A stretch of 64,000 nt of DNA. Source: Bugula neritina. Its lineage: Eukaryota; Animalia; Bryozoa. Position 1 is the first letter of the stretch, and every line of letters begins with the position of its first letter. The stretch lies in contig OZ037768.1 of the NCBI GenBank assembly GCA_964035545.1, positions 15,483,875-15,547,874 of the forward strand, given 5' to 3'. The notes beneath the pieces were generated by a model. That model was not told where the DNA came from. It saw only the letters and a list, made by a program, of their open reading frames with translations, and searched no databases. Both the position numbers and the translations under genes were made by a program. Positions 1 to 64,000 of this stretch are shown piece by piece.

Positions 1-1030
1 CTGATGAAATTTAAAATTTGAAGTAAAAATGTGTTATTTTTACCTGTGCCATTTTATAGAAATCTATATCTAGCTTTTATAATATAATATTCTTGTAATT
101 TTTCATCATAGCAAGAACTAAATTACATTGTTTCCACACTTAATATTTCATATACTTATAGTTTATTTGAAAGCTTACGTTGTTTATTGTGGATGCAGTT
201 GACTGCTGCAGAAACTGACTACTATTTTCAAAATTTAAAAGGAAAACAAATTCCTGGTGCAGAAGTGGCAGAATATGTAATACAATTTTTTTCAAATTGT
301 AAGTAAGAAATGGGGTCATTTCAGCATTTATAAGCTGCACATAATAGCTTATGTGTATATTTATACTGTGTGGACTTGCTATTACTGCTAGCAACAATAT
401 TACCAGCATGGGTGGTTGATTTAACCTCTTAGTAGTTCCCATGGCTTACATACAATAAAATTCTAGTTGAATAGAATATTTACTATTGTAAAGTACAAAA
501 CAAATGACCAGAATATTTCATTTGTTAAACAGAAATTTTGTAATACTACTGTGGATTGGCTACTGTACATTAGCTAGATGTAGGCGGAGTCCACACTACC
601 CAGCCATCCAGATGCATATACTAAAGGGCCATTCAAAAACCAGCCAATCGAAGTCATGTACCAAATTCACAGATGTTTACTGCAAGCTTCCAATGCTAAA
701 CAATAACCCATTCAAGCTGCAACAACAAATAACTACTAAGCTGGCAGTTATGTAATAATTGGCCTTAAGTTGCAAAAGTGTACCAGGTCATTTTTCTAGA
801 CATGCAATTTTTATTTGCGTTTTATAAACACTTAATTTAGACATTTTAAAAAATCATTTCAAGAGTCATCAATTTAAGATATGAAATTAAATAATGCATG
901 AAAAAAAAGTTGCACAACTAGCTTTTAGAAGCATGCATTTTGCAATTGAACTTGCAGAATTTTATATCAGTTACAATAGTAAGACATTGACCTGGTACAC
1001 TTCGCTGATTGGCTGAGTTTTACATGGTCT
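1..1030 (-). mobile_element. Partial copy (one terminal arm, cut by the window edge) of the ISL2EU/Harbinger-like foldback element, inserted in satellite
   Basis: 1-1030 is the reverse complement of 29338-30367. ORFs 140..442 and 504..755 translate identically to 29926..30228 and 29613..29864. The copy ends ...CATGGTCT followed by AT (1031-1032), then satellite resumes (ATtgtgctgatagtagaac, as in satellite cccaATtgtgctgatag). Confidence 0.85.
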
Positions 1031-4000
1031 ATTGTGCTGATAGTAGAACTAGTGTGCCTAACAGTGCCCAAATGTGCTTAAACATTCCCAAATGGGCTAA
1101 AACATGCCCAAATTTACTAAATTGAGCCAAATTTGCTAATAGTTCCAATAAGTGCCCAGAGGTTCTGAAACGGGCCCAATAGTGCTAATAGTAGGCTTAG
1201 TGTAGTTAACAGTGCCCAAACTTGCTAAAACTTTCCCAAATGTACTAAATTCAGCAAAATATGCTAATAGTACCAATAAGCGCCCAGAGGCTCTGAACCA
1301 TGCCCAATTGTGCTAATAGTTTAACTGGTGTGCTTAACAATGCGCAAATCTGCTAAAACATTCCCAAATTTGCTAAAACATTCCCAAATGTACTAAATTG
1401 AGCAAAACATGCTAATCGTACCAATAGGTGCCCAGAGGTTCTGAAACGTGCCCTATAGTGCTGATAGTAGAATTAGTGTGCTCAACAGTGCCCAAATGTC
1501 CTAAAACATGCCAAAATGTGCTGAATTGAGCCAAACATGCTAATAGTACCATTTAGTGGCCAGAAGTTCAGTAACTTTCCAAATAGTGCTAATAGTAGGA
1601 TTAGTGTGCTTAACAGTACCCAATTTTGCTAAAACATTCCCAAATGCACTAAATTGAGCCAATTATGCTAATAGTACCTATTAGTGCCCAGAAGTTCTGA
1701 TCCGGGCCCAATAGTGCCAAAGCTAAAACAAGTGTGCTCAACAGTGCAAAAACAGGCTAAAACATGCCTAAATGTGTTAAAATGAGCCAATTGTGCTAAT
1801 AGTACCTATTAGTGCCCAGAAGTTCTAAAATGTGCCCAATAGTGCTAATAGTAGAACTAGTGTGCTCAACAGTGCCCAAATGTGCTAAATTGAGCCAAAT
1901 ATACTAATAGTACCAATAAGTGCCCAGAGGTTCTAAAACGTGCCCAATTGTGCTGATAGTAGAACTAGTGTGCCTAACAGTGCCCAAATGTGCTTAAACA
2001 TTCCCAAATGGGCTAAAACATGCCCAAATTTACTAAATTGAGCCAAATTTGCTAATAGTTCCAATAAGTGCCCAGAGGTTCTGAAACAAGACCAATAGTG
2101 CTAATAGTAGGACTAGTGTGCTTAACAGTGCCCAAATCTGCTAAATCTTTCACAAATGTCCTAAAACATGCCAAAATGTGCTAAATTGAGCCAAACATGC
2201 TAATAGTACCTTTTAGTGCCCAGAAATTCTGAAATGGGCCCAATAGTGCTAATAGTAGGCCTAGTGTGGTTAACAGTGCCCAAATTTGCTAAGACTTTCC
2301 CAAATGTACTAAATTCAGCCAAGTATGCTAATAGTACCAATAATCGCCCAGAGGCTCTGAACCATGCCCAATTGTGCTAATAGTTTAACTGGTGTGCTTA
2401 ACAATGCGCAAATCTGCTAAAACAATCCCAAATTTGCTAAAACATTCCCAAATGTACTAAATTGAGCAAAACACGCTAATAGTACCAATAGGTGCCCAGA
2501 GGTTCTAAAACGTGCCCTATAGTGCTGATAGTAGAATTAGTGTGCTCAACAGTGCCCAAATGTCCTAAAACATGCCAAAATGTGCTGAATTGAGCCAAAC
2601 ATGCTAATAGTACCATTTAGTGGCCAGAAGTTCAGTAACTTTCCAAATAGTGCTAAAAGTAGGCCTAGTGTAGTTAACAGTGCCCAAATTTGCTAAAACT
2701 TTCCCAAATGTACTAAATTCAGCCAAATATGCTAATAGTATCAATAAGCGCCCAGAGGCTCTGAACCATGCCCAATTGTGCTGATAGTAGAACTAGTGTG
2801 TCTAACAGTGCCCAAATAAGCTTAAACAAGCCCAAATGTTCTAAATTGAGCCATATATGCTAATAGTACCTATTGGTGCCCAAAAGTTCTGATACGGGCC
2901 CAAGAGTGCCAATGCTAGAACAAATATGCTCAACAGTGTCAAAACGGGCTAAAACATGCCTAAATGTGTTAAATTGAGCCAATTGTGCTAATAGTACCTA
3001 TTAGTGCCCAGAAGTTCTGAAACGTGCCCAATAGTGCCAATAGTAGAACTAGTGTGCTCAACAGTGCCCAAATGCGCTAAATTGAGCCAAATATTCTAAT
3101 AGTACCAATAAGTGCCCAGAGGTTTTAAAACGTGCCCAGCGGTTCTAAAACGTGCCCAAGAGTGCTGATAGTGGAACTAGTGTGCCTGACAGTGCCCAAA
3201 TGTGCTTAAACAAGCCCAAATGTGCTAAACTGAGCCAAATATACTAATAGTACCAATAAGTGCCCAGAGGTTCTAAAACGCGCTCAATTGTGCTGATAGT
3301 AGAACTAGTGTGCCTGACAGTGCCCAAATGTGCTTAAACAAGCCCAAATGTGTTAACTTGGGCCAAATAAAATAATCGTACCAATAAGCGCCCAGAGGTT
3401 CTGAGGCGTGCCCAATAGTGCTAATAGTAGAACTGATGTGCTTAACAGTGCCCAAATGTGCTCAAACGTGCCCAAATTTGCTAGAACTTTCCCAAATGTA
3501 CTAAATTTAGCCAAATATGCTAATAGTACCTATTAGTGCCCAGAAACTCTGATACGGGCCCAATAGTGCCAAAACTAGAACAAGTGTGCTCAATAGTGCC
3601 AAAGCGCACTAAAACATGCCCAAATGTGCCACCAGTTTAACTGGTGCGCTTAACAGTGCTCAAATCTGCTAAAACATTCCCAAATGGGCTAAAACATGTC
3701 CAAATGTACTAAATTTAGCAAAACATGCTAATAGTACCAATAGGTGCCCAGGGGTTCTGAAACGTGCCCTATAGTGCTGATAGTAGAATTAGTGTGCTCA
3801 ACAGTGCCCAAATTTGCTAAAACATTCCCAAATGTACTAAATTGAGCCAAATATGCTAATAGTACCTATTAGTGCCCAGAAACTCTGATACGGGCCCAAT
3901 AGTGCCAAAACTAGAACAAGTGTGCTCAACAGTGCCAAAACGCACTAAAACATGCCCAAATGTGCTATAACATGCCCAAATGTGCTACAACATGACTAAA

Positions 4001-7000
4001 TGTGCTAAATTGAGCCAAATATACCAATAGTACCAATAAGTGCCCAGAGGTTCTAAAACATGGCCAATAGTGCTGATAGTAGAACTAGATGCCCAACAGT
4101 GCCCAAATGTGCTAAAAAATTCCCCAATCTGCTAAAACATGCCCAAATGTATTAAATTGAGCCAAATACACAAATACCCCAAATAAGCGCCCAGAGGTTC
4201 TTAAACTTGATCAATGTTGCTAATAGTAGGACTAGTGTGCCTAACAGTGCCCAAATCTGCTAAATCATTCCCAATTGGGCTAAAACACGCTCCAATGAAC
4301 TAAATTCTGCCAAATATGCTAATAGTACCATTTAGTGGTCATGAATTCGTTAACTTGCCAAATAGTGCTAATAGTAGGATTAGTGTGCTTAACAGTGCCC
4401 ATTTTTGCTAAAACATTCCCAAATGTACTAAATTGAGCCAAATATGCTAATAGTACCTATTAGTGCCCAGAGGTTCTGATCCGAGCCCAATAGTGCCAAA
4501 GCTAAAACAAGTGTGCTCAACAGTGCCAAAACAGGCTAAAACATGCCTAAATGTGTTAAATTGAGCCAATTGTGCTAATAGTACCTATTAGTGCCCAGAA
4601 GTTCTAAAACGTGCCCAATAGTGCTAATAGTAGAACTAGTGTGCTCAACAGTGCCCAAATGTGCTAAATTGAGCCAAATATACTAATAGTACCAATAAGT
4701 GCCCAGAGGTTCTAAAACGTGCCCAATAGTGCTGATAGTAGAACTAGTGTGCCTAACAGTACCCAAATGTGCTTAAACAAGCCCAAATGTGCTCAATTGA
4801 GCCAAATATACTAACAGTACCAATAAGTGCCCAGAAGTTCTGAATCGTGCCCAATAGTGCTAATAGTAGAACTGGTGCGCTCAACAGTGCCCAAAGGTGC
4901 TAAAGGATTTCCAAGTGTACTAAAACATGCCCAAAATGTGCTAAAGTGAGCCAAACATGCTAATAGTACCTTTTAGTGCCCAGAAGTTCTGAAACAGGCC
5001 CAATAGTGCTAATAGTAGGCCTAGTGTGCCTAACAGCGCCCAAATGTGCTCAAACGTGCCCAAATATGCTAAAACTTTCCCAAATGTACTAAATTTAGCC
5101 AGTTATACTAATTGTACCAATAAGCGCCCAGAGACTCTTAACCATGCCCAATTGTGCTAATAGTTTAACTGGTGTGCTTAACAACGCCCAAATCTGCTAA
5201 AACATTCCCAAATTTGCTAAAACATTCCCAAATGTACTAAATTAAGCCAAATTCACTAATAGCACCAATTAGCGCCAAGAGGTTCTGAAACTTGCCAAAA
5301 AGTGCTAATAGTAGGACTAGTGTGCTTAACAGTGCCCAAATCTGCTAAATCATTCCCAAATGTCGTAAAACATGCCAAAATGTGCTAAATTTAGCCAAAC
5401 ATGCTAATAGTACCTTTTAGTGCCCAGAAACTCTGAAGTGTGCCCAATAGTGTTATCAGTAGAACTAGTGTGCTCAACGGTGCCCAAAGGTGCAAAAAGA
5501 TTCCCCAATGAACTAAAACATGCCCAAATTTATTAAATTGAGCCAAATATGCTAATAGTACCATTTGGTGGTCATGAATTCGTTAACTTGCCAAATAGTG
5601 CTAATAGTAGGATTAGTGTGCTTAACAGTGCCCATTTTTGCTAAAACATTCCCAAATGTACTAAATTGAGCCAAATATGCTAATAGTACCTATTAGTGCC
5701 CAGAGGTTCTGATCCGGGCCCAATAGTGCCAAAGCTAAAACAAGTGTGCTCAACAGTGCCAAAACAGGCTAAAACATGCCTAAATGTGTTAAATTGAGCC
5801 AATTGTGCTAATAGTACCTATTAGTGCCCAGAAGTTCTAAAACGTGCCCAATAGTGCTAATAGTAGAACTAGTGTGCTCAACAGTGCCCAAATGTGCTAA
5901 ATTGAGCCAAATATACTAATAGTACCAATAAGTGCCCAGAGGTTCTAAAACGTGCCCAATAGTGCTGATAGTAGAACTAGTGTGCCTAACAGTACCCAAA
6001 TGTGCTTAAACAAGCCCAAATGTGCTCAATGGAGCGAAATATACTAACAGTACCAATAAGTGCCCAGAAGTTCTGAAACGTGCCCAATAGTGCTAATAGT
6101 AGAACTGGTGCGCTCAACAGTGCCCAAAGGTGCTAAAGGATTCCCAAGTGTACTAAAACATGCCCAAAATGTGCTAAAGTGAGCCAAACATGCTAATAGT
6201 ACCTTTTAGTGCCCAAAAGTTCTGAAACAGGCCCAATAGTGCTAATAGTAGGCCTAGTGTGCCTAACAGCGCCCAAATGTGCTCAAACGTGCCCAAATTT
6301 GCTAAAACTTTCCCAAATGTACTAAATTTAGCCAAATATGCTAATAGTACCAATAAGCGCCCAGAGGCTCTGAATCATGCGCAATTGTGCTAATAGTTTA
6401 ACTGGTGCGCTTAACAGTGCTCAAATCAGCTAAAACATTCCCAAATGGGCTAAAACATGTCCAAATGTACTAAATTTAGCAAAACATCCTAATAGTACCA
6501 ATAGGTGCCCAGGGGTTCTGAAACGTGCCCTATAGTGCTGATAGTAGAACTAGTGTGCTCAACAGTGCCCAAATGTCGTATAACATGCCAAAATGTGCTG
6601 AATTGAGCCAAATATGCTAATAACACCAATAAGCGCCCAGAGGTTCTTAAACTTCCCAAATAGTGCTAATAGTACAACTAGTGTGCTTAACAGTGCCCAA
6701 ATTTGCTAAAACATTCCCAAATGTACTAAATTGAGCCAAATATGCTAATAGTACCTATTAGTGCCCAGAAACTCTGATACGGGCCCAATAGTGCCAAAAC
6801 TAGAACAAGTGTGCTCAACAGTGCCAAAACGCACTAAAACATGCCCAAATGTGCTATAACATGCCCAAATGTGCTATAACATGACTAAATGTGCTGAATT
6901 GAGCCAAATATACCAATAGTACCAATAAGTGCCCAGAGGTTCTAAAACATGGCCAATAGTGCTGATAGTAGAACTAGATGCCCAACAGTGCCCAAATGTG

Positions 7001-10000
7001 CTAAAAAATTCCCCAATCTGCTAAAACATGCCCAAATGTATTAAATTGAGCCAAATACACAAATACCCCAAATAAGCGCCCAGAGGTTCCTAAACTTGCC
7101 CAATATTGCTAATAGTAGAACTAGTGTGCCTAACAGTGCCCAAATCTGCTAAATCATTCCCAATTGGGCTAAAACACGCTCAAATGAACTAAATTCTGCC
7201 AAATATGCTAATAGCACCAATGAGTGCCCAGAGGTTCCGAAACGTGCCCAATAGTGATAATAGTAGAACTAGTGTGGTTAACAGTGCCCAAATTTGCTAA
7301 AACTTTCCTAAATGTACTAAATTTAGCCAAATATGCTAATAGTACCAATAAGCGCCCAGAGGCTCTGAACCATGCCCAATTGTGCTAATAGTTTAACTGG
7401 TGTGCTTAACAGTGCTCAAATCTGCTAAAACATTCCCAAATGGGCTAAAACATGTCCAAATGTACTAAATTTAGCAAAACATGCTAATAGTACCAATATG
7501 TGCCCAGAGGTTCTGAAACGTGCCCTATAGTGCTGATAGTAGAATTAGTGTGCTCAACAGTGCCCAAATGTCCTAAAACATGCCAAAATGTGCTTAATTG
7601 AGCCAAACATGCTAATAGTACCATTTAGTGGCCAGAAATTCGGAAACTTGCCAAATAGTGCTAATAGTAGGATTAGTGTGCTTAACAGTGCCCATTTTTG
7701 CTAAAACATTCCCAAATGTACTAAATTGAGCCAAATATGCTAATAGTACCTATTAGTGCCCAGAGGTTCTGATCCGGGCCCAATAGTGCCAAAGCTAAAA
7801 CAAGTGTGCTCAACAGTGCCAAAACAGGCTAAAACATGCCCAAATGTGTTAAATAAGCTAATTGTGCTAGTAGTACCTATTAGTGCCCAGAAGTTCTGAA
7901 ACGTGCCCAATCGTGCTAATAGTAGAACTAGTGCGCTCAACAGTGCCCAAAGGTGCTAAAAGATTCCCAAGTGTACTAAAACATGCCCAAGTGTATTAAA
8001 TTAAGCCAAATTCACTAATAGCACCAATTAGCGCCAAGAGGTTCTTAAACTTGCCAAAAAGTGCTAATAGTAGGACTAGTGTGCTTAACAGTGCCCAAAT
8101 CTGCTAAATCATTCCCAAATGTCGTAAAACATGCCAAAATGTGCTAAATTGAGCCAAACATGCTAATAGTACCAATAAGTGCCCAGATGTTCCAAAATCT
8201 GCCCAATAGTGATAATAGTAGGACTAGTGTGCGTAACAGTGCCCAAATAGCCTAAAACATGCCAAAATGTGCTAAATTCAACCAAACATGCTATTAGTAC
8301 CGTTTAGTGGCCAAAAGTTCTGAAACGTGCCCAATAATGCTAATGGTATAACTAGTGTGCTTAACAGTACCCAAATTTGCTAAAACATTCCCAAATGTAC
8401 TGAATTGAGCCATATATGCTAATAGTACCTATTAGTGCCCAAAAGTTCTGATACTGGCCCAATAGTGCCAAAGCGAGAACAAATGTGCTCAACAGTGCCA
8501 AAACAGGCTAAAACATGCCTAAGTGTGTTAAAATGAGCCAATTGTGCTAATAGTACCTATTAGTGCCCAGAAGTTCTGAAACGTGCCCAGTAGGGCTAAT
8601 AGTAGAACTAGTGTGCTAAACAGTGCCCAAATTTGCTAAAACTTTCCCAAATCTACTAAATTTAGCCAATTATGCTAATTGTACCAATAAGCGCCCAGAA
8701 ACTCTGAACCATGCCCAATTGTGCTAATAGTTTAACTGGTGTGCTTAACAACGCCCAAATCTGCTAAAACATTCCCAAATTTGCTAAAACATTCCCAAAT
8801 GTACTAAATTAAGCCAAATTCACTAATAGCACCAATTAGCGCCAAGAGGTTCTTAAACTTGCCAAAAAGTGCTAATAGTAGGACTAGTGTGCTTAACAGT
8901 GCCCAAATCTGCTAAATCATTCCCAAATGTCGTAAAACATGCCAAAATGTGCTAAATTTAGCCAAACATGCTAATAGTACCTTTTAGTGCCCAGAAACTC
9001 TGAAGTGTGCCCAATAGTGCTATCAGTAAAACTAGTGTGCTCAACGGTGCCCAAAGGTGCAAAAAGATTCCCCAATGAACTAAAACATGCCCAAATTTAT
9101 TAAATTGAGCCAAATATGCTAATAGTACCTATTAGTGCCCAGAGGTTCTGATCCGGGCCCAATAGTGCCAAAGCTAAAACAAGTGTGCTCAACAGTGCCA
9201 AAACAGGCTAAAACAGGCCTAAATGTGTTTTAATGAGCCAATTGTGCTAATAGTACCTATTAGTGCCCAGAAATTCTAAAACGTGCCCAATAGTGCTAAT
9301 AGTAGGCCTAGTGTGGTTAACAGTGCCCAAATTTGCTAAAACTTTCCCAAATCTGCTAAAACATGCCCAAATGTATTAAATTGGGCCAAATACACAAATA
9401 CCCCAAATAAGCGCCCAGAGGTTCTTAAACTTGCCCAATGTTGCTAATAGTAGGACTAGTGTGCATAACAGTGCCCAAATCTGCTAAATCATTCCCAATT
9501 GGGCTAAAACACGCTCAAATGAACTAAATTCTGCCAAATATGCTAATAGTACCAATGAGTGCCAAGAGGTTCCGAAACGTGCCCAATAGTGATAATAGTA
9601 GAACTAGTGTGCGTAACAGTGCCCAAATAGTCTAAAACATGCCCAAATGTGCTAAATTCAGCCAAACATGCTAATAGTACCTTTTAGTGCCCAGAAGTTC
9701 TGAAACGGGCCCAATAGTGCTAATAGTAGGCTTAGTGTAGTTAACAGTGCCCAAATTTGCTAAAACTTTCCCAAATGTACTAAATTCAGCCAAATATGCT
9801 AATAGTACCAATAAGCGCCCAGAGGCTCTGAACCATGCCCAATTGTGCTAATAGTTTAACTGGTGTGCTTAACAATGCGCAAATCTGCTAAAACATTCCC
9901 AAATTTGCTAAAACATTCCCAAATGTACTAAATTGAGCAAAACATGCTAATAGTACCAATAGGTGCCCAGAGGTTCTGAAACGTGCCCTATAGTGCTGAT

Positions 10001-10231
10001 AGTAGAATTAGTGTGCTCAACAGTGCCCAAATGTCCTAAAACATGCCAAAATGTGCTGAATTGAGCCAAACATGCTAATAGTACCATTTAGTGGCCAGAA
10101 GTTCAGTAACTTTCCAAATAGTGCTAATAGTAGGATTAGTGTGCTTAACAGTGCCCAATTTTGCCAAAACATTCCCAAATGTGCTAAATTGAGCCAATTA
10201 TGCTAATAGTACCTATTAGTGCCCAGAAGTT
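1031..10231. repeat. Tandem satellite, subfamily A (108/128/148/168-bp monomers from ~20-bp subunits)
   Basis: Continuous tandem monomers of the type TGAGCCAAATATGCTAATAGTACCAATAAGTGCCCAGAGGTTCTGAAACGTGCCCAATAGTGCTAATAGTAGAACTAGTGTGCTTAACAGTGCCCAAATGTGCTAAAACATGCCCAAATGTACTAAAT, with variable numbers of the 20-bp GCCCAAATGTGCTAAAACAT unit. Confidence 0.97.
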
Positions 10232-10439
10232 TATTGAATATAGTGAAAACCAGTTTACTTATATTACTACTTTGGAGTTATGTTCTTTATATAATATTAT
10301 AGATTCCATATTACATCATTTGTAACCTGTTTCCTTTTTACCCATAATCCCTCTCTTTTGTTCCTGTGTCTCCATTAAAATAAATTGCTGAACTATATTG
10401 CTAAACTGAATAATCTATTTACATCTAAGTAAATCAACA
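10232..10439 (+). repeat. 5' LTR of copia element (208 bp)
   Basis: TATTGAATAT...AAATCAACA, a direct repeat of 14517-14724 with one visible mismatch (A10261 vs G14546). Confidence 0.97.
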
Positions 10440-10453
10440 GGTTATGGGCCCAG
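10440..10453 (+). promoter_or_regulatory. Primer binding site GGTTATGGGCCCAG (internal half-tRNAiMet type, as in Drosophila copia)
   Basis: Immediately follows the CA of the 5' LTR. Matches the known copia-type PBS that pairs with the anticodon-stem region of initiator tRNA-Met. Confidence 0.9.
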
Positions 10454-10456
10454 TTG

Positions 10457-13400
10457 ATGCATAACACTGAAAAGAAGAAAATGGAAGATAAACTGGTTGT
10501 AGATAAGCTTACAGCTAATAACTATGCTACCTGGAAATTTAAACTGAAACACTTGCTGATAGCCAAGGAGCTTTTTGGATATTGCGATGGCAGTGTGGAG
10601 GAGCCTACTACAGGTGAAACAGCTAAGAAAGCATTCAAACTGAATGCTCAGAAAGCTCTCAGCCAAATTGTCCTTAGCGTAAGTGACGAGTTTATTTACC
10701 TAATAACTGAATGTGAGACTGCTCAGCAAGCATGGGAGAAATTACAATCACATTTTGAACGAGACACTTTGGCTAACAGAATAAATTTAAAGAAGCAGTA
10801 TTTCAGGGCTGTAATGAAAAGTAGTGTTTCTGTAGAAAACCATCTCAAATATATGAAAGACATTGTTAACAAACTAACAGTGATCAAAGCTCCAGTAACT
10901 GAAGAGGATCAAGTGGTTACTCTTCTAGGCAGTATGCCAAGTGAATATCAAACCGTGGTTACTGCTCTAGAAGCTCAGAAACCAGAAACACTAACATTAG
11001 AATTTGTTCAGAATGCATTGCTTAATGAAGAGCAAAAGAAGAAGGTGCAACAAGCTCTGAATAGTGCAAGTATAAACTGCAGTGGGAAAGCATTAGAAAA
11101 CACTGATACTGCTCTGCATGCTGATAGTCATCATAGGCATAGACCAAATAGAAATGTGCAACACCTGGAAAGAAGATGTTATAATTGTGATTCACCACAG
11201 CATCTGGCTAGACATTGCCCCACAGGATTTAAAGGTAAATTCAATGCAACTAACAATAGTAGAAATCGTGGTAGTTGGCAACAACATGGAGCCAGGTTTG
11301 CAGGTGAATCTAACCAGGGAATGTCTGAGTCAGAAACACAGGCTGAAGAGTGTGCTTTTGATGTGGGAGAAGCTCTGTATGACATAAACAATCATGAATG
11401 GCTGATAGACAGTGGGGCAACTCGTCACATGACTCCACTTGCTGATACCTTTGTCACATATACTAAGTTCAACCAACCAGAAAAAGTCTCAATAGCTGAT
11501 GGTCGAGTAGTTGATGCCATTGGCTCTGGTACTCTCAAAATATCAGTACGTGTCAGCCGACATGTACAAAGAAAGGCTACACTATATGATGTGCTTCATG
11601 TACCTGACTTACGACAAAATTTGTTTTCAGTACAATCTGCAGCAAGTAAAGGTATGATTGTACAGTTTGGCCACTCTAGATGTTGGGTGAAAAACAAGCA
11701 AAACCAAGTGCAGGCTATGGGAACACTTGTTAATAAACTCTACTTCCTAGATCTAACTACATCAGATCACAAAGCAAATCTAGCATCATGTAACACAGTC
11801 TGGCACAAGAGACTTGCGCACATCAATCATAGCACAATTAGAAGAATGGCCAATGAGAAGCTAGTCACCGGCGCTGACTTATCCAATGTGAGTGTAGGAT
11901 TGTGTGATTCTTGTATAAAAGGAAAAATGGCTCGAACATCTTTTAAAGCTAAAGATGCTATCACATCTACTAGACCATTAGAGCTAATTCACAGTGATGT
12001 ATGTGGCCCTATGCAAAATGCATCTATTGGTGGCAGTAAATATTTTGTGAGCTTTATCGATGATTACAGTAGGTTTTCTTATGTGTATTTTGTTAATGAG
12101 AAATCTGATGTGTTTAATGTTTTTAAGGATTTTCATGCTTTAGTAACCAACCAAACAGGCCAAACTATGAAAACGCTGCGGACCGATGGAGGAGGGGAAT
12201 ATATATCCAGCAGTTTTGAAGAATATTTGCGAGCACATGGTATTCAGCATCAGCTATCTGTACGGTATTCCCCACAGCAGAATGGAGTTGCAGAACGATA
12301 CAATCGCACAATATGTGAGTTAGCAAGAGCACTAGTCATAGATTCAAATCTACCAAAATCCTTTTGGGCAGAAGCTGTATCAACAGCTGTATATGTTCGA
12401 AATCGTGCCCCCACAAATGCACACCGCAATGAGGATACAACTCCGTATCAAAAATGGCATAATTCAAAACCTGATCTAAGTAACATGAAGGTGTTTGGTT
12501 CTTTGGCTTATGCTCATGTACCAAGTGAGTTGAGACAGAAGCTTGATGAGAAAGCAGAAGTGATGGTAATGGTTGGCTATAGCCTTAGGTCAAAAGGATA
12601 TCGCCTTTACAACCCAAAAGATGGTAAAGTTGTAGTACGAAGGGATGTAGTTTTTGATGAAAGCAAATTAGGACTGCCAGCACTTGCAAACAAGCAAAGT
12701 GAAAATAACTCTGAAACCTTCACAACTGACCTACCCTCAACAAAAGACAAACAAATACCCCTTCGTAGATCTGAGCGCAATATTTCTCCAGTCATTAGGT
12801 ATGGAATTGATGATTATGTTAATCATGTTGCTTGCCTTGCTAGTGATGTTGTAGAACCACTATCAATGTCAGAAGCTATGTCTAGTCCGCAATCAAAACA
12901 ATGGTGTGAAGCTGCTGAAGAAGAGTATGAGGCACTAATGAACAGTCAAACTTGGACTCTATCAAAGCTACCTCCTGGGCGTAAAGCTATTGGTAGTAAG
13001 TGGGTGTTCAAAACCAAATGTAAACCTGATGGAACCATTGATCGATATAAGGCAAAATTGGTGGCTCAAGGCTACTCTCAGAAACCAGGTATTGATTATG
13101 ATGAAACATTTTCCCCTGTTGTTCATCGCTCATCATTAAGAGCGCTTCTGTCTTATGGAATCAGCCGTGGTATGAGAATACACCAGATGGATGTAGTCAC
13201 TGCTTTTCTAAATGGTAGGCTCACTGAAGAAATTTATATGAAGCAACCAGAAGGTTTTGTAGCTGCTGGCAATGAAGATCTTGTTTGTAAATTAGAGCGA
13301 TCTTTGTATGGCCTTAAACAGTCACCACGCTGCTGGAATATCGTTCTAGACGAATACCTACAATCTCTTGGCTTTACCCCATCTAGTGCTGATTCATGTG

Positions 13401-14392
13401 TTTATGTTCGTAATGCTGGTGATGTTAAAACAATTTTAGCAGTGTACGTTGATGACATTGTTATTTTAAGTGACACTGAACAGTCAATGCTAGAAACCAA
13501 AGAATCACTGAGTGCAAGGTTTCAAATGAAAGACTTGGGACAACTTCATTTCTGCTTAGGTATAAATGCTGAGTTTAACAGTGCATATCTAAAACTGCAT
13601 CAGAAGCATTATATTGAACAGATACTCAAAAAGTATGGAATGTCAGAATGCAACATTACAGCTACCCCATTTGCAAGTGACGTGCAGCTGGTGAAGGATG
13701 ATGGTAGTAAACTGGTAGATCCAAATCTATACCAGTCTATCATAGGTAGTCTTCTGTACGTATCTATTGCCACTCGTCCAGATATCTCCTTCTCTGTGGG
13801 AGTACTGTCGAAGTTCAACGCAACTCCTACTGAAACTCATCTGACAGCTGCAAAGCGTGTGCTTCGGTATCTTAAAGGTACCATTGATTATGGGTTGATC
13901 TTCTCCAAATCTGGTGAGCAGCTAGTTGGATACTCAGATGCTAACTGGGCTGAAAATGATGAGAACCGACACTCCATCTCTGGCAACGTGTTTATGGCAA
14001 ACAAAGGTCCTATTAGCTGGCTCAGTAAACGCCAGTCAACTGTGGCCTTATCTTCAACAGAGGCAGAATATATAGCTGCTTTCGATGCTACCAGAGAAGC
14101 TACATGGCTTCGGCAGTTACTTTCTGATGTCACTGACAAGGCACTAAGCCCAATAAGACTCTGCATTGACAATCAATCCGCCATCAGTATAGCAAACAAT
14201 ACAAATGTAAGCAAAAGAAGCAAGCACTTTGATGTTAAATTCCATTACATTCGACAAGAGGTGCAAAATCGACATATTGTAACTGAATATTGCCCTACAG
14301 AAAATATGCTTGCTGACATCTTTACAAAACCCCTCACTCGAGATAAATTTCAGGCACTCCGCAACATGCTAGGCATTAAATGTGTAAACTAG
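10457..14392 (+). CDS. Copia Gag-Pol polyprotein (~1300 aa; start ATG at 10457 or 10481)
   Basis: Gag NYATWKFKLKHLL; zinc knuckle CYNCDSPQHLARHC; protease WLIDSGATRHM; integrase HHCC (WHKRLAH...CDSC) and core (IHSDVCGP, LRTDGGGEY, PQQNGVAER); RT (QMDVVTAFL, YGLKQSPRCW, YVDD); RNase H (YSDANW, TEAEY, IDNQSA, ADIFTK). No stops or frameshifts. Confidence 0.97.
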   Translation: MHNTEKKKMEDKLVVDKLTANNYATWKFKLKHLLIAKELFGYCDGSVEEPTTGETAKKAFKLNAQKALSQIVLSVSDEFIYLITECETAQQAWEKLQSHFERDTLANRINLKKQYFRAVMKSSVSVENHLKYMKDIVNKLTVIKAPVTEEDQVVTLLGSMPSEYQTVVTALEAQKPETLTLEFVQNALLNEEQKKKVQQALNSASINCSGKALENTDTALHADSHHRHRPNRNVQHLERRCYNCDSPQHLARHCPTGFKGKFNATNNSRNRGSWQQHGARFAGESNQGMSESETQAEECAFDVGEALYDINNHEWLIDSGATRHMTPLADTFVTYTKFNQPEKVSIADGRVVDAIGSGTLKISVRVSRHVQRKATLYDVLHVPDLRQNLFSVQSAASKGMIVQFGHSRCWVKNKQNQVQAMGTLVNKLYFLDLTTSDHKANLASCNTVWHKRLAHINHSTIRRMANEKLVTGADLSNVSVGLCDSCIKGKMARTSFKAKDAITSTRPLELIHSDVCGPMQNASIGGSKYFVSFIDDYSRFSYVYFVNEKSDVFNVFKDFHALVTNQTGQTMKTLRTDGGGEYISSSFEEYLRAHGIQHQLSVRYSPQQNGVAERYNRTICELARALVIDSNLPKSFWAEAVSTAVYVRNRAPTNAHRNEDTTPYQKWHNSKPDLSNMKVFGSLAYAHVPSELRQKLDEKAEVMVMVGYSLRSKGYRLYNPKDGKVVVRRDVVFDESKLGLPALANKQSENNSETFTTDLPSTKDKQIPLRRSERNISPVIRYGIDDYVNHVACLASDVVEPLSMSEAMSSPQSKQWCEAAEEEYEALMNSQTWTLSKLPPGRKAIGSKWVFKTKCKPDGTIDRYKAKLVAQGYSQKPGIDYDETFSPVVHRSSLRALLSYGISRGMRIHQMDVVTAFLNGRLTEEIYMKQPEGFVAAGNEDLVCKLERSLYGLKQSPRCWNIVLDEYLQSLGFTPSSADSCVYVRNAGDVKTILAVYVDDIVILSDTEQSMLETKESLSARFQMKDLGQLHFCLGINAEFNSAYLKLHQKHYIEQILKKYGMSECNITATPFASDVQLVKDDGSKLVDPNLYQSIIGSLLYVSIATRPDISFSVGVLSKFNATPTETHLTAAKRVLRYLKGTIDYGLIFSKSGEQLVGYSDANWAENDENRHSISGNVFMANKGPISWLSKRQSTVALSSTEAEYIAAFDATREATWLRQLLSDVTDKALSPIRLCIDNQSAISIANNTNVSKRSKHFDVKFHYIRQEVQNRHIVTEYCPTENMLADIFTKPLTRDKFQALRNMLGIKCVN

Positions 14393-14507
14393 TTAAACCT
14401 TGTATCATCTTAAATATGTTGTTACCTACTTTTCTTTATTTCTTCTGTATTTAGTTTAGTTTTTGTTTGGATTGTTTTTTATTTTTCATTTATGTCATAA
14501 CTAAACT

Positions 14508-14516
14508 ATGTGGGAG
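14508..14516 (+). promoter_or_regulatory. Short polypurine-tract-like sequence (ATGTGGGAG)
   Basis: Purine-rich stretch directly abutting the 3' LTR, after a T-rich 3' UTR. Confidence 0.6.
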
Positions 14517-14724
14517 TATTGAATATAGTGAAAACCAGTTTACTTGTATTACTACTTTGGAGTTATGTTCTTTATATAATATTATAGATTCCATATTACA
14601 TCATTTGTAACCTGTTTCCTTTTTACCCATAATCCCTCTCTTTTGTTCCTGTGTCTCCATTAAAATAAATTGCTGAACTATATTGCTAAACTGAATAATC
14701 TATTTACATCTAAGTAAATCAACA
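14517..14724 (+). repeat. 3' LTR of copia element (208 bp)
   Basis: Direct repeat of 10232-10439, followed by the TSD AAGTT. Confidence 0.97.
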
Positions 14725-17700
14725 AAGTTCTGATCCGGGCCCAATAGTGCCAAAGCTAAAACAAGTGTGCTCAACAGTGCAAAAACAGGCTAAAACATGC
14801 CTGAATGTGTTAAATTGAGCCAATTGTGCTAATAGTACCTATTAGTGCCCAGAAGTTCTAAAACGTGCCCAATAGTGCTAATAGTAGAACTAGTGTGCTC
14901 AACAGTGCCCAAATGTACTAAATTGAGCCAAATATGGTTATAGTACCAATAAGTGCCCAGAGGTTCTGAGACGTGCCCAATAGTGCTAATAGTAGAACTG
15001 CTGTGCTTAACAGTGCCCAAATGTGCTAAAACATGCCAAGATGTTCTAAATTGAGCTAAACATGCTTGCAGTACCTATTAGTGCATAGAAATTCTGAAAC
15101 GTGCCGTATAGTGCTAAAACTAGAACAAGTGTGCTCAACAGTGCCCAAATGTGCTAAAACATGCCCAAATGTGCTAAAACATGCCCGAATATACTAACTT
15201 GAGCCAAATGAGCTAATAGTACCAATAAATGCCCAGAAGGTCTGAAACGTGCCCAATAGCGCTAATAGTAGAACTACTGTGCTTAGCAGTGCCCAAATCT
15301 CCTAAAAGATGCCAAAACGTGCGAAATTGAGCCAAATAGGCTAATAGTACCAATAAGTGCCCAGAGGTTCTGACACGTGCCCAATAGTGCTAATAGTAGA
15401 ACTGCTGTGCTTAACAGTGCCCAAAAGTGCTAAAACATTCCCAAATGGGCTAAAACATGCCCAAATTTACTAAATTGAGCCAAACATGCTAATAGTACCT
15501 ATTTGTGCCCAGAAGTTCTGAACATGCCCAGTAGTGCTAAAACTAGAACAAGTGTGCTCAACAGTGCCCAATTGGGCTAAAACGTGCCCAAACGTACTAA
15601 ATTGAGCAAAATATGATAATAGTACCAATAAGTGCTCAGAGATTCTGAAATGTGCATAAGAGTGCTGATAGTAGAACTACTGTGCTTAACAGTGCCCAAA
15701 TCTGTTAAAACATTCCCAAATGGGCTAAAACATGCCCAAATTTACTAAATTGAGCCAAAAATGCTAATAGTACTTATTTGTGCCCCGAAGTTCCGAACGT
15801 GCCCAGTAGTGCTAAAACTAGAACAAGTGTGCTCAACAGTGCCCAATTGGGCTAAAACATGCCCAAATGTACTAAATTGAGCCAAATATGGTTATAGTAC
15901 CAATAAGTGCCCAGAGGTTCTGAGACGTGCCCAATAGTGCTAATAGTAGAACTGCTGTGCTTAACAGTGCCCAAATGTGCTAAAACATTCCCAAATGTAC
16001 TAAATTGAGCCAAATATGCTAATAGTACCAATAAGTGCCCAGAGGTTCTGAAACGTGCCCAATAGTGCTAAAACCAGAGCAAGTGTGCTCAACAGTGCCC
16101 AGATAAGCTAACACATGCCCAAATGTACTAAATTGAGTGAAATATGCTAATAGTACCAATAAGTGCCCAGAGGTTCTGAAATGTGCATAAGAGTGCTGAT
16201 AGTAGAACTAGTGTGCTTAACAGTGCCCAAATCTGCTACAACATTCTCAAATGGGCTAAAACATGCCCAAATGTACTAAATTGAGCCAAATATGTTAATA
16301 GTACCAATAAGTGCCCAGAGGTTCTGAAACGTGGCCAATAGTGCCAATAGTAGTTCTAGTGTGCTTAAAGATGCCCAAATGTCCTAAAATATGCCAAAAT
16401 GTGCTAAATTGAGCCAAACATGCTTACAGTACCTATTAGTGCCCAGAATGTCTGAAACTAGCCGTATAATGCTAAAACTAAAACAAGTGTTCTCAACAGT
16501 GCCCAAATGTGCTAAAACATGCCCAAATGTGCTAAAACATGCCCGAATACACTGACTTGAGCCGATTGAGCTAACAGTAGCAATAAATGCCCAGAGGTTC
16601 TGAAACGTGCCCAATAGCGCTATAGTAGAACAAGTGTGCTCAACAGTGCCCAAATGGGCTAAAACATGCCCAAATGTACTAAATTGAGCCAAATATGCTA
16701 ATAGTACCAATAAATGCCCAGAGGTTTTCAAACGTGCCCAATAGTGCTGATATAGAACTAGTGTGATTAACAGGGCCCAAATGTGCTCAAACGTGCCCAA
16801 ATGTGCTAAAATGGGCCGAGTATACTAATCGCACCAACAACCGCCAAGAGGTTCTGAAACGTGCCCAATAGTGCTAATAGTAGAACTGGTGTGCTTAACA
16901 GTGCCCAAATCTGTTAAAACATTCCCAAATGGGCTAAAACATGCCCAAATGTACTAAATTGAGCCAAACATGCTAATAGTACCAATTGGTGCCCAGAGGT
17001 TCTGAAACGTGTCCAATAGTGCTAATAGTAAAACTAGTGTGCCTAAAAGTCCCCAAATGTCCTAAAACATGCCAAAACGTGCGAAATTGAGCCAAACATG
17101 CTAATAGTACCAATTAGTGCCCAGAGGTTCTGACACGTGCCCAATAGTGCTAATAGTAGAACTGCTGTGCTTAACAGTGCCCAAATGTGCTAAAACATTC
17201 CCAAATGTGCTAAAACATGCCTAAATTTACTAAATTGAGCCAAATATGCTAATAGTACTTATTTGTGCCCAGAAGTTCTGAACGTGCCCAGTAGTGCTAA
17301 AACTAGAACAAGTGTGCTCAACAGTGCCCAATTGGGCTAAAACATGCCCAAATGTACTAAATTGAGCCAAACATGCTAATAGTACCAATAGGTGCCCAGA
17401 GGTTCTGAAACGTGTCCAATAGTGCTAATAGTAAAACTAGTGTGCCTAAAAGTCCCCAAATGTCCTAAAACATGCCAAAACGTGCGAAATTGAGCCAAAC
17501 ATGCTAATAGTACCAATTAGTGCCCAGAGGTTCTGACACGTGCCCAATAGTGCTAATAGTAGAACTGCTGTGCTTAACAGTGCCCAAATGTGCTAAAACA
17601 TTCCCAAATGTGCTAAAACATGCCTAAATTTACTAAATTGAGCCAAATATGCTAATAGTACTTATTTGTGCCCAGAAGTTCTGAACGTGCCCAGTAGTGC

Positions 17701-18957
17701 TAAAACTAGAACAAGTGTGCTCAACAGTGCCCAATTGGGCTAAAACATGCCCAAATGTACTAAATTGAGCCAAATATGGTTATAGTACCAATAAGTGCCC
17801 AGAGGTTCTGAGACGTGCCCAATAGTGCTAAAAGTAGAACTGCTGTGCTTAACAGTGCCCAAATGTGCTAAAACATGCCAAGATGTTCTAAATTGAGCTA
17901 AACATGCTTGCAGTACCTATTAGTGCATAGAAATTCTGAAACGTGCCGTATAGTGCTAAAACTAGAACAAGTGTGCCCAACAGTGCCCAAATGTGCTAAA
18001 ACATGCCCAAATGTGCTAAAACATGCCCGAAAATACTAACTTGAGCCAAATGAGCTAATAGTACCAATAAATGCCCAGAGGGTCTGAAACGTGCCCAATA
18101 GCGCTAATAGTAGAACTACTGTGCTTAGCAGTGCCCAAATCTCCTAAAAGATGCCAAAACGTGCGAAATTAAGCCAAATAAGCTAATAGTACCAATAAGT
18201 GCCCAGAAGTTCTGACACGTGCCCAATAGTGCTAATAGTAGAACTGCTGTGCTTAACGGTGCCCAAAAGTGCTAAAACATTCCCAAATGGCCTAAAACAT
18301 GCCCAAATTTACTAAATTGAGCCAAACCTGCTAATAGTACCTATTTGTGCCCAGAAGTTCTGAACATGCCCAGTAGTGCTAAAACTAGAACAAGTGTGCT
18401 CAACAGTGCCCAATTGGGCTAAAACGTGCCCAAACGTACTAAATTGAGCAAAATATGATAATAGTACCAATAAGTGCCCAGAGATTCTGAAATGTGCATA
18501 AGAGTGCTGATAGTAGAACTACTGTGCTTAACAGTGCCCAAATCTGTTAAAACATTCCCAAATGGGCTAAAACATGCCCAAATTTACTCAATTGAGCCAA
18601 ATATGCTAATAGTACTTATTTGTGCCCTGAAGTTCTGAACGTGCCCAGTAGTGCTAAAACTAGAACAAGTGTGCTCAACAGTGCCCAATTGGGGTAAAAC
18701 ATGCCCAAATGTACTAAATTGAGCCAAATATGATTATAGTACCAATAAGTGCCCAGAGGTTCTGAGACGTGCCCAATAGTGCTAATAGTAGAACTGCTGT
18801 GCTTAACAGTGCCCAAATGTGCTAAAACATTCCCAAATGTACTAAATTGAGCCAAATATGCTAATAGTACCAATAAGTGCCCAGAGGTTCTGAAACGTGC
18901 CCAATAGTGCTAAAACCAGAGCAAGTGTGCTCAACAGTGCCCAGATTAGCTAACACA
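14725..18957. repeat. Tandem satellite (short tail of subfamily A, then subfamily B from ~14920)
   Basis: Same monomer framework. B-type variants (ATATGGTTATAG, ATGCTTGCAGTAC, AATCGCACCAACAACCGCCAAG) appear from ~14930. Confidence 0.97.
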
Positions 18958-18979
18958 CACAGCATAGTTAAGGTCATCC
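18958..18979 (+). repeat. Left TIR CACAGC-ATAG-TTAAGGTCATCC
   Basis: 19/22 match to the reverse complement of 34833-34854. Confidence 0.92.
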
Positions 18980-20243
18980 CCAGCATAAATTCATCTCATA
19001 ATCTAGTCTCAGTTCCTTTATGCTATTGCTCTGTGGGCGGCATGCGTATTGCCTACTTGTCATACTTTAGCATGAGGTTGAACAATTACCAGCAAACCAT
19101 TGCGCTAGTTAGGGCTGCACCTGTTTCCATTACAACCATCACAACAATCTATTGAGCAAGTATGCAAGTGGCAAGCCTCAGCATTACCTTATTATTATTA
19201 CGGGAGGTCATTGGTTCATTGTATATGCAATATACTTTATGCACAATGGAAGATGATTTTCATACAGTTACTTTTTCAACCAGCAATCTACAACTATTTC
19301 ACATTATGAAAGCAAGCTATATAGATACATCAATGCTAATTCATTATTTATCCATACAGCTATTTTAATGAAGTTATTATCAACAGCTATTGAAATGACA
19401 ATGCAGCCATCATCTAAGTAACTTTTATTGCTGCTCTACTAATAGATATTTTAAAAGATAAGAATTTCTCAAAGCATAATGTATTCTGGACTGTACTAAA
19501 AATATATCTGTTTAATGCCATTGACAATCTCAGAGCCAAAATTACCTTCATCAACAAAATCTTTCTCTAGTTGCACCTACTACAAGCTAAAAGTGACTTC
19601 TCGGTGTTGAATATTACTATCAGTTACATAATTTACGAGTCCACCCAATTGCTTAGCATAGTAAAGAGACTGGCATAGGTCAGATAGTCATGTGTGTGCG
19701 AGATTTTGTTGGTAGCTGTAAAGGGCAGATATGCAGTATTTTGAGTGACTGCTTTGAGTTTAGATGGTTTGGGTAACGGATTTGATTGCTGCAAGTTTCC
19801 CACAAAGCTAGTACTATTGCGGTCTCATTGATACTAGTATAATAAGCAGTAATCAGCACTCATTGAAGGGAGTTGGAACTATATAAAAAGGTTAGAAAAG
19901 TAGCCTGTGCTTCAAATAGTTTATTTGCTTTCTGATGCATACAGTCTAAACTCTAAAAGGTTCTATCAAGCTTACATGGCTTCGAGCTGAATGTCCAAAA
20001 ATTGGCCATGAGCTATATCTTGTTGCTCAACACTGGAAAATTTATGAGTTTGCAGCCATGCAGTGAACAATCAGGCTCCTTTGTACTTAGTTTGTTATCA
20101 TAGCTAGGCTTTTATATACTAACCCAGAGTTAAAATTATCAAATATTTTATGTTTTTTAAACTTGCCATCTAATAGGAAATGCTAGTTAAGCTAGACATC
20201 CGAGTTTGGCTGATGCATCGATGCTATGGTTGCCAGAGTGAAA

Positions 20244-20295
20244 CAGCTGGGGGAATCCCCCCCTAGTGGGAATTCCCCCAGGTTGGGAACCACTG
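20244..20295. mobile_element. Tiny hAT (Charlie-like) MITE relic / GC-rich hairpin
   Basis: Ends in CCCCCAGGTTGGGAACCACTG, the reverse complement of the hAT-type terminus CAGTGGTTCCCAACCTGGGGG. Contains the palindrome CTGGGGGAAT...ATTCCCCCAG. No TSD found. Confidence 0.5.
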
Positions 20296-21472
20296 GTCCA
20301 GTTAGACTAACTGACATCATGCTTTCCTGAGTGAAACACCCAAGATGAAAAGTTTTAATCTTAGTTAGGCAAGAATTGAGATTTTGAAAAAAGCCTCCTT
20401 AAAATTATTACCATGTCGTTTAAGAACTTATACCATAGGTATAGAGAAAAGTATGTAAGTTTAATGCAGGTTTACTGATAATTATATGAACAGAGGCAGC
20501 GATCAACATTACATTTATGATGTCATTGCTAGTTATTCGCCAGAGTTGCTGCTATAGTTGGAAGAAGTAAAAACTCCAGCATGCTAACTTATACTGCTGT
20601 AAATGAAGAACTCAACAGATTCCATTGTGGCATGCATATTTCATTTTCTTGGGTCTACAGAAACCTTCAATGGTTCATTCACCCAATGGCCTTCATAGCT
20701 GTCAGAAAATGTGAACAGAATAACTAGGAGCTATATACTGCTGGTTATATACCACACATTATGTAACATAATTTAGGCAGTATTCATGGGGCTAAAACAT
20801 CTATAGGCTGTATTTATTGTAGGACTTATGACATTCAGGCAGTCTATTACTATATTAAATTATCTTGCCTGCTAAAACTTAGCACTGAATGGTAAAAGTA
20901 ATAGGCCGAAGCTTCTAAGTTATGATTTTTTTACTTTTAATAGGAGGCTCAACCAAATTTTTTAATTACCAACTATGTTGCACCAGCTATATCTAAAATC
21001 AGCTAGGCAAGGCAATTACAAATCCTGTTCACAGCTTCAAGCCATTTGCTAATCAGTAACCAACCATTTTAGCTACTTACTGCCATACTGGCCTCAAATT
21101 GTTGGTTACACATTTGGTGCATCTTTTCATTGCTTCTGCTTTATCAAAAAAATATGGAGCTTTCACCAAAGTGAAAAACCTATTGTTAAACAAAATACTT
21201 TCTGGCTGGATATGTATGTATTTGCTGTTAGATTTTGATTGTACTTAACTGAGTACTATGAACAAACAGTATCTACACCCGCAGCAATAGTTGGTTAAAT
21301 ATAGAAATGATTCATAATTTCAGTTATCCAGATTCTTAACACATGTAAGTTATGTGATTGGGTAGCTTCTATAAAGAAATTGGAGCCTAAATTTAAATAA
21401 GGAGCCAATTTTAGCAAAATCTGGTTATATAGAGCCTTGCCATTGCATTCATTCATTAGAGAACATTCAGTC

Positions 21473-24007
21473 ATGGCAAAAGGCAGCACTTACAATAATC
21501 AGTGTGGTTTTCTAACCAACATCTTTTTTGTACATTTCAAATCTGGGACTGACGTAGAAAGATTTCAGCAAGATTACAACATACTAAACAAATTATCAAT
21601 AAAGGATTACAATCGAAACAGAAAGCAAACGAGAAGTTACTTAATGAAAAATGCCAGTTATTTCAATAAGGATGGAGAGGCAAAAAAGAGGTTTATGTCC
21701 TACTTTACACTAGTCAACTTTAAAAAACTTTCACCTGCGGCTAGATCACGGCATAGTCTTATGGATTGCTTTGAGTGTTCTATCAAACACAAAGCTGAGT
21801 GGCAGCTCAAAATTGGGAATGTGGACATTGCAAAGCCTGCTACATCTGAAACCGCAGTCAGGACTCTGAAAGCTGTTCTTGAAAAGACTCCAGAACAAAT
21901 AACAGGAAAGCTGGTCAAAGAATTTGTAACGAATGTCATTAAACCAGCAGAAAAAATTATAAATGAAACAACACATTCTTGCAAACTATTGAAGCCTAAA
22001 AGCAACGTCAAGAGGAAATCTATTGCTGCCAAAGACGTTCCAAAAAAAGTTCGGAGACAAATTATTAAAGCTGCCAATGAAAGCATCTCAAACCAAATTA
22101 TTAACAATGACTTTTTGGCTCTATATTCTACTAAACAGTCTCATTCAGAGTGGGATTTACAGAGGAAGCGCCAATTTGGTGAATTTAGAACCAACAGAAA
22201 AAAACCTCATATAGGAAGTTTTAGGAACTACACATTTGATTTAGAAGTGGTTGAAGCTACATTATCAGTTGGCAACACAACAAATTGGACACAGCTTAGC
22301 AAATCTGCTAATTTGAAAAACAAGCATGGTGAAGTTCCAAAAAATGCAGGCCAGGTAAGAAAAAGAGGTAGCTAACGTTAATTATAATTGGATTTGTAAT
22401 AATGATTTATTGAGCTATATAATATTCTGTAAAAGAAATAAACATGATAATTTTGAACAAGTACGTTTGCTAATAGTCAAATATAATTTCTAAAATAAAC
22501 AGTTGTTCACATCAGGTTATGAAAGAATTGGTGAAAAGAAATATGAATCGAACGATAGAAAACCAACCAAGAAAGCGAATATCATGGATAAACTATAAAT
22601 CTTTAGCACTTAATGTTAAGAGAAAATCATCAGCTGCACAATTGAAGTTACAAAGGAAAAAAATGATAGACACAGGAGAGGTTGATGTAGGGGAGCTGAT
22701 AGTTCCGGTGGAATATCATGCACTCAAAGTGCACCCAGATGGCACATTGGTGAGTTTGACCTGAGCAGCTCAGTGCAAATACTATGACTGTATATAATTA
22801 CATACAACAATATTGTAATCCTGTTGTATTTTCAAGGTAAAGATTAGAAAGGAAGTATCCGGAAGAAAATTCTCACTTCAGAAGATTAGAGAACATCATT
22901 TACATCAAATGATGACTATGAAACTGTTGAGAAACATTAATCCGAGCAGTATGCCGCTGACTGAGGTTCTTGATTTCCTTGATCGAAATGGTACCTTGAA
23001 TCTCCTGTTGTTTTACTGATAGTCTTGTAATACCTACAGAAAAAAAATCAAATTTAGTGAGATGTATAGCAAAAATACAAAGCTGTATTACCAGTTTAAT
23101 CTTGATAGAAGTATTACCTTATAATGAGAGAAAATCATAGTAAAAATATATTATAGTTGACATTATATTCTCAACCTTAATTATCAAAGTTCATTAACTT
23201 TTTGATAAATGATGGAGTGCAATAATATGTGCCTTGTGCAGACAGCACAACCTCATTGATTAGTAACTCTAACAAATTGTATACTTGAGAAAATATTCAA
23301 GCATACACTGGTTCAGCTTGTGATGGTGTTATTATAAGTATAGCAGTGGGAAGCAATGAAGATCCTAGAGAGAGGCTACGCCAGGCTACTCAAACTCGCT
23401 ATATGGCACTGTGGCACGATCACTCTGATATTGCCGGTAAGTAGCATAAACTTACACACGTTCCTAAACTTTTACTTTATGCTGAATTCCAAACTAAAAC
23501 TTTTTATTTATCATAAATCAAATTACTATTATTGCAGGTAAAAGTCATTATCTGTTTATGGTGTGGTTCTTGTATGATCAGTGCACATATTACACGGATG
23601 AAGAATATGTGAAGCTCAACCAAACTGTAAGTTGTGTAATGTGCACAGTTAATGTCATTGTACAAGCTGTGCAAAAATACTATTTGTGTAACCCAAAACT
23701 TGTACAATTAATCCTTTTTTCACCAGTATTACATATACTTCCAATGCCTGTTTCTAACTCAGGAAAAGATAACTAGCATTCAATCAAGAGTTGAGGCACC
23801 ATATATCTACATACTGGCCAGATCTAGCTCATCAGTTAATGATCAGCTGCTTTACGTTCCAACTCGATTGGAAGACATGAAGATGTTAAAGCAACCAATT
23901 ACTTTGACAGATGGAAGAGACTTTTATGATGTGTTAAGGTTCTTTTCAGGGGACAACCCTGCAAGGCAGCTAGAAGCAGGACAACAGTGCGGAGGTATAT
24001 TCGGACA

Positions 24008-24100
<93 letters not shown>

Positions 24101-27100
24101 CAGTAATAGCATATAATTGTGCATAATCGCTTCTACTGACATATTTTATTTTTTTTGAAAATATCATTATTTCAGGAATGTTTCCATGCATATGCGGAGT
24201 GCAGGATGAACATTTTGGGAATGAAAGTTCACATAATAAAGGTGGCAGCTTCCACAACTTAGATTCAAGAGTCCAGCACCTCAACAAAACCAAAACATGG
24301 AAATCGGGCTTTCATAGTGGAAATATTGCTGTTTTCCAAACTCTCAGGGTATGTTGTATATGTGCAACTATATAAATAAGCTTGAAAGTAACTTTTTAGA
24401 AAGAATGTACATTTATTAATTTATTTATTGTATTTAAGACTGAAGAACTCAAAGCAGAACTCCTCAGGAGAAATGTAGCTTTCTCAACTACAGACCAACC
24501 GGCACAACTAAAGAAGCTACTAAATGTCAATCTCAAAGGTAGGCAAAGCTGATGAACAACTAATTATTCATGTGAGCTTCTCTGGTGGAAGAATTTGGCT
24601 ATAAAGGCTAAAGGGTACATTGAATGTGTGTATGTGCAAGAGTGTAGGCTGCCTATATAAAGAGGGTAAATATCATTTGTAACTTACCAACAGGTATCAA
24701 GAGGCCTCCAGCATTACTTTGCTCAAGAATGGAAAATCCAGTGGATATTTCGCAGTATGAAATAGCACTGATGGAGCCATTACATGACTTCAAAAATGTA
24801 ATTAATAGAGTTTTGAAAGAGCTTCCTCATTCTACAGAAGAAAAAGAATTAAAAGTTATGCTATCAAATCTAATTTCTGACATAGAAGGTAAACATTATC
24901 ATTTTGATATAACTGATATTGATGTAAAAGTTTTATAGAAAACAAAATGTATAAATAAAATTTAAAATATTGTGGCATGCCAATATAGTTTATAGAAACC
25001 TAATGGATAAATTCTAAGAATTTATCTAAGAATTGATGTTAGAGCAGTTATGCAATGACAATACAAATTTCCAAATTATATTAGTAGTTCAATGTAGAGA
25101 AAATTATAAATGCAGTTGATAATTGAATCTACACAATGCTGAAAAACCAAGATGTTAGGTAAGAGCTTCTGCCTTTATACAACTGTAACTACCACACTGC
25201 ATGAGTTCTGCATTTTATTACAGCACAAAACCGGGAAATGAAAGGTACAGAGAGTAGAATTAACCTAGTAAAAGTGGCTGTAATGCTAAAACAATTTGAG
25301 TTTTCTCCCGATGGCCGGACAATGTATACAATGCTCCTTTCGCTAATTGAGCTACAAAAATTGGCATACGCTCTTGATACCCAAAGGACACAGAAGAACA
25401 TTTTAAGGGCATACAATCATAGTTTTTTATTTGCCATGAGGTGTATACAGTTATTTAAAGAACCAAAGACATGCAGCAAACGGGCAATGTTTCAGGCCGG
25501 TCCCTGGTAGCAGAAAGTGCTGAAAGGCATTTCCACAAGCTAAGGTACAAGCTGTCATTTGACGGCATATATTTAGGATACTAATATAGTTTGTGAAAAA
25601 TAATTGAATAGTTCAACTTCAATGAAAATAAAAAATGTTTAGTCTCCCAACAACTAATACAACTTCCTAAATTAATTTATTTTAGAGAAATTGCTTTGCG
25701 ATGCTCCAGCAGAGAAGCAAATGATATTATTGCCAAAGCAATGTTCAGGGCAGCTGTGGAGAAAAGAGCTGACAGCACATCAGAGAGCAGCATTGCAGTG
25801 CAAGAGAAACAGATAAACCAGAAAATAAGCAGTTCATCAATTACAAAATCTTGTTGTGGATTATATTTGGGACAAAATACTGTTATCTCAACCAAGTAAG
25901 TTTTAATTATAGCTTGGGGTAGGCCTACTTAACATTTCATATGTAAATAACTATATAGCTACAGCAATAATATTGTGACCTCACCAGCAGTTTGTAATGA
26001 TAAAGCATATTTATTGTAAGAATGCTTTGATCTCTAGATTTCTAACAACACATAGAACTGCAGCTCTGCACCACTTCAAACGAATAGCAGACTACCTAGA
26101 ATTGGGAGAGGGTACGTGGTACACAGTGCGAGAAGGAGCTATAGAGTTCCACGATGGCGATAGCTCTCCCAGTAGCCATGATGCAGGACCTGCATTGGCT
26201 CATTTTCGGTAAATAATATTATTCAAATAGTCAACTGCTTTTATTTTAAGAGACTGATACCTTTTAAAATTTTCAAAGATGTCAGATAAATATATCATTA
26301 ATATTGTTTTTCTGCTAGCTGTTTCTATTTATAAATGCCGCTCCCACGATATGAAAGACATTAACAGCATGTTGGATAATAGCTGGGAATTCTGTGTTCG
26401 AAATAAAAGTTCCTTAAAAATCCCACTTCTCATAGACGAGCAAAGATGTAGTGCAAAAATATTAGGTGGGTAATATTTTAAACATAAGCTTCAATATTCT
26501 TTTGCCTTCTAATATTATTTGCAATACTCTCATAAGGCAGCAATGATGAAAGTTTTGAAAGATCACTCATATTTTGCTAATATAGTTTTTTTATAAACTA
26601 TTTAAATATCAAGGTCAGTTTTAAAGTCTATTATCATTAATATTTTTTTAAAATTACATCTAGAACAACCAGCAACAAGCCAGATCAAACCTAGTATTGG
26701 CATCATAATGAAAGAGTTAGAAGACAACAGAAACCCTGCGCACACTGCATCTATTCTGCAACAGGAAACACTCCAACTGGTTAAGGAAGATAGTCTGTCA
26801 GCTTCTTTTGTGTGTGCTGTCCCCTTACTAACAAAAAGTAAGTACTGCAAAAGTAAATGTAGCTGGACTTTGTCATTATAATTATTTAGTTGCTGCAAGT
26901 CTAAAAATTATTAAAATCAATATCTCAAAAAGCTTAACTCAGTATTACGTTTCATAGTTAGATCACAACTATTCAACAACATTTAATACCACTCCGACTG
27001 CCATGCAAATTGATCTTTCAAATGCATGATATAGACGTAGACTAATTAATGTAAATGAGCAAGTATTGACTTGATCAAAAACTTACAAATTAGCCCCAAT

Positions 27101-27877
27101 AGTCATGTCACACTATAATATAAGTATTGGACAGGACTGAGTTTTGCACAACTTGATTTTGTTCATGTATACTGAGAATTGGCATAGCTGAATGTTGACT
27201 TGATCTGAATTTCTGTGACTATATCCAATTTATATTTATTAAAAAATCTTACCTTTAGATTTGACTCCCAAAAGCATGTTAACACCCAGTACAAGCAACA
27301 AAATGCCGGTTAAAAGCTGTAACAAGTCAGTTTCAGGTGAGTCAAGAAAGTCAACGAAGAATCTCACAACTGATCAACTTTAAATCAACAAAATTATTTG
27401 TTGCTAATAAATAATAAATAATTTATGCATGATGCTACATCCTTCGTGGACTCGGCGGTATTTTAGCCAAAAATATTAATTGTTCAACTACAGTATATTA
27501 GACTGATCGAACTGTTCAACTGCTATTGTGAGTTGTTGCAGATGAGCCTAAACAATTGCTAAAGACAAATGTATATAATTTGTATTTTAGATACTATACG
27601 AAGTATATGGCCATATAGCACAAGTATATTGGAAGACTTTATCAAAGCTAAAAGAGATTGCAAAGACAAAACGATACTTGCTCACAAAATCAAGTGGAGA
27701 GAAGTGTGCAAGAAAATTAGACCATTTTTAACGCAACTATTAGAGAAACTGATAGAAAAGAACAAAGCTGAAACAATGGAAAAGCTTAAAACAAAAGGAC
27801 TATTTGCTCTGGAAGCGGACCCACAAAATTCTTATAAGATAAAATGCATAAATTACTGGTTAAAGCAAATTAGCTAA
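21473..27877 (+). pseudogene. Multi-exon DDE transposase of RAG1/Transib/CMC type with SAP-like insert (frameshifted copy)
   Basis: Hand-built GT-AG model with consistent phases: 21473-22354, 22516-22749, 22837-22990, ~23347-23436, 23538-23626, 23763-23994, 24176-24348, 24439-24538, 24694-24888, 25224-25544, 25686-25895, 26038-26208. Less certain exons follow at ~26341-26466, ~26664-26838, ~27259-27336 and 27590-27877. Motifs in order: LWHDHS (D1), RFFSGDNPARQLEAGQQCGGMFPCICG (D2 plus Cys pair), TEELKAELLRR (SAP-like), EPLHD, AESAERHF (E). Frameshift near 25491. Confidence 0.75.
24011..24098. repeat. (TA)44 microsatellite in intron 6 of the transposase gene
   Basis: Perfect TA run between the donor after 23994 and the acceptor before 24176. 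Confidence 0.98.
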
Positions 27878-28389
27878 AAATAATTTAGAACAGCAATTTA
27901 TGTTGCTGATTGCAAGTGCGGAGCTGTTTTTAATAAGTTTGACCATCTCCATTATCTCTCATCATTTCCATGCATGGAAATTTTATTTTTTTAACGAAGT
28001 GTTATAGAATAACTATAAGTTATTACTTAATAGCTACTGCAGTTATCATAGACAAACTGATGGAGCTCAAATTTAAATTACGTCATGTTAAGTTTAACTC
28101 TATATTGGGATTTATTATTAAAGTTTTAGGGTGCGCCCGTAAAGTTTTATTTATTTTTTTCACATTATAATTGATATTCATATTGTTATAATTTTATAAA
28201 TATAAGGATAAAGTTATGACAATGAATGTAAAACAATTGCATATAAAAGAATGTGGTGCATACTGGACATCATGATTATGATTATCTAAATAATATAAAT
28301 ATGCATCATTGTAACTGCATGTGTAATCATAATGTGTACAACTACAAGTGCAAAATGAAAATAGTGGGCCGAATAATTTATTGATGGGT

Positions 28390-28535
28390 CAATAGTATTA
28401 CTATTAGTGTTAACTATTAGTATTATTACTTATTGGTTATTAGAATTACTATTAATGTTAGACTTTGAACTAGAAGTTAGTAGTAGTTACTGTTAGTGTT
28501 ACTGTTAAAGTCTCTAACTATTATTATTACTGTAT
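28390..28535. repeat. Low-complexity (TATTAC/TATTAG/TGTTAC-like) stretch
   Basis: Degenerate short-period repeats of tatta/tgtta/tagta. Confidence 0.55.
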
Positions 28536-29337
28536 TTAAATTTTAGCAGTTGAACTCAACAAAACTTTGAACCACAAAAACAAAAAATTAAATTAAAATT
28601 TGAAAAGCACAAAATACGATAAAACTTGCATACCAGCAAACATAAGTCTTAGTCTTAGTGAGTGAGTCTTTCCTCCGGTGAGCCAGTTTGATTTTCACAT
28701 TGTTTAAAAGATAAGGGTTTTTTTTAATATTTTTCACAACTAAAATAATTTGATTTTCATAGTGAATGAATATATATTACTTACCAGTAAAAACCGTTCT
28801 TGTCTTGGCATATTATGTATGCTAGATATCATTAATCCAGGTCAAGTCTAGCAAAGTCTCATAGCGCCGTACAATTGCAGTAGCTGTACTAGATTTCCTG
28901 CATCGTAGTAAACCGCAGCTAGAAAGTTGATCACGCAGCACAAGCATGCACAGTTTTAAAGGGGGGTTGTTGGATTTAACATTTTCAAAAGATAAGGGGA
29001 TCTTGCAGTATAAGAAAATTATCTATCAATTCATAATACATCTAAAAACTTAATATGTCTTTAATAAAATAAAATATTCTCTCACCAAGATAGCAAAGAA
29101 AAATTGTTATACATAAATTTTAATCAAATTCCCCCACCCCTGATATAATACTATATTTAGGCTACCCACTTGAAGGCTGCATGCTGGACAACCAGTCACC
29201 TTCGTGATCTTGATTCAAAATAGTATTATAAAAATAAACTAATTGTGTATACTGCAAGCCGAAAGCATAAATTGCTCAAATAACTTAGAAAGCAAGCTGG
29301 CAATAACAAATGCTACTGAATACTATTACATACTAAT

Positions 29338-30219
29338 AGACCATGTAAAACTCAGCCAATCAGCGAAGTGTACCAGGTCAATGTCTTACTATTGTAACTG
29401 ATATAAAATTCTGCAAGTTCAATTGCAAAATGCATGCTTCTAAAAGCTAGTTGTGCAACTTTTTTTTCATGCATTATTTAATTTCATATCTTAAATTGAT
29501 GACTCTTGAAATGATTTTTTAAAATGTCTAAATTAAGTGTTTATAAAACGCAAATAAAAATTGCATGTCTAGAAAAATGACCTGGTACACTTTTGCAACT
29601 TAAGGCCAATTATTACATAACTGCCAGCTTAGTAGTTATTTGTTGTTGCAGCTTGAATGGGTTATTGTTTAGCATTGGAAGCTTGCAGTAAACATCTGTG
29701 AATTTGGTACATGACTTCGATTGGCTGGTTTTTGAATGGCCCTTTAGTATATGCATCTGGATGGCTGGGTAGTGTGGACTCCGCCTACATCTAGCTAATG
29801 TACAGTAGCCAATCCACAGTAGTATTACAAAATTTCTGTTTAACAAATGAAATATTCTGGTCATTTGTTTTGTACTTTACAATAGTAAATATTCTATTCA
29901 ACTAGAATTTTATTGTATGTAAGCCATGGGAACTACTAAGAGGTTAAATCAACCACCCATGCTGGTAATATTGTTGCTAGCAGTAATAGCAAGTCCACAC
30001 AGTATAAATATACACATAAGCTATTATGTGCAGCTTATAAATGCTGAAATGACCCCATTTCTTACTTACAATTTGAAAAAAATTGTATTACATATTCTGC
30101 CACTTCTGCACCAGGAATTTGTTTTCCTTTTAAATTTTGAAAATAGTAGTCAGTTTCTGCAGCAGTCAACTGCATCCACAATAAACAACGTAAGCTTTCA
30201 AATAAACTATAAGTATATG
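29338..30219. repeat. Left long inverted arm of nested element
   Basis: Reverse complement of ~31956-32827, near-identical distally and more diverged in the inner ~200 bp. Confidence 0.92.
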
Positions 30220-30422
30220 AAATATTAAGTGTGGAAACAATGTAATTTAGTTCTTGCTATGATGAAAAATTACAAGAATATTATATTATAAAAGCTAGAT
30301 ATAGATTTCTATAAAATGGCACAGGTAAAAATAACACATTTTTACTTCAAATTTTAAATTTCATCAGTCACCAATGGTGGCTGTAGATTACAGAGAGCAT
30401 AGCAGACTATCATAATCATAAG

Positions 30423-31968
30423 GATGGTCAGCCCACTGAGCAAAATCCAACTCCAACCTTTCATTTGGGTTACCAACGCACTAAAGCATATAATGTAAGA
30501 CGAACAAAAAACAGTGGTTTTAATGAAACATGTGAAGGAAGCAAACAGAAAACGTTATCAACAGAGTCAGCTGATATAGAGCAACAGAACTCATCTGACA
30601 GCCATCCTCATAGTCAGGCTTCATCAGAAGTAACTGAGTTACCAGAATCATCAACTACTCAGAAAAAAAGATCTGCACATTCTATTGATAGACGAAAATC
30701 AAAAGTTGGAAGAAAAGGCTCAAAAAGATCCACGTTTAAACAAAAAGCAGCTATTGAAAAAGTAAAAGTTTTTAAAACTTTCATCACTACAGATGAGCAA
30801 ACTAAATTCTATACTGAAATACCTACACGTTCTCTATACTATTTTTTAGCAAGGTGAAAATTATGATTTTCTTATTGCAAAGATAGACTATGGTTTATTA
30901 CAAATAAACAATGCAAGTCTCACTATGCTAAAATTTCTACATTGATTAAATTTGATGTGTATTAAAACTGTCATTTTAATTAAATTTGTTGCATTGTGAG
31001 TGTATCATTCATACATTTTTTATTAAAGATGTTGTTTTATGTAAGATATTCATAAATACCACAGTGGACATCTGTATGCTTTGACTTATTTAGTTTAGGG
31101 TTTTATTTAAACAAGCAGCAGTATTTTATTTGTGGACAAATTGACTCACTTTCTCTAGGAAAAGTAAATTGTTTTGACTTAAATTTTCCTTGGTTATTTT
31201 AAAGCTTATCAAAAGTGGCCTCCTAATCTAATTTTTAGCTGAAACTAACTCAGTGTTTAAAACTAAAATGGTTTACACTTGTTACTAGTTTCACTTATTC
31301 ACAAACATTATTAAATGCTATTCTAGAAATAATATGGGTTTGAATTAGTTATAGTATAATTATAAAATGAAGTAATAATTGTTTGTCCACAGTATTTGTT
31401 TAAACTCATAACTTCATTCAAAGCATGTATTCATACAACTAGCTTACCATGTACTGTTACAGTATTATGTAACACATGTTGACACACATTACATTCTGTT
31501 TGGATGGTGATATATTGGGTCAAGCCTTCAGCTAGCAGTTCTTGAACTTCATAGTTGTTGCAAAATATAACTGAAGCTACTTACCAGAGGGTAAAAACTG
31601 CTGAATGAATACAAACTAAGCACAAAATTTATTTAGCACATACATTATAATTTGAATCATAATTTAATTTTCATTCTTTATTTTCTATATTTAGATTTAT
31701 ATGTCCGAAGATGAAAGTTCTTATTCTCCAAAAAAAGTTAACAAGACAAGATGAACTTTTATTGGCTTTGATGAAGCTGCGTCAAGGTTTACAGTTTCAA
31801 ATACTTGCTGGCCTTTTTTATATCTCTAGATTGCTAGCAAGCAAAACCTTCAAAAACACATTAGATATTTTAGCAAGAGAACTGAACAATCTAATAGTTT
31901 TTCCAACAAGAGAGAAGCTGAACATCCCTCTGAGCTTTCAAAGCCAATATGCTACCATATATTTATAG
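30423..31968 (+). pseudogene. Truncated THAP-HTH transposase remnant (ISL2EU/Harbinger type), no intact DDE domain
   Basis: DGQPTEQNPTPTFHLGY resembles a THAP C-terminal tail, followed by DEQTKFYTEIP. An in-frame phase-2 intron (30854-31694) joins to KKLTRQDELLLALMKLRQGLQFQILAGLFYISRLLASKTF...LIVFPTRE (HTH_Tnp_4-like). Stop at 31966-31968, at the start of the right arm. Confidence 0.78.
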
Positions 31969-32827
31969 TTTATTTGAAAGCTTACGTTGTGGATGTTGAC
32001 TGCTATAGAAACTGACTACTATTTTCAAAATTTAAAAGGAAAACAAGTTCCTGGTGCAGAAGTGGCAGAATATGTAATACAATTTTTTTCAAGTTGAAAG
32101 TAAGAAATGGGGTCATTTCAGCATTCATAAGCTGCACATACTAGCTTATGTGTATATTTATACTGTGTGGACTTGCTATTACTGCTAGCAACAATATTAC
32201 CAGCATGGGTGGTTGATTTAACCTCTTAGTAGTTCCCATGGCTTACATACAATAAAATTCTAGTTGAATAGAATATTTACTATTGTAAAGTACAAAACAA
32301 ATGACCAGAATATTTCATTTGTTAAACAGAAATTTTGTAATACTACTGTGGATTGGCTACTGTACATTAGCTAGATGTAGGCGGAGTCCACACTACCCAG
32401 CCATCCAGATGCATATACTAAAGGGCCATTCAAAAACCAGCCAATCGAAGTCATGTACCAAATTCACAGATGTTTACTGCAAGCTTCCAATGCTAAACAA
32501 TAACCCATTCAAGCTGCAACAACAAATAACTACTAAGCTGGCAGTTATGTAATAATTGGCCTTAAGTTGCAAAAGTGTACCAGGTCATTTTTCTAGACAT
32601 GCAATTTTTATTTGCGTTTTATAAACACTTAATTTAGACATTTTAAAAAATCATTTCAAGAGTCATCAATTTAAGATATGAAATTAAATAATGCATGAAA
32701 AAAAAGTTGCACAACTAGCTTTTAGAAGCATGCATTTTGCAATTGAACTTGCAGAATTTTATATCAGTTACAATGGTAAGACATTGACCTGGTACACTTC
32801 GCTGATTGGCTGAGTTTTACATGGTCT
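31956..32827. repeat. Right long inverted arm of nested element
   Basis: Reverse complement of 29338-~30219. Confidence 0.92.
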
Positions 32828-34832
32828 ATTGATGCAGTCAAATGAAAATATGTTAGGCTATGTTATGTTAAGGTAAAATTCAGGCCTTAGCTGCATGCAG
32901 TAAATAGATAAATTCTAGCAGAGAACGTACTATCTCTACTTATTTCAAGTTCATATCTACAGTATCACCGCATGCAGATTAGTTTCTGCCAAGTTTCCTC
33001 AACACTGAAGGATCTCATGACTGCAGCTGAGTTAGCAATATTATGCTTGTTGACTAGTTAGAGAGTTTTTTATGACACATTATTTTCATCCTGCAAACTC
33101 TGCCACATTGAAAGGGTTTAATATGACACTGATATTCTTGATGTAAGTGCCTAATTTACTTATCAGTAACAAGTGATTTAGTTGGCCTTCAAGCTCAAAT
33201 CATGAGCTCATTTCAGCTAAAAATAGCTGCACCTTGTCACTGCATATATGAATGGCTGCATGGCCACTGCCTCAGCCATCAACTTCTATTGCAAAACTGC
33301 TACGTGCAATATTTATTCATCAATCAGAAACTATACCTATTTTAAGCTACCAGAGTTTTGTTACTATATAAAGAGTTGCCTACTTATAGGTGCAAAAATA
33401 AAAAAGCCTCAATACCTAGTCTAAATTCTTTAATTTTTTAAGAGATTCTAATTTGAGAACAGGTTGATATTTTATGCTGCATCTCACTGCCTATAATAGG
33501 TCCAATAATTATAGGAAACATATAGGGTTTAATTTCTCAATATCCTCATCACTACACGTACCTCATACTTGGTATACTCATGAAACTGGTAATACGATTT
33601 TTATCAAAATTTGACTATATTTTTAAAAATAAAGTTATACAATTACTATTCAATTAGTTAAGAATTTCCTCCAACAACTTTTGTAGAAGCGGAGGTTTTT
33701 TAAAACTTTAAATTAGCAATGCAATAAGCTTGGTTATAAATCTATTATTAGTATAATTTATATTACCTTACAGAACAACAAATTTGCTTTTAAATCGCGC
33801 ACAAAAGCTATAAAACTTGGTGGCTACTACATCTCACTAGCATTATAAGGTGCTTAGGTTTTTAAGCTGCATAAACTATAATTGCTAAACTGTTTTGTGC
33901 TGAAAATGTATAGGCTAAAGAGTATACACTTGCACTCAGCTAGCTTGGAAGCTCTGCAGTAGAATAATGAAATTTTTGTCTCGCTTTGAAATGTTTCTGA
34001 TGTTGCGTTGGGACACTTTGGCTCAGAGGTGTGAAGCTGAAACTCTCAAAAAATATTATTAGATCAGAAACTGATATTTCAAATATATTTTGTTTGATTT
34101 GTGTCTCTTATGTGTGGTTCTACAGACTTCAAAAACTGCTTCATAACTTTATACAACTAAAATCTAAAATCGGGGTATAGCTAGACTACACATTTTACAG
34201 CCTCGCAGCTGTAGGCAGTACAGCAACTTTGCAACCACCGAGATTTACTACCCTACAATATTTAGTAACCAGTCTCGTACTATGTAACTGGTTTAGCACA
34301 GAGATGAACTATAACCCTTTGGTTTAGCGCGCAAACAACATGAATCATAGGTCGCGTGAGCTCCCTGTAATCATTATGATAGCTAGCAGCGCAGCGCAGC
34401 TCTACTGTGTTCAGCCAAGCATGCAGACTAAGGGGAAGCAAAATTTCTAATAAAATCAGTGTATAAATTACATGTTTACACTTATTCTATTGAAGCTATG
34501 CAGAAAATTTGAAAAGGTTCCAATAGACAAATATCTTATCACTCCATAACTCAGTTTTTGAAAAAATATATCAAATAGCAATTGAGTTATATTTCGGGCA
34601 CTGAGACCATGTTTTTTTGAGCAAAAATGGGTAAAATCTGGTAGTTTTTCGGGCATAAAAGTACAACAGATAAGACAAATGAAAGTTTTAAAAAAGGTTC
34701 CAATAGAGCAGCAAGAGATATACAACATAGTTTTTGAATTTTGTTTCTAGACTCAAAATTATTCAAGTTATGAGTTGGGCACTGTTTCATATATGATTAT
34801 AATGGAGCAATGAAATTACTGATTCAGTAGAA

Positions 34833-34854
34833 GGATGACCTTAATCAAGCTGTG
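34833..34854 (-). repeat. Right TIR (read inward: CACAGC-TTGA-TTAAGGTCATCC)
   Basis: GGATGACCTTAATCAAGCTGTG, followed by TSD CA (34855-34856) and resumption of satellite. Confidence 0.92.
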
Positions 34855-37800
34855 CATGCCCAAATGTACTAAATTGAGCGAAATATGCTAATAGTACCAA
34901 TAAGTGCCCAGAGGTTCTGAAATGTGCATAAGAGTGCTGATAGTAGAACTAGTGTGCTTAACAGTGCCCAAATCTGCTACAACATTCTCAAATGGGCTAA
35001 AACATGCCAAAATGTACTAAATTGAGCCAAATATGTTAATAGTACCAATAAGTGCCCAGAGGTTCTGAAACGTGGCCAATAGTGCCAATAGTAGTTCTAG
35101 TCTGCTTAAAGATGCCCAAATGTCCTAAAATATGCCAAAATGTGCTAAATTGAGCCAAACATGCTTACAGTACCTATTAGTGCCCAGAATCTCTGAAACT
35201 AGCCGTATAATGCTAAAACTAAAACAAGCGTTCTCAACAGTACCCAAATGTGCTAAAACATGCCCAAATGTGCTAAAACATGCCCGAATACACTGACTTG
35301 AGCCGATTGAGCTAACAGTGGCAATAAATGCCCAGAGGTTCTGAAACGTGCCCAATAGCGCTAGTAGTAGAACAAGTGTGCTCAACAGTGCCCAAATGGG
35401 CTGAAACATGCCCAAATGTACTAAATTGAGCCAAATATGCTAATAGTACCAATAAATGCCCAGAGGTTTTCAAACGTGCCCAATAGTGCTGATATAGAAC
35501 TAGTGTGCTTAACAGCGCCCAAATGTGCTCAAACGTGCCCAAATGTGCTAAAATGTGCCGAATATACTAATCGCACCAACAACCGCCAAGAAGTTCTAAA
35601 ACGTGCCCAATAGTGCTAATAGTAGAACTGGTGTGCTTAACAGTGCCCTAATCTGTTAAAACATTCCCAAATGGGCTAAAACATGCCCAAATGTACTAAA
35701 TTGAGCCAAACATGCTAATAGTACCAATAGGTGCCCAGAGGTTCTGAAACGTGCCCAATAGTGCTCATAGTAAAACTAGTGTGCCTAAAAGTCCCCAAAT
35801 GTCCTAAAACATGCCAAAACGTGCGAAATTGAGCCAAACATGCTAATAGTACCAAATAGTGCCCAGAGGTTCTGACACGTGCCCAATAGTGCTAATAGTA
35901 GAACTGCTAAGCTTAACAGTGCCCAAAGGTGCTAAAACATGCCCAAATGTGCTAAAACATACCCCAATACACTGACTTGAACCAATTGGGCAAAAAGTAC
36001 CAATTAATGCCCATAGGTTCTCAAACGTGCCCCATAGTGCTGATATAGAACTAGTGTGCTTAACAGCGCCCAAATGTGCTCAAACGTGCCCAAATGTGCT
36101 AAAATGTGCCGAATATACTAATCGCACCAACAACCGCCAAGAAGTTCTAAAACGTGCCCAATAGTGCTAATAGTAGAACTGGTGTGCTTAACAGTGCCCT
36201 AATCTGTTAAAACATTCCCAAATGGGCTAAAACATGCCCAAATGTACTAAATTGAGCCAAACATGCTAATAGTACGAATAGGTGCCCAGAGGTTCTGAAA
36301 CGTGCCCAATAGTGCTCATAGTAAAACTAGTGTGCTTAAAAGTCCCCAAATGTCCTAAAACATGCAAAAACGTGCGAAATTGAGCCAAACATGCTAATAG
36401 TACCAATAAGTGCCCAGAGGTTCTGACAAGTGCCCAATAGTGCTAATAGTAGAACTGCTGTGCTTAACAGTGCCCAAATGTGCTAAAACATTCCCAAATG
36501 TACTAAATTGAGCCAAATATGCTAATAGTACCAATAAGTGCCCAGAGGTTCTGAAACGTGCCCAATAGTGCTAAAACCAGAGCAAGTGTGCTCAACAGTG
36601 CCCAGATTAGCTAACACATGCCCAAATGTACTAAATTGAGCGAAATATGCTAATAGTACCAATAAGTGCCCAGAGGTTCTGAAATGTGCCTAAGAGCGCT
36701 GATAGTAGAACTAGTGTGCTTAACAGTGCCCAAATCTGCTACAACATTCTCAAATGGGCTAAAACATGCCCAAATGTACTAAATTGAGCCAAATCTGTTA
36801 ATAGTACCAATAAGTGCCTAGAGGTTCTGAAACGTGGCCAATAGTGCCAATAGTAGTTCTAGTCTTCTTAAAGATGCCCAAATGTCCTAAAATATGCCAA
36901 AATGTGCTAAATTGAGCAAAACATGCTTACAGTACCTATTAGTGCCCAGAATCTCTGAAACTAGCCGTATAATGCTAAAACTAAAACAAGTGTTCTCAAC
37001 AGTGCCCAAATGTGCTAAAACATGCCCAAATGTGCTAAAACATGCCCAAATACACTGACTTGAGCCGATTGAGCTAACAGTAGCAATAAATGCCCAGAGG
37101 TTCTGAAACGTGCCCAATAGCGCTATAGTAGAACAAGTGTGCTCAACAGTGCCCAATTGGGATAAAACGTGCCCAAACGTACTAAATTGCGCAAAATATG
37201 ATAATAGTACCAATAAGTGCCCAGAGATTCTGAAATGTGCATAAGAGTGCTGATAGTAGAACTACTGTGCTTAACAGTGCCCAAATCTGTTAAAACATTC
37301 CCAAATAGGCTAAAACATGCCCAAATTTACTAAATTGAGCCAAATATGCTAATAGTACTTATTTGTGCCCCGAAGTTCTGAACGTGCCCAGTAGTGCTAA
37401 AACTAGAACAAGTGTGCTCAACAGTGCCCAATTGGGCTAAAACATGCCCAAATGTACTAAATTGAGCCAAATATGGTTATAGTACCAATAAGTGCCCAGA
37501 GGTTCTGAGAAGTGCCCAATAGTGCTAATAGTAGAACTGCTGTGCTTAACAGTGCCCAAATGTGCTAAAACATTCCCAAATGTACTAAATTGAGCCAAAT
37601 ATGCTAATAGTACCAATAAGTGCCCAGAGGTTCTGAAACGTGCCCAATAGTGCTAAAACCAGAGCAAGTGTGCTCAACAGTGCCAAGATTAACTAACACA
37701 TGCCCAAATGTACTAAATTGAGCGAAATATGCTAATAGTACCAATAAGTGCCCAGAGGTTCTGAAATGTGCATAAGAGTGCTGATAGTAGAACTAGTGTG

Positions 37801-40800
37801 CTTAACAGTGCCCAAATCTGCTACAACATTCTCAAATGGGCTAAAACATGCCCAAATGTAGTAAATTGAGCCAAATATGTTAATAGTACCAATAAGTGCC
37901 CAGAGGTTCTGAAACGTGGCCAATAGTGCCATTAGTAGTTCTAGTGTGCTTAAAGATGCCCAAATGTCCTAAAATATGCCAAAATGTGCTAAATTGAGCC
38001 AAACATGCTTACAGTACCTATTAGTGCCCAGAATCTCTGAAACTAGCCGTATAATGCTAAAACTAAAACAAGTGTTCTCAACAGTGCCCAAATGTGCTAA
38101 AACACGCCCAAATGTGCTAAAACATGCCCGAATATACTGACTTGAGCCGATTGAGCTAACAGTAGCAATAAATGCCCAGAGGTTCTGAAACGTGTCCAAT
38201 AGCGTTAGTAGTAAAACAAGTGTGCTCAACAGTGCGCAAATGGGCTAAAACATGCCCAAATGTACTAAATTGAGCCAAATATGCTAATAGTACCAATAAA
38301 TGCCAAGAGGTTTTCAAACGTGCCCAATAGTGCTGATATAGAACTAGTGTGCTTAACAGCGCCCAAATGTGCTCAAACGTGCCCAAATGTGCTAAAATTG
38401 GCCGAGTATACTAATCGCACCAACAACCGCCAAGAGGTTCTGAAACGTGCTCAATAGTGCTGATATAGAACTAGTGTGCTTAAAAGTCCCCAAATGTCCT
38501 AAAACATGCCAAAACGTGCGAAATTGAGCCAAACATGCTGATAGTACCAATAGGTGCCCAGAAGTTCTGACACGTGCCCAATAGTGCTAATAGTAGAACT
38601 GCTGTGCTTAACAGTGCCCAAATGTGCTAAAACATGCCCAAATGTGCTAAAACATACCCGAATACACTGACTTGAGCCAATTGAGCAAAAAGTACCAATT
38701 AATGCCCAGAGGTTCTCAAACGTGCCCCATAGTGCTGATATAGAACTAGTGTGCTTAACAGCGCCCAAATGTGCTCAAACGTGCCCAAATGTGCTAAAAT
38801 GTGCCGAATATACTAATCGCACCAACAACCGCCAAGAAGTTCTGAAACGTGCCCAATAGTGCTAATAGTAGAACTGGTGTGCTTAACAGTGCCCTAATCT
38901 GTTGAAACATTCCCAAATGGGCTAAAACATGCCCAAATGTACTAAATTGAGCCAAACATGCTAATAGTACCAATAAGTGCCCAGAGGTTCTGAATTGTGT
39001 CCAATAGTGCTCATAGTAAAACTAGTGTGCTTAAAAGTCCCCAAATGTCCTAAAACATGCCGAAACGTGCGAAATTGAGCCAAACATGCTAATAGTACCA
39101 ATAAGTGCCCAGAGGTTCTGACAAGTGCCCAATAGTGCTAATAGTAGAACTGCTGTGCTTAACAGTGCCCAAGTGTGCTAAAACATTCCCAAATGTGCTA
39201 AAACATGCCCAAATTTACTAAATTGAGCCAAATATGCTAATAGTACTTATTTGTGCCCAGAAGTTCTGAACGTGCCCAGTAGTGCTAAAACTAGAACAAG
39301 TGTGCTCAACAGTGCCAAATTGGGCTAAAACATGCCCAAATGTACTAAATTGAGCCAAATATGGTTATAGTACCAATAAGTGCCCAGAGGTTCTGAGACG
39401 TGCCCAATAGTGCTAATAGTAGAACTGCTGTGCTTAACAGTGCCCAAATGTGCTAAAACATGCCAAGATGTTCTAAATTGAGCTAAACATGCTTGCAGTA
39501 CCTATTAGTGCATAGAAATTCTGAAACATGCCGTATAGTGCTAAAACTAGAACAAGTTTGCTCAACAGTGCCCAAATGTGCTAAAACATGCCCAAATGTG
39601 CTGAAACATGCCCGAATATACTAACTTGAGCCAAATGAGCTAATAGTACCAATAAATGCCCAGAGGGTCTGAAACGTGCCCAATAGCGCTAATAGTAGAA
39701 CTACTGTGCTTAGCAGTGCCCAAATCTCCTAAAAGATGCCAAAACGTGCGAAATTGATCCAAATGAGCTAATAGTACCAATAAGTGCCCAGAAGTTCTGA
39801 CACGTGCCCAATAGTGCTAATAGTAGAACTGCTGTGCTTAACAGTGCCCAAAAGTGCTAAAACATTCCCAAATGGCCTAAAACATGCCCAAATTTACTAA
39901 ATTGAGCCAAACATGCTAATAGTACCTATTTGTGCCCAGAAGTTCTGAACAAGCCCAGTAGTGCTAAAACTAAAACAAGTGTGCTCAACAGTGCCCAAAT
40001 CTGCTACAACATTCTCAAATGGGCTAAAACATGCCCAAATGTACTAAATTGAGCCAAATATGTTAATAGTACCAATAAGTGCCCAGAGGTTCTGAAACGT
40101 GGCCAATAGTGCCATTAGTAGTTCTAGTGTGCTTAAAGATGCCCAAATGTCCTAAAATATGCCAAAATGTGCTAAATTGAGCCAAACATGCTTACAGTAC
40201 CTATTAGTGCCCAGAATCTCTGAAACTAGCCGTATAATGCTAAAACTAAAACAAGTGTTCTCAACAGTGCCCAAATGTGCTAAAACATGCCCAAATGTGC
40301 TAAAACATGCCCGAATACACTGACTTGAGCCGATTGAGCTAACAGTAGCAATAAATGCCCAGAGGTTCTGAAACGTGTCCAATAGCGTTAGTAGTAAAAC
40401 AAGTGTGCTAAACAGTGCCCAAATGGGCTAAAACATGCCCAAATGTACTAAATTGAGCCAAATATGCTAATAGTACCAATAAATGCCCAGAGGTTTTCAA
40501 ACGTGCCCAATAGTGCTGATATAGAACTAGTGTGCTTAACAGCGCCCAAATGTGCTCAAACGTGCCCAAATGTGCTAAAATGGGCCGAGTATACTAATCG
40601 CACCAACAACCGCCAAGAAGTTCTGAAACGTGCCCAATAGTGCTAATAGTAGAACTGGTGTGCCTAAAAGTCCCCAAATGTCCTAAAACATGCCAAAACG
40701 TGCGAAATTGAGCCAAACATGCTGATAGTACCAATAAGTGCCCAGAAGTTCTGACACGTCCCCAATAGTGCTAATAGTAGAACTGCTGTGCTTAACAGTG

Positions 40801-43800
40801 CCCAAATGTGCTAAAACATGCCCAAATGTGCTAAAACATACCCGAATACACTGACTTGAGCCAATTGAGCAAAAAGTACCAATTAATGCCCAGGGGTTCT
40901 CAAACGTGCCCCATAGTGCTGATATAGAACTAGTGTGCTTAACAGCGCCCAAATGTGCTCAAACGTGCCCAAATGTGCTAAAATGTGCCGAATATACTAA
41001 TCGCACCAACAACCGCCAAGAAGTTCTGAAACGTGCCCAATAGTGCTAATAGTAGAACTGGTGTGCTTAACAGTGCCCTAATCTGTTGAAACATTCCCAA
41101 ATGGGCTAAAATATGCCCAAATGTACTAAATTGAGCCAAACATGCTAATAGTACCAATAGGTGCCCAGAGGTTCTGAAACGTGTCCAATAGTGCTCATAG
41201 TAAAACTAGTGTGCTTAAAAGTCCCCAAATGTCCTAAAACATGCCGAAACGTGCGAAATTGAGCCAAACATGCTAATAGTACCAATAAGTGCCCAGAGGT
41301 TCTGACAAGTGCCCAATAGTGCTAATAGTAGAACTGCTGTGCTTAACAGTGCCCAAATGTGCTAAAACATTCCCAAATGTGCTAAAACATGCCCAAATTT
41401 ACTAAATTGAGCCAAATATGCTAATAGTACTTATTTGTGCCCAGAAGTTCTGAACGTGCCCAGTAGTGCGAAAACTAGAACAAGTGTGCTCAACAGTGCC
41501 CAATTGGGCTAAAACATGCCCAAATGTACTAAATTGAGCCAAATATGGTTATAGTACCAATAAGTGCCCAGAGGTTCTGAGACGTGCCCAATAGTGCTAA
41601 TAGTAGAACTGCTGTGCTTAACAGTGCCCAAATGTGCTAAAACATGCCAAGATGTTCTAAATTGAGCTAAACATGCTTGCAGTACCTATTAGTGCATAGA
41701 AATTCTGAAACATGCCGTATAGTGCTAAAACTAGAACAAGTTTGCTCAACAATGCCCAAATGTGCTAAAACATGCCCAAATGTGCTGAAACATGCCCGAA
41801 TATACTAACTTGAGCCAAATGAGCTAATAGTACCAATAAATGCCCAGAGGGTCTGAAACGTGCCCAATAGCGCTAATAGTAGAACTACTGTGCTTAGCAG
41901 TGCCCAAATCTCCTAAAAGATGCCAAAACGTGCGAAATTGAGCCAAATAAGCTAATAGTACCAATAAGTGCCCAGAAGTTCTGACACGTGCCCAATAGTG
42001 CTAATAGTAGAACTGCTGTGCTTAACAGTGCCCAAAAGTGCTAAAACATTCCCAAATGGCCTAAAACATGCCCAAATTTACTAAATTGAGCCAAACATGC
42101 TAATAGTACCTATTTGTGCCCAGAAGTTCGGAACATGCCCAGTAGTGCTAAAACTAAAACAAGTGTGCTCAACAGTGCCCAAATCTGCTACAACATTCTC
42201 AAATGGGCTAAAACATGCCCAAATGTACTAAATTGAGCCAAATATGTTAATAGTACCAATAAGTGCCCAGAGGTTCTGAAACGTGGCCAATAGTGCCATT
42301 AGTAGTTCTAGTGTGCTTAAAGATGCCCAAATGTCCTAAAATATGCCAAAATGTGCTAAATTGAGCCAAACATGCTTACAGTACCTATTAGTGCCCAGAA
42401 TCTCTGAAACTAGCCGTATAATGTTAAAACTAACACAAGTGTTCTCAACAGTGCCCAAATGTGCTAAAACATGCCCAAATGTGCTAAAACATGCCCGAAT
42501 ACACTGACTTGAGCCGATTGAGCTAACAGTAGCAATAAATGCCCAGAGGTTCTGAAACGTGTCCAATAGCGTTAGTAGTAAAACAAGTGTGCTCAACAGT
42601 GCCCAAATGGGCTAAAACATGCCCAAATGTACTAAATTGAGCCAAATATGCTAATAGTACCAATAAATGCCCAGAGGTTTTCAAACGTGCCCAATAGTGC
42701 TGATATAGAACTAGTGTGCTTAACAGCGCCCAAATGTGCTCAAACGTGCCCAAATGTGCTAAAATGGGCCGAGTATACTAATCGCACCAACAACCGCCAA
42801 GAAATTCTGAAACGTGCCCAATAGTGCTAATAGTAGAACTGGTGTGCCTAAAAGTCCCCAAATGTCCTAAAACGTGCCCAAACGTACTAAATTGAGCAAA
42901 ATATGATAATAGTACCAATAAGTGCCCAGACATTTTGAAATGTGCATAAGAGTGCTGATAGAAGAACTACTGTGCTTAACAGTGCCCAAATCTGTTAAAA
43001 CATTCCCAAATGGGCTAAAACATGCCCAAATTTACTAAATTGAGCCAAATATGCTAATAGTACTTATTTGTGCCCCGAAGTTCTGAACGTGCCCAGTAAT
43101 GCTAAAACTAGAACAAGTGTGCTCAACAGTGCCCAATTGGGCTAAAACATGCCCAAATGTACTAAATTGAGCCAAATATGGTTATAGTACCAATAAGTGC
43201 TCAGAGGTTCTGAGACGTGCCCAATAGTGCTAATAGTAGAACTGCTGTGCTTAACAGTGCCCAGATTAGCTAACACATGCCCAAATGTACTAAATTGAGC
43301 GAAATATGCTAATAGTACCAATTAGTGCCCAGAGGTTCTGAAATGTGCATAAGAGTGCTGATAGTAGAACTAGTGTGCTTAACAGTGCCCAAATCTGCGA
43401 CAACATTCTCAAATGGGCTAAAACATGCCCAAATGTGCTAAAATGGGCCGAGTACACTAATCGCACCAACAACCGCCAAGAAGTTCTGAAACGTGCCCAA
43501 TAGTGCTAATAGTAGAACTGGTGTGCCTAAAAGTCCCCAAATGTCCTAAAACATGCCAAAACGTGCGAAATTGAGCCAAACATGCTGATAGTACCAATAA
43601 GTGCCCAGAAGTTCTGACACGTCCCCAATAGTGCTAATAGTAGAACTGCTGTGCTTAACAGTGCCCAAATGTGCTAAAACATGCCCAAATGTGCTAAAAC
43701 ATACCCGAATACACTGACTTGAGCCAATTGAGCAAAAAGTACCAATTAATGCCCAGAGGTTCTCAAACGTGCCCCATAGTGCTGATATAGAACTAGTGTG

Positions 43801-46800
43801 CTTAACAGCGCCCAAATGTGCTCAAACGTGCCCAAATGTGCTAAAATGTGCCGAATATACTAATCGCACCAACAACCGCCAAGAAGTTCTGAAACGTGCC
43901 CAATAGTGCTAATAGTAGAACTGGTGTGCTTAACAGTGCCCTAATCTGTTGAAACATTCCCAAATGGGCTAAAATATGCCAAAATGTACTAAATTGAGCC
44001 AAACATGCTAATAGTACCAATAGGTGCCCAGAGGTTCTGAAACGTGTCCAATAGTGCTCATAGTAAAACTAGTGTGCTTAAAAGTCCCCAAATGTCCTAA
44101 AACATGCCGAAACGTGCGAAATTGAGCCAAACATGCTAATAGTACCAATAAGTGCCCAGAGGTTCTGACAAGTGCCCAATAGTGCTAATAGTAGAACTGC
44201 TGTGCTTAAAAGTGCCCAAATGTGCTAAAACATTCCCAAATGTGCTAAAACATGCCCAAATTTACTAAATTGAGCCAAATATGCTAATAGTACTTATTTG
44301 TGCCCAGAAGTTCTGAACGTGCCCAGTAGTGCTAAAACTAGAACAAGTGTGCTCAACAGTGCCCAATTGGGCTAAAACATGCCCAAATGTACTAAATTGA
44401 GCCAAATATGGTTATTGTACCAATAAGTGCCCAGAGGTTCTGAGACGTGCCCAATAGTGCTAATAGTAGAACTGCTGTGCTTAACAGTGCCCAAATGTGC
44501 TAAAACATGCCAAGATGTTCTAAATTGAGCTAAACATGCTTGCAGTACCTATTAGTGCATAGAAATTCTGAAACATGCCGTATAGTGCTAAAACTAGAAC
44601 AAGTTTGCTCAACAGTGCCCAAATGTGCTAAAACATGCCCAAATGTGCTGAAACATGCCCGAATATACTAACTTGAGCCAAATGAGCTAATAGTACCAAT
44701 AAATGCCCAGAAGGTCTGAAACGTGCCGAATAGCGCTAATAGTAGAACTACTGTGCTTAGCAGTGCCCAAATCTCCTAAAACATGCCAAAACGTGCGAAA
44801 TTGAGCCAAATAGGCTAATAGTAACAATAAGTGCCAAGAGGTTCTGACACGTGCCCAATAGTGCTAATAGTAGAACTGCTGTGCTTAATAGTGCCCAAAT
44901 GTGCTAAAACATTCCCAAATGTGCTAAAACATGCCCAAATTTACTAAATCGAGCCAAACATGCTAATAGTACTTATTTGTGCCCAGAAGTTCTGAACGTG
45001 CCCAGTAGTGCTAAAACTAGAACAAGTGTGCTCAACAGTGCCCAAATTGGGGTAAAACATGCCCAAATGTACTAAATTGAGCCAAATATGGTTATAGTAC
45101 CAATAAGTGCCCAGAGGTTCTGAGACGTGCCCAATAGTGCTAATAGTAGAACTGCTGTGCTTAACAGTGCCCAAATGTGCTAAAACATTCCCAAATGTAC
45201 TAAATTGAGCCAAATATGCTAATAGTACCAATAAGTGCCCAGAGGTTCTGAAACGTGCCCAATAGTGCTAAAACTAGAGCAAGTGTGCTCAACAGTGCCC
45301 AGATTAGCTAACACATGCCCAAATGTACTAAATTGAGCGAAATATGCTAATAGTACCAATAAGTGCCCAGAGGTTCTGAAATGTGCATAAGAGTGCTGAT
45401 AGTAGAACTAGTGTGCTTAACAGTGCCCAAATCTGCTACAACATTCTCAAATGGGCTAAAACATGCCCAAATGTACTAAATTGAGCCAAATATGTTAATA
45501 GTACCAATAAGTGCCCAGAGGTTCTGAAACGTGGCCAATAGTGCCATTAGTAGTTCTAGTGTGCTTAAAGATGCCCAAATGTCCTAAAATATGCCAAAAT
45601 GTGCTAAATTGAGCCAAACATGCTTACAGTACCTATTAGTGCCCAGAATCTCTGAAACTAGCCGTATAATGCTAAAACTAAAACAAGTGTTCTCAACAGT
45701 GCCCAAATGTGCTAAAACATGCCCAAATGTGCTAAAACATGCCCGAATACACTGACTTGAGCCGATTGAGCTAACAGTAGCAATAAATGCCCAGAGGTTC
45801 TGAAACGTGTCCAATAGCGCTAGTAGTAGAACAAGTGTGCTCAACAGTGCCCAAATGATCTAAAACATGCCCAAATGTACTAAATTGAGCCAAATATGCT
45901 AATAGTACCAATAAATGCCCAGAGGTTTTCAAACGTGCCCAATAGTGCTGATATAGAACTAGTGTGCTTAACAGCGCCCAAATGTGCTCAAACGTGCCCA
46001 AATGTGCTAAAATGGGCCGAGTATACTAATCGCACCAACAACCGCCAAGAAGTTCTGAAACGTGCCCAATAGTGCTAATAGTAGAACTGGTGTGCCTAAA
46101 AGTCCCCAAATGTCCCAAAACATGCCAAAACGTGCGAAATTGAGCCACACATGCTGATAGTACCAATAAGTGCCCAGAAGTTCTGACACGTCCCCAATAG
46201 TGCTAATAGTAGAACTGCTGTGCTTAACAGTGCCCAAATGTGCTAAAACATGCCCAAATGTGCTAAAACATACCCGAATACACTGACTTGAGCCAATTGA
46301 GCAAAATGTACCAATTAATGCCCAGAGGTTCTCAAACGTGCCCCATAGTGCTGATATAGAACTAGTGTGCTTAACAGCGCCCAAATGTGCTCAAACGTGC
46401 CCAAATGTAATAAAATGTGCCGAATATACTAATCGCACCAACAACCGCCAAGAAGTTCTGAAACGTGCCCAATAGTGCTAATAGTAGAACTGGTGTGCTT
46501 AACAGTGCCCTAATCTGTTGAAACGTTCTCAAATGGGCTAAAACATGCCCAAATGTACTAAATTGAGCCAAACATGCTAATAGTACCAATAGGTGCCCAG
46601 AGGTTCTGAAACGTGTCCAATAGTGCTCATAGTAAAACTAGTGTGCTTAAAAGTCCCCAAATGTCCTAAAACATGCCGAAACGTGCGAAATTGAGCCAAA
46701 CATGCTAATAGTACCAATAAGTGCCCAGAGGTTCTGACAAGTGCCCAATAGTGCTAATAGTAGAACTGCTGTGCTTAACAGTGGCCAAATGTGCTAAAAC

Positions 46801-49800
46801 ATTCCCAAATGTGCTAAAACATGCCCAAATTTACTAAATTGAGCCAAATATGCTAATAGTACTTATTTGTGCCCAGAAGTTCTGAACGTGCCCAGTAGTG
46901 CTAAAACTAGAACAAGTGTGCTCAACAGTGCCCAATTGGGCTAAGACATGCCCAAATGTACTAAATTGAGACAAATATGGTTATAGTACCAATAAGTGCC
47001 CAGAGGTTCTGAGACGTGCCCAATAGTGCTAAAAGTGGAACTGCTGTGCTTAACAGTGCCCAAATGTGCTAAAACATGCCAAGATGTTCTAAATTGAGCT
47101 AAACATGCTTGCAGTACCTATTAGTGCATAGAATTTCTGAAACGTGCCGTATAGTGCTAAAACTAGAACAAGTGTGCTCAACAGTGCCCAAATGTGCTAA
47201 AACATGCCCAAATGTGCTAAAACATGCCCGAATATACTAACTTGAGCCAAATGAGCTAATAGTACCAATAAATGCCCAGAGGGTTTGAAACGTGCCCAAT
47301 AGCGCTAATAGTAGAACTACTGTGCTTAGCAGTGCCTAAATCTCCTAAAAGATGCCAAAACGTGCGAAATTAAGCCAAATAAGCTAATAGTACCAATAAG
47401 TGCCCAGAGTTTCTCACACGTGCCCAATAGTGCTAATAGTGGAACTGCTGTGCTTAACAGTGCCCAAAAGTGCTAAAACATTCCCAAATGGGCTAAAACA
47501 TGCCCAAATTTACTAAATTGAGCCAAACATGCTAATAGTACCTATTTGTGCCCAGAAGTTCTGAACATGCCCAGTAGTGCTAAAACTAGAACAAGTGTGC
47601 TCAACAGTGCCCAATTGGGCTAAAACATGCCCAAATGTACTAAATTGAGCCAAAATATAGTTATAGTACTAATAAGTGCCCAGAGGTTCTGAGACGTGCC
47701 CAATAGTGCTAATAGTAGAACTGCTGTGCTTAACGGTGCCCAAATGTGCCAAAACATGCCAAGATGTTCTAATTTGAGCTAAACATGCTTGCAGTACGTA
47801 TTAGTGCATAGAAATTCTGAAACGTGCCGTATAGTGCTAAAACTAGAACAAGTGTGCTCAACAGTGCCCAAATGTGCTAAAACATGCCCAAATGTGCTAA
47901 AACATGCCCGAATATACTAACTTGAGCCAAATGAGCTAATAGTACCAATAAATGCCCAGAGGGTCTGAAACGTGCCCAATAGCGCTAATAGTAGAACTAC
48001 TGTGCTTAGCAGTGCCCAAATCTCCTAAAAGATGCCAAAACGTGCGAAATTGAGCCAAATAAGCTAATAGTACCAATAAGTGCCAAGAAGTTCTGACACG
48101 TGCCCAATAGTGCTAATAGTAGAACTGCTGTGCTTAACAGTGCCCAAAAGTGCTAAAACATTCCCAAATGGCCTAAAACATGCCCAAACTTACTAAATCG
48201 AGCCAAACATGCTAATAGTACTTATTTGTGCCCAGAAGTTCTGAACGTGCCCAGTAGTGCTAAAACCAGAGCAAGTGTGCTCAACAGTGCCCAGATTAGC
48301 TAACACATGCCCAAATGTACTAAATTGAGCGAAATATGCTAATAGTACCAATAAGTGCCCAGAGGTTCTGAAATGTGCATAAGAGTGTTGATAGTAGAAC
48401 TAGTGTGCTTAACAGTGCCCAAGTCTGCTACAACATTCTCAAATGGGCTAAAACATGCCCAAATGTACTAAATTGAGCCAAATATGTTAATAGTACCAAT
48501 GAGTGCCCAGAGGTTCTGAAACGTGGCCAATAATGCCAATAGTAGTTCTAGTCTGCTTAAAGATGCCCAAATGTCCTAAAATATGCCAAAATGTGCTAAA
48601 TTGAGCCAAACATGCTTACAGTACCTATTAGTGCCAAGAATCTCTGAAACTAGCCGTATAATGCTAAAACTAAAACAAGTGTTCTCAACAGTGCCCAAAT
48701 GTACTAAAACATGCCCAAATGTGCTAAAACATACCCAAATACACTGACTTGAGCCGATTGAGCTAACAGTAGCAATAAATGCCCAGAGGTTCTGAAACGT
48801 GCCCAATAGCGCTAGTAGTAGAACAAGTGTGCTCAACAGTGCCCAAATGGGCTAAAACATGCCCAAATGTACTAAATTGAGCCAAATATGCTAATAGTAC
48901 CAATAAATGCCCAGAGGTTTTTTAAACGTGCCCAATAGTGCTGATATAGAATTAGTGTGCTTAACAGCGCCCAAATGTGCTCAAACGTACCCAAATGTGC
49001 TAAAATGGGCCGAGTATACTAATTGCACCAACAACCGCCAAGAGGTTCTGAAACGTGCCCAATAGTGCTAATAGTAGAACTGGTGTGCTTAACAGTGCCC
49101 AAATCTGTTAAAACATTCCCAAATGGGCTAAAACATGCCCAAATGTACTAAATTGAGCCAAACATGCTAATAGTACCAATAGGTGCCCAGAGTTTCTGAA
49201 ACGTGCCCAATAGTGCTAATAGTAAAACTAGTATGCCTAAAAGTCCCCAAATGTCCTAAAACATGCCAAAACGTGCGAAATTAAGCCAAACATGCTGATA
49301 GTACCAATAAGTGCCCAGAAGTTCTGACACGTGCCCAATAGTGCTAATAGTAGAACTGCTGTGCTTAACAGTGCCCAAATGTGCTAAAACATGCCCAAAT
49401 GTGCTAAAACATACCCGAATACACTGACTTGAGCCAATTGAGCAAAAGGTACCAATTAATGCCCAGAGGTTCTCAAACGTGCCCCATAGTGCTGATATGG
49501 AACTAGTGTGCTTAACAGCGCCCAAATGTGCTCAAACGTGCCCAAATGTGCTAAAATGTGCCGAATATACTAATCGCACCAACAACCGCCAAAAAGTTCT
49601 GAAACGTGCCCAATAGTGCTCATAGTTGAACTACTGTGCTTAGCAGTGCCCAAATCTCCTAAAAGATGCCAAAACGTGCGAAATTGAGCCAAATAAGCTA
49701 ATAGTACCAATAAGTGCCCAGAGGTTCTGACACGTGCCCAATAGTGCTAATAGTAGAACTGCTGTGCTTAACAGTGCCCAAATGTGCTAAAACATTCCCA

Positions 49801-52800
49801 AATGTGCTAAAACATGCCCAAATTTACTAAATTGAGCCAAATATGCTAACAGTACTTATTTGTGCCCAGAAGTTCTGAACGTGCCCAGTAGTGCTAAAAC
49901 TAGAACAAGTGTGCTCAACAGTGCCCAATTGGGCTAAAACATGCCCAAAAGTACTAAATTGAGCCAAATATGGTTATAGTACCAATAAGTGCCCAGAGGT
50001 TCTGAGACGTGCCCAATAGTGCTAAAAGTAGAACTGCTGTGCTTAACAGTGCCCAAATGTGCTAAAACATGCCAAGATGTTCTAAATTGAGCTAAACATG
50101 CTTGCAGTACCTATTAGTGCATAGAATTTCTGAAACGTGCCGTATAGTGCTAAAACTAGAACAAGTGTGCTCAACAGTGCCCAAATATGCTAAAACATGC
50201 CCAAATGTGCTAAAACATACCCGAATACACTGACTTGAGCCAATTGAGCAAAAGGTACCGATTAATGCCCAGAGGTTCTCAAACGTGCCCCATAGTGCTG
50301 ATATAGAACCAGTGTGCTTAACAGCGCCCAAATGTGCTCAAACGTGCCCAAATGTGCTAAAATGTGCCGAATATACTAATCGCACCAACAACCGCCAAAA
50401 AGTTCTGAAACGTGCCCAATAGTGCTCATAGTAGAACTACTGTGCTTAGCAGTGCCCAAATCTCCTAAAAGATGCCAAAACGTGCGAAATTGAGCCAAAT
50501 AAGCTAATAGTACCAATAAGTGCCCAGAGGTTCTGACACGTGCCCAATAGTGCTAATAGTAGAACTGCTGTGCTTAACAGTGCCCAAATGTGCTAAAACA
50601 TTCCCAAATGTGCTAAAACATGCCCAAATTTACTAAATTGAGCCAAATATGCTAATAGTACTTATATGTGCCCAGAAGTTCTGAACGTGCCCAGTAGTGC
50701 TAAAACTAGAACAAGTGTGCTCAACAGTGCCCAATTGGGCTAAAACATGCCCAAATGTACTAAATTGAGCCAAATATGGTTATAGTACCAATAAGTGCCC
50801 AGAGGTTCTGAGACGTGCCCAATAGTGCTAAAAGTAGAACTGCTGTGCTTAACAGTGCCCAAATGTGCTAAAACATGCCAAGATGTTCTAAATTGAGCTA
50901 AACATGCTTGCAGTACCTATTAGTGCATAGAGTTTCTGAAACGTGCCGTATAGTGCTAAAACTAGAACAAGTGTGCTCAACAGTGCCCAAATATGCTAAA
51001 ACATGCCCAAATGTGCTAAAACATGCCCGAATATACTAACTTGAGCCAAATGAGCTAATAGTACCAATAAGTGCCCAGAGATTCTGAAACGTGCATAAGA
51101 GTGCTGATAGAAGAACTACTGTGCTTAACAGTGCCCAAATCTGTTAAAACATTCCCAAATGGGCTAAAACATGCCGAAACATGCGAAATTGAGCCAAACA
51201 TGCTAATAGTACCAATAAGTGCCCAGAGGTTCTGACAAGTGCCCAATAGTGCTAATAGTAGAACTGCTGTGCCTAACAGTGCCCAAATGTGCTAAAACAT
51301 TCCCAAATGGGCTAAAACATGCCCAAGTTTACTAAATTGAGCCAAATATGCTAATAGTACCTATTTGTGCCCAGAAGTTCTGAACGTGCCCAGTAGGGCT
51401 AAAACTAGAACAAGTGTGCTCAACAGTGCCCAATTGGGCTAAAACATGCCCAAATGTACTAAATTGAGCCAAATATGGTCATAGTACCAATAAGTGCCCA
51501 GAGGTTCTGAGACATGCCCAATAGTGCTAATAGTAGAACTGCTGTGCTTAACAGTGCCCAAATGTGCTAAAACATGCCCGAATACACTGACTTGAGCCGA
51601 ATGAGCTAATAGTAGCAATAAATGCCCAGAGGTTCTGAAACGTGCCCAATAGCGCTAATAGTAGAACAAGTGTGCTCAACAGTGCCCAAATGGGCTAAAA
51701 CATGCCAAAATGCACTAAATTGAGCCAAATATGCTAATAGTACCAATAAATGCCCAGAGGTTTTCAAACGTGCCCCATAGTGCTGATAAAGAACTAGTGT
51801 GCTTAACAGCGCCCAAATGTGCTCAAACGTGCCCAAATGTGCTAAAATGTGCCGAATATACTAATCGCACCAACAACCGCCAAGAATTTCTGAAGCGTGC
51901 CCAATAGTGCTAATAGTAGAACTGGTGTGCTTAACAGTGCCCTAATCTGTTAAAACATTCCCAAATGGGCTAAAACATGCCCAAATGTTCTAACTTGAGC
52001 CAAATGAGCTAATAGTACCAATAAATTCCCAGAGGGTCTGAAACGTGCCCAATAGCGCTAGTAGTAGAACTACTGTGCTTAGCAGTGCCCAAATGTCCTA
52101 AAAGATGCCAAAACGTGCGAAATTGAGCCAAATAAGCTAATAGTACCAATAAGTGCCCAGAGGTTCTGACACGTGCCCAATAGTGCTAATAGAAGAACTG
52201 CTGTACTTAACAGTGCCCAAATGTGCTAAAACCTTCCCAAATGTACTAAATTGAGCCAAATATGCTAATAGTACCAATAAGTGCCCAGAGATTCTGAAAC
52301 GTGCCCAATAGTGCTAAAACTAGAGCAAGTGTGCTCAACAGTGCCCAAATTAGCTAAAACATGCCCAAATGTACTAAAACATGCCCGAACAGACTGACTT
52401 GAGCCGAATGAGCTAAGAGTACCAATAAATGCCCAGAGGTTCTGAAACGTGCCCAATAGCGCTAATAGTAGAACAAGTGTGCTCAACAGTGCCCAAATGG
52501 GCTGAAACACGCCCAAATGTACTAAATTGAGCCAAATATACTAATAGTACCAATAAGTGCCAAGAGGTTCTGAAATGTGCATAAGAGTGCTTATAGTAGA
52601 ACTAGTGTGCTTAACAGTGCCCAAATCTGCTAAAACGTGCCCAAATGTGCTAAAATGGGCCGAATATACTAATCGCACCAACAACCGCCAAGAGGTTCTG
52701 AAACGTGCAAAATAATGCTAATAGTAGAACTGGTGTGCTTAACAGTGCGCAAATCTGCTAAAACATTCCCAAATGGGCTAAAACATGCCCACATGTACTA

Positions 52801-55800
52801 ATTTGAGCCAAACATGCTAATAGTACTAATAGGTGCCCAGAGGTTCTGAAACGTGCCCAATAGCGCTAATAGTAAAACTAGTGTGCTTAAAAGTGCCCAA
52901 ATTTCCTAAAACATGCCAAGATGTGCTAAATTGAGCCAAACATGCTTACAGTACCTATTAGTGCATAGAAATTCTGAAACGTGCCGTATAGTGCTAAAAC
53001 TAGAACAAGTGTGCTCAACAGTGCCCAAATGTGCTAAAACATGCCCAAATGTGCTAAAACATGCCCGAATACACTGACTTGAGCCGAATGAGCTAATAGT
53101 AGCAATTAATGCCCAGAGGTTCTGAAACGTGCCCAATAGCGCTAATAGTAGAACAAGTGTGCTCAACAGTGCCCAAATGGGCTAAAACATGCCAAAATGT
53201 ACTAAATTGAGCCAAATATGCTAATAGTACCAATAAGTGCCCAGAGGTTCTGAAACGTGGCCAATAGTGCCAATAGTAGTTCTAGTGTGCTTAAATATGC
53301 CCAAATGTCCTAAAATGTGCCAAAATGTGCTAAATTGAGCCAAACATGCTTACAGTACCTATTAGTGCCCAGAAGTTCTGAAACTAGCCGTATAATGCTA
53401 AAACTAAAACAAGTGTTCTCAACAGTGCCCAAATGTGCTAAAACATGCCCAAATGTGCTAAAACATGCCCGAATACACTGACTTGAGCCGAATGAGCTAA
53501 TAGTAGCAATAAATGCCCAGAGGTTCTGAAACGTGCCCAATAGCGCTAATAGTAGAACAAGTGTGCTCAACAGTGCCCAAATGTCCTAAAACATGCACAA
53601 ATGTGCTAAAACATGCCCAAATGTGTTAACTCGAACCAAATATACTAATAGTATCATTAAGTGCATAGAGGTTCTGAAAGGTGCCCAATAGTGCTGATAG
53701 TAGAACTAGTGCGCTTGACAGCGCACAAATGTGCTAAAACATGCCTAAATGTGCTAAATTGAGCTAAATATGCTAATATAACCAATAAGTGCCCAAAAGT
53801 TCTAAAATGGCCCAATAGTGCTATTAGTAGAACTAGTGTTCTTAACAGTGCCCAAATGTCCTAAAACAATCCCCACTGTGCTAAAACATGCCCAAATATG
53901 CTAAATTTAGCCAATTACATTTATAGCACCAATAATCGCCCAGAGGTTCTGAATCGTGCCCAATAGTGCTAATAGTAGAACTAGTGTGCTTAACAGTGCC
54001 CAAATGTCCTGAACATGCCAAAATGTGCTAAATTGAGCAAAACATGCTGATAGTACCTATTAGTGCCCAGAATTTCTGAAACGTGCCCGATAGTGCTAAA
54101 ACTAGAGCAAGTGCGCTCAACAGTGCCCAAATTAGCTAAAACATGCCCAAATGTACTAAATTGAGCCTAATTGGGTAATAGTACCAATAAGTGCCCAGAG
54201 GTTCTGAATCGTGCCCAATAGTGCTAATAGTCGAACTAGTGTGCTTAACAGTGCCCAAATATCCTAAAACATTCCCCACTCTGCTAAAACATGCCGAAAT
54301 GTACTAAATTGAGCCTAATTGGGTAATAGTACCAATAAGTGCCCAGAGGTTCTGAAAGGTGCCCAATAGTACTGATAGTAGAACTTGTGCGCTTGACAGT
54401 GCACAAATGAGCTAAAACATTCCCAAATGTGCTAAATTGAGCTAAATATGTCAACAATACCAATAAGTGCCTATAGGTTCTGAAACGTGCCCAATAGTGC
54501 TGATAGTAGAACTGGTGTGCTTAACAGTGCCCAAATGTGCTAAAAGCTTTACCAATGTTTTAAAACATGCCAAAATGTATTAAAGTTAGCCAATTATGCT
54601 AATAACACCAATACGTGCCAAGAGGTTCTGAATCGTGCCCAATAGTGCTGATAGTAGAACTACTGTGCTTAACAGTGCCCAAATCTGTTAAAACATTCCC
54701 AAATGGGCTAAAACATCCCCAAATTTACTAAATTGAGCCAAATATGCTAATAGTACTTATTTGTGCCCCGAAGTTCTGAACATGCCCAGTAGTGCTAAAA
54801 CTAGAACAAGTGTGCTCAACAGTGCCCAATTGGGCTAAAACATGCCCAAATGTACTAAATTGAGCCAAAATATAGTTATAGTACTAATAAGTGCCCAGAG
54901 GTTCTGAGACGTGCCCAATAGTGCTAATAGTAGAACTGCTGTGCTTAACGGTGCCCAAATGTGCCAAAACATGCCAAGATGTTCTAATTTGAGCTAAACA
55001 TGCTTGCAGTACCTATTAGTGCGTAGAAATTCTGAAACGTGCCGTATAGTGCTAAAACTAGAACAAGTGTGCTCAACAGTGCCCAAATGTGCTAAAACAT
55101 GCCCAAATGTGCTAAAACATGCCCGAATATACTAACTTGAGCCAAATGAGCTAATAGTACCAATAAATGCCCACAGGGTCTGAAACGTGCCCAATAGCGC
55201 TAATAGTAGAACTACTGTGCTTAGCAGTGCCCAAATCTCCTAAAAGATGCCAAAACGTGCGAAATTGAGCCAAATAAGCTAATAGTACCAATAAGTGCCA
55301 AGAAGTTCTGACACGTGCCCAATAGTGCTAATAGTAGAACTGCTGTGCTTAACAGTGCCCAAAAGTGCTAAAACATTCCCAAATGGCCTAAAACATGCCC
55401 AAACTTACTAAATCGAGCCAAACATGCTAATAGTACTTATTTGTGCCCAGAAGTTCTGAACGTGCCCAGTAGTGCTAAAACCAGAGCAAGTGTGCTCAAC
55501 AGTGCCCAGATTAGCTAACACATGCCCAAATGTACTAAATTGAGCGAAATATGCTAATAGTACCAATAAGTGCCCAGAGGTTCTGAAATGTGCATAACAG
55601 TGTTGATAGTAGAACTAGTGTGCTTAACAGTGCCCAAGTCTGCTACAACATTCTCAAATGGGCTAAAACATGCCCAAATGTACTAAATTGAGCCAAATAT
55701 GTTAATAGTACCAATGAGTGCCCAGAGGTTCTGAAACGTGGCCAATAGTGCCAATAGTAGTTCTAGTCTGCTTAAAGATGCCCAAATGTCCTAAAATATG

Positions 55801-58800
55801 CCAAAATGTGCTAAATTGAGCCAAACATGCTTACAGTACCTATTAGTGCCAAGAATCTCTGAAACTAGCCGTATAATGCTAAAACTAAAACAAGTGTTCT
55901 CAACAGTGCCCAAATGTACTAAAACATGCCCAAATGTGCTAAAACATACCCAAATACAATGACTTGAGCCGATTGAGCTAACAGTAGCAATAAATGCCCA
56001 GAGGTTCTGAAACGTGCCCAATAGCGCTAGTAGTAGAACAAGTGTGCTCAACAGTGCCCAAATGGGCTAAAACATGCCCAAATGTACTAAATTGAGCCAA
56101 ATATGCTAATAGTACCAATAAATGCCCAGAGGTTTTTCAAACGTGCCCAATAGTGCTGATATAGAATTAGTGTGCTTAACAGCGCCCAAATGTGCTCAAA
56201 CGTACCCAAATGTGCTAAAATGGGCCGAGTATACTAATTGCACCAACAACCGCCAAGAGGTTCTGAAACGTGCCCAATAGTGCTAATAGTAGAACTGGTG
56301 TGCTTAACAGTGCCCAAATCTGTTAAAACATTCCCAAATGGGCTAAAACATGCCCAAATGTACTAAATTGAGCCAAACATGCTAATAGTACCAATAGGTG
56401 CCCAGAGTTTCTGAAACGTGCCCAATAGTGCTAATAGTAAAACTAGTATGCCTAAAAGTCCCCAAATGTCCTAAAACATGCCAAAACGTGCGAAATTAAG
56501 CCAAACATGCTGATAGTACCAATAAGTGCCCAGAAGTTCTGACACGTGCCCAATAGTGCTAATAGTAGAACTGCTGTGCTTAACAGTGCCCAAATGTGCT
56601 AAAACATGCCCAAATGTGCTAAAACATACCCGAATACACTGACTTGAGCCAATTGAGCAAAAGGTACCAATTAATGCCCAGAGGTTCTCAAACGTGCCCC
56701 ATAGTGCTGATATGGAACTAGTGTGCTTAACAGCGCCCAAATGTGCTCAAACGTGCCCAAATGTGCTAAAATGTGCCGAATATACTAATCGCACCAACAA
56801 CCGCCAAAAAGTTCTGAAACGTGCCCAATAGTGCTCATAGTTGAACTACTGTGCTTAGCAGTGCCCAAATCTCCTAAAAGATGCCAAAACGTGCGAAATT
56901 GAGCCAAATAAGCTAATAGTACCAATAAGTGCCCAGAGGTTCTGACACGTGCCCAATAGTGCTAATAGTAGAACTGCTGTGCTTAACAGTGCCCAAATGT
57001 GCTAAAACATTCCCAAATGTGCTAAAACATGCCCAAATTTACTAAATTGAGCCAAATATGCTAACAGTACTTATTTGTGCCCAGAAGTTCTGAACGTGCC
57101 CAGTAGTGCTAAAACTAGAACAAGTGTGCTCAACAGTGCCCAAATATGCTAAAACATGCCCAAATGTGCTAAAACATACCCGAATACACTGACTTGAGCC
57201 AATTGAGCAAAAGGTACCGATTAATGCCCAGAGGTTCTCAAACGTGCCCCATAGTGCTGATATAGAACCAGTGTGCTTAACAGCGCCCAAATGTGCTCAA
57301 ACGTGCCCAAATGTGCTAAAATGTGCCGAATATACTAATCGCACCAACAACCGCCAAAAAGTTCTGAAACGTGCCCAATAGTGCTCATAGTAGAACTACT
57401 GTGCTTAGCAGTGCCCAAATCTCCTAAAAGATGCCAAAACGTGCGAAATTGAGCCAAATAAGCTAATAGTACCAATAAGTGCCCAGAGGTTCTGACACGT
57501 GCCCAATAGTGCTAATAGTAGAACTGCTGTGCTTAACAGTGCCCAAATGTGCTAAAACATTCCCAAATGTGCTAAAACATGCCCAAATTTACTAAATTGA
57601 GCCAAATATGCTAATAGTACTTATATGTGCCCAGAAGTTCTGAACGTGCCCAGTAGTGCTAAAACTAGAACAAGTGTGCTCAACAGTGCCCAATTGGGCT
57701 AAAACATGCCCAAATGTACTAAATTGAGCCAAATATGGTTATAGTACCAATAAGTGCCCAGAGGTTCTGAGACGTGCCCAATAGTGCTAAAAGTAGAACT
57801 GCTGTGCTTAACAGTGCCCAAATGTGCTAAAACATGCCAAGATGTTCTAAATTGAGCTAAACATGCTTGCAGTACCTATTAGTGCATAGAATTTCTGAAA
57901 CGTGCCGTATAGTGCTAAAACTAGAACAAGTGTGCTCAACAGTGCCCAAATATGCTAAAACATGCCCAAATGTGCTAAAACATGCCCGAATATACTAACT
58001 TGAGCCAAATGAGCTAATAGTACCAATAAGTGCCCAGAGATTCTGAAACGTGCATAAGAGTGCTGATAGAAGAACTACTGTGCTTAACAGTGCCCAAATC
58101 TGTTAAAACATTCCCAAATGGGCTAAAACATGCCGAAACATGCGAAATTGAGCCAAACATGCTAATAGTACCAATAAGTGCCCAGAGGTTCTGACAAGTG
58201 CCCAATAGTGCTAATAGTAGAACTGCTGTGCCTAACAGTGCCCAAATGTGCTAAAACATTCCCAAATGGGCTAAAACATGCCCAAGTTTACTAAATTGAG
58301 CCAAATATGCTAATAGTACCTATTTGTGCCCAGAAGTTCTGAACGTGCCCAGTAGGGCTAAAACTAGAACAAGTGTGCTCAACAGTGCCCAATTGGGCTA
58401 AAACATGCCCAAATGTACTAAATTGAGCCAAATATGGTCATAGTACCAATAAGTGCCCAGAGGTTCTGAGACATGCCCAATAGTGCTAATAGTAGAACTG
58501 CTGTGCTTAACAGTGCCCAAATGTGCTAAAACATGCCCGAATACACTGACTTGAGCCGAATGAGCTAATAGTAGCAATAAATGCCCAGAGGTTCTGAAAC
58601 GTGCCCAATAGCGCTAATAGTAGAACAAGTGTGCTCAACAGTGCCCAAATGGGCTAAAACATGCCAAAATGCACTAAATTGAGCCAAATATGCTAATAGT
58701 ACCAATAAATGCCCAGAGGTTTTCAAACGTGCCCCATAGTGCTGATAAAGAACTAGTGTGCTTAACAGCGCCCAAATGTGCTCAAACGTGCCCAAATGTG

Positions 58801-61800
58801 CTAAAATGTGCCGAATATACTAATCGCACCAACAACCGCCAAGAATTTCTGAAGCGTGCCCAATAGTGCTAATAGTAGAACTGGTGTGCTTAACAGTGCC
58901 CTAATCTGTTAAAACATTCCCAAATGGGCTAAAACATGCCCAAATGTTCTAACTTGAGCCAAATGAGCTAATAGTACCAATAAATTCCCAGAGGGTCTGA
59001 AACGTGCCCAATAGCGCTAGTAGTAGAACTACTGTGCTTAGCAGTGCCCAAATGTCCTAAAAGATGCCAAAACGTGCGAAATTGAGCCAAATAAGCTAAT
59101 AGTACCAATAAGTGCCCAGAGGTTCTGACACGTGCCCAATAGTGCTAATAGTAGAACTGCTGTACTTAACAGTGCCCAAATGTGCTAAAACCTTCCCAAA
59201 TGTACTAAATTGAGCCAAATATGCTAATAGTACCAATAAGTGCCCAGAGATTCTGAAACGTGCCCAATAGTGCTAAAACTAGAGCAAGTGTGCTCAACAG
59301 TGCCCAAATTAGCTAAAACATGCCCAAATGTACTAAAACATGCCCGAACAGACTGACTTGAGCCGAATGAGCTAAGAGTACCAATAAATGCCCAGAGGTT
59401 CTGAAACGTGCCCAATAGCGCTAATAGTAGAACAAGTGTGCTCAACAGTGCCCAAATGGGCTGAAACACGCCCAAATGTACTAAATTGAGCCAAATATAC
59501 TAATAGTACCAATAAGTGCCAAGAGGTTCTGAAATGTGCATAAGAGTGCTTATAGTAGAACTAGTGTGCTTAACAGTGCCCAAATCTGCTAAAACGTGCC
59601 CAAATGTGCTAAAATGGGCCGAATATACTAATCGCACCAACAACCGCCAAGAGGTTCTGAAACGTGCAAAATAATGCTAATAGTAGAACTGGTGTGCTTA
59701 ACAGTGCGCAAATCTGCTAAAACATTCCCAAATGGGCTAAAACATGCCCACATGTACTAATTTGAGCCAAACATGCTAATAGTACCAATAGGTGCCCAGA
59801 GGTTCTGAAACGTGCCCAATAGCGCTAATAGTAAAACTAGTGTGCTTAAAAGTGCCCAAATGTCCTAAAACATGCCAAAATGTGCTAAATTTAGCCAAAC
59901 ATGCTTACAGTACCTATTAGTGCATAGAAACTCTGAAACATGCCCAATAGTGCTAAAACTAGAGCAAGTGTGCTCAGCAGCGCCCAAATGTGCTCAAACG
60001 TGCCCAAATGTGCTAAAATGGGCTGAATATACTAATCGCACCAACAACCGCCAAGAGGTTCTGAAACGTCACCAATAGTGCTAATAGTAAAACTAGTGTG
60101 CTTAAAAGTGCCCAAATTTCCTAAAACATGCCAAGATGTGCTAAATTGAGCCAAACATGCTTACAGTACCTATTAGTGCATAGAAATTCTGAAACGTGCC
60201 GTATAGTGCTAAAACTAGAACAAGTGTGCTCAACAGTGCCCAAATGTGCTAAAACATGCCCAAATGTGCTAAAACATGCCCGAATACACTGACTTGAGCC
60301 GAATGAGCTAATAGTAGCAATTAATGCCCAGAGGTTCTGAAACGTGCCCAATAGCGCTAATAGTAGAACAAGTGTGCTCAACAGTGCCCAAATGGGCTAA
60401 AACATGCCAAAATGTACTAAATTGAGCCAAATATGCTAATAGTACCAATAAGTGCCCAGAGGTTCTGAAACGTGGCCAATAGTGCCAATAGTAGTTCTAG
60501 TGTGCTTAAATATGCCCAAATGTCCTAAAATGTGCCAAAATGTGCTAAATTGAGCCAAACATGCTTACAGTACCTATTAGTGCCCAGAAGTTCTGAAACT
60601 AGCCGTATAATGCTAAAACTAAAACAAGTGTTCTCAACAGTGCCCAAATGTGCTAAAACATGCCCAAATGTGCTAAAACATGCCCGAATACACTGACTTG
60701 AGCCGAATGAGCTAATAGTAGCAATAAATGCCCAGAGGTTCTGAAACGTGCCCAATAGCGCTAATAGTAGAACAAGTGTGCTCAACAGTGCCCAAATGTC
60801 CTAAAACATGCACAAATGTGCTAAAACATGCCCAAATGTGTTAACTCGAACCAAATATACTAATAATATCATTAAGTGCATAGAGGTTCTGAAAGGTGCC
60901 CAATAGTGCTGATAGTAGAACTAGTGCGCTTGACAGCGCACAAATGTGCTAAAACATGCCTAAATGTGCTAAATTGAGCTAAATATGCTAATATAACCAA
61001 TAAGTGCCCAAAAGTTCTAAAATGGCCCAATAGTGCTATTAGTAGAACTAGTGTTCTTAACAGTGCCCAAATGTCCTAAAACAATCCCCACTGTGCTAAA
61101 ACATGCCCAAATATGCTAAATTTAGCCAATTACATTTATAGCACCAATAATCGCCCAGAGGTTCTGAATCGTGCCCAATAGTGCTAATAGTAGAACTAGT
61201 GTGCTTAACAGTGCCCAAATGTCCTGAACATGCCAAAATGTGCTAAATTGAGCAAAACATGCTGATAGTACCTATTAGTGCCCAGAATTTCTGAAACGTG
61301 CCCGATAGTGCTAAAACTAGAGCAAGTGCGCTCAACAGTGCCCAAATTAGCTAAAACATGCCCAAATGTACTAAATTGAGCCTAATTGGGTAATAGTACC
61401 AATAAGTGCCCAGAGGTTCTGAATCGTGCCCAATAGTGCTAATAGTCGAACTAGTGTGCTTAACAGTGCCCAAATATCCTGAAACATTCCCCACTCTGCT
61501 AAAACATGCCGAAATGTACTAAATTGAGCCTAATTGGGTAATAGTACCAATAAGTGCCCAGAGGTTCTGAAAGGTGCCCAATAGTACTGATAGTAGAACT
61601 TGTGCGCTTGACAGTGCACAAATGAGCTAAAACATTCCCAAATGTGCTAAATTGAGCTAAATATGTCAACAATACCAATAAGTGCCCATAGGTTCTGAAA
61701 CGTGCCCAATAGTGCTGATAGTAGAACTGGTGTGCTTAACAGTGCCCAAATGTGCTAAAAGCTTTACCAATGTTTTAAAACATGCCAAAATGTATTAAAG

Positions 61801-64000
61801 TTAGCCAATTATGCTAATAACACCAATACGTGCCAAGAGGTTCTGAATCGTGCCCAATAGTGCTGATAGTAGAACTACTGTGCTTAACAGTGCCCAAATC
61901 TGTTAAAACACTCCCAAATGGGCTAAAACATCCCCAAATTTACTAAATTGAGCCAAATATGCTAATAGTACTTATTTGTGCCCCGAAGTTCTGAATGTGC
62001 CCAGTAGTGCTAAAACTAGAACAAGTGTGCTCAACAGTGCCCAATTGGGCTAAAACATGCCCAAATGTACTAAATTAAGCCAAATATGGTTATAGTACCA
62101 ATAAGTGCTCAGAGGTTCTGAGACGTGCCCAATAGTGCTAATAGTAGAACTGCTGTGCTTAACAGTGCCCAGATTAGCTAACACATGCCCAAATGTACTA
62201 AATTGAGCGAAATATGCTAATAGTACCAATAAGTGCCCAGAGGTTCTGAAATGTGCATAAGAGTGCTGATAGTAGAACTAGTGTGCTTAACAGTGCCCAA
62301 ATCTGCTACAACATTCTCAAATGGGCTAAAACATGCCCAAATGTACTAAATTGAGCCAAATATGTTAATAGTACCAATAAGTGCCCAGAGGTTCTGAAAC
62401 GTGGCCAAAAGTGCCAATAGTAGTTCTAGTGTGCTTAAAGATGCCCAAATGTCCTAAATTATGCCAAAATGTGCTAAATTGAGCCAAACATGCCTACAGT
62501 ACCTATTAGTGCCCAGAATCTCTGAAACTAGCCGTATAATGCTAAAACTAAAACAAGTGTTCTCAACAGTGCCCAAATGTGCTAAAACATGCCCAAATGT
62601 GCTAAAACATGCCCGAATACACTGACTTGAGCCGAATGAGCTAATAGTAGCAATAAATGCCCAGAGGTTCTGAAACGTGCCCAATAGCGCTAATAGTAGA
62701 ACTAGTGTGCTCAACAGTGCCCAAATGGGCTAAAACATGCCAAAATGTACTAAATTGAGCCAAATATGCTAATAGTACCAATAAATGCCCAGAGGTTTTC
62801 AAACGTGCCCCATAGTGCTGATATAGAACTAGTGTGCTTAACAGCGCCCAAATGTGCTCAAACGTGCCCAAATGTGCTAAAATGTGCCGAGTATACTAAT
62901 CGCACCAACAACCGCCAAGAGGTTCTGAAACGTGCAAAATAATGCTAATAGTAGAACTGGTGTGCTTAACAGTGCCAAAATCTGCTAAAACATTCCCAAA
63001 TGGGCTAAAACATGCCCACATGTACTAAATTGAGCCAAACATGCTAATAGTACCAATAGGTGCCCAGAGGTTCTGAAACGTGCCCAATAGTGCTAATAGT
63101 AGAACTAGTGTGCTTAACAGTGCCCAAATGTCCTGAACATGCCAAAATGTGCTAAATTGAGCAAAACATGCTGATAGTACCTATTAGTGCCCAGAATTTC
63201 TGAAACGTGCCCGATAGTGCTAAAACTAGAGCAAGTGCGCTCAACAGTGCCCAAATTAGCTAAAACATGCCCAAATGTACTAAATTGAGCCTAATTGGGT
63301 AATAGTACCAATAAGTGCCCAGAGGTTCTGAATCGTGCCCAATAGTGCTAATAGTCGAACTAGTGTGCTTAACAGTGCCCAAATATCCTAAAACATTCCC
63401 CACTCTGCTAAAACATGCCGAAATGTACTAAATTGAGCCTAATTGGGTAATAGTACCAATAAGTGCCCAGAGGTTCTGAAAGGTGCCCAATAGTACTGAT
63501 AGTAGAACTTGTGCGCTTGACAGTGCACAAATGAGCTAAAACATTCCCAAATGTGCTAAATTGAGCTAAATATGTCAACAATACCAATAAGTGCCCATAG
63601 GTTCTGAAACGTGCCCAATAGTGCTGATAGTAGAACTGGTGTGCTTAACAGTGCCCAAATGTGCTAAAAGCTTTACCAATGTTTTAAAACATGCCAAAAT
63701 GTATTAAAGTTAGCCAATTATGCTAATAACACCAATACGTGCCAAGAGGTTCTGAATCGTGCCCAATAGTGCTGATAGTAGAACTACTGTGCTTAACAGT
63801 GCCCAAATCTGTTAAAACATTCCCAAATGGGCTAAAACATCCCCAAATTTACTAAATTGAGCCAAATATGCTAATAGTACTTATTTGTGCCCCGAAGTTC
63901 TGAATGTGCCCAGTAGTGCTAAAACTAGAACAAGTGTGCTCAACAGTGCCCAATTGGGCTAAAACATGCCCAAATGTACTAAATTAAGCCAAATATGGTT
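34855..64000. repeat. Tandem satellite, subfamily B, with higher-order repeats
   Basis: Monomer starts (TTGAG) at 34874, 35022 and 35150 give 148- and 128-bp spacing. Recurrent variant blocks occur at ~2184-bp and ~7215-bp offsets. Continues to the window end. Confidence 0.98.

Follow-up and report, generated by a model that had tools for sequence, protein, structure and literature searches.

[quoted passage not shown] Chapaev elements have CAC...GTG tips, C(2)C, LH and H(4)H motifs and TSDs of 3-4 bp (PMC4079192), and two further members of the clade, Mirage of Caenorhabditis and the fungal ESTA, duplicate 2 bp (PMC12730594). For RAG1, Transib and BbRAGL the TSD is 5 bp; its length alone cannot exclude Transib, since Transib relatives whose TSDs are 3 bp or TA are reported in a preprint of 2026. 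Here these systems are compared with an element found in a 64,000-bp stretch of the Bugula neritina genome (hereafter the window, to which all positions refer). With a probability of about 0.88, it is a cut-and-paste DNA transposon of the CMCT clade, represented in the window by a defective copy.

The element occupies positions 18958-34854 as a 15.9-kb insert inside a single satellite monomer. It is bounded by 22-bp terminal inverted repeats beginning with CACAGC, CACAGCATAGTTAAGGTCATCC at the 5' end (18958-18979, plus strand) and, read as the reverse complement, CACAGCTTGATTAAGGTCATCC at the 3' end (34833-34854, minus strand). Both are conserved among the copies, the 5' repeat at the start of every copy read, and match each other at 19 of 22 bases; the three mismatches are identical in all copies. 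The ends are fixed and slightly asymmetric. The dinucleotide CA precedes the left end (18956-18957) and is repeated after the right end (34855-34856). Deleting the insert together with one CA joins the flanks into GCTAACACATGCCC, the satellite counterpart being GCTAAAACATGCCC, so that the monomer is restored, as expected from the first-pass annotation, which had described a clean split with duplication of CA only.

A genome-wide search with the end pattern, which had been proposed together with a tabulation of TSDs, gave 76 matches, while the reversed control gave none. Tips of the form CACAG...CTGTG were present on 22/22 copies, including the one in the window, and each of the 21 other copies read (20 fetched and the one on contig C6) was flanked by a perfect 2-bp TSD of varied sequence. 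Given these 21 further copies and the 76 matches against zero, the ends and the TSD are not due to chance, and the original reading, a mobile element that ends in CACAG and duplicates 2 bp, holds for the whole set. The target site is duplicated at 2 bp without a strict target sequence.

The 5' subterminal region (18958-20405, plus strand) is common to the 5.3-kb non-autonomous copies and probably holds sequences needed in cis; in a blastn comparison of 20 copies with the element, identity was 72-78% from 18958 to approximately 20036-20184 and 82-89% over 20296-20405. The 3' subterminal region (33150-34854, plus strand) is likewise shared with non-autonomous copies. Subterminal repeat arrays of the plant CACTA type were not found in the element, the only repetition being a tandem duplication of two units of about 180 bp near the 3' end (34512-34784).

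The genome of B. neritina contains about 38 copies, most of which (about 36) are gene-less derivatives of 5.3-5.5 kb. Some gene-less pairs located at different sites share up to 99.85% identity, and the gene-less copies have moved recently. Only two copies, that of the window and that on contig C6, carry the gene. The C6 copy is 12.4 kb long, 3,455 bp shorter than the window copy. A PIF/Harbinger-like element with 836-bp inverted ends that are 99% complementary is nested at 29335-32830 of the window copy; it is absent from the native element, matches the Pfam model HTH_Tnp_4 (E 1.6e-12) and has ends that are also found at other positions in two further loci (L043 and L052). Of the 15.9-kb span, for which the element had been called giant, about 3.5 kb is attributable to this insertion, and the native size is about 12.4 kb.

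The plus strand of the element encodes a gene with 14 or more exons, separated by GT-AG introns. For the searches, either single exons or full-length natural relatives served as queries. The family HMM maps 13 collinear exons within 21500-26428, every border being GT-AG. Exon 1 (21500-22363; HMM positions 20-308, E 4e-27) encodes the N-terminal region with a CxxC...H motif (21767-21778) and ends at a GTAAG donor at about 22355. Exons 2-5 (22537-22755, 22849-22983, 23352-23438 and 23531-23623) follow in order over HMM positions 326-511, again with GT-AG borders, and include the first catalytic aspartate in WHDHSD (23412-23429), whose W and D do not vary across the family. Exon 6 (23763-24002; HMM 512-591, E 8e-34) contains the second catalytic aspartate in GDNPAR (23949-23966), whose G, D and P show little or no variation. 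Exons 7 and 8 (24172-24351 and 24415-24546; HMM 588-680) encode the cysteine pair CICG (24187-24198, exon 7) and, next to it, a SAP-like helix-extension-helix insert (exon 8). Exon 9 (24690-24881; HMM 677-743, E 3e-18) has the LH motif in EPLHD (24774-24788), exon 10 (25226-25545) is broken, and exons 11-13 (25684-25824, 26030-26209 and 26327-26428; HMM 868-1013, in order) complete the core on its C-terminal side. Another coding exon, also C-terminal (27563-27874, plus strand), is open and conserved, with 39-41% amino acid identity and at a matching downstream distance, in a six-copy paralogous family. One long spliced, intron-rich gene had been predicted, with WHDH, CxC, SAP-like and LH features, and all of these were recovered; splicing and expression of the gene may be presumed from homology and splice signals.

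In exon 10 a deletion of 55 bp at 25492, flanked by GTTT repeats, has taken out HMM positions 833-849 together with the H(4)H motif; it also causes a frameshift, so that the glutamate motif AESAER (25510-25527) follows in another frame. Because of this deletion the window copy cannot make an active enzyme, and it is best described as an autonomous-type copy that is now defective. The C6 copy (locus L061) reads through the same site as FHCLTVH...AESAERHF. It is open where checked, that is in exon 1 (99% identical to that of the window), in exons 6-13 and in the 27563-27874 exon, exons 2-5 lying outside the check. The RAG/Transib-like catalytic layout described by the first-pass annotation stands for the family; the frameshifted copy in the window lacks H(4)H.

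About 100 homologues were identified in bivalves, amphioxus and cnidarians, among them oysters, mussels and sea anemones, and all named ones are labelled "uncharacterized". Their motif order is D (WHD), D (GDxPA), CxC, SAP insert, LH, H(4)H and E; C172 and C174, L284 and H285, and H415 and H420 of the H(4)H motif ahead of the catalytic glutamate are each conserved in at least 90% of the family, and E282 is invariant. In other assemblies, two distant relatives with transposases 31-35% identical are multi-copy elements with CTCA...TGAG tips and a 2-bp TSD in 10/10 copies, and they have in common with the B. neritina element the sequence TTAAGG at end positions 11-16. Taken together, the TSD was 2 bp in 32/32 tabulated copies of three element families, which bears out the suggestion that uncharacterised animal proteins of this type are the transposases of a defined element. 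No clear ends were found around the gene of the Mytilus homologue P0084, nor at locus L067 of a related assembly, which is cut off by the end of its contig.

One could suppose that a non-autonomous element carries a host gene, captured or domesticated, and that this gene is not the element's own transposase, as most copies with these ends are gene-less, only two carry the gene, and its many introns are a host-gene-like trait. This is very improbable: the protein is predicted to have a DDE transposase fold (see below), the relatives with 31-35% identity belong to multi-copy elements of their own that have an equal TSD length and the TTAAGG box, and a paralogue with 48-71% identity is flanked by a pair of CACAGGATAGTTAAGG ends spaced about 11 kb.

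Among Pfam models, 40 family members matched only SAP (PF02037; 13/40 members, best E 1.2e-8) and no transposase model, and a PDB sequence search with the family profile returned only SAP domains, including the structure 1zrj (E 3e-4). Exon 8 of the window matches the SAP part of the family HMM with E 5.5e-4 but, taken by itself, stays under the threshold of the Pfam model; the SAP-like insert first noticed in the window is thus secure at the level of the family and not from that exon alone. In 17 exon-level frames of the window Pfam detected no transposase family, the matches being HTH_Tnp_4 from the nested element and noise, such as Glyco_transf_56, which covers a wrong-frame stretch and was rejected.

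The fold was modelled with AF2 on residues 330-910 of the relative P0025, which is about 45% identical to the element in the exons. The model (pLDDT 91.8, pTM 0.92) has a strand-strand-strand-helix-strand topology with D55 in strand 1, D154 where strand 4 ends and E439 where a helix opens. In Foldseek the top 49 matches among solved structures were all RAG1, HzTransib or BbRAGL. With VIA-align the P0025 core was superposed on mouse RAG1 545-1004 with Z 19.1 (404 residues, rmsd 4.0, about 10% identity), followed by HzTransib (Z 16.4) and BbRAGL (Z 15.6); the whole catalytic core superposes, and the order of D, D and E and the zinc-ligand positions correspond. These results agree with the initial assignment of a RAG1/Transib/CMC-type core, and the RNase H-like fold for which a check had been advised is present in the predicted model. 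The family core is accordingly modelled as a DDE domain of RNase H-like fold whose zinc-module positions are RAG1-like.

These matches might indicate a divergent Transib/RAG-like transposon and not a lineage of the CMC side. RAG1 clusters also scored 0.90 in a language-model feature search, and the TSDs of the Transib relatives mentioned above vary. The CACAG tip corresponds to the first five bases of the RSS heptamer. However, no solved structure of a CMC transposase is known, and a ranking within the PDB is therefore unable to tell Transib/RAG from CMC. In an ESM Atlas fold search Transposase_21 clusters (TM 0.60-0.62 over 417-430 residues), which are EnSpm/CACTA enzymes (PF02992), were the best predicted-structure matches and exceeded an arthropod RAG1_RNase_H cluster (TM 0.54), and the sole sequence-level link found is likewise to EnSpm-type enzymes. 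In addition, the TSD is uniformly 2 bp and not 5 bp in the three families, the core has a SAP insert, no RAG1 Pfam match was obtained and no RAG2-like second gene was seen. The RAG1 model PF12940 had no match in this genome, a result that says little as it had none in any control genome either. A Transib/RAG affiliation in the narrow sense is therefore unlikely.

The link to EnSpm/CACTA is local and extends from the helix before the second aspartate to the cysteine pair (GDxPAR...C.C versus CDAPAK...C..C; HMMER 19.6 bits). An hhalign comparison of the trimmed family core with animal EnSpm gave a probability of 44.5% (E 2.3e-4), the WHD motif of the first aspartate not being aligned with the EnSpm-type DG motif. 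EnSpm-type enzymes have DG, MH and H(3)H in place of the WHD, LH and H(4)H found here, PF02992 matched 0/40 family members, and the tips are CACAG or CTCA, not CACTA. Both groups include large elements and many non-autonomous derivatives. Chapaev was compared by its published description. The element resembles it in its CAC...GTG tips, in a short TSD and in a DDE core whose second aspartate and glutamate enclose a cysteine pair, an LH and an H(4)H motif; it departs from that description in a TSD of 2 bp instead of 3-4, in CxC instead of C(2)C, the usual form of the CMCT clade, at the same expected place, in the WHDHS motif at the first aspartate and in the SAP domain within the core. Mirage and ESTA share the 2-bp TSD. 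For Mirage the comparison covers TSD length, and nematode DUF1280 clusters were also among the neighbours in the feature search, at 0.89; ESTA is fungal and duplicates TA specifically, unlike this element.

Whether the family is a new one depends on what has already been catalogued. It has no name in Pfam, PDB sequences or searchable papers, where no description was found; Repbase, Dfam and RepeatPeps were outside this search. There is close to an even chance that it belongs to a catalogued family, for example to animal EnSpm of Repbase, Mirage or Chapaev, and that the lineage is not new. Oysters, mussels, amphioxus and sea anemones have already been searched extensively for repeats. Tips of the CA...TG type with 2-5-bp TSDs typify all of the CMCT clade (PMC12730594), the published signatures of Chapaev include LH and H(4)H (PMC4079192), and the similarity to EnSpm-type enzymes is weak but real. 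On the other side are the failure of Pfam transposase models on all 40 members, the "uncharacterized" labels of all named homologues and the low hhalign probability against animal EnSpm; the PF12940 null adds little weight, its controls being null too. The family is probably an unnamed lineage inside the CMCT clade, which may be just a new branch of a known group. More tentatively, and at somewhat less than even odds, it could be an unnamed lineage of superfamily rank in the CMC/Transib/RAG1 clade, extending across bryozoans, bivalves, cephalochordates and cnidarians. Such a lineage may be distinguished by WHD(H)S, CxC, a SAP domain within the core, a 2-bp TSD, ends of 21-22 bp with a C-N-C-A tip, and TTAAGG at positions 11-16.

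The transposase would bind the ends, probably via its N-terminal CxxC...H region and the TTAAGG box; the D-D-E site might then cut at the CAC tips, and insertion would occur with a 2-bp stagger. The enzyme for the window copy and the non-autonomous copies may be supplied in trans by an intact sister, such as the 12.4-kb C6 copy, or by a paralogue. B. neritina also has a related family, with about 260 copies of a roughly 757-bp element. With a C6 copy that is open where checked, approximately 36 gene-less copies and this related family, the family could be tested in a transposition assay.

The results link about 100 marine-animal proteins labelled "uncharacterized" to a mobile element whose ends and TSD are defined, and the small group of V(D)J recombinase relatives gains a RAG1-like DDE core that is well modelled and contains a SAP domain. 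If the family is already in Repbase, this would amount to ordinary annotation; if the lineage is unnamed, it would be a new CMCT branch beside Plavaka, ESTA and Lanisha. Should it be a deep animal branch, it could help to order the steps from CMC-type transposases to the Transib/RAG line.

The window is almost wholly composed of a 128/148-bp satellite made of 20-bp sub-repeats, and this array is broken at 18958-34854 by the main element, a DNA transposon whose left end (from 18958, forward strand) reads CACAGCATAGTTAAGGTCATCC and whose right end (to 34854) reads, as the reverse complement, CACAGCTTGATTAAGGTCATCC; the two are equal at 19 of 22 bases. The dinucleotide CA lies on either side. When the insert and one CA are taken out, the flanks join to GCTAACACATGCCC, as against GCTAAAACATGCCC in the satellite; therefore a single monomer was cleanly split and 2 bp were duplicated, as the first-pass annotation had proposed. 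Another break in the satellite, at 10231-14725, contains an uninterrupted ORF for a 1,312-aa Gag-Pol-like protein (10454-14392), and was judged by eye from the ORF sequence to hold a putative retrotransposon of the Ty1/copia type.

Searches of the genome (216 Mb, 321 contigs) with 443 bases from the start of the element and 455 from its end gave at least 40 matches per query, every one of which begins or ends exactly at the proposed tips. Target site duplications (TSDs) were tabulated from 20 complete copies and from the ends of a near-identical sister copy on contig C6. In all 21 cases the ends are the same and the 2-bp duplication is perfect (CA, TT, TA, TT, TC, AT, AT, AT, CA, AA, GG, GA, TG, TT, AC, AA, AC, TA, TA and TA in the 20 copies, TT in the C6 copy), the odds of any one such match by chance being 1 in 16; the termini and the TSD length claimed for the insert recur in every copy read. 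The end pattern has 76 matches in the genome and its reversed control has none, which corresponds to about 38 copies. Every copy shows the same three mismatches between its 5' and its 3' end, which therefore represent a fixed asymmetry of the family rather than decay. Next to the 3' end, on its inner side, the element has a tandem pair of units of about 180 bp each (34512-34784), which the short copies have too (5105-5309 of copy L042).

Among all copies, the gene is confined to the window copy (15,897 bp) and the C6 copy (C6:7085149-7097590; 12,442 bp), which are 98-99.6% identical. The difference in size is due to a nested PIF/Harbinger-like insertion in the 3' part of the window copy (29335-32830), bounded by an 836-bp inverted repeat (99% complementary) and containing an ORF that matches HTH_Tnp_4 of Pfam (E 1.6e-12); the native main element is about 12.4 kb long. 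Inverted ends of 836 bp are unusually long. The same ends were found, at other positions, in the short copies L043 and L052.

The remaining copies are mostly 5.3-5.5 kb long. About 1.4 kb of their 5' part and 1.7 kb of their 3' part match the large element, their middle 2.4 kb being unrelated to it and having no sizeable ORF. They form two subfamilies, with 91-99% identity inside each. Two of them, L053 and L058, are 99.85% identical, yet occupy different sites with different duplications, so the family has moved recently. Both gene-carrying copies are embedded in one 128/148-bp satellite family (window 1-64000 and C6:7085100-7097650), where they face opposite ways, and many of the short copies, at least eight, are within a repeat of another kind, about 20 bp long. 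This setting suggests either an accumulation of the family in satellite DNA or a preference for inserting there.

No exon-level frame of the window copy matched a transposase family of Pfam. With the exon 24648-24935 as query, an exhaustive HMMER search of 1.84 billion proteins yielded only 69, mostly exon-sized fragments but including the 910-aa protein P0025. The core of P0025 (residues 330-910), used as a query in turn, gave about 100 relatives from Mytilus, Crassostrea/Magallana, Saccostrea, Argopecten, Pinctada, Branchiostoma, Nematostella and Actinostola, all annotated as 'uncharacterized' or 'hypothetical'. From 40 of these a family HMM was made, which located 13 collinear exons on the plus strand at 21500-26428, with canonical borders (CAG|GTAAG, TTG|GTGAGT, CCG|GTAAGT, ttgcag|G etc.), and an additional exon (27563-27874) is kept open in a paralogous family at 39-41% identity. 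Homology and splice signals together predict at least 14 exons, which agrees with the earlier estimate of an intron-rich gene with about 15 introns. A homologous locus in the related assembly GCA_010799875.2, which we take to be a bryozoan draft genome, has 77-81% nucleotide identity in exons and introns alike. The intron after exon 6 contains an (AT)44 microsatellite (24010-24098), of which the C6 copy lacks 8 bp.

The gene of the window copy is defective. Positions 833-849 of the family HMM are skipped and the frame changes at 25492, where the C6 copy has 55 additional bases flanked by GTTT microhomology and its frame runs through MFGMPFHCLTVHLPETLRIVSGRSLVAESAERHFHKLR up to the donor site. 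Therefore, the window copy is frameshifted and has lost the H(4)H motif. In the C6 copy, open frames with 99-100% identity were read for exon 1, for exons 6-13 and for the exon 27563-27874.

Conservation was assessed in an alignment of 40 members, numbered along P0025:330-910. W53 and D55 (WHD) are invariant, and G153, D154 and P156 (GDxPA), C172 and C174 (CxC), E282, L284 and H285 (EPLHD), H415 and H420 (H(4)H), as well as E436, E439, R440 and F442, are conserved. The SAP-like insert of the first-pass annotation is real at the family level: PF02037 was detected in 13 of the 40 members, and the family profile matched PDB 1zrj (E 3e-4).

An RNase H-like fold had been expected of this protein, and the AF2 model of the P0025 core, which represents the fold of a relative and not that of the window protein, is a confident one (pLDDT 91.8, pTM 0.92). 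In the model D55 is on the first strand, D154 ends the fourth strand and E439 starts a helix, a predicted placement that follows the RNase H-fold pattern. All 49 Foldseek matches in the PDB at E <= 0.001 were to RAG1, HzTransib or amphioxus BbRAGL, over about 520 columns. VIA-align superposed model residues 1-479 on mouse RAG1 545-1004 with Z 19.1 (404 residues, rmsd 4.0), followed by HzTransib (16.4), BbRAGL (15.6), P element (12.4) and Hermes (about 7). Judging from the offsets of the aligned ranges, D55, D154 and E439 would lie near D600, D708 and E962 of RAG1. Among the predicted structures of the ESM Atlas, the best named matches were Transposase_21 (CACTA/EnSpm) clusters (TM 0.60-0.62 over 417-430 residues); Plavaka scored 0.53 and an arthropod RAG1_RNase_H cluster 0.54. 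A language-model feature search, to be read as leads only, agrees with these comparisons, giving RAG1 (0.90), DUF1280 (0.89) and Transposase_21 (0.89).

One relative, the Mytilus coruscus gene model P0054, is a chimera that joins an N-terminal half from the new family to a C-terminal half representing a classical animal EnSpm-type (PF02992-like) transposase; the gene caller most likely fused two adjacent or nested elements. The C-terminal half, used as a query, retrieved 254 EnSpm-type proteins, several of them with PF02992 or PF13960, and 30 of these were aligned. Comparison of the new family core with this alignment by hhalign gave 44.5% probability (E 2.3e-4), with GDxPAR...C.C placed opposite CDAPAK...C..C, H(4)H opposite H(3)H, and E439 opposite the Glu that is invariant in the EnSpm-type set. 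The HMMER profile of the new family matched the set locally, over a region that starts ahead of the second Asp and extends to the Cys pair, with 19.6 bits (E 1.8e-7 for the 30 sequences). These matches argue that the new family is homologous to CMC enzymes, yet far beyond the reach of the EnSpm profile. Whereas the EnSpm-type proteins have MH and H(3)H, the new family has LH and H(4)H, a signature that is Chapaev-like (PMC4079192).

The genes of two relatives were found within multi-copy elements with 2-bp TSDs, which bears out the proposal that these uncharacterised animal proteins are the transposases of a defined mobile element. P0140, 31% identical to P0025, is the product of an intronless gene in a 5,070-bp element, of which assembly ERZ25069764 has five copies (99.9% identical); this element has ends CTCAAGTGACTTAAGGACTGG and TSDs AA, CA, TA, AA and TA. 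P0115 (35% identical to P0025) is encoded in a 12.25-kb element of assembly ERZ26692694, with ends CTCAGGTACATTAAGGACTGGCT and TSDs CA, CT, AA, AA and AA. A C-N-C-A tip and TTAAGG at positions 11-16 are common to the ends of these two elements and of the main element. Downstream of its transposase, the 12.25-kb element (6786-19032; loci L074-L079) also carries a 204-aa ORF with a protein-kinase Pfam match, identical in six of six copies, which may be a captured gene fragment.

The Bugula genome also encodes a paralogous enzyme, 48-71% identical and with six open copies, whose gene is flanked by CACAGGATAGTTAAGG ends paired at a distance of about 11 kb (C1:13964138-13975164, for example). Genome-wide, the CACAGGATAGTTAAGG pattern has 534 matches against 4 for the control, mostly in inverted pairs about 757 bp apart (C1:3444021-3444777 etc.), which points to about 260 copies of a putative miniature element of this length.

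The CMCT clade is defined by C(2)C and H(3-4)H between the second Asp and the Glu, CA...TG tips and duplications of 2-5 bp (PMC12730594), and the new family fits it except for the CxC spacing. It differs from EnSpm in having no match to the EnSpm profile, and from both Chapaev and canonical Transib in the length of its duplication, although TSD length varies within Transib (2026 preprint). Literature searches found no published description of the family, and Pfam and the PDB sequences gave no name for it. With this coverage, and as the host taxa are well mined for repeats, the lineage is a candidate for a truly unnamed one with a probability of roughly 0.4-0.5. What is added here to earlier observations of the family is its structure, the elements found across species, the shared TTAAGG box and the defect of the window copy.
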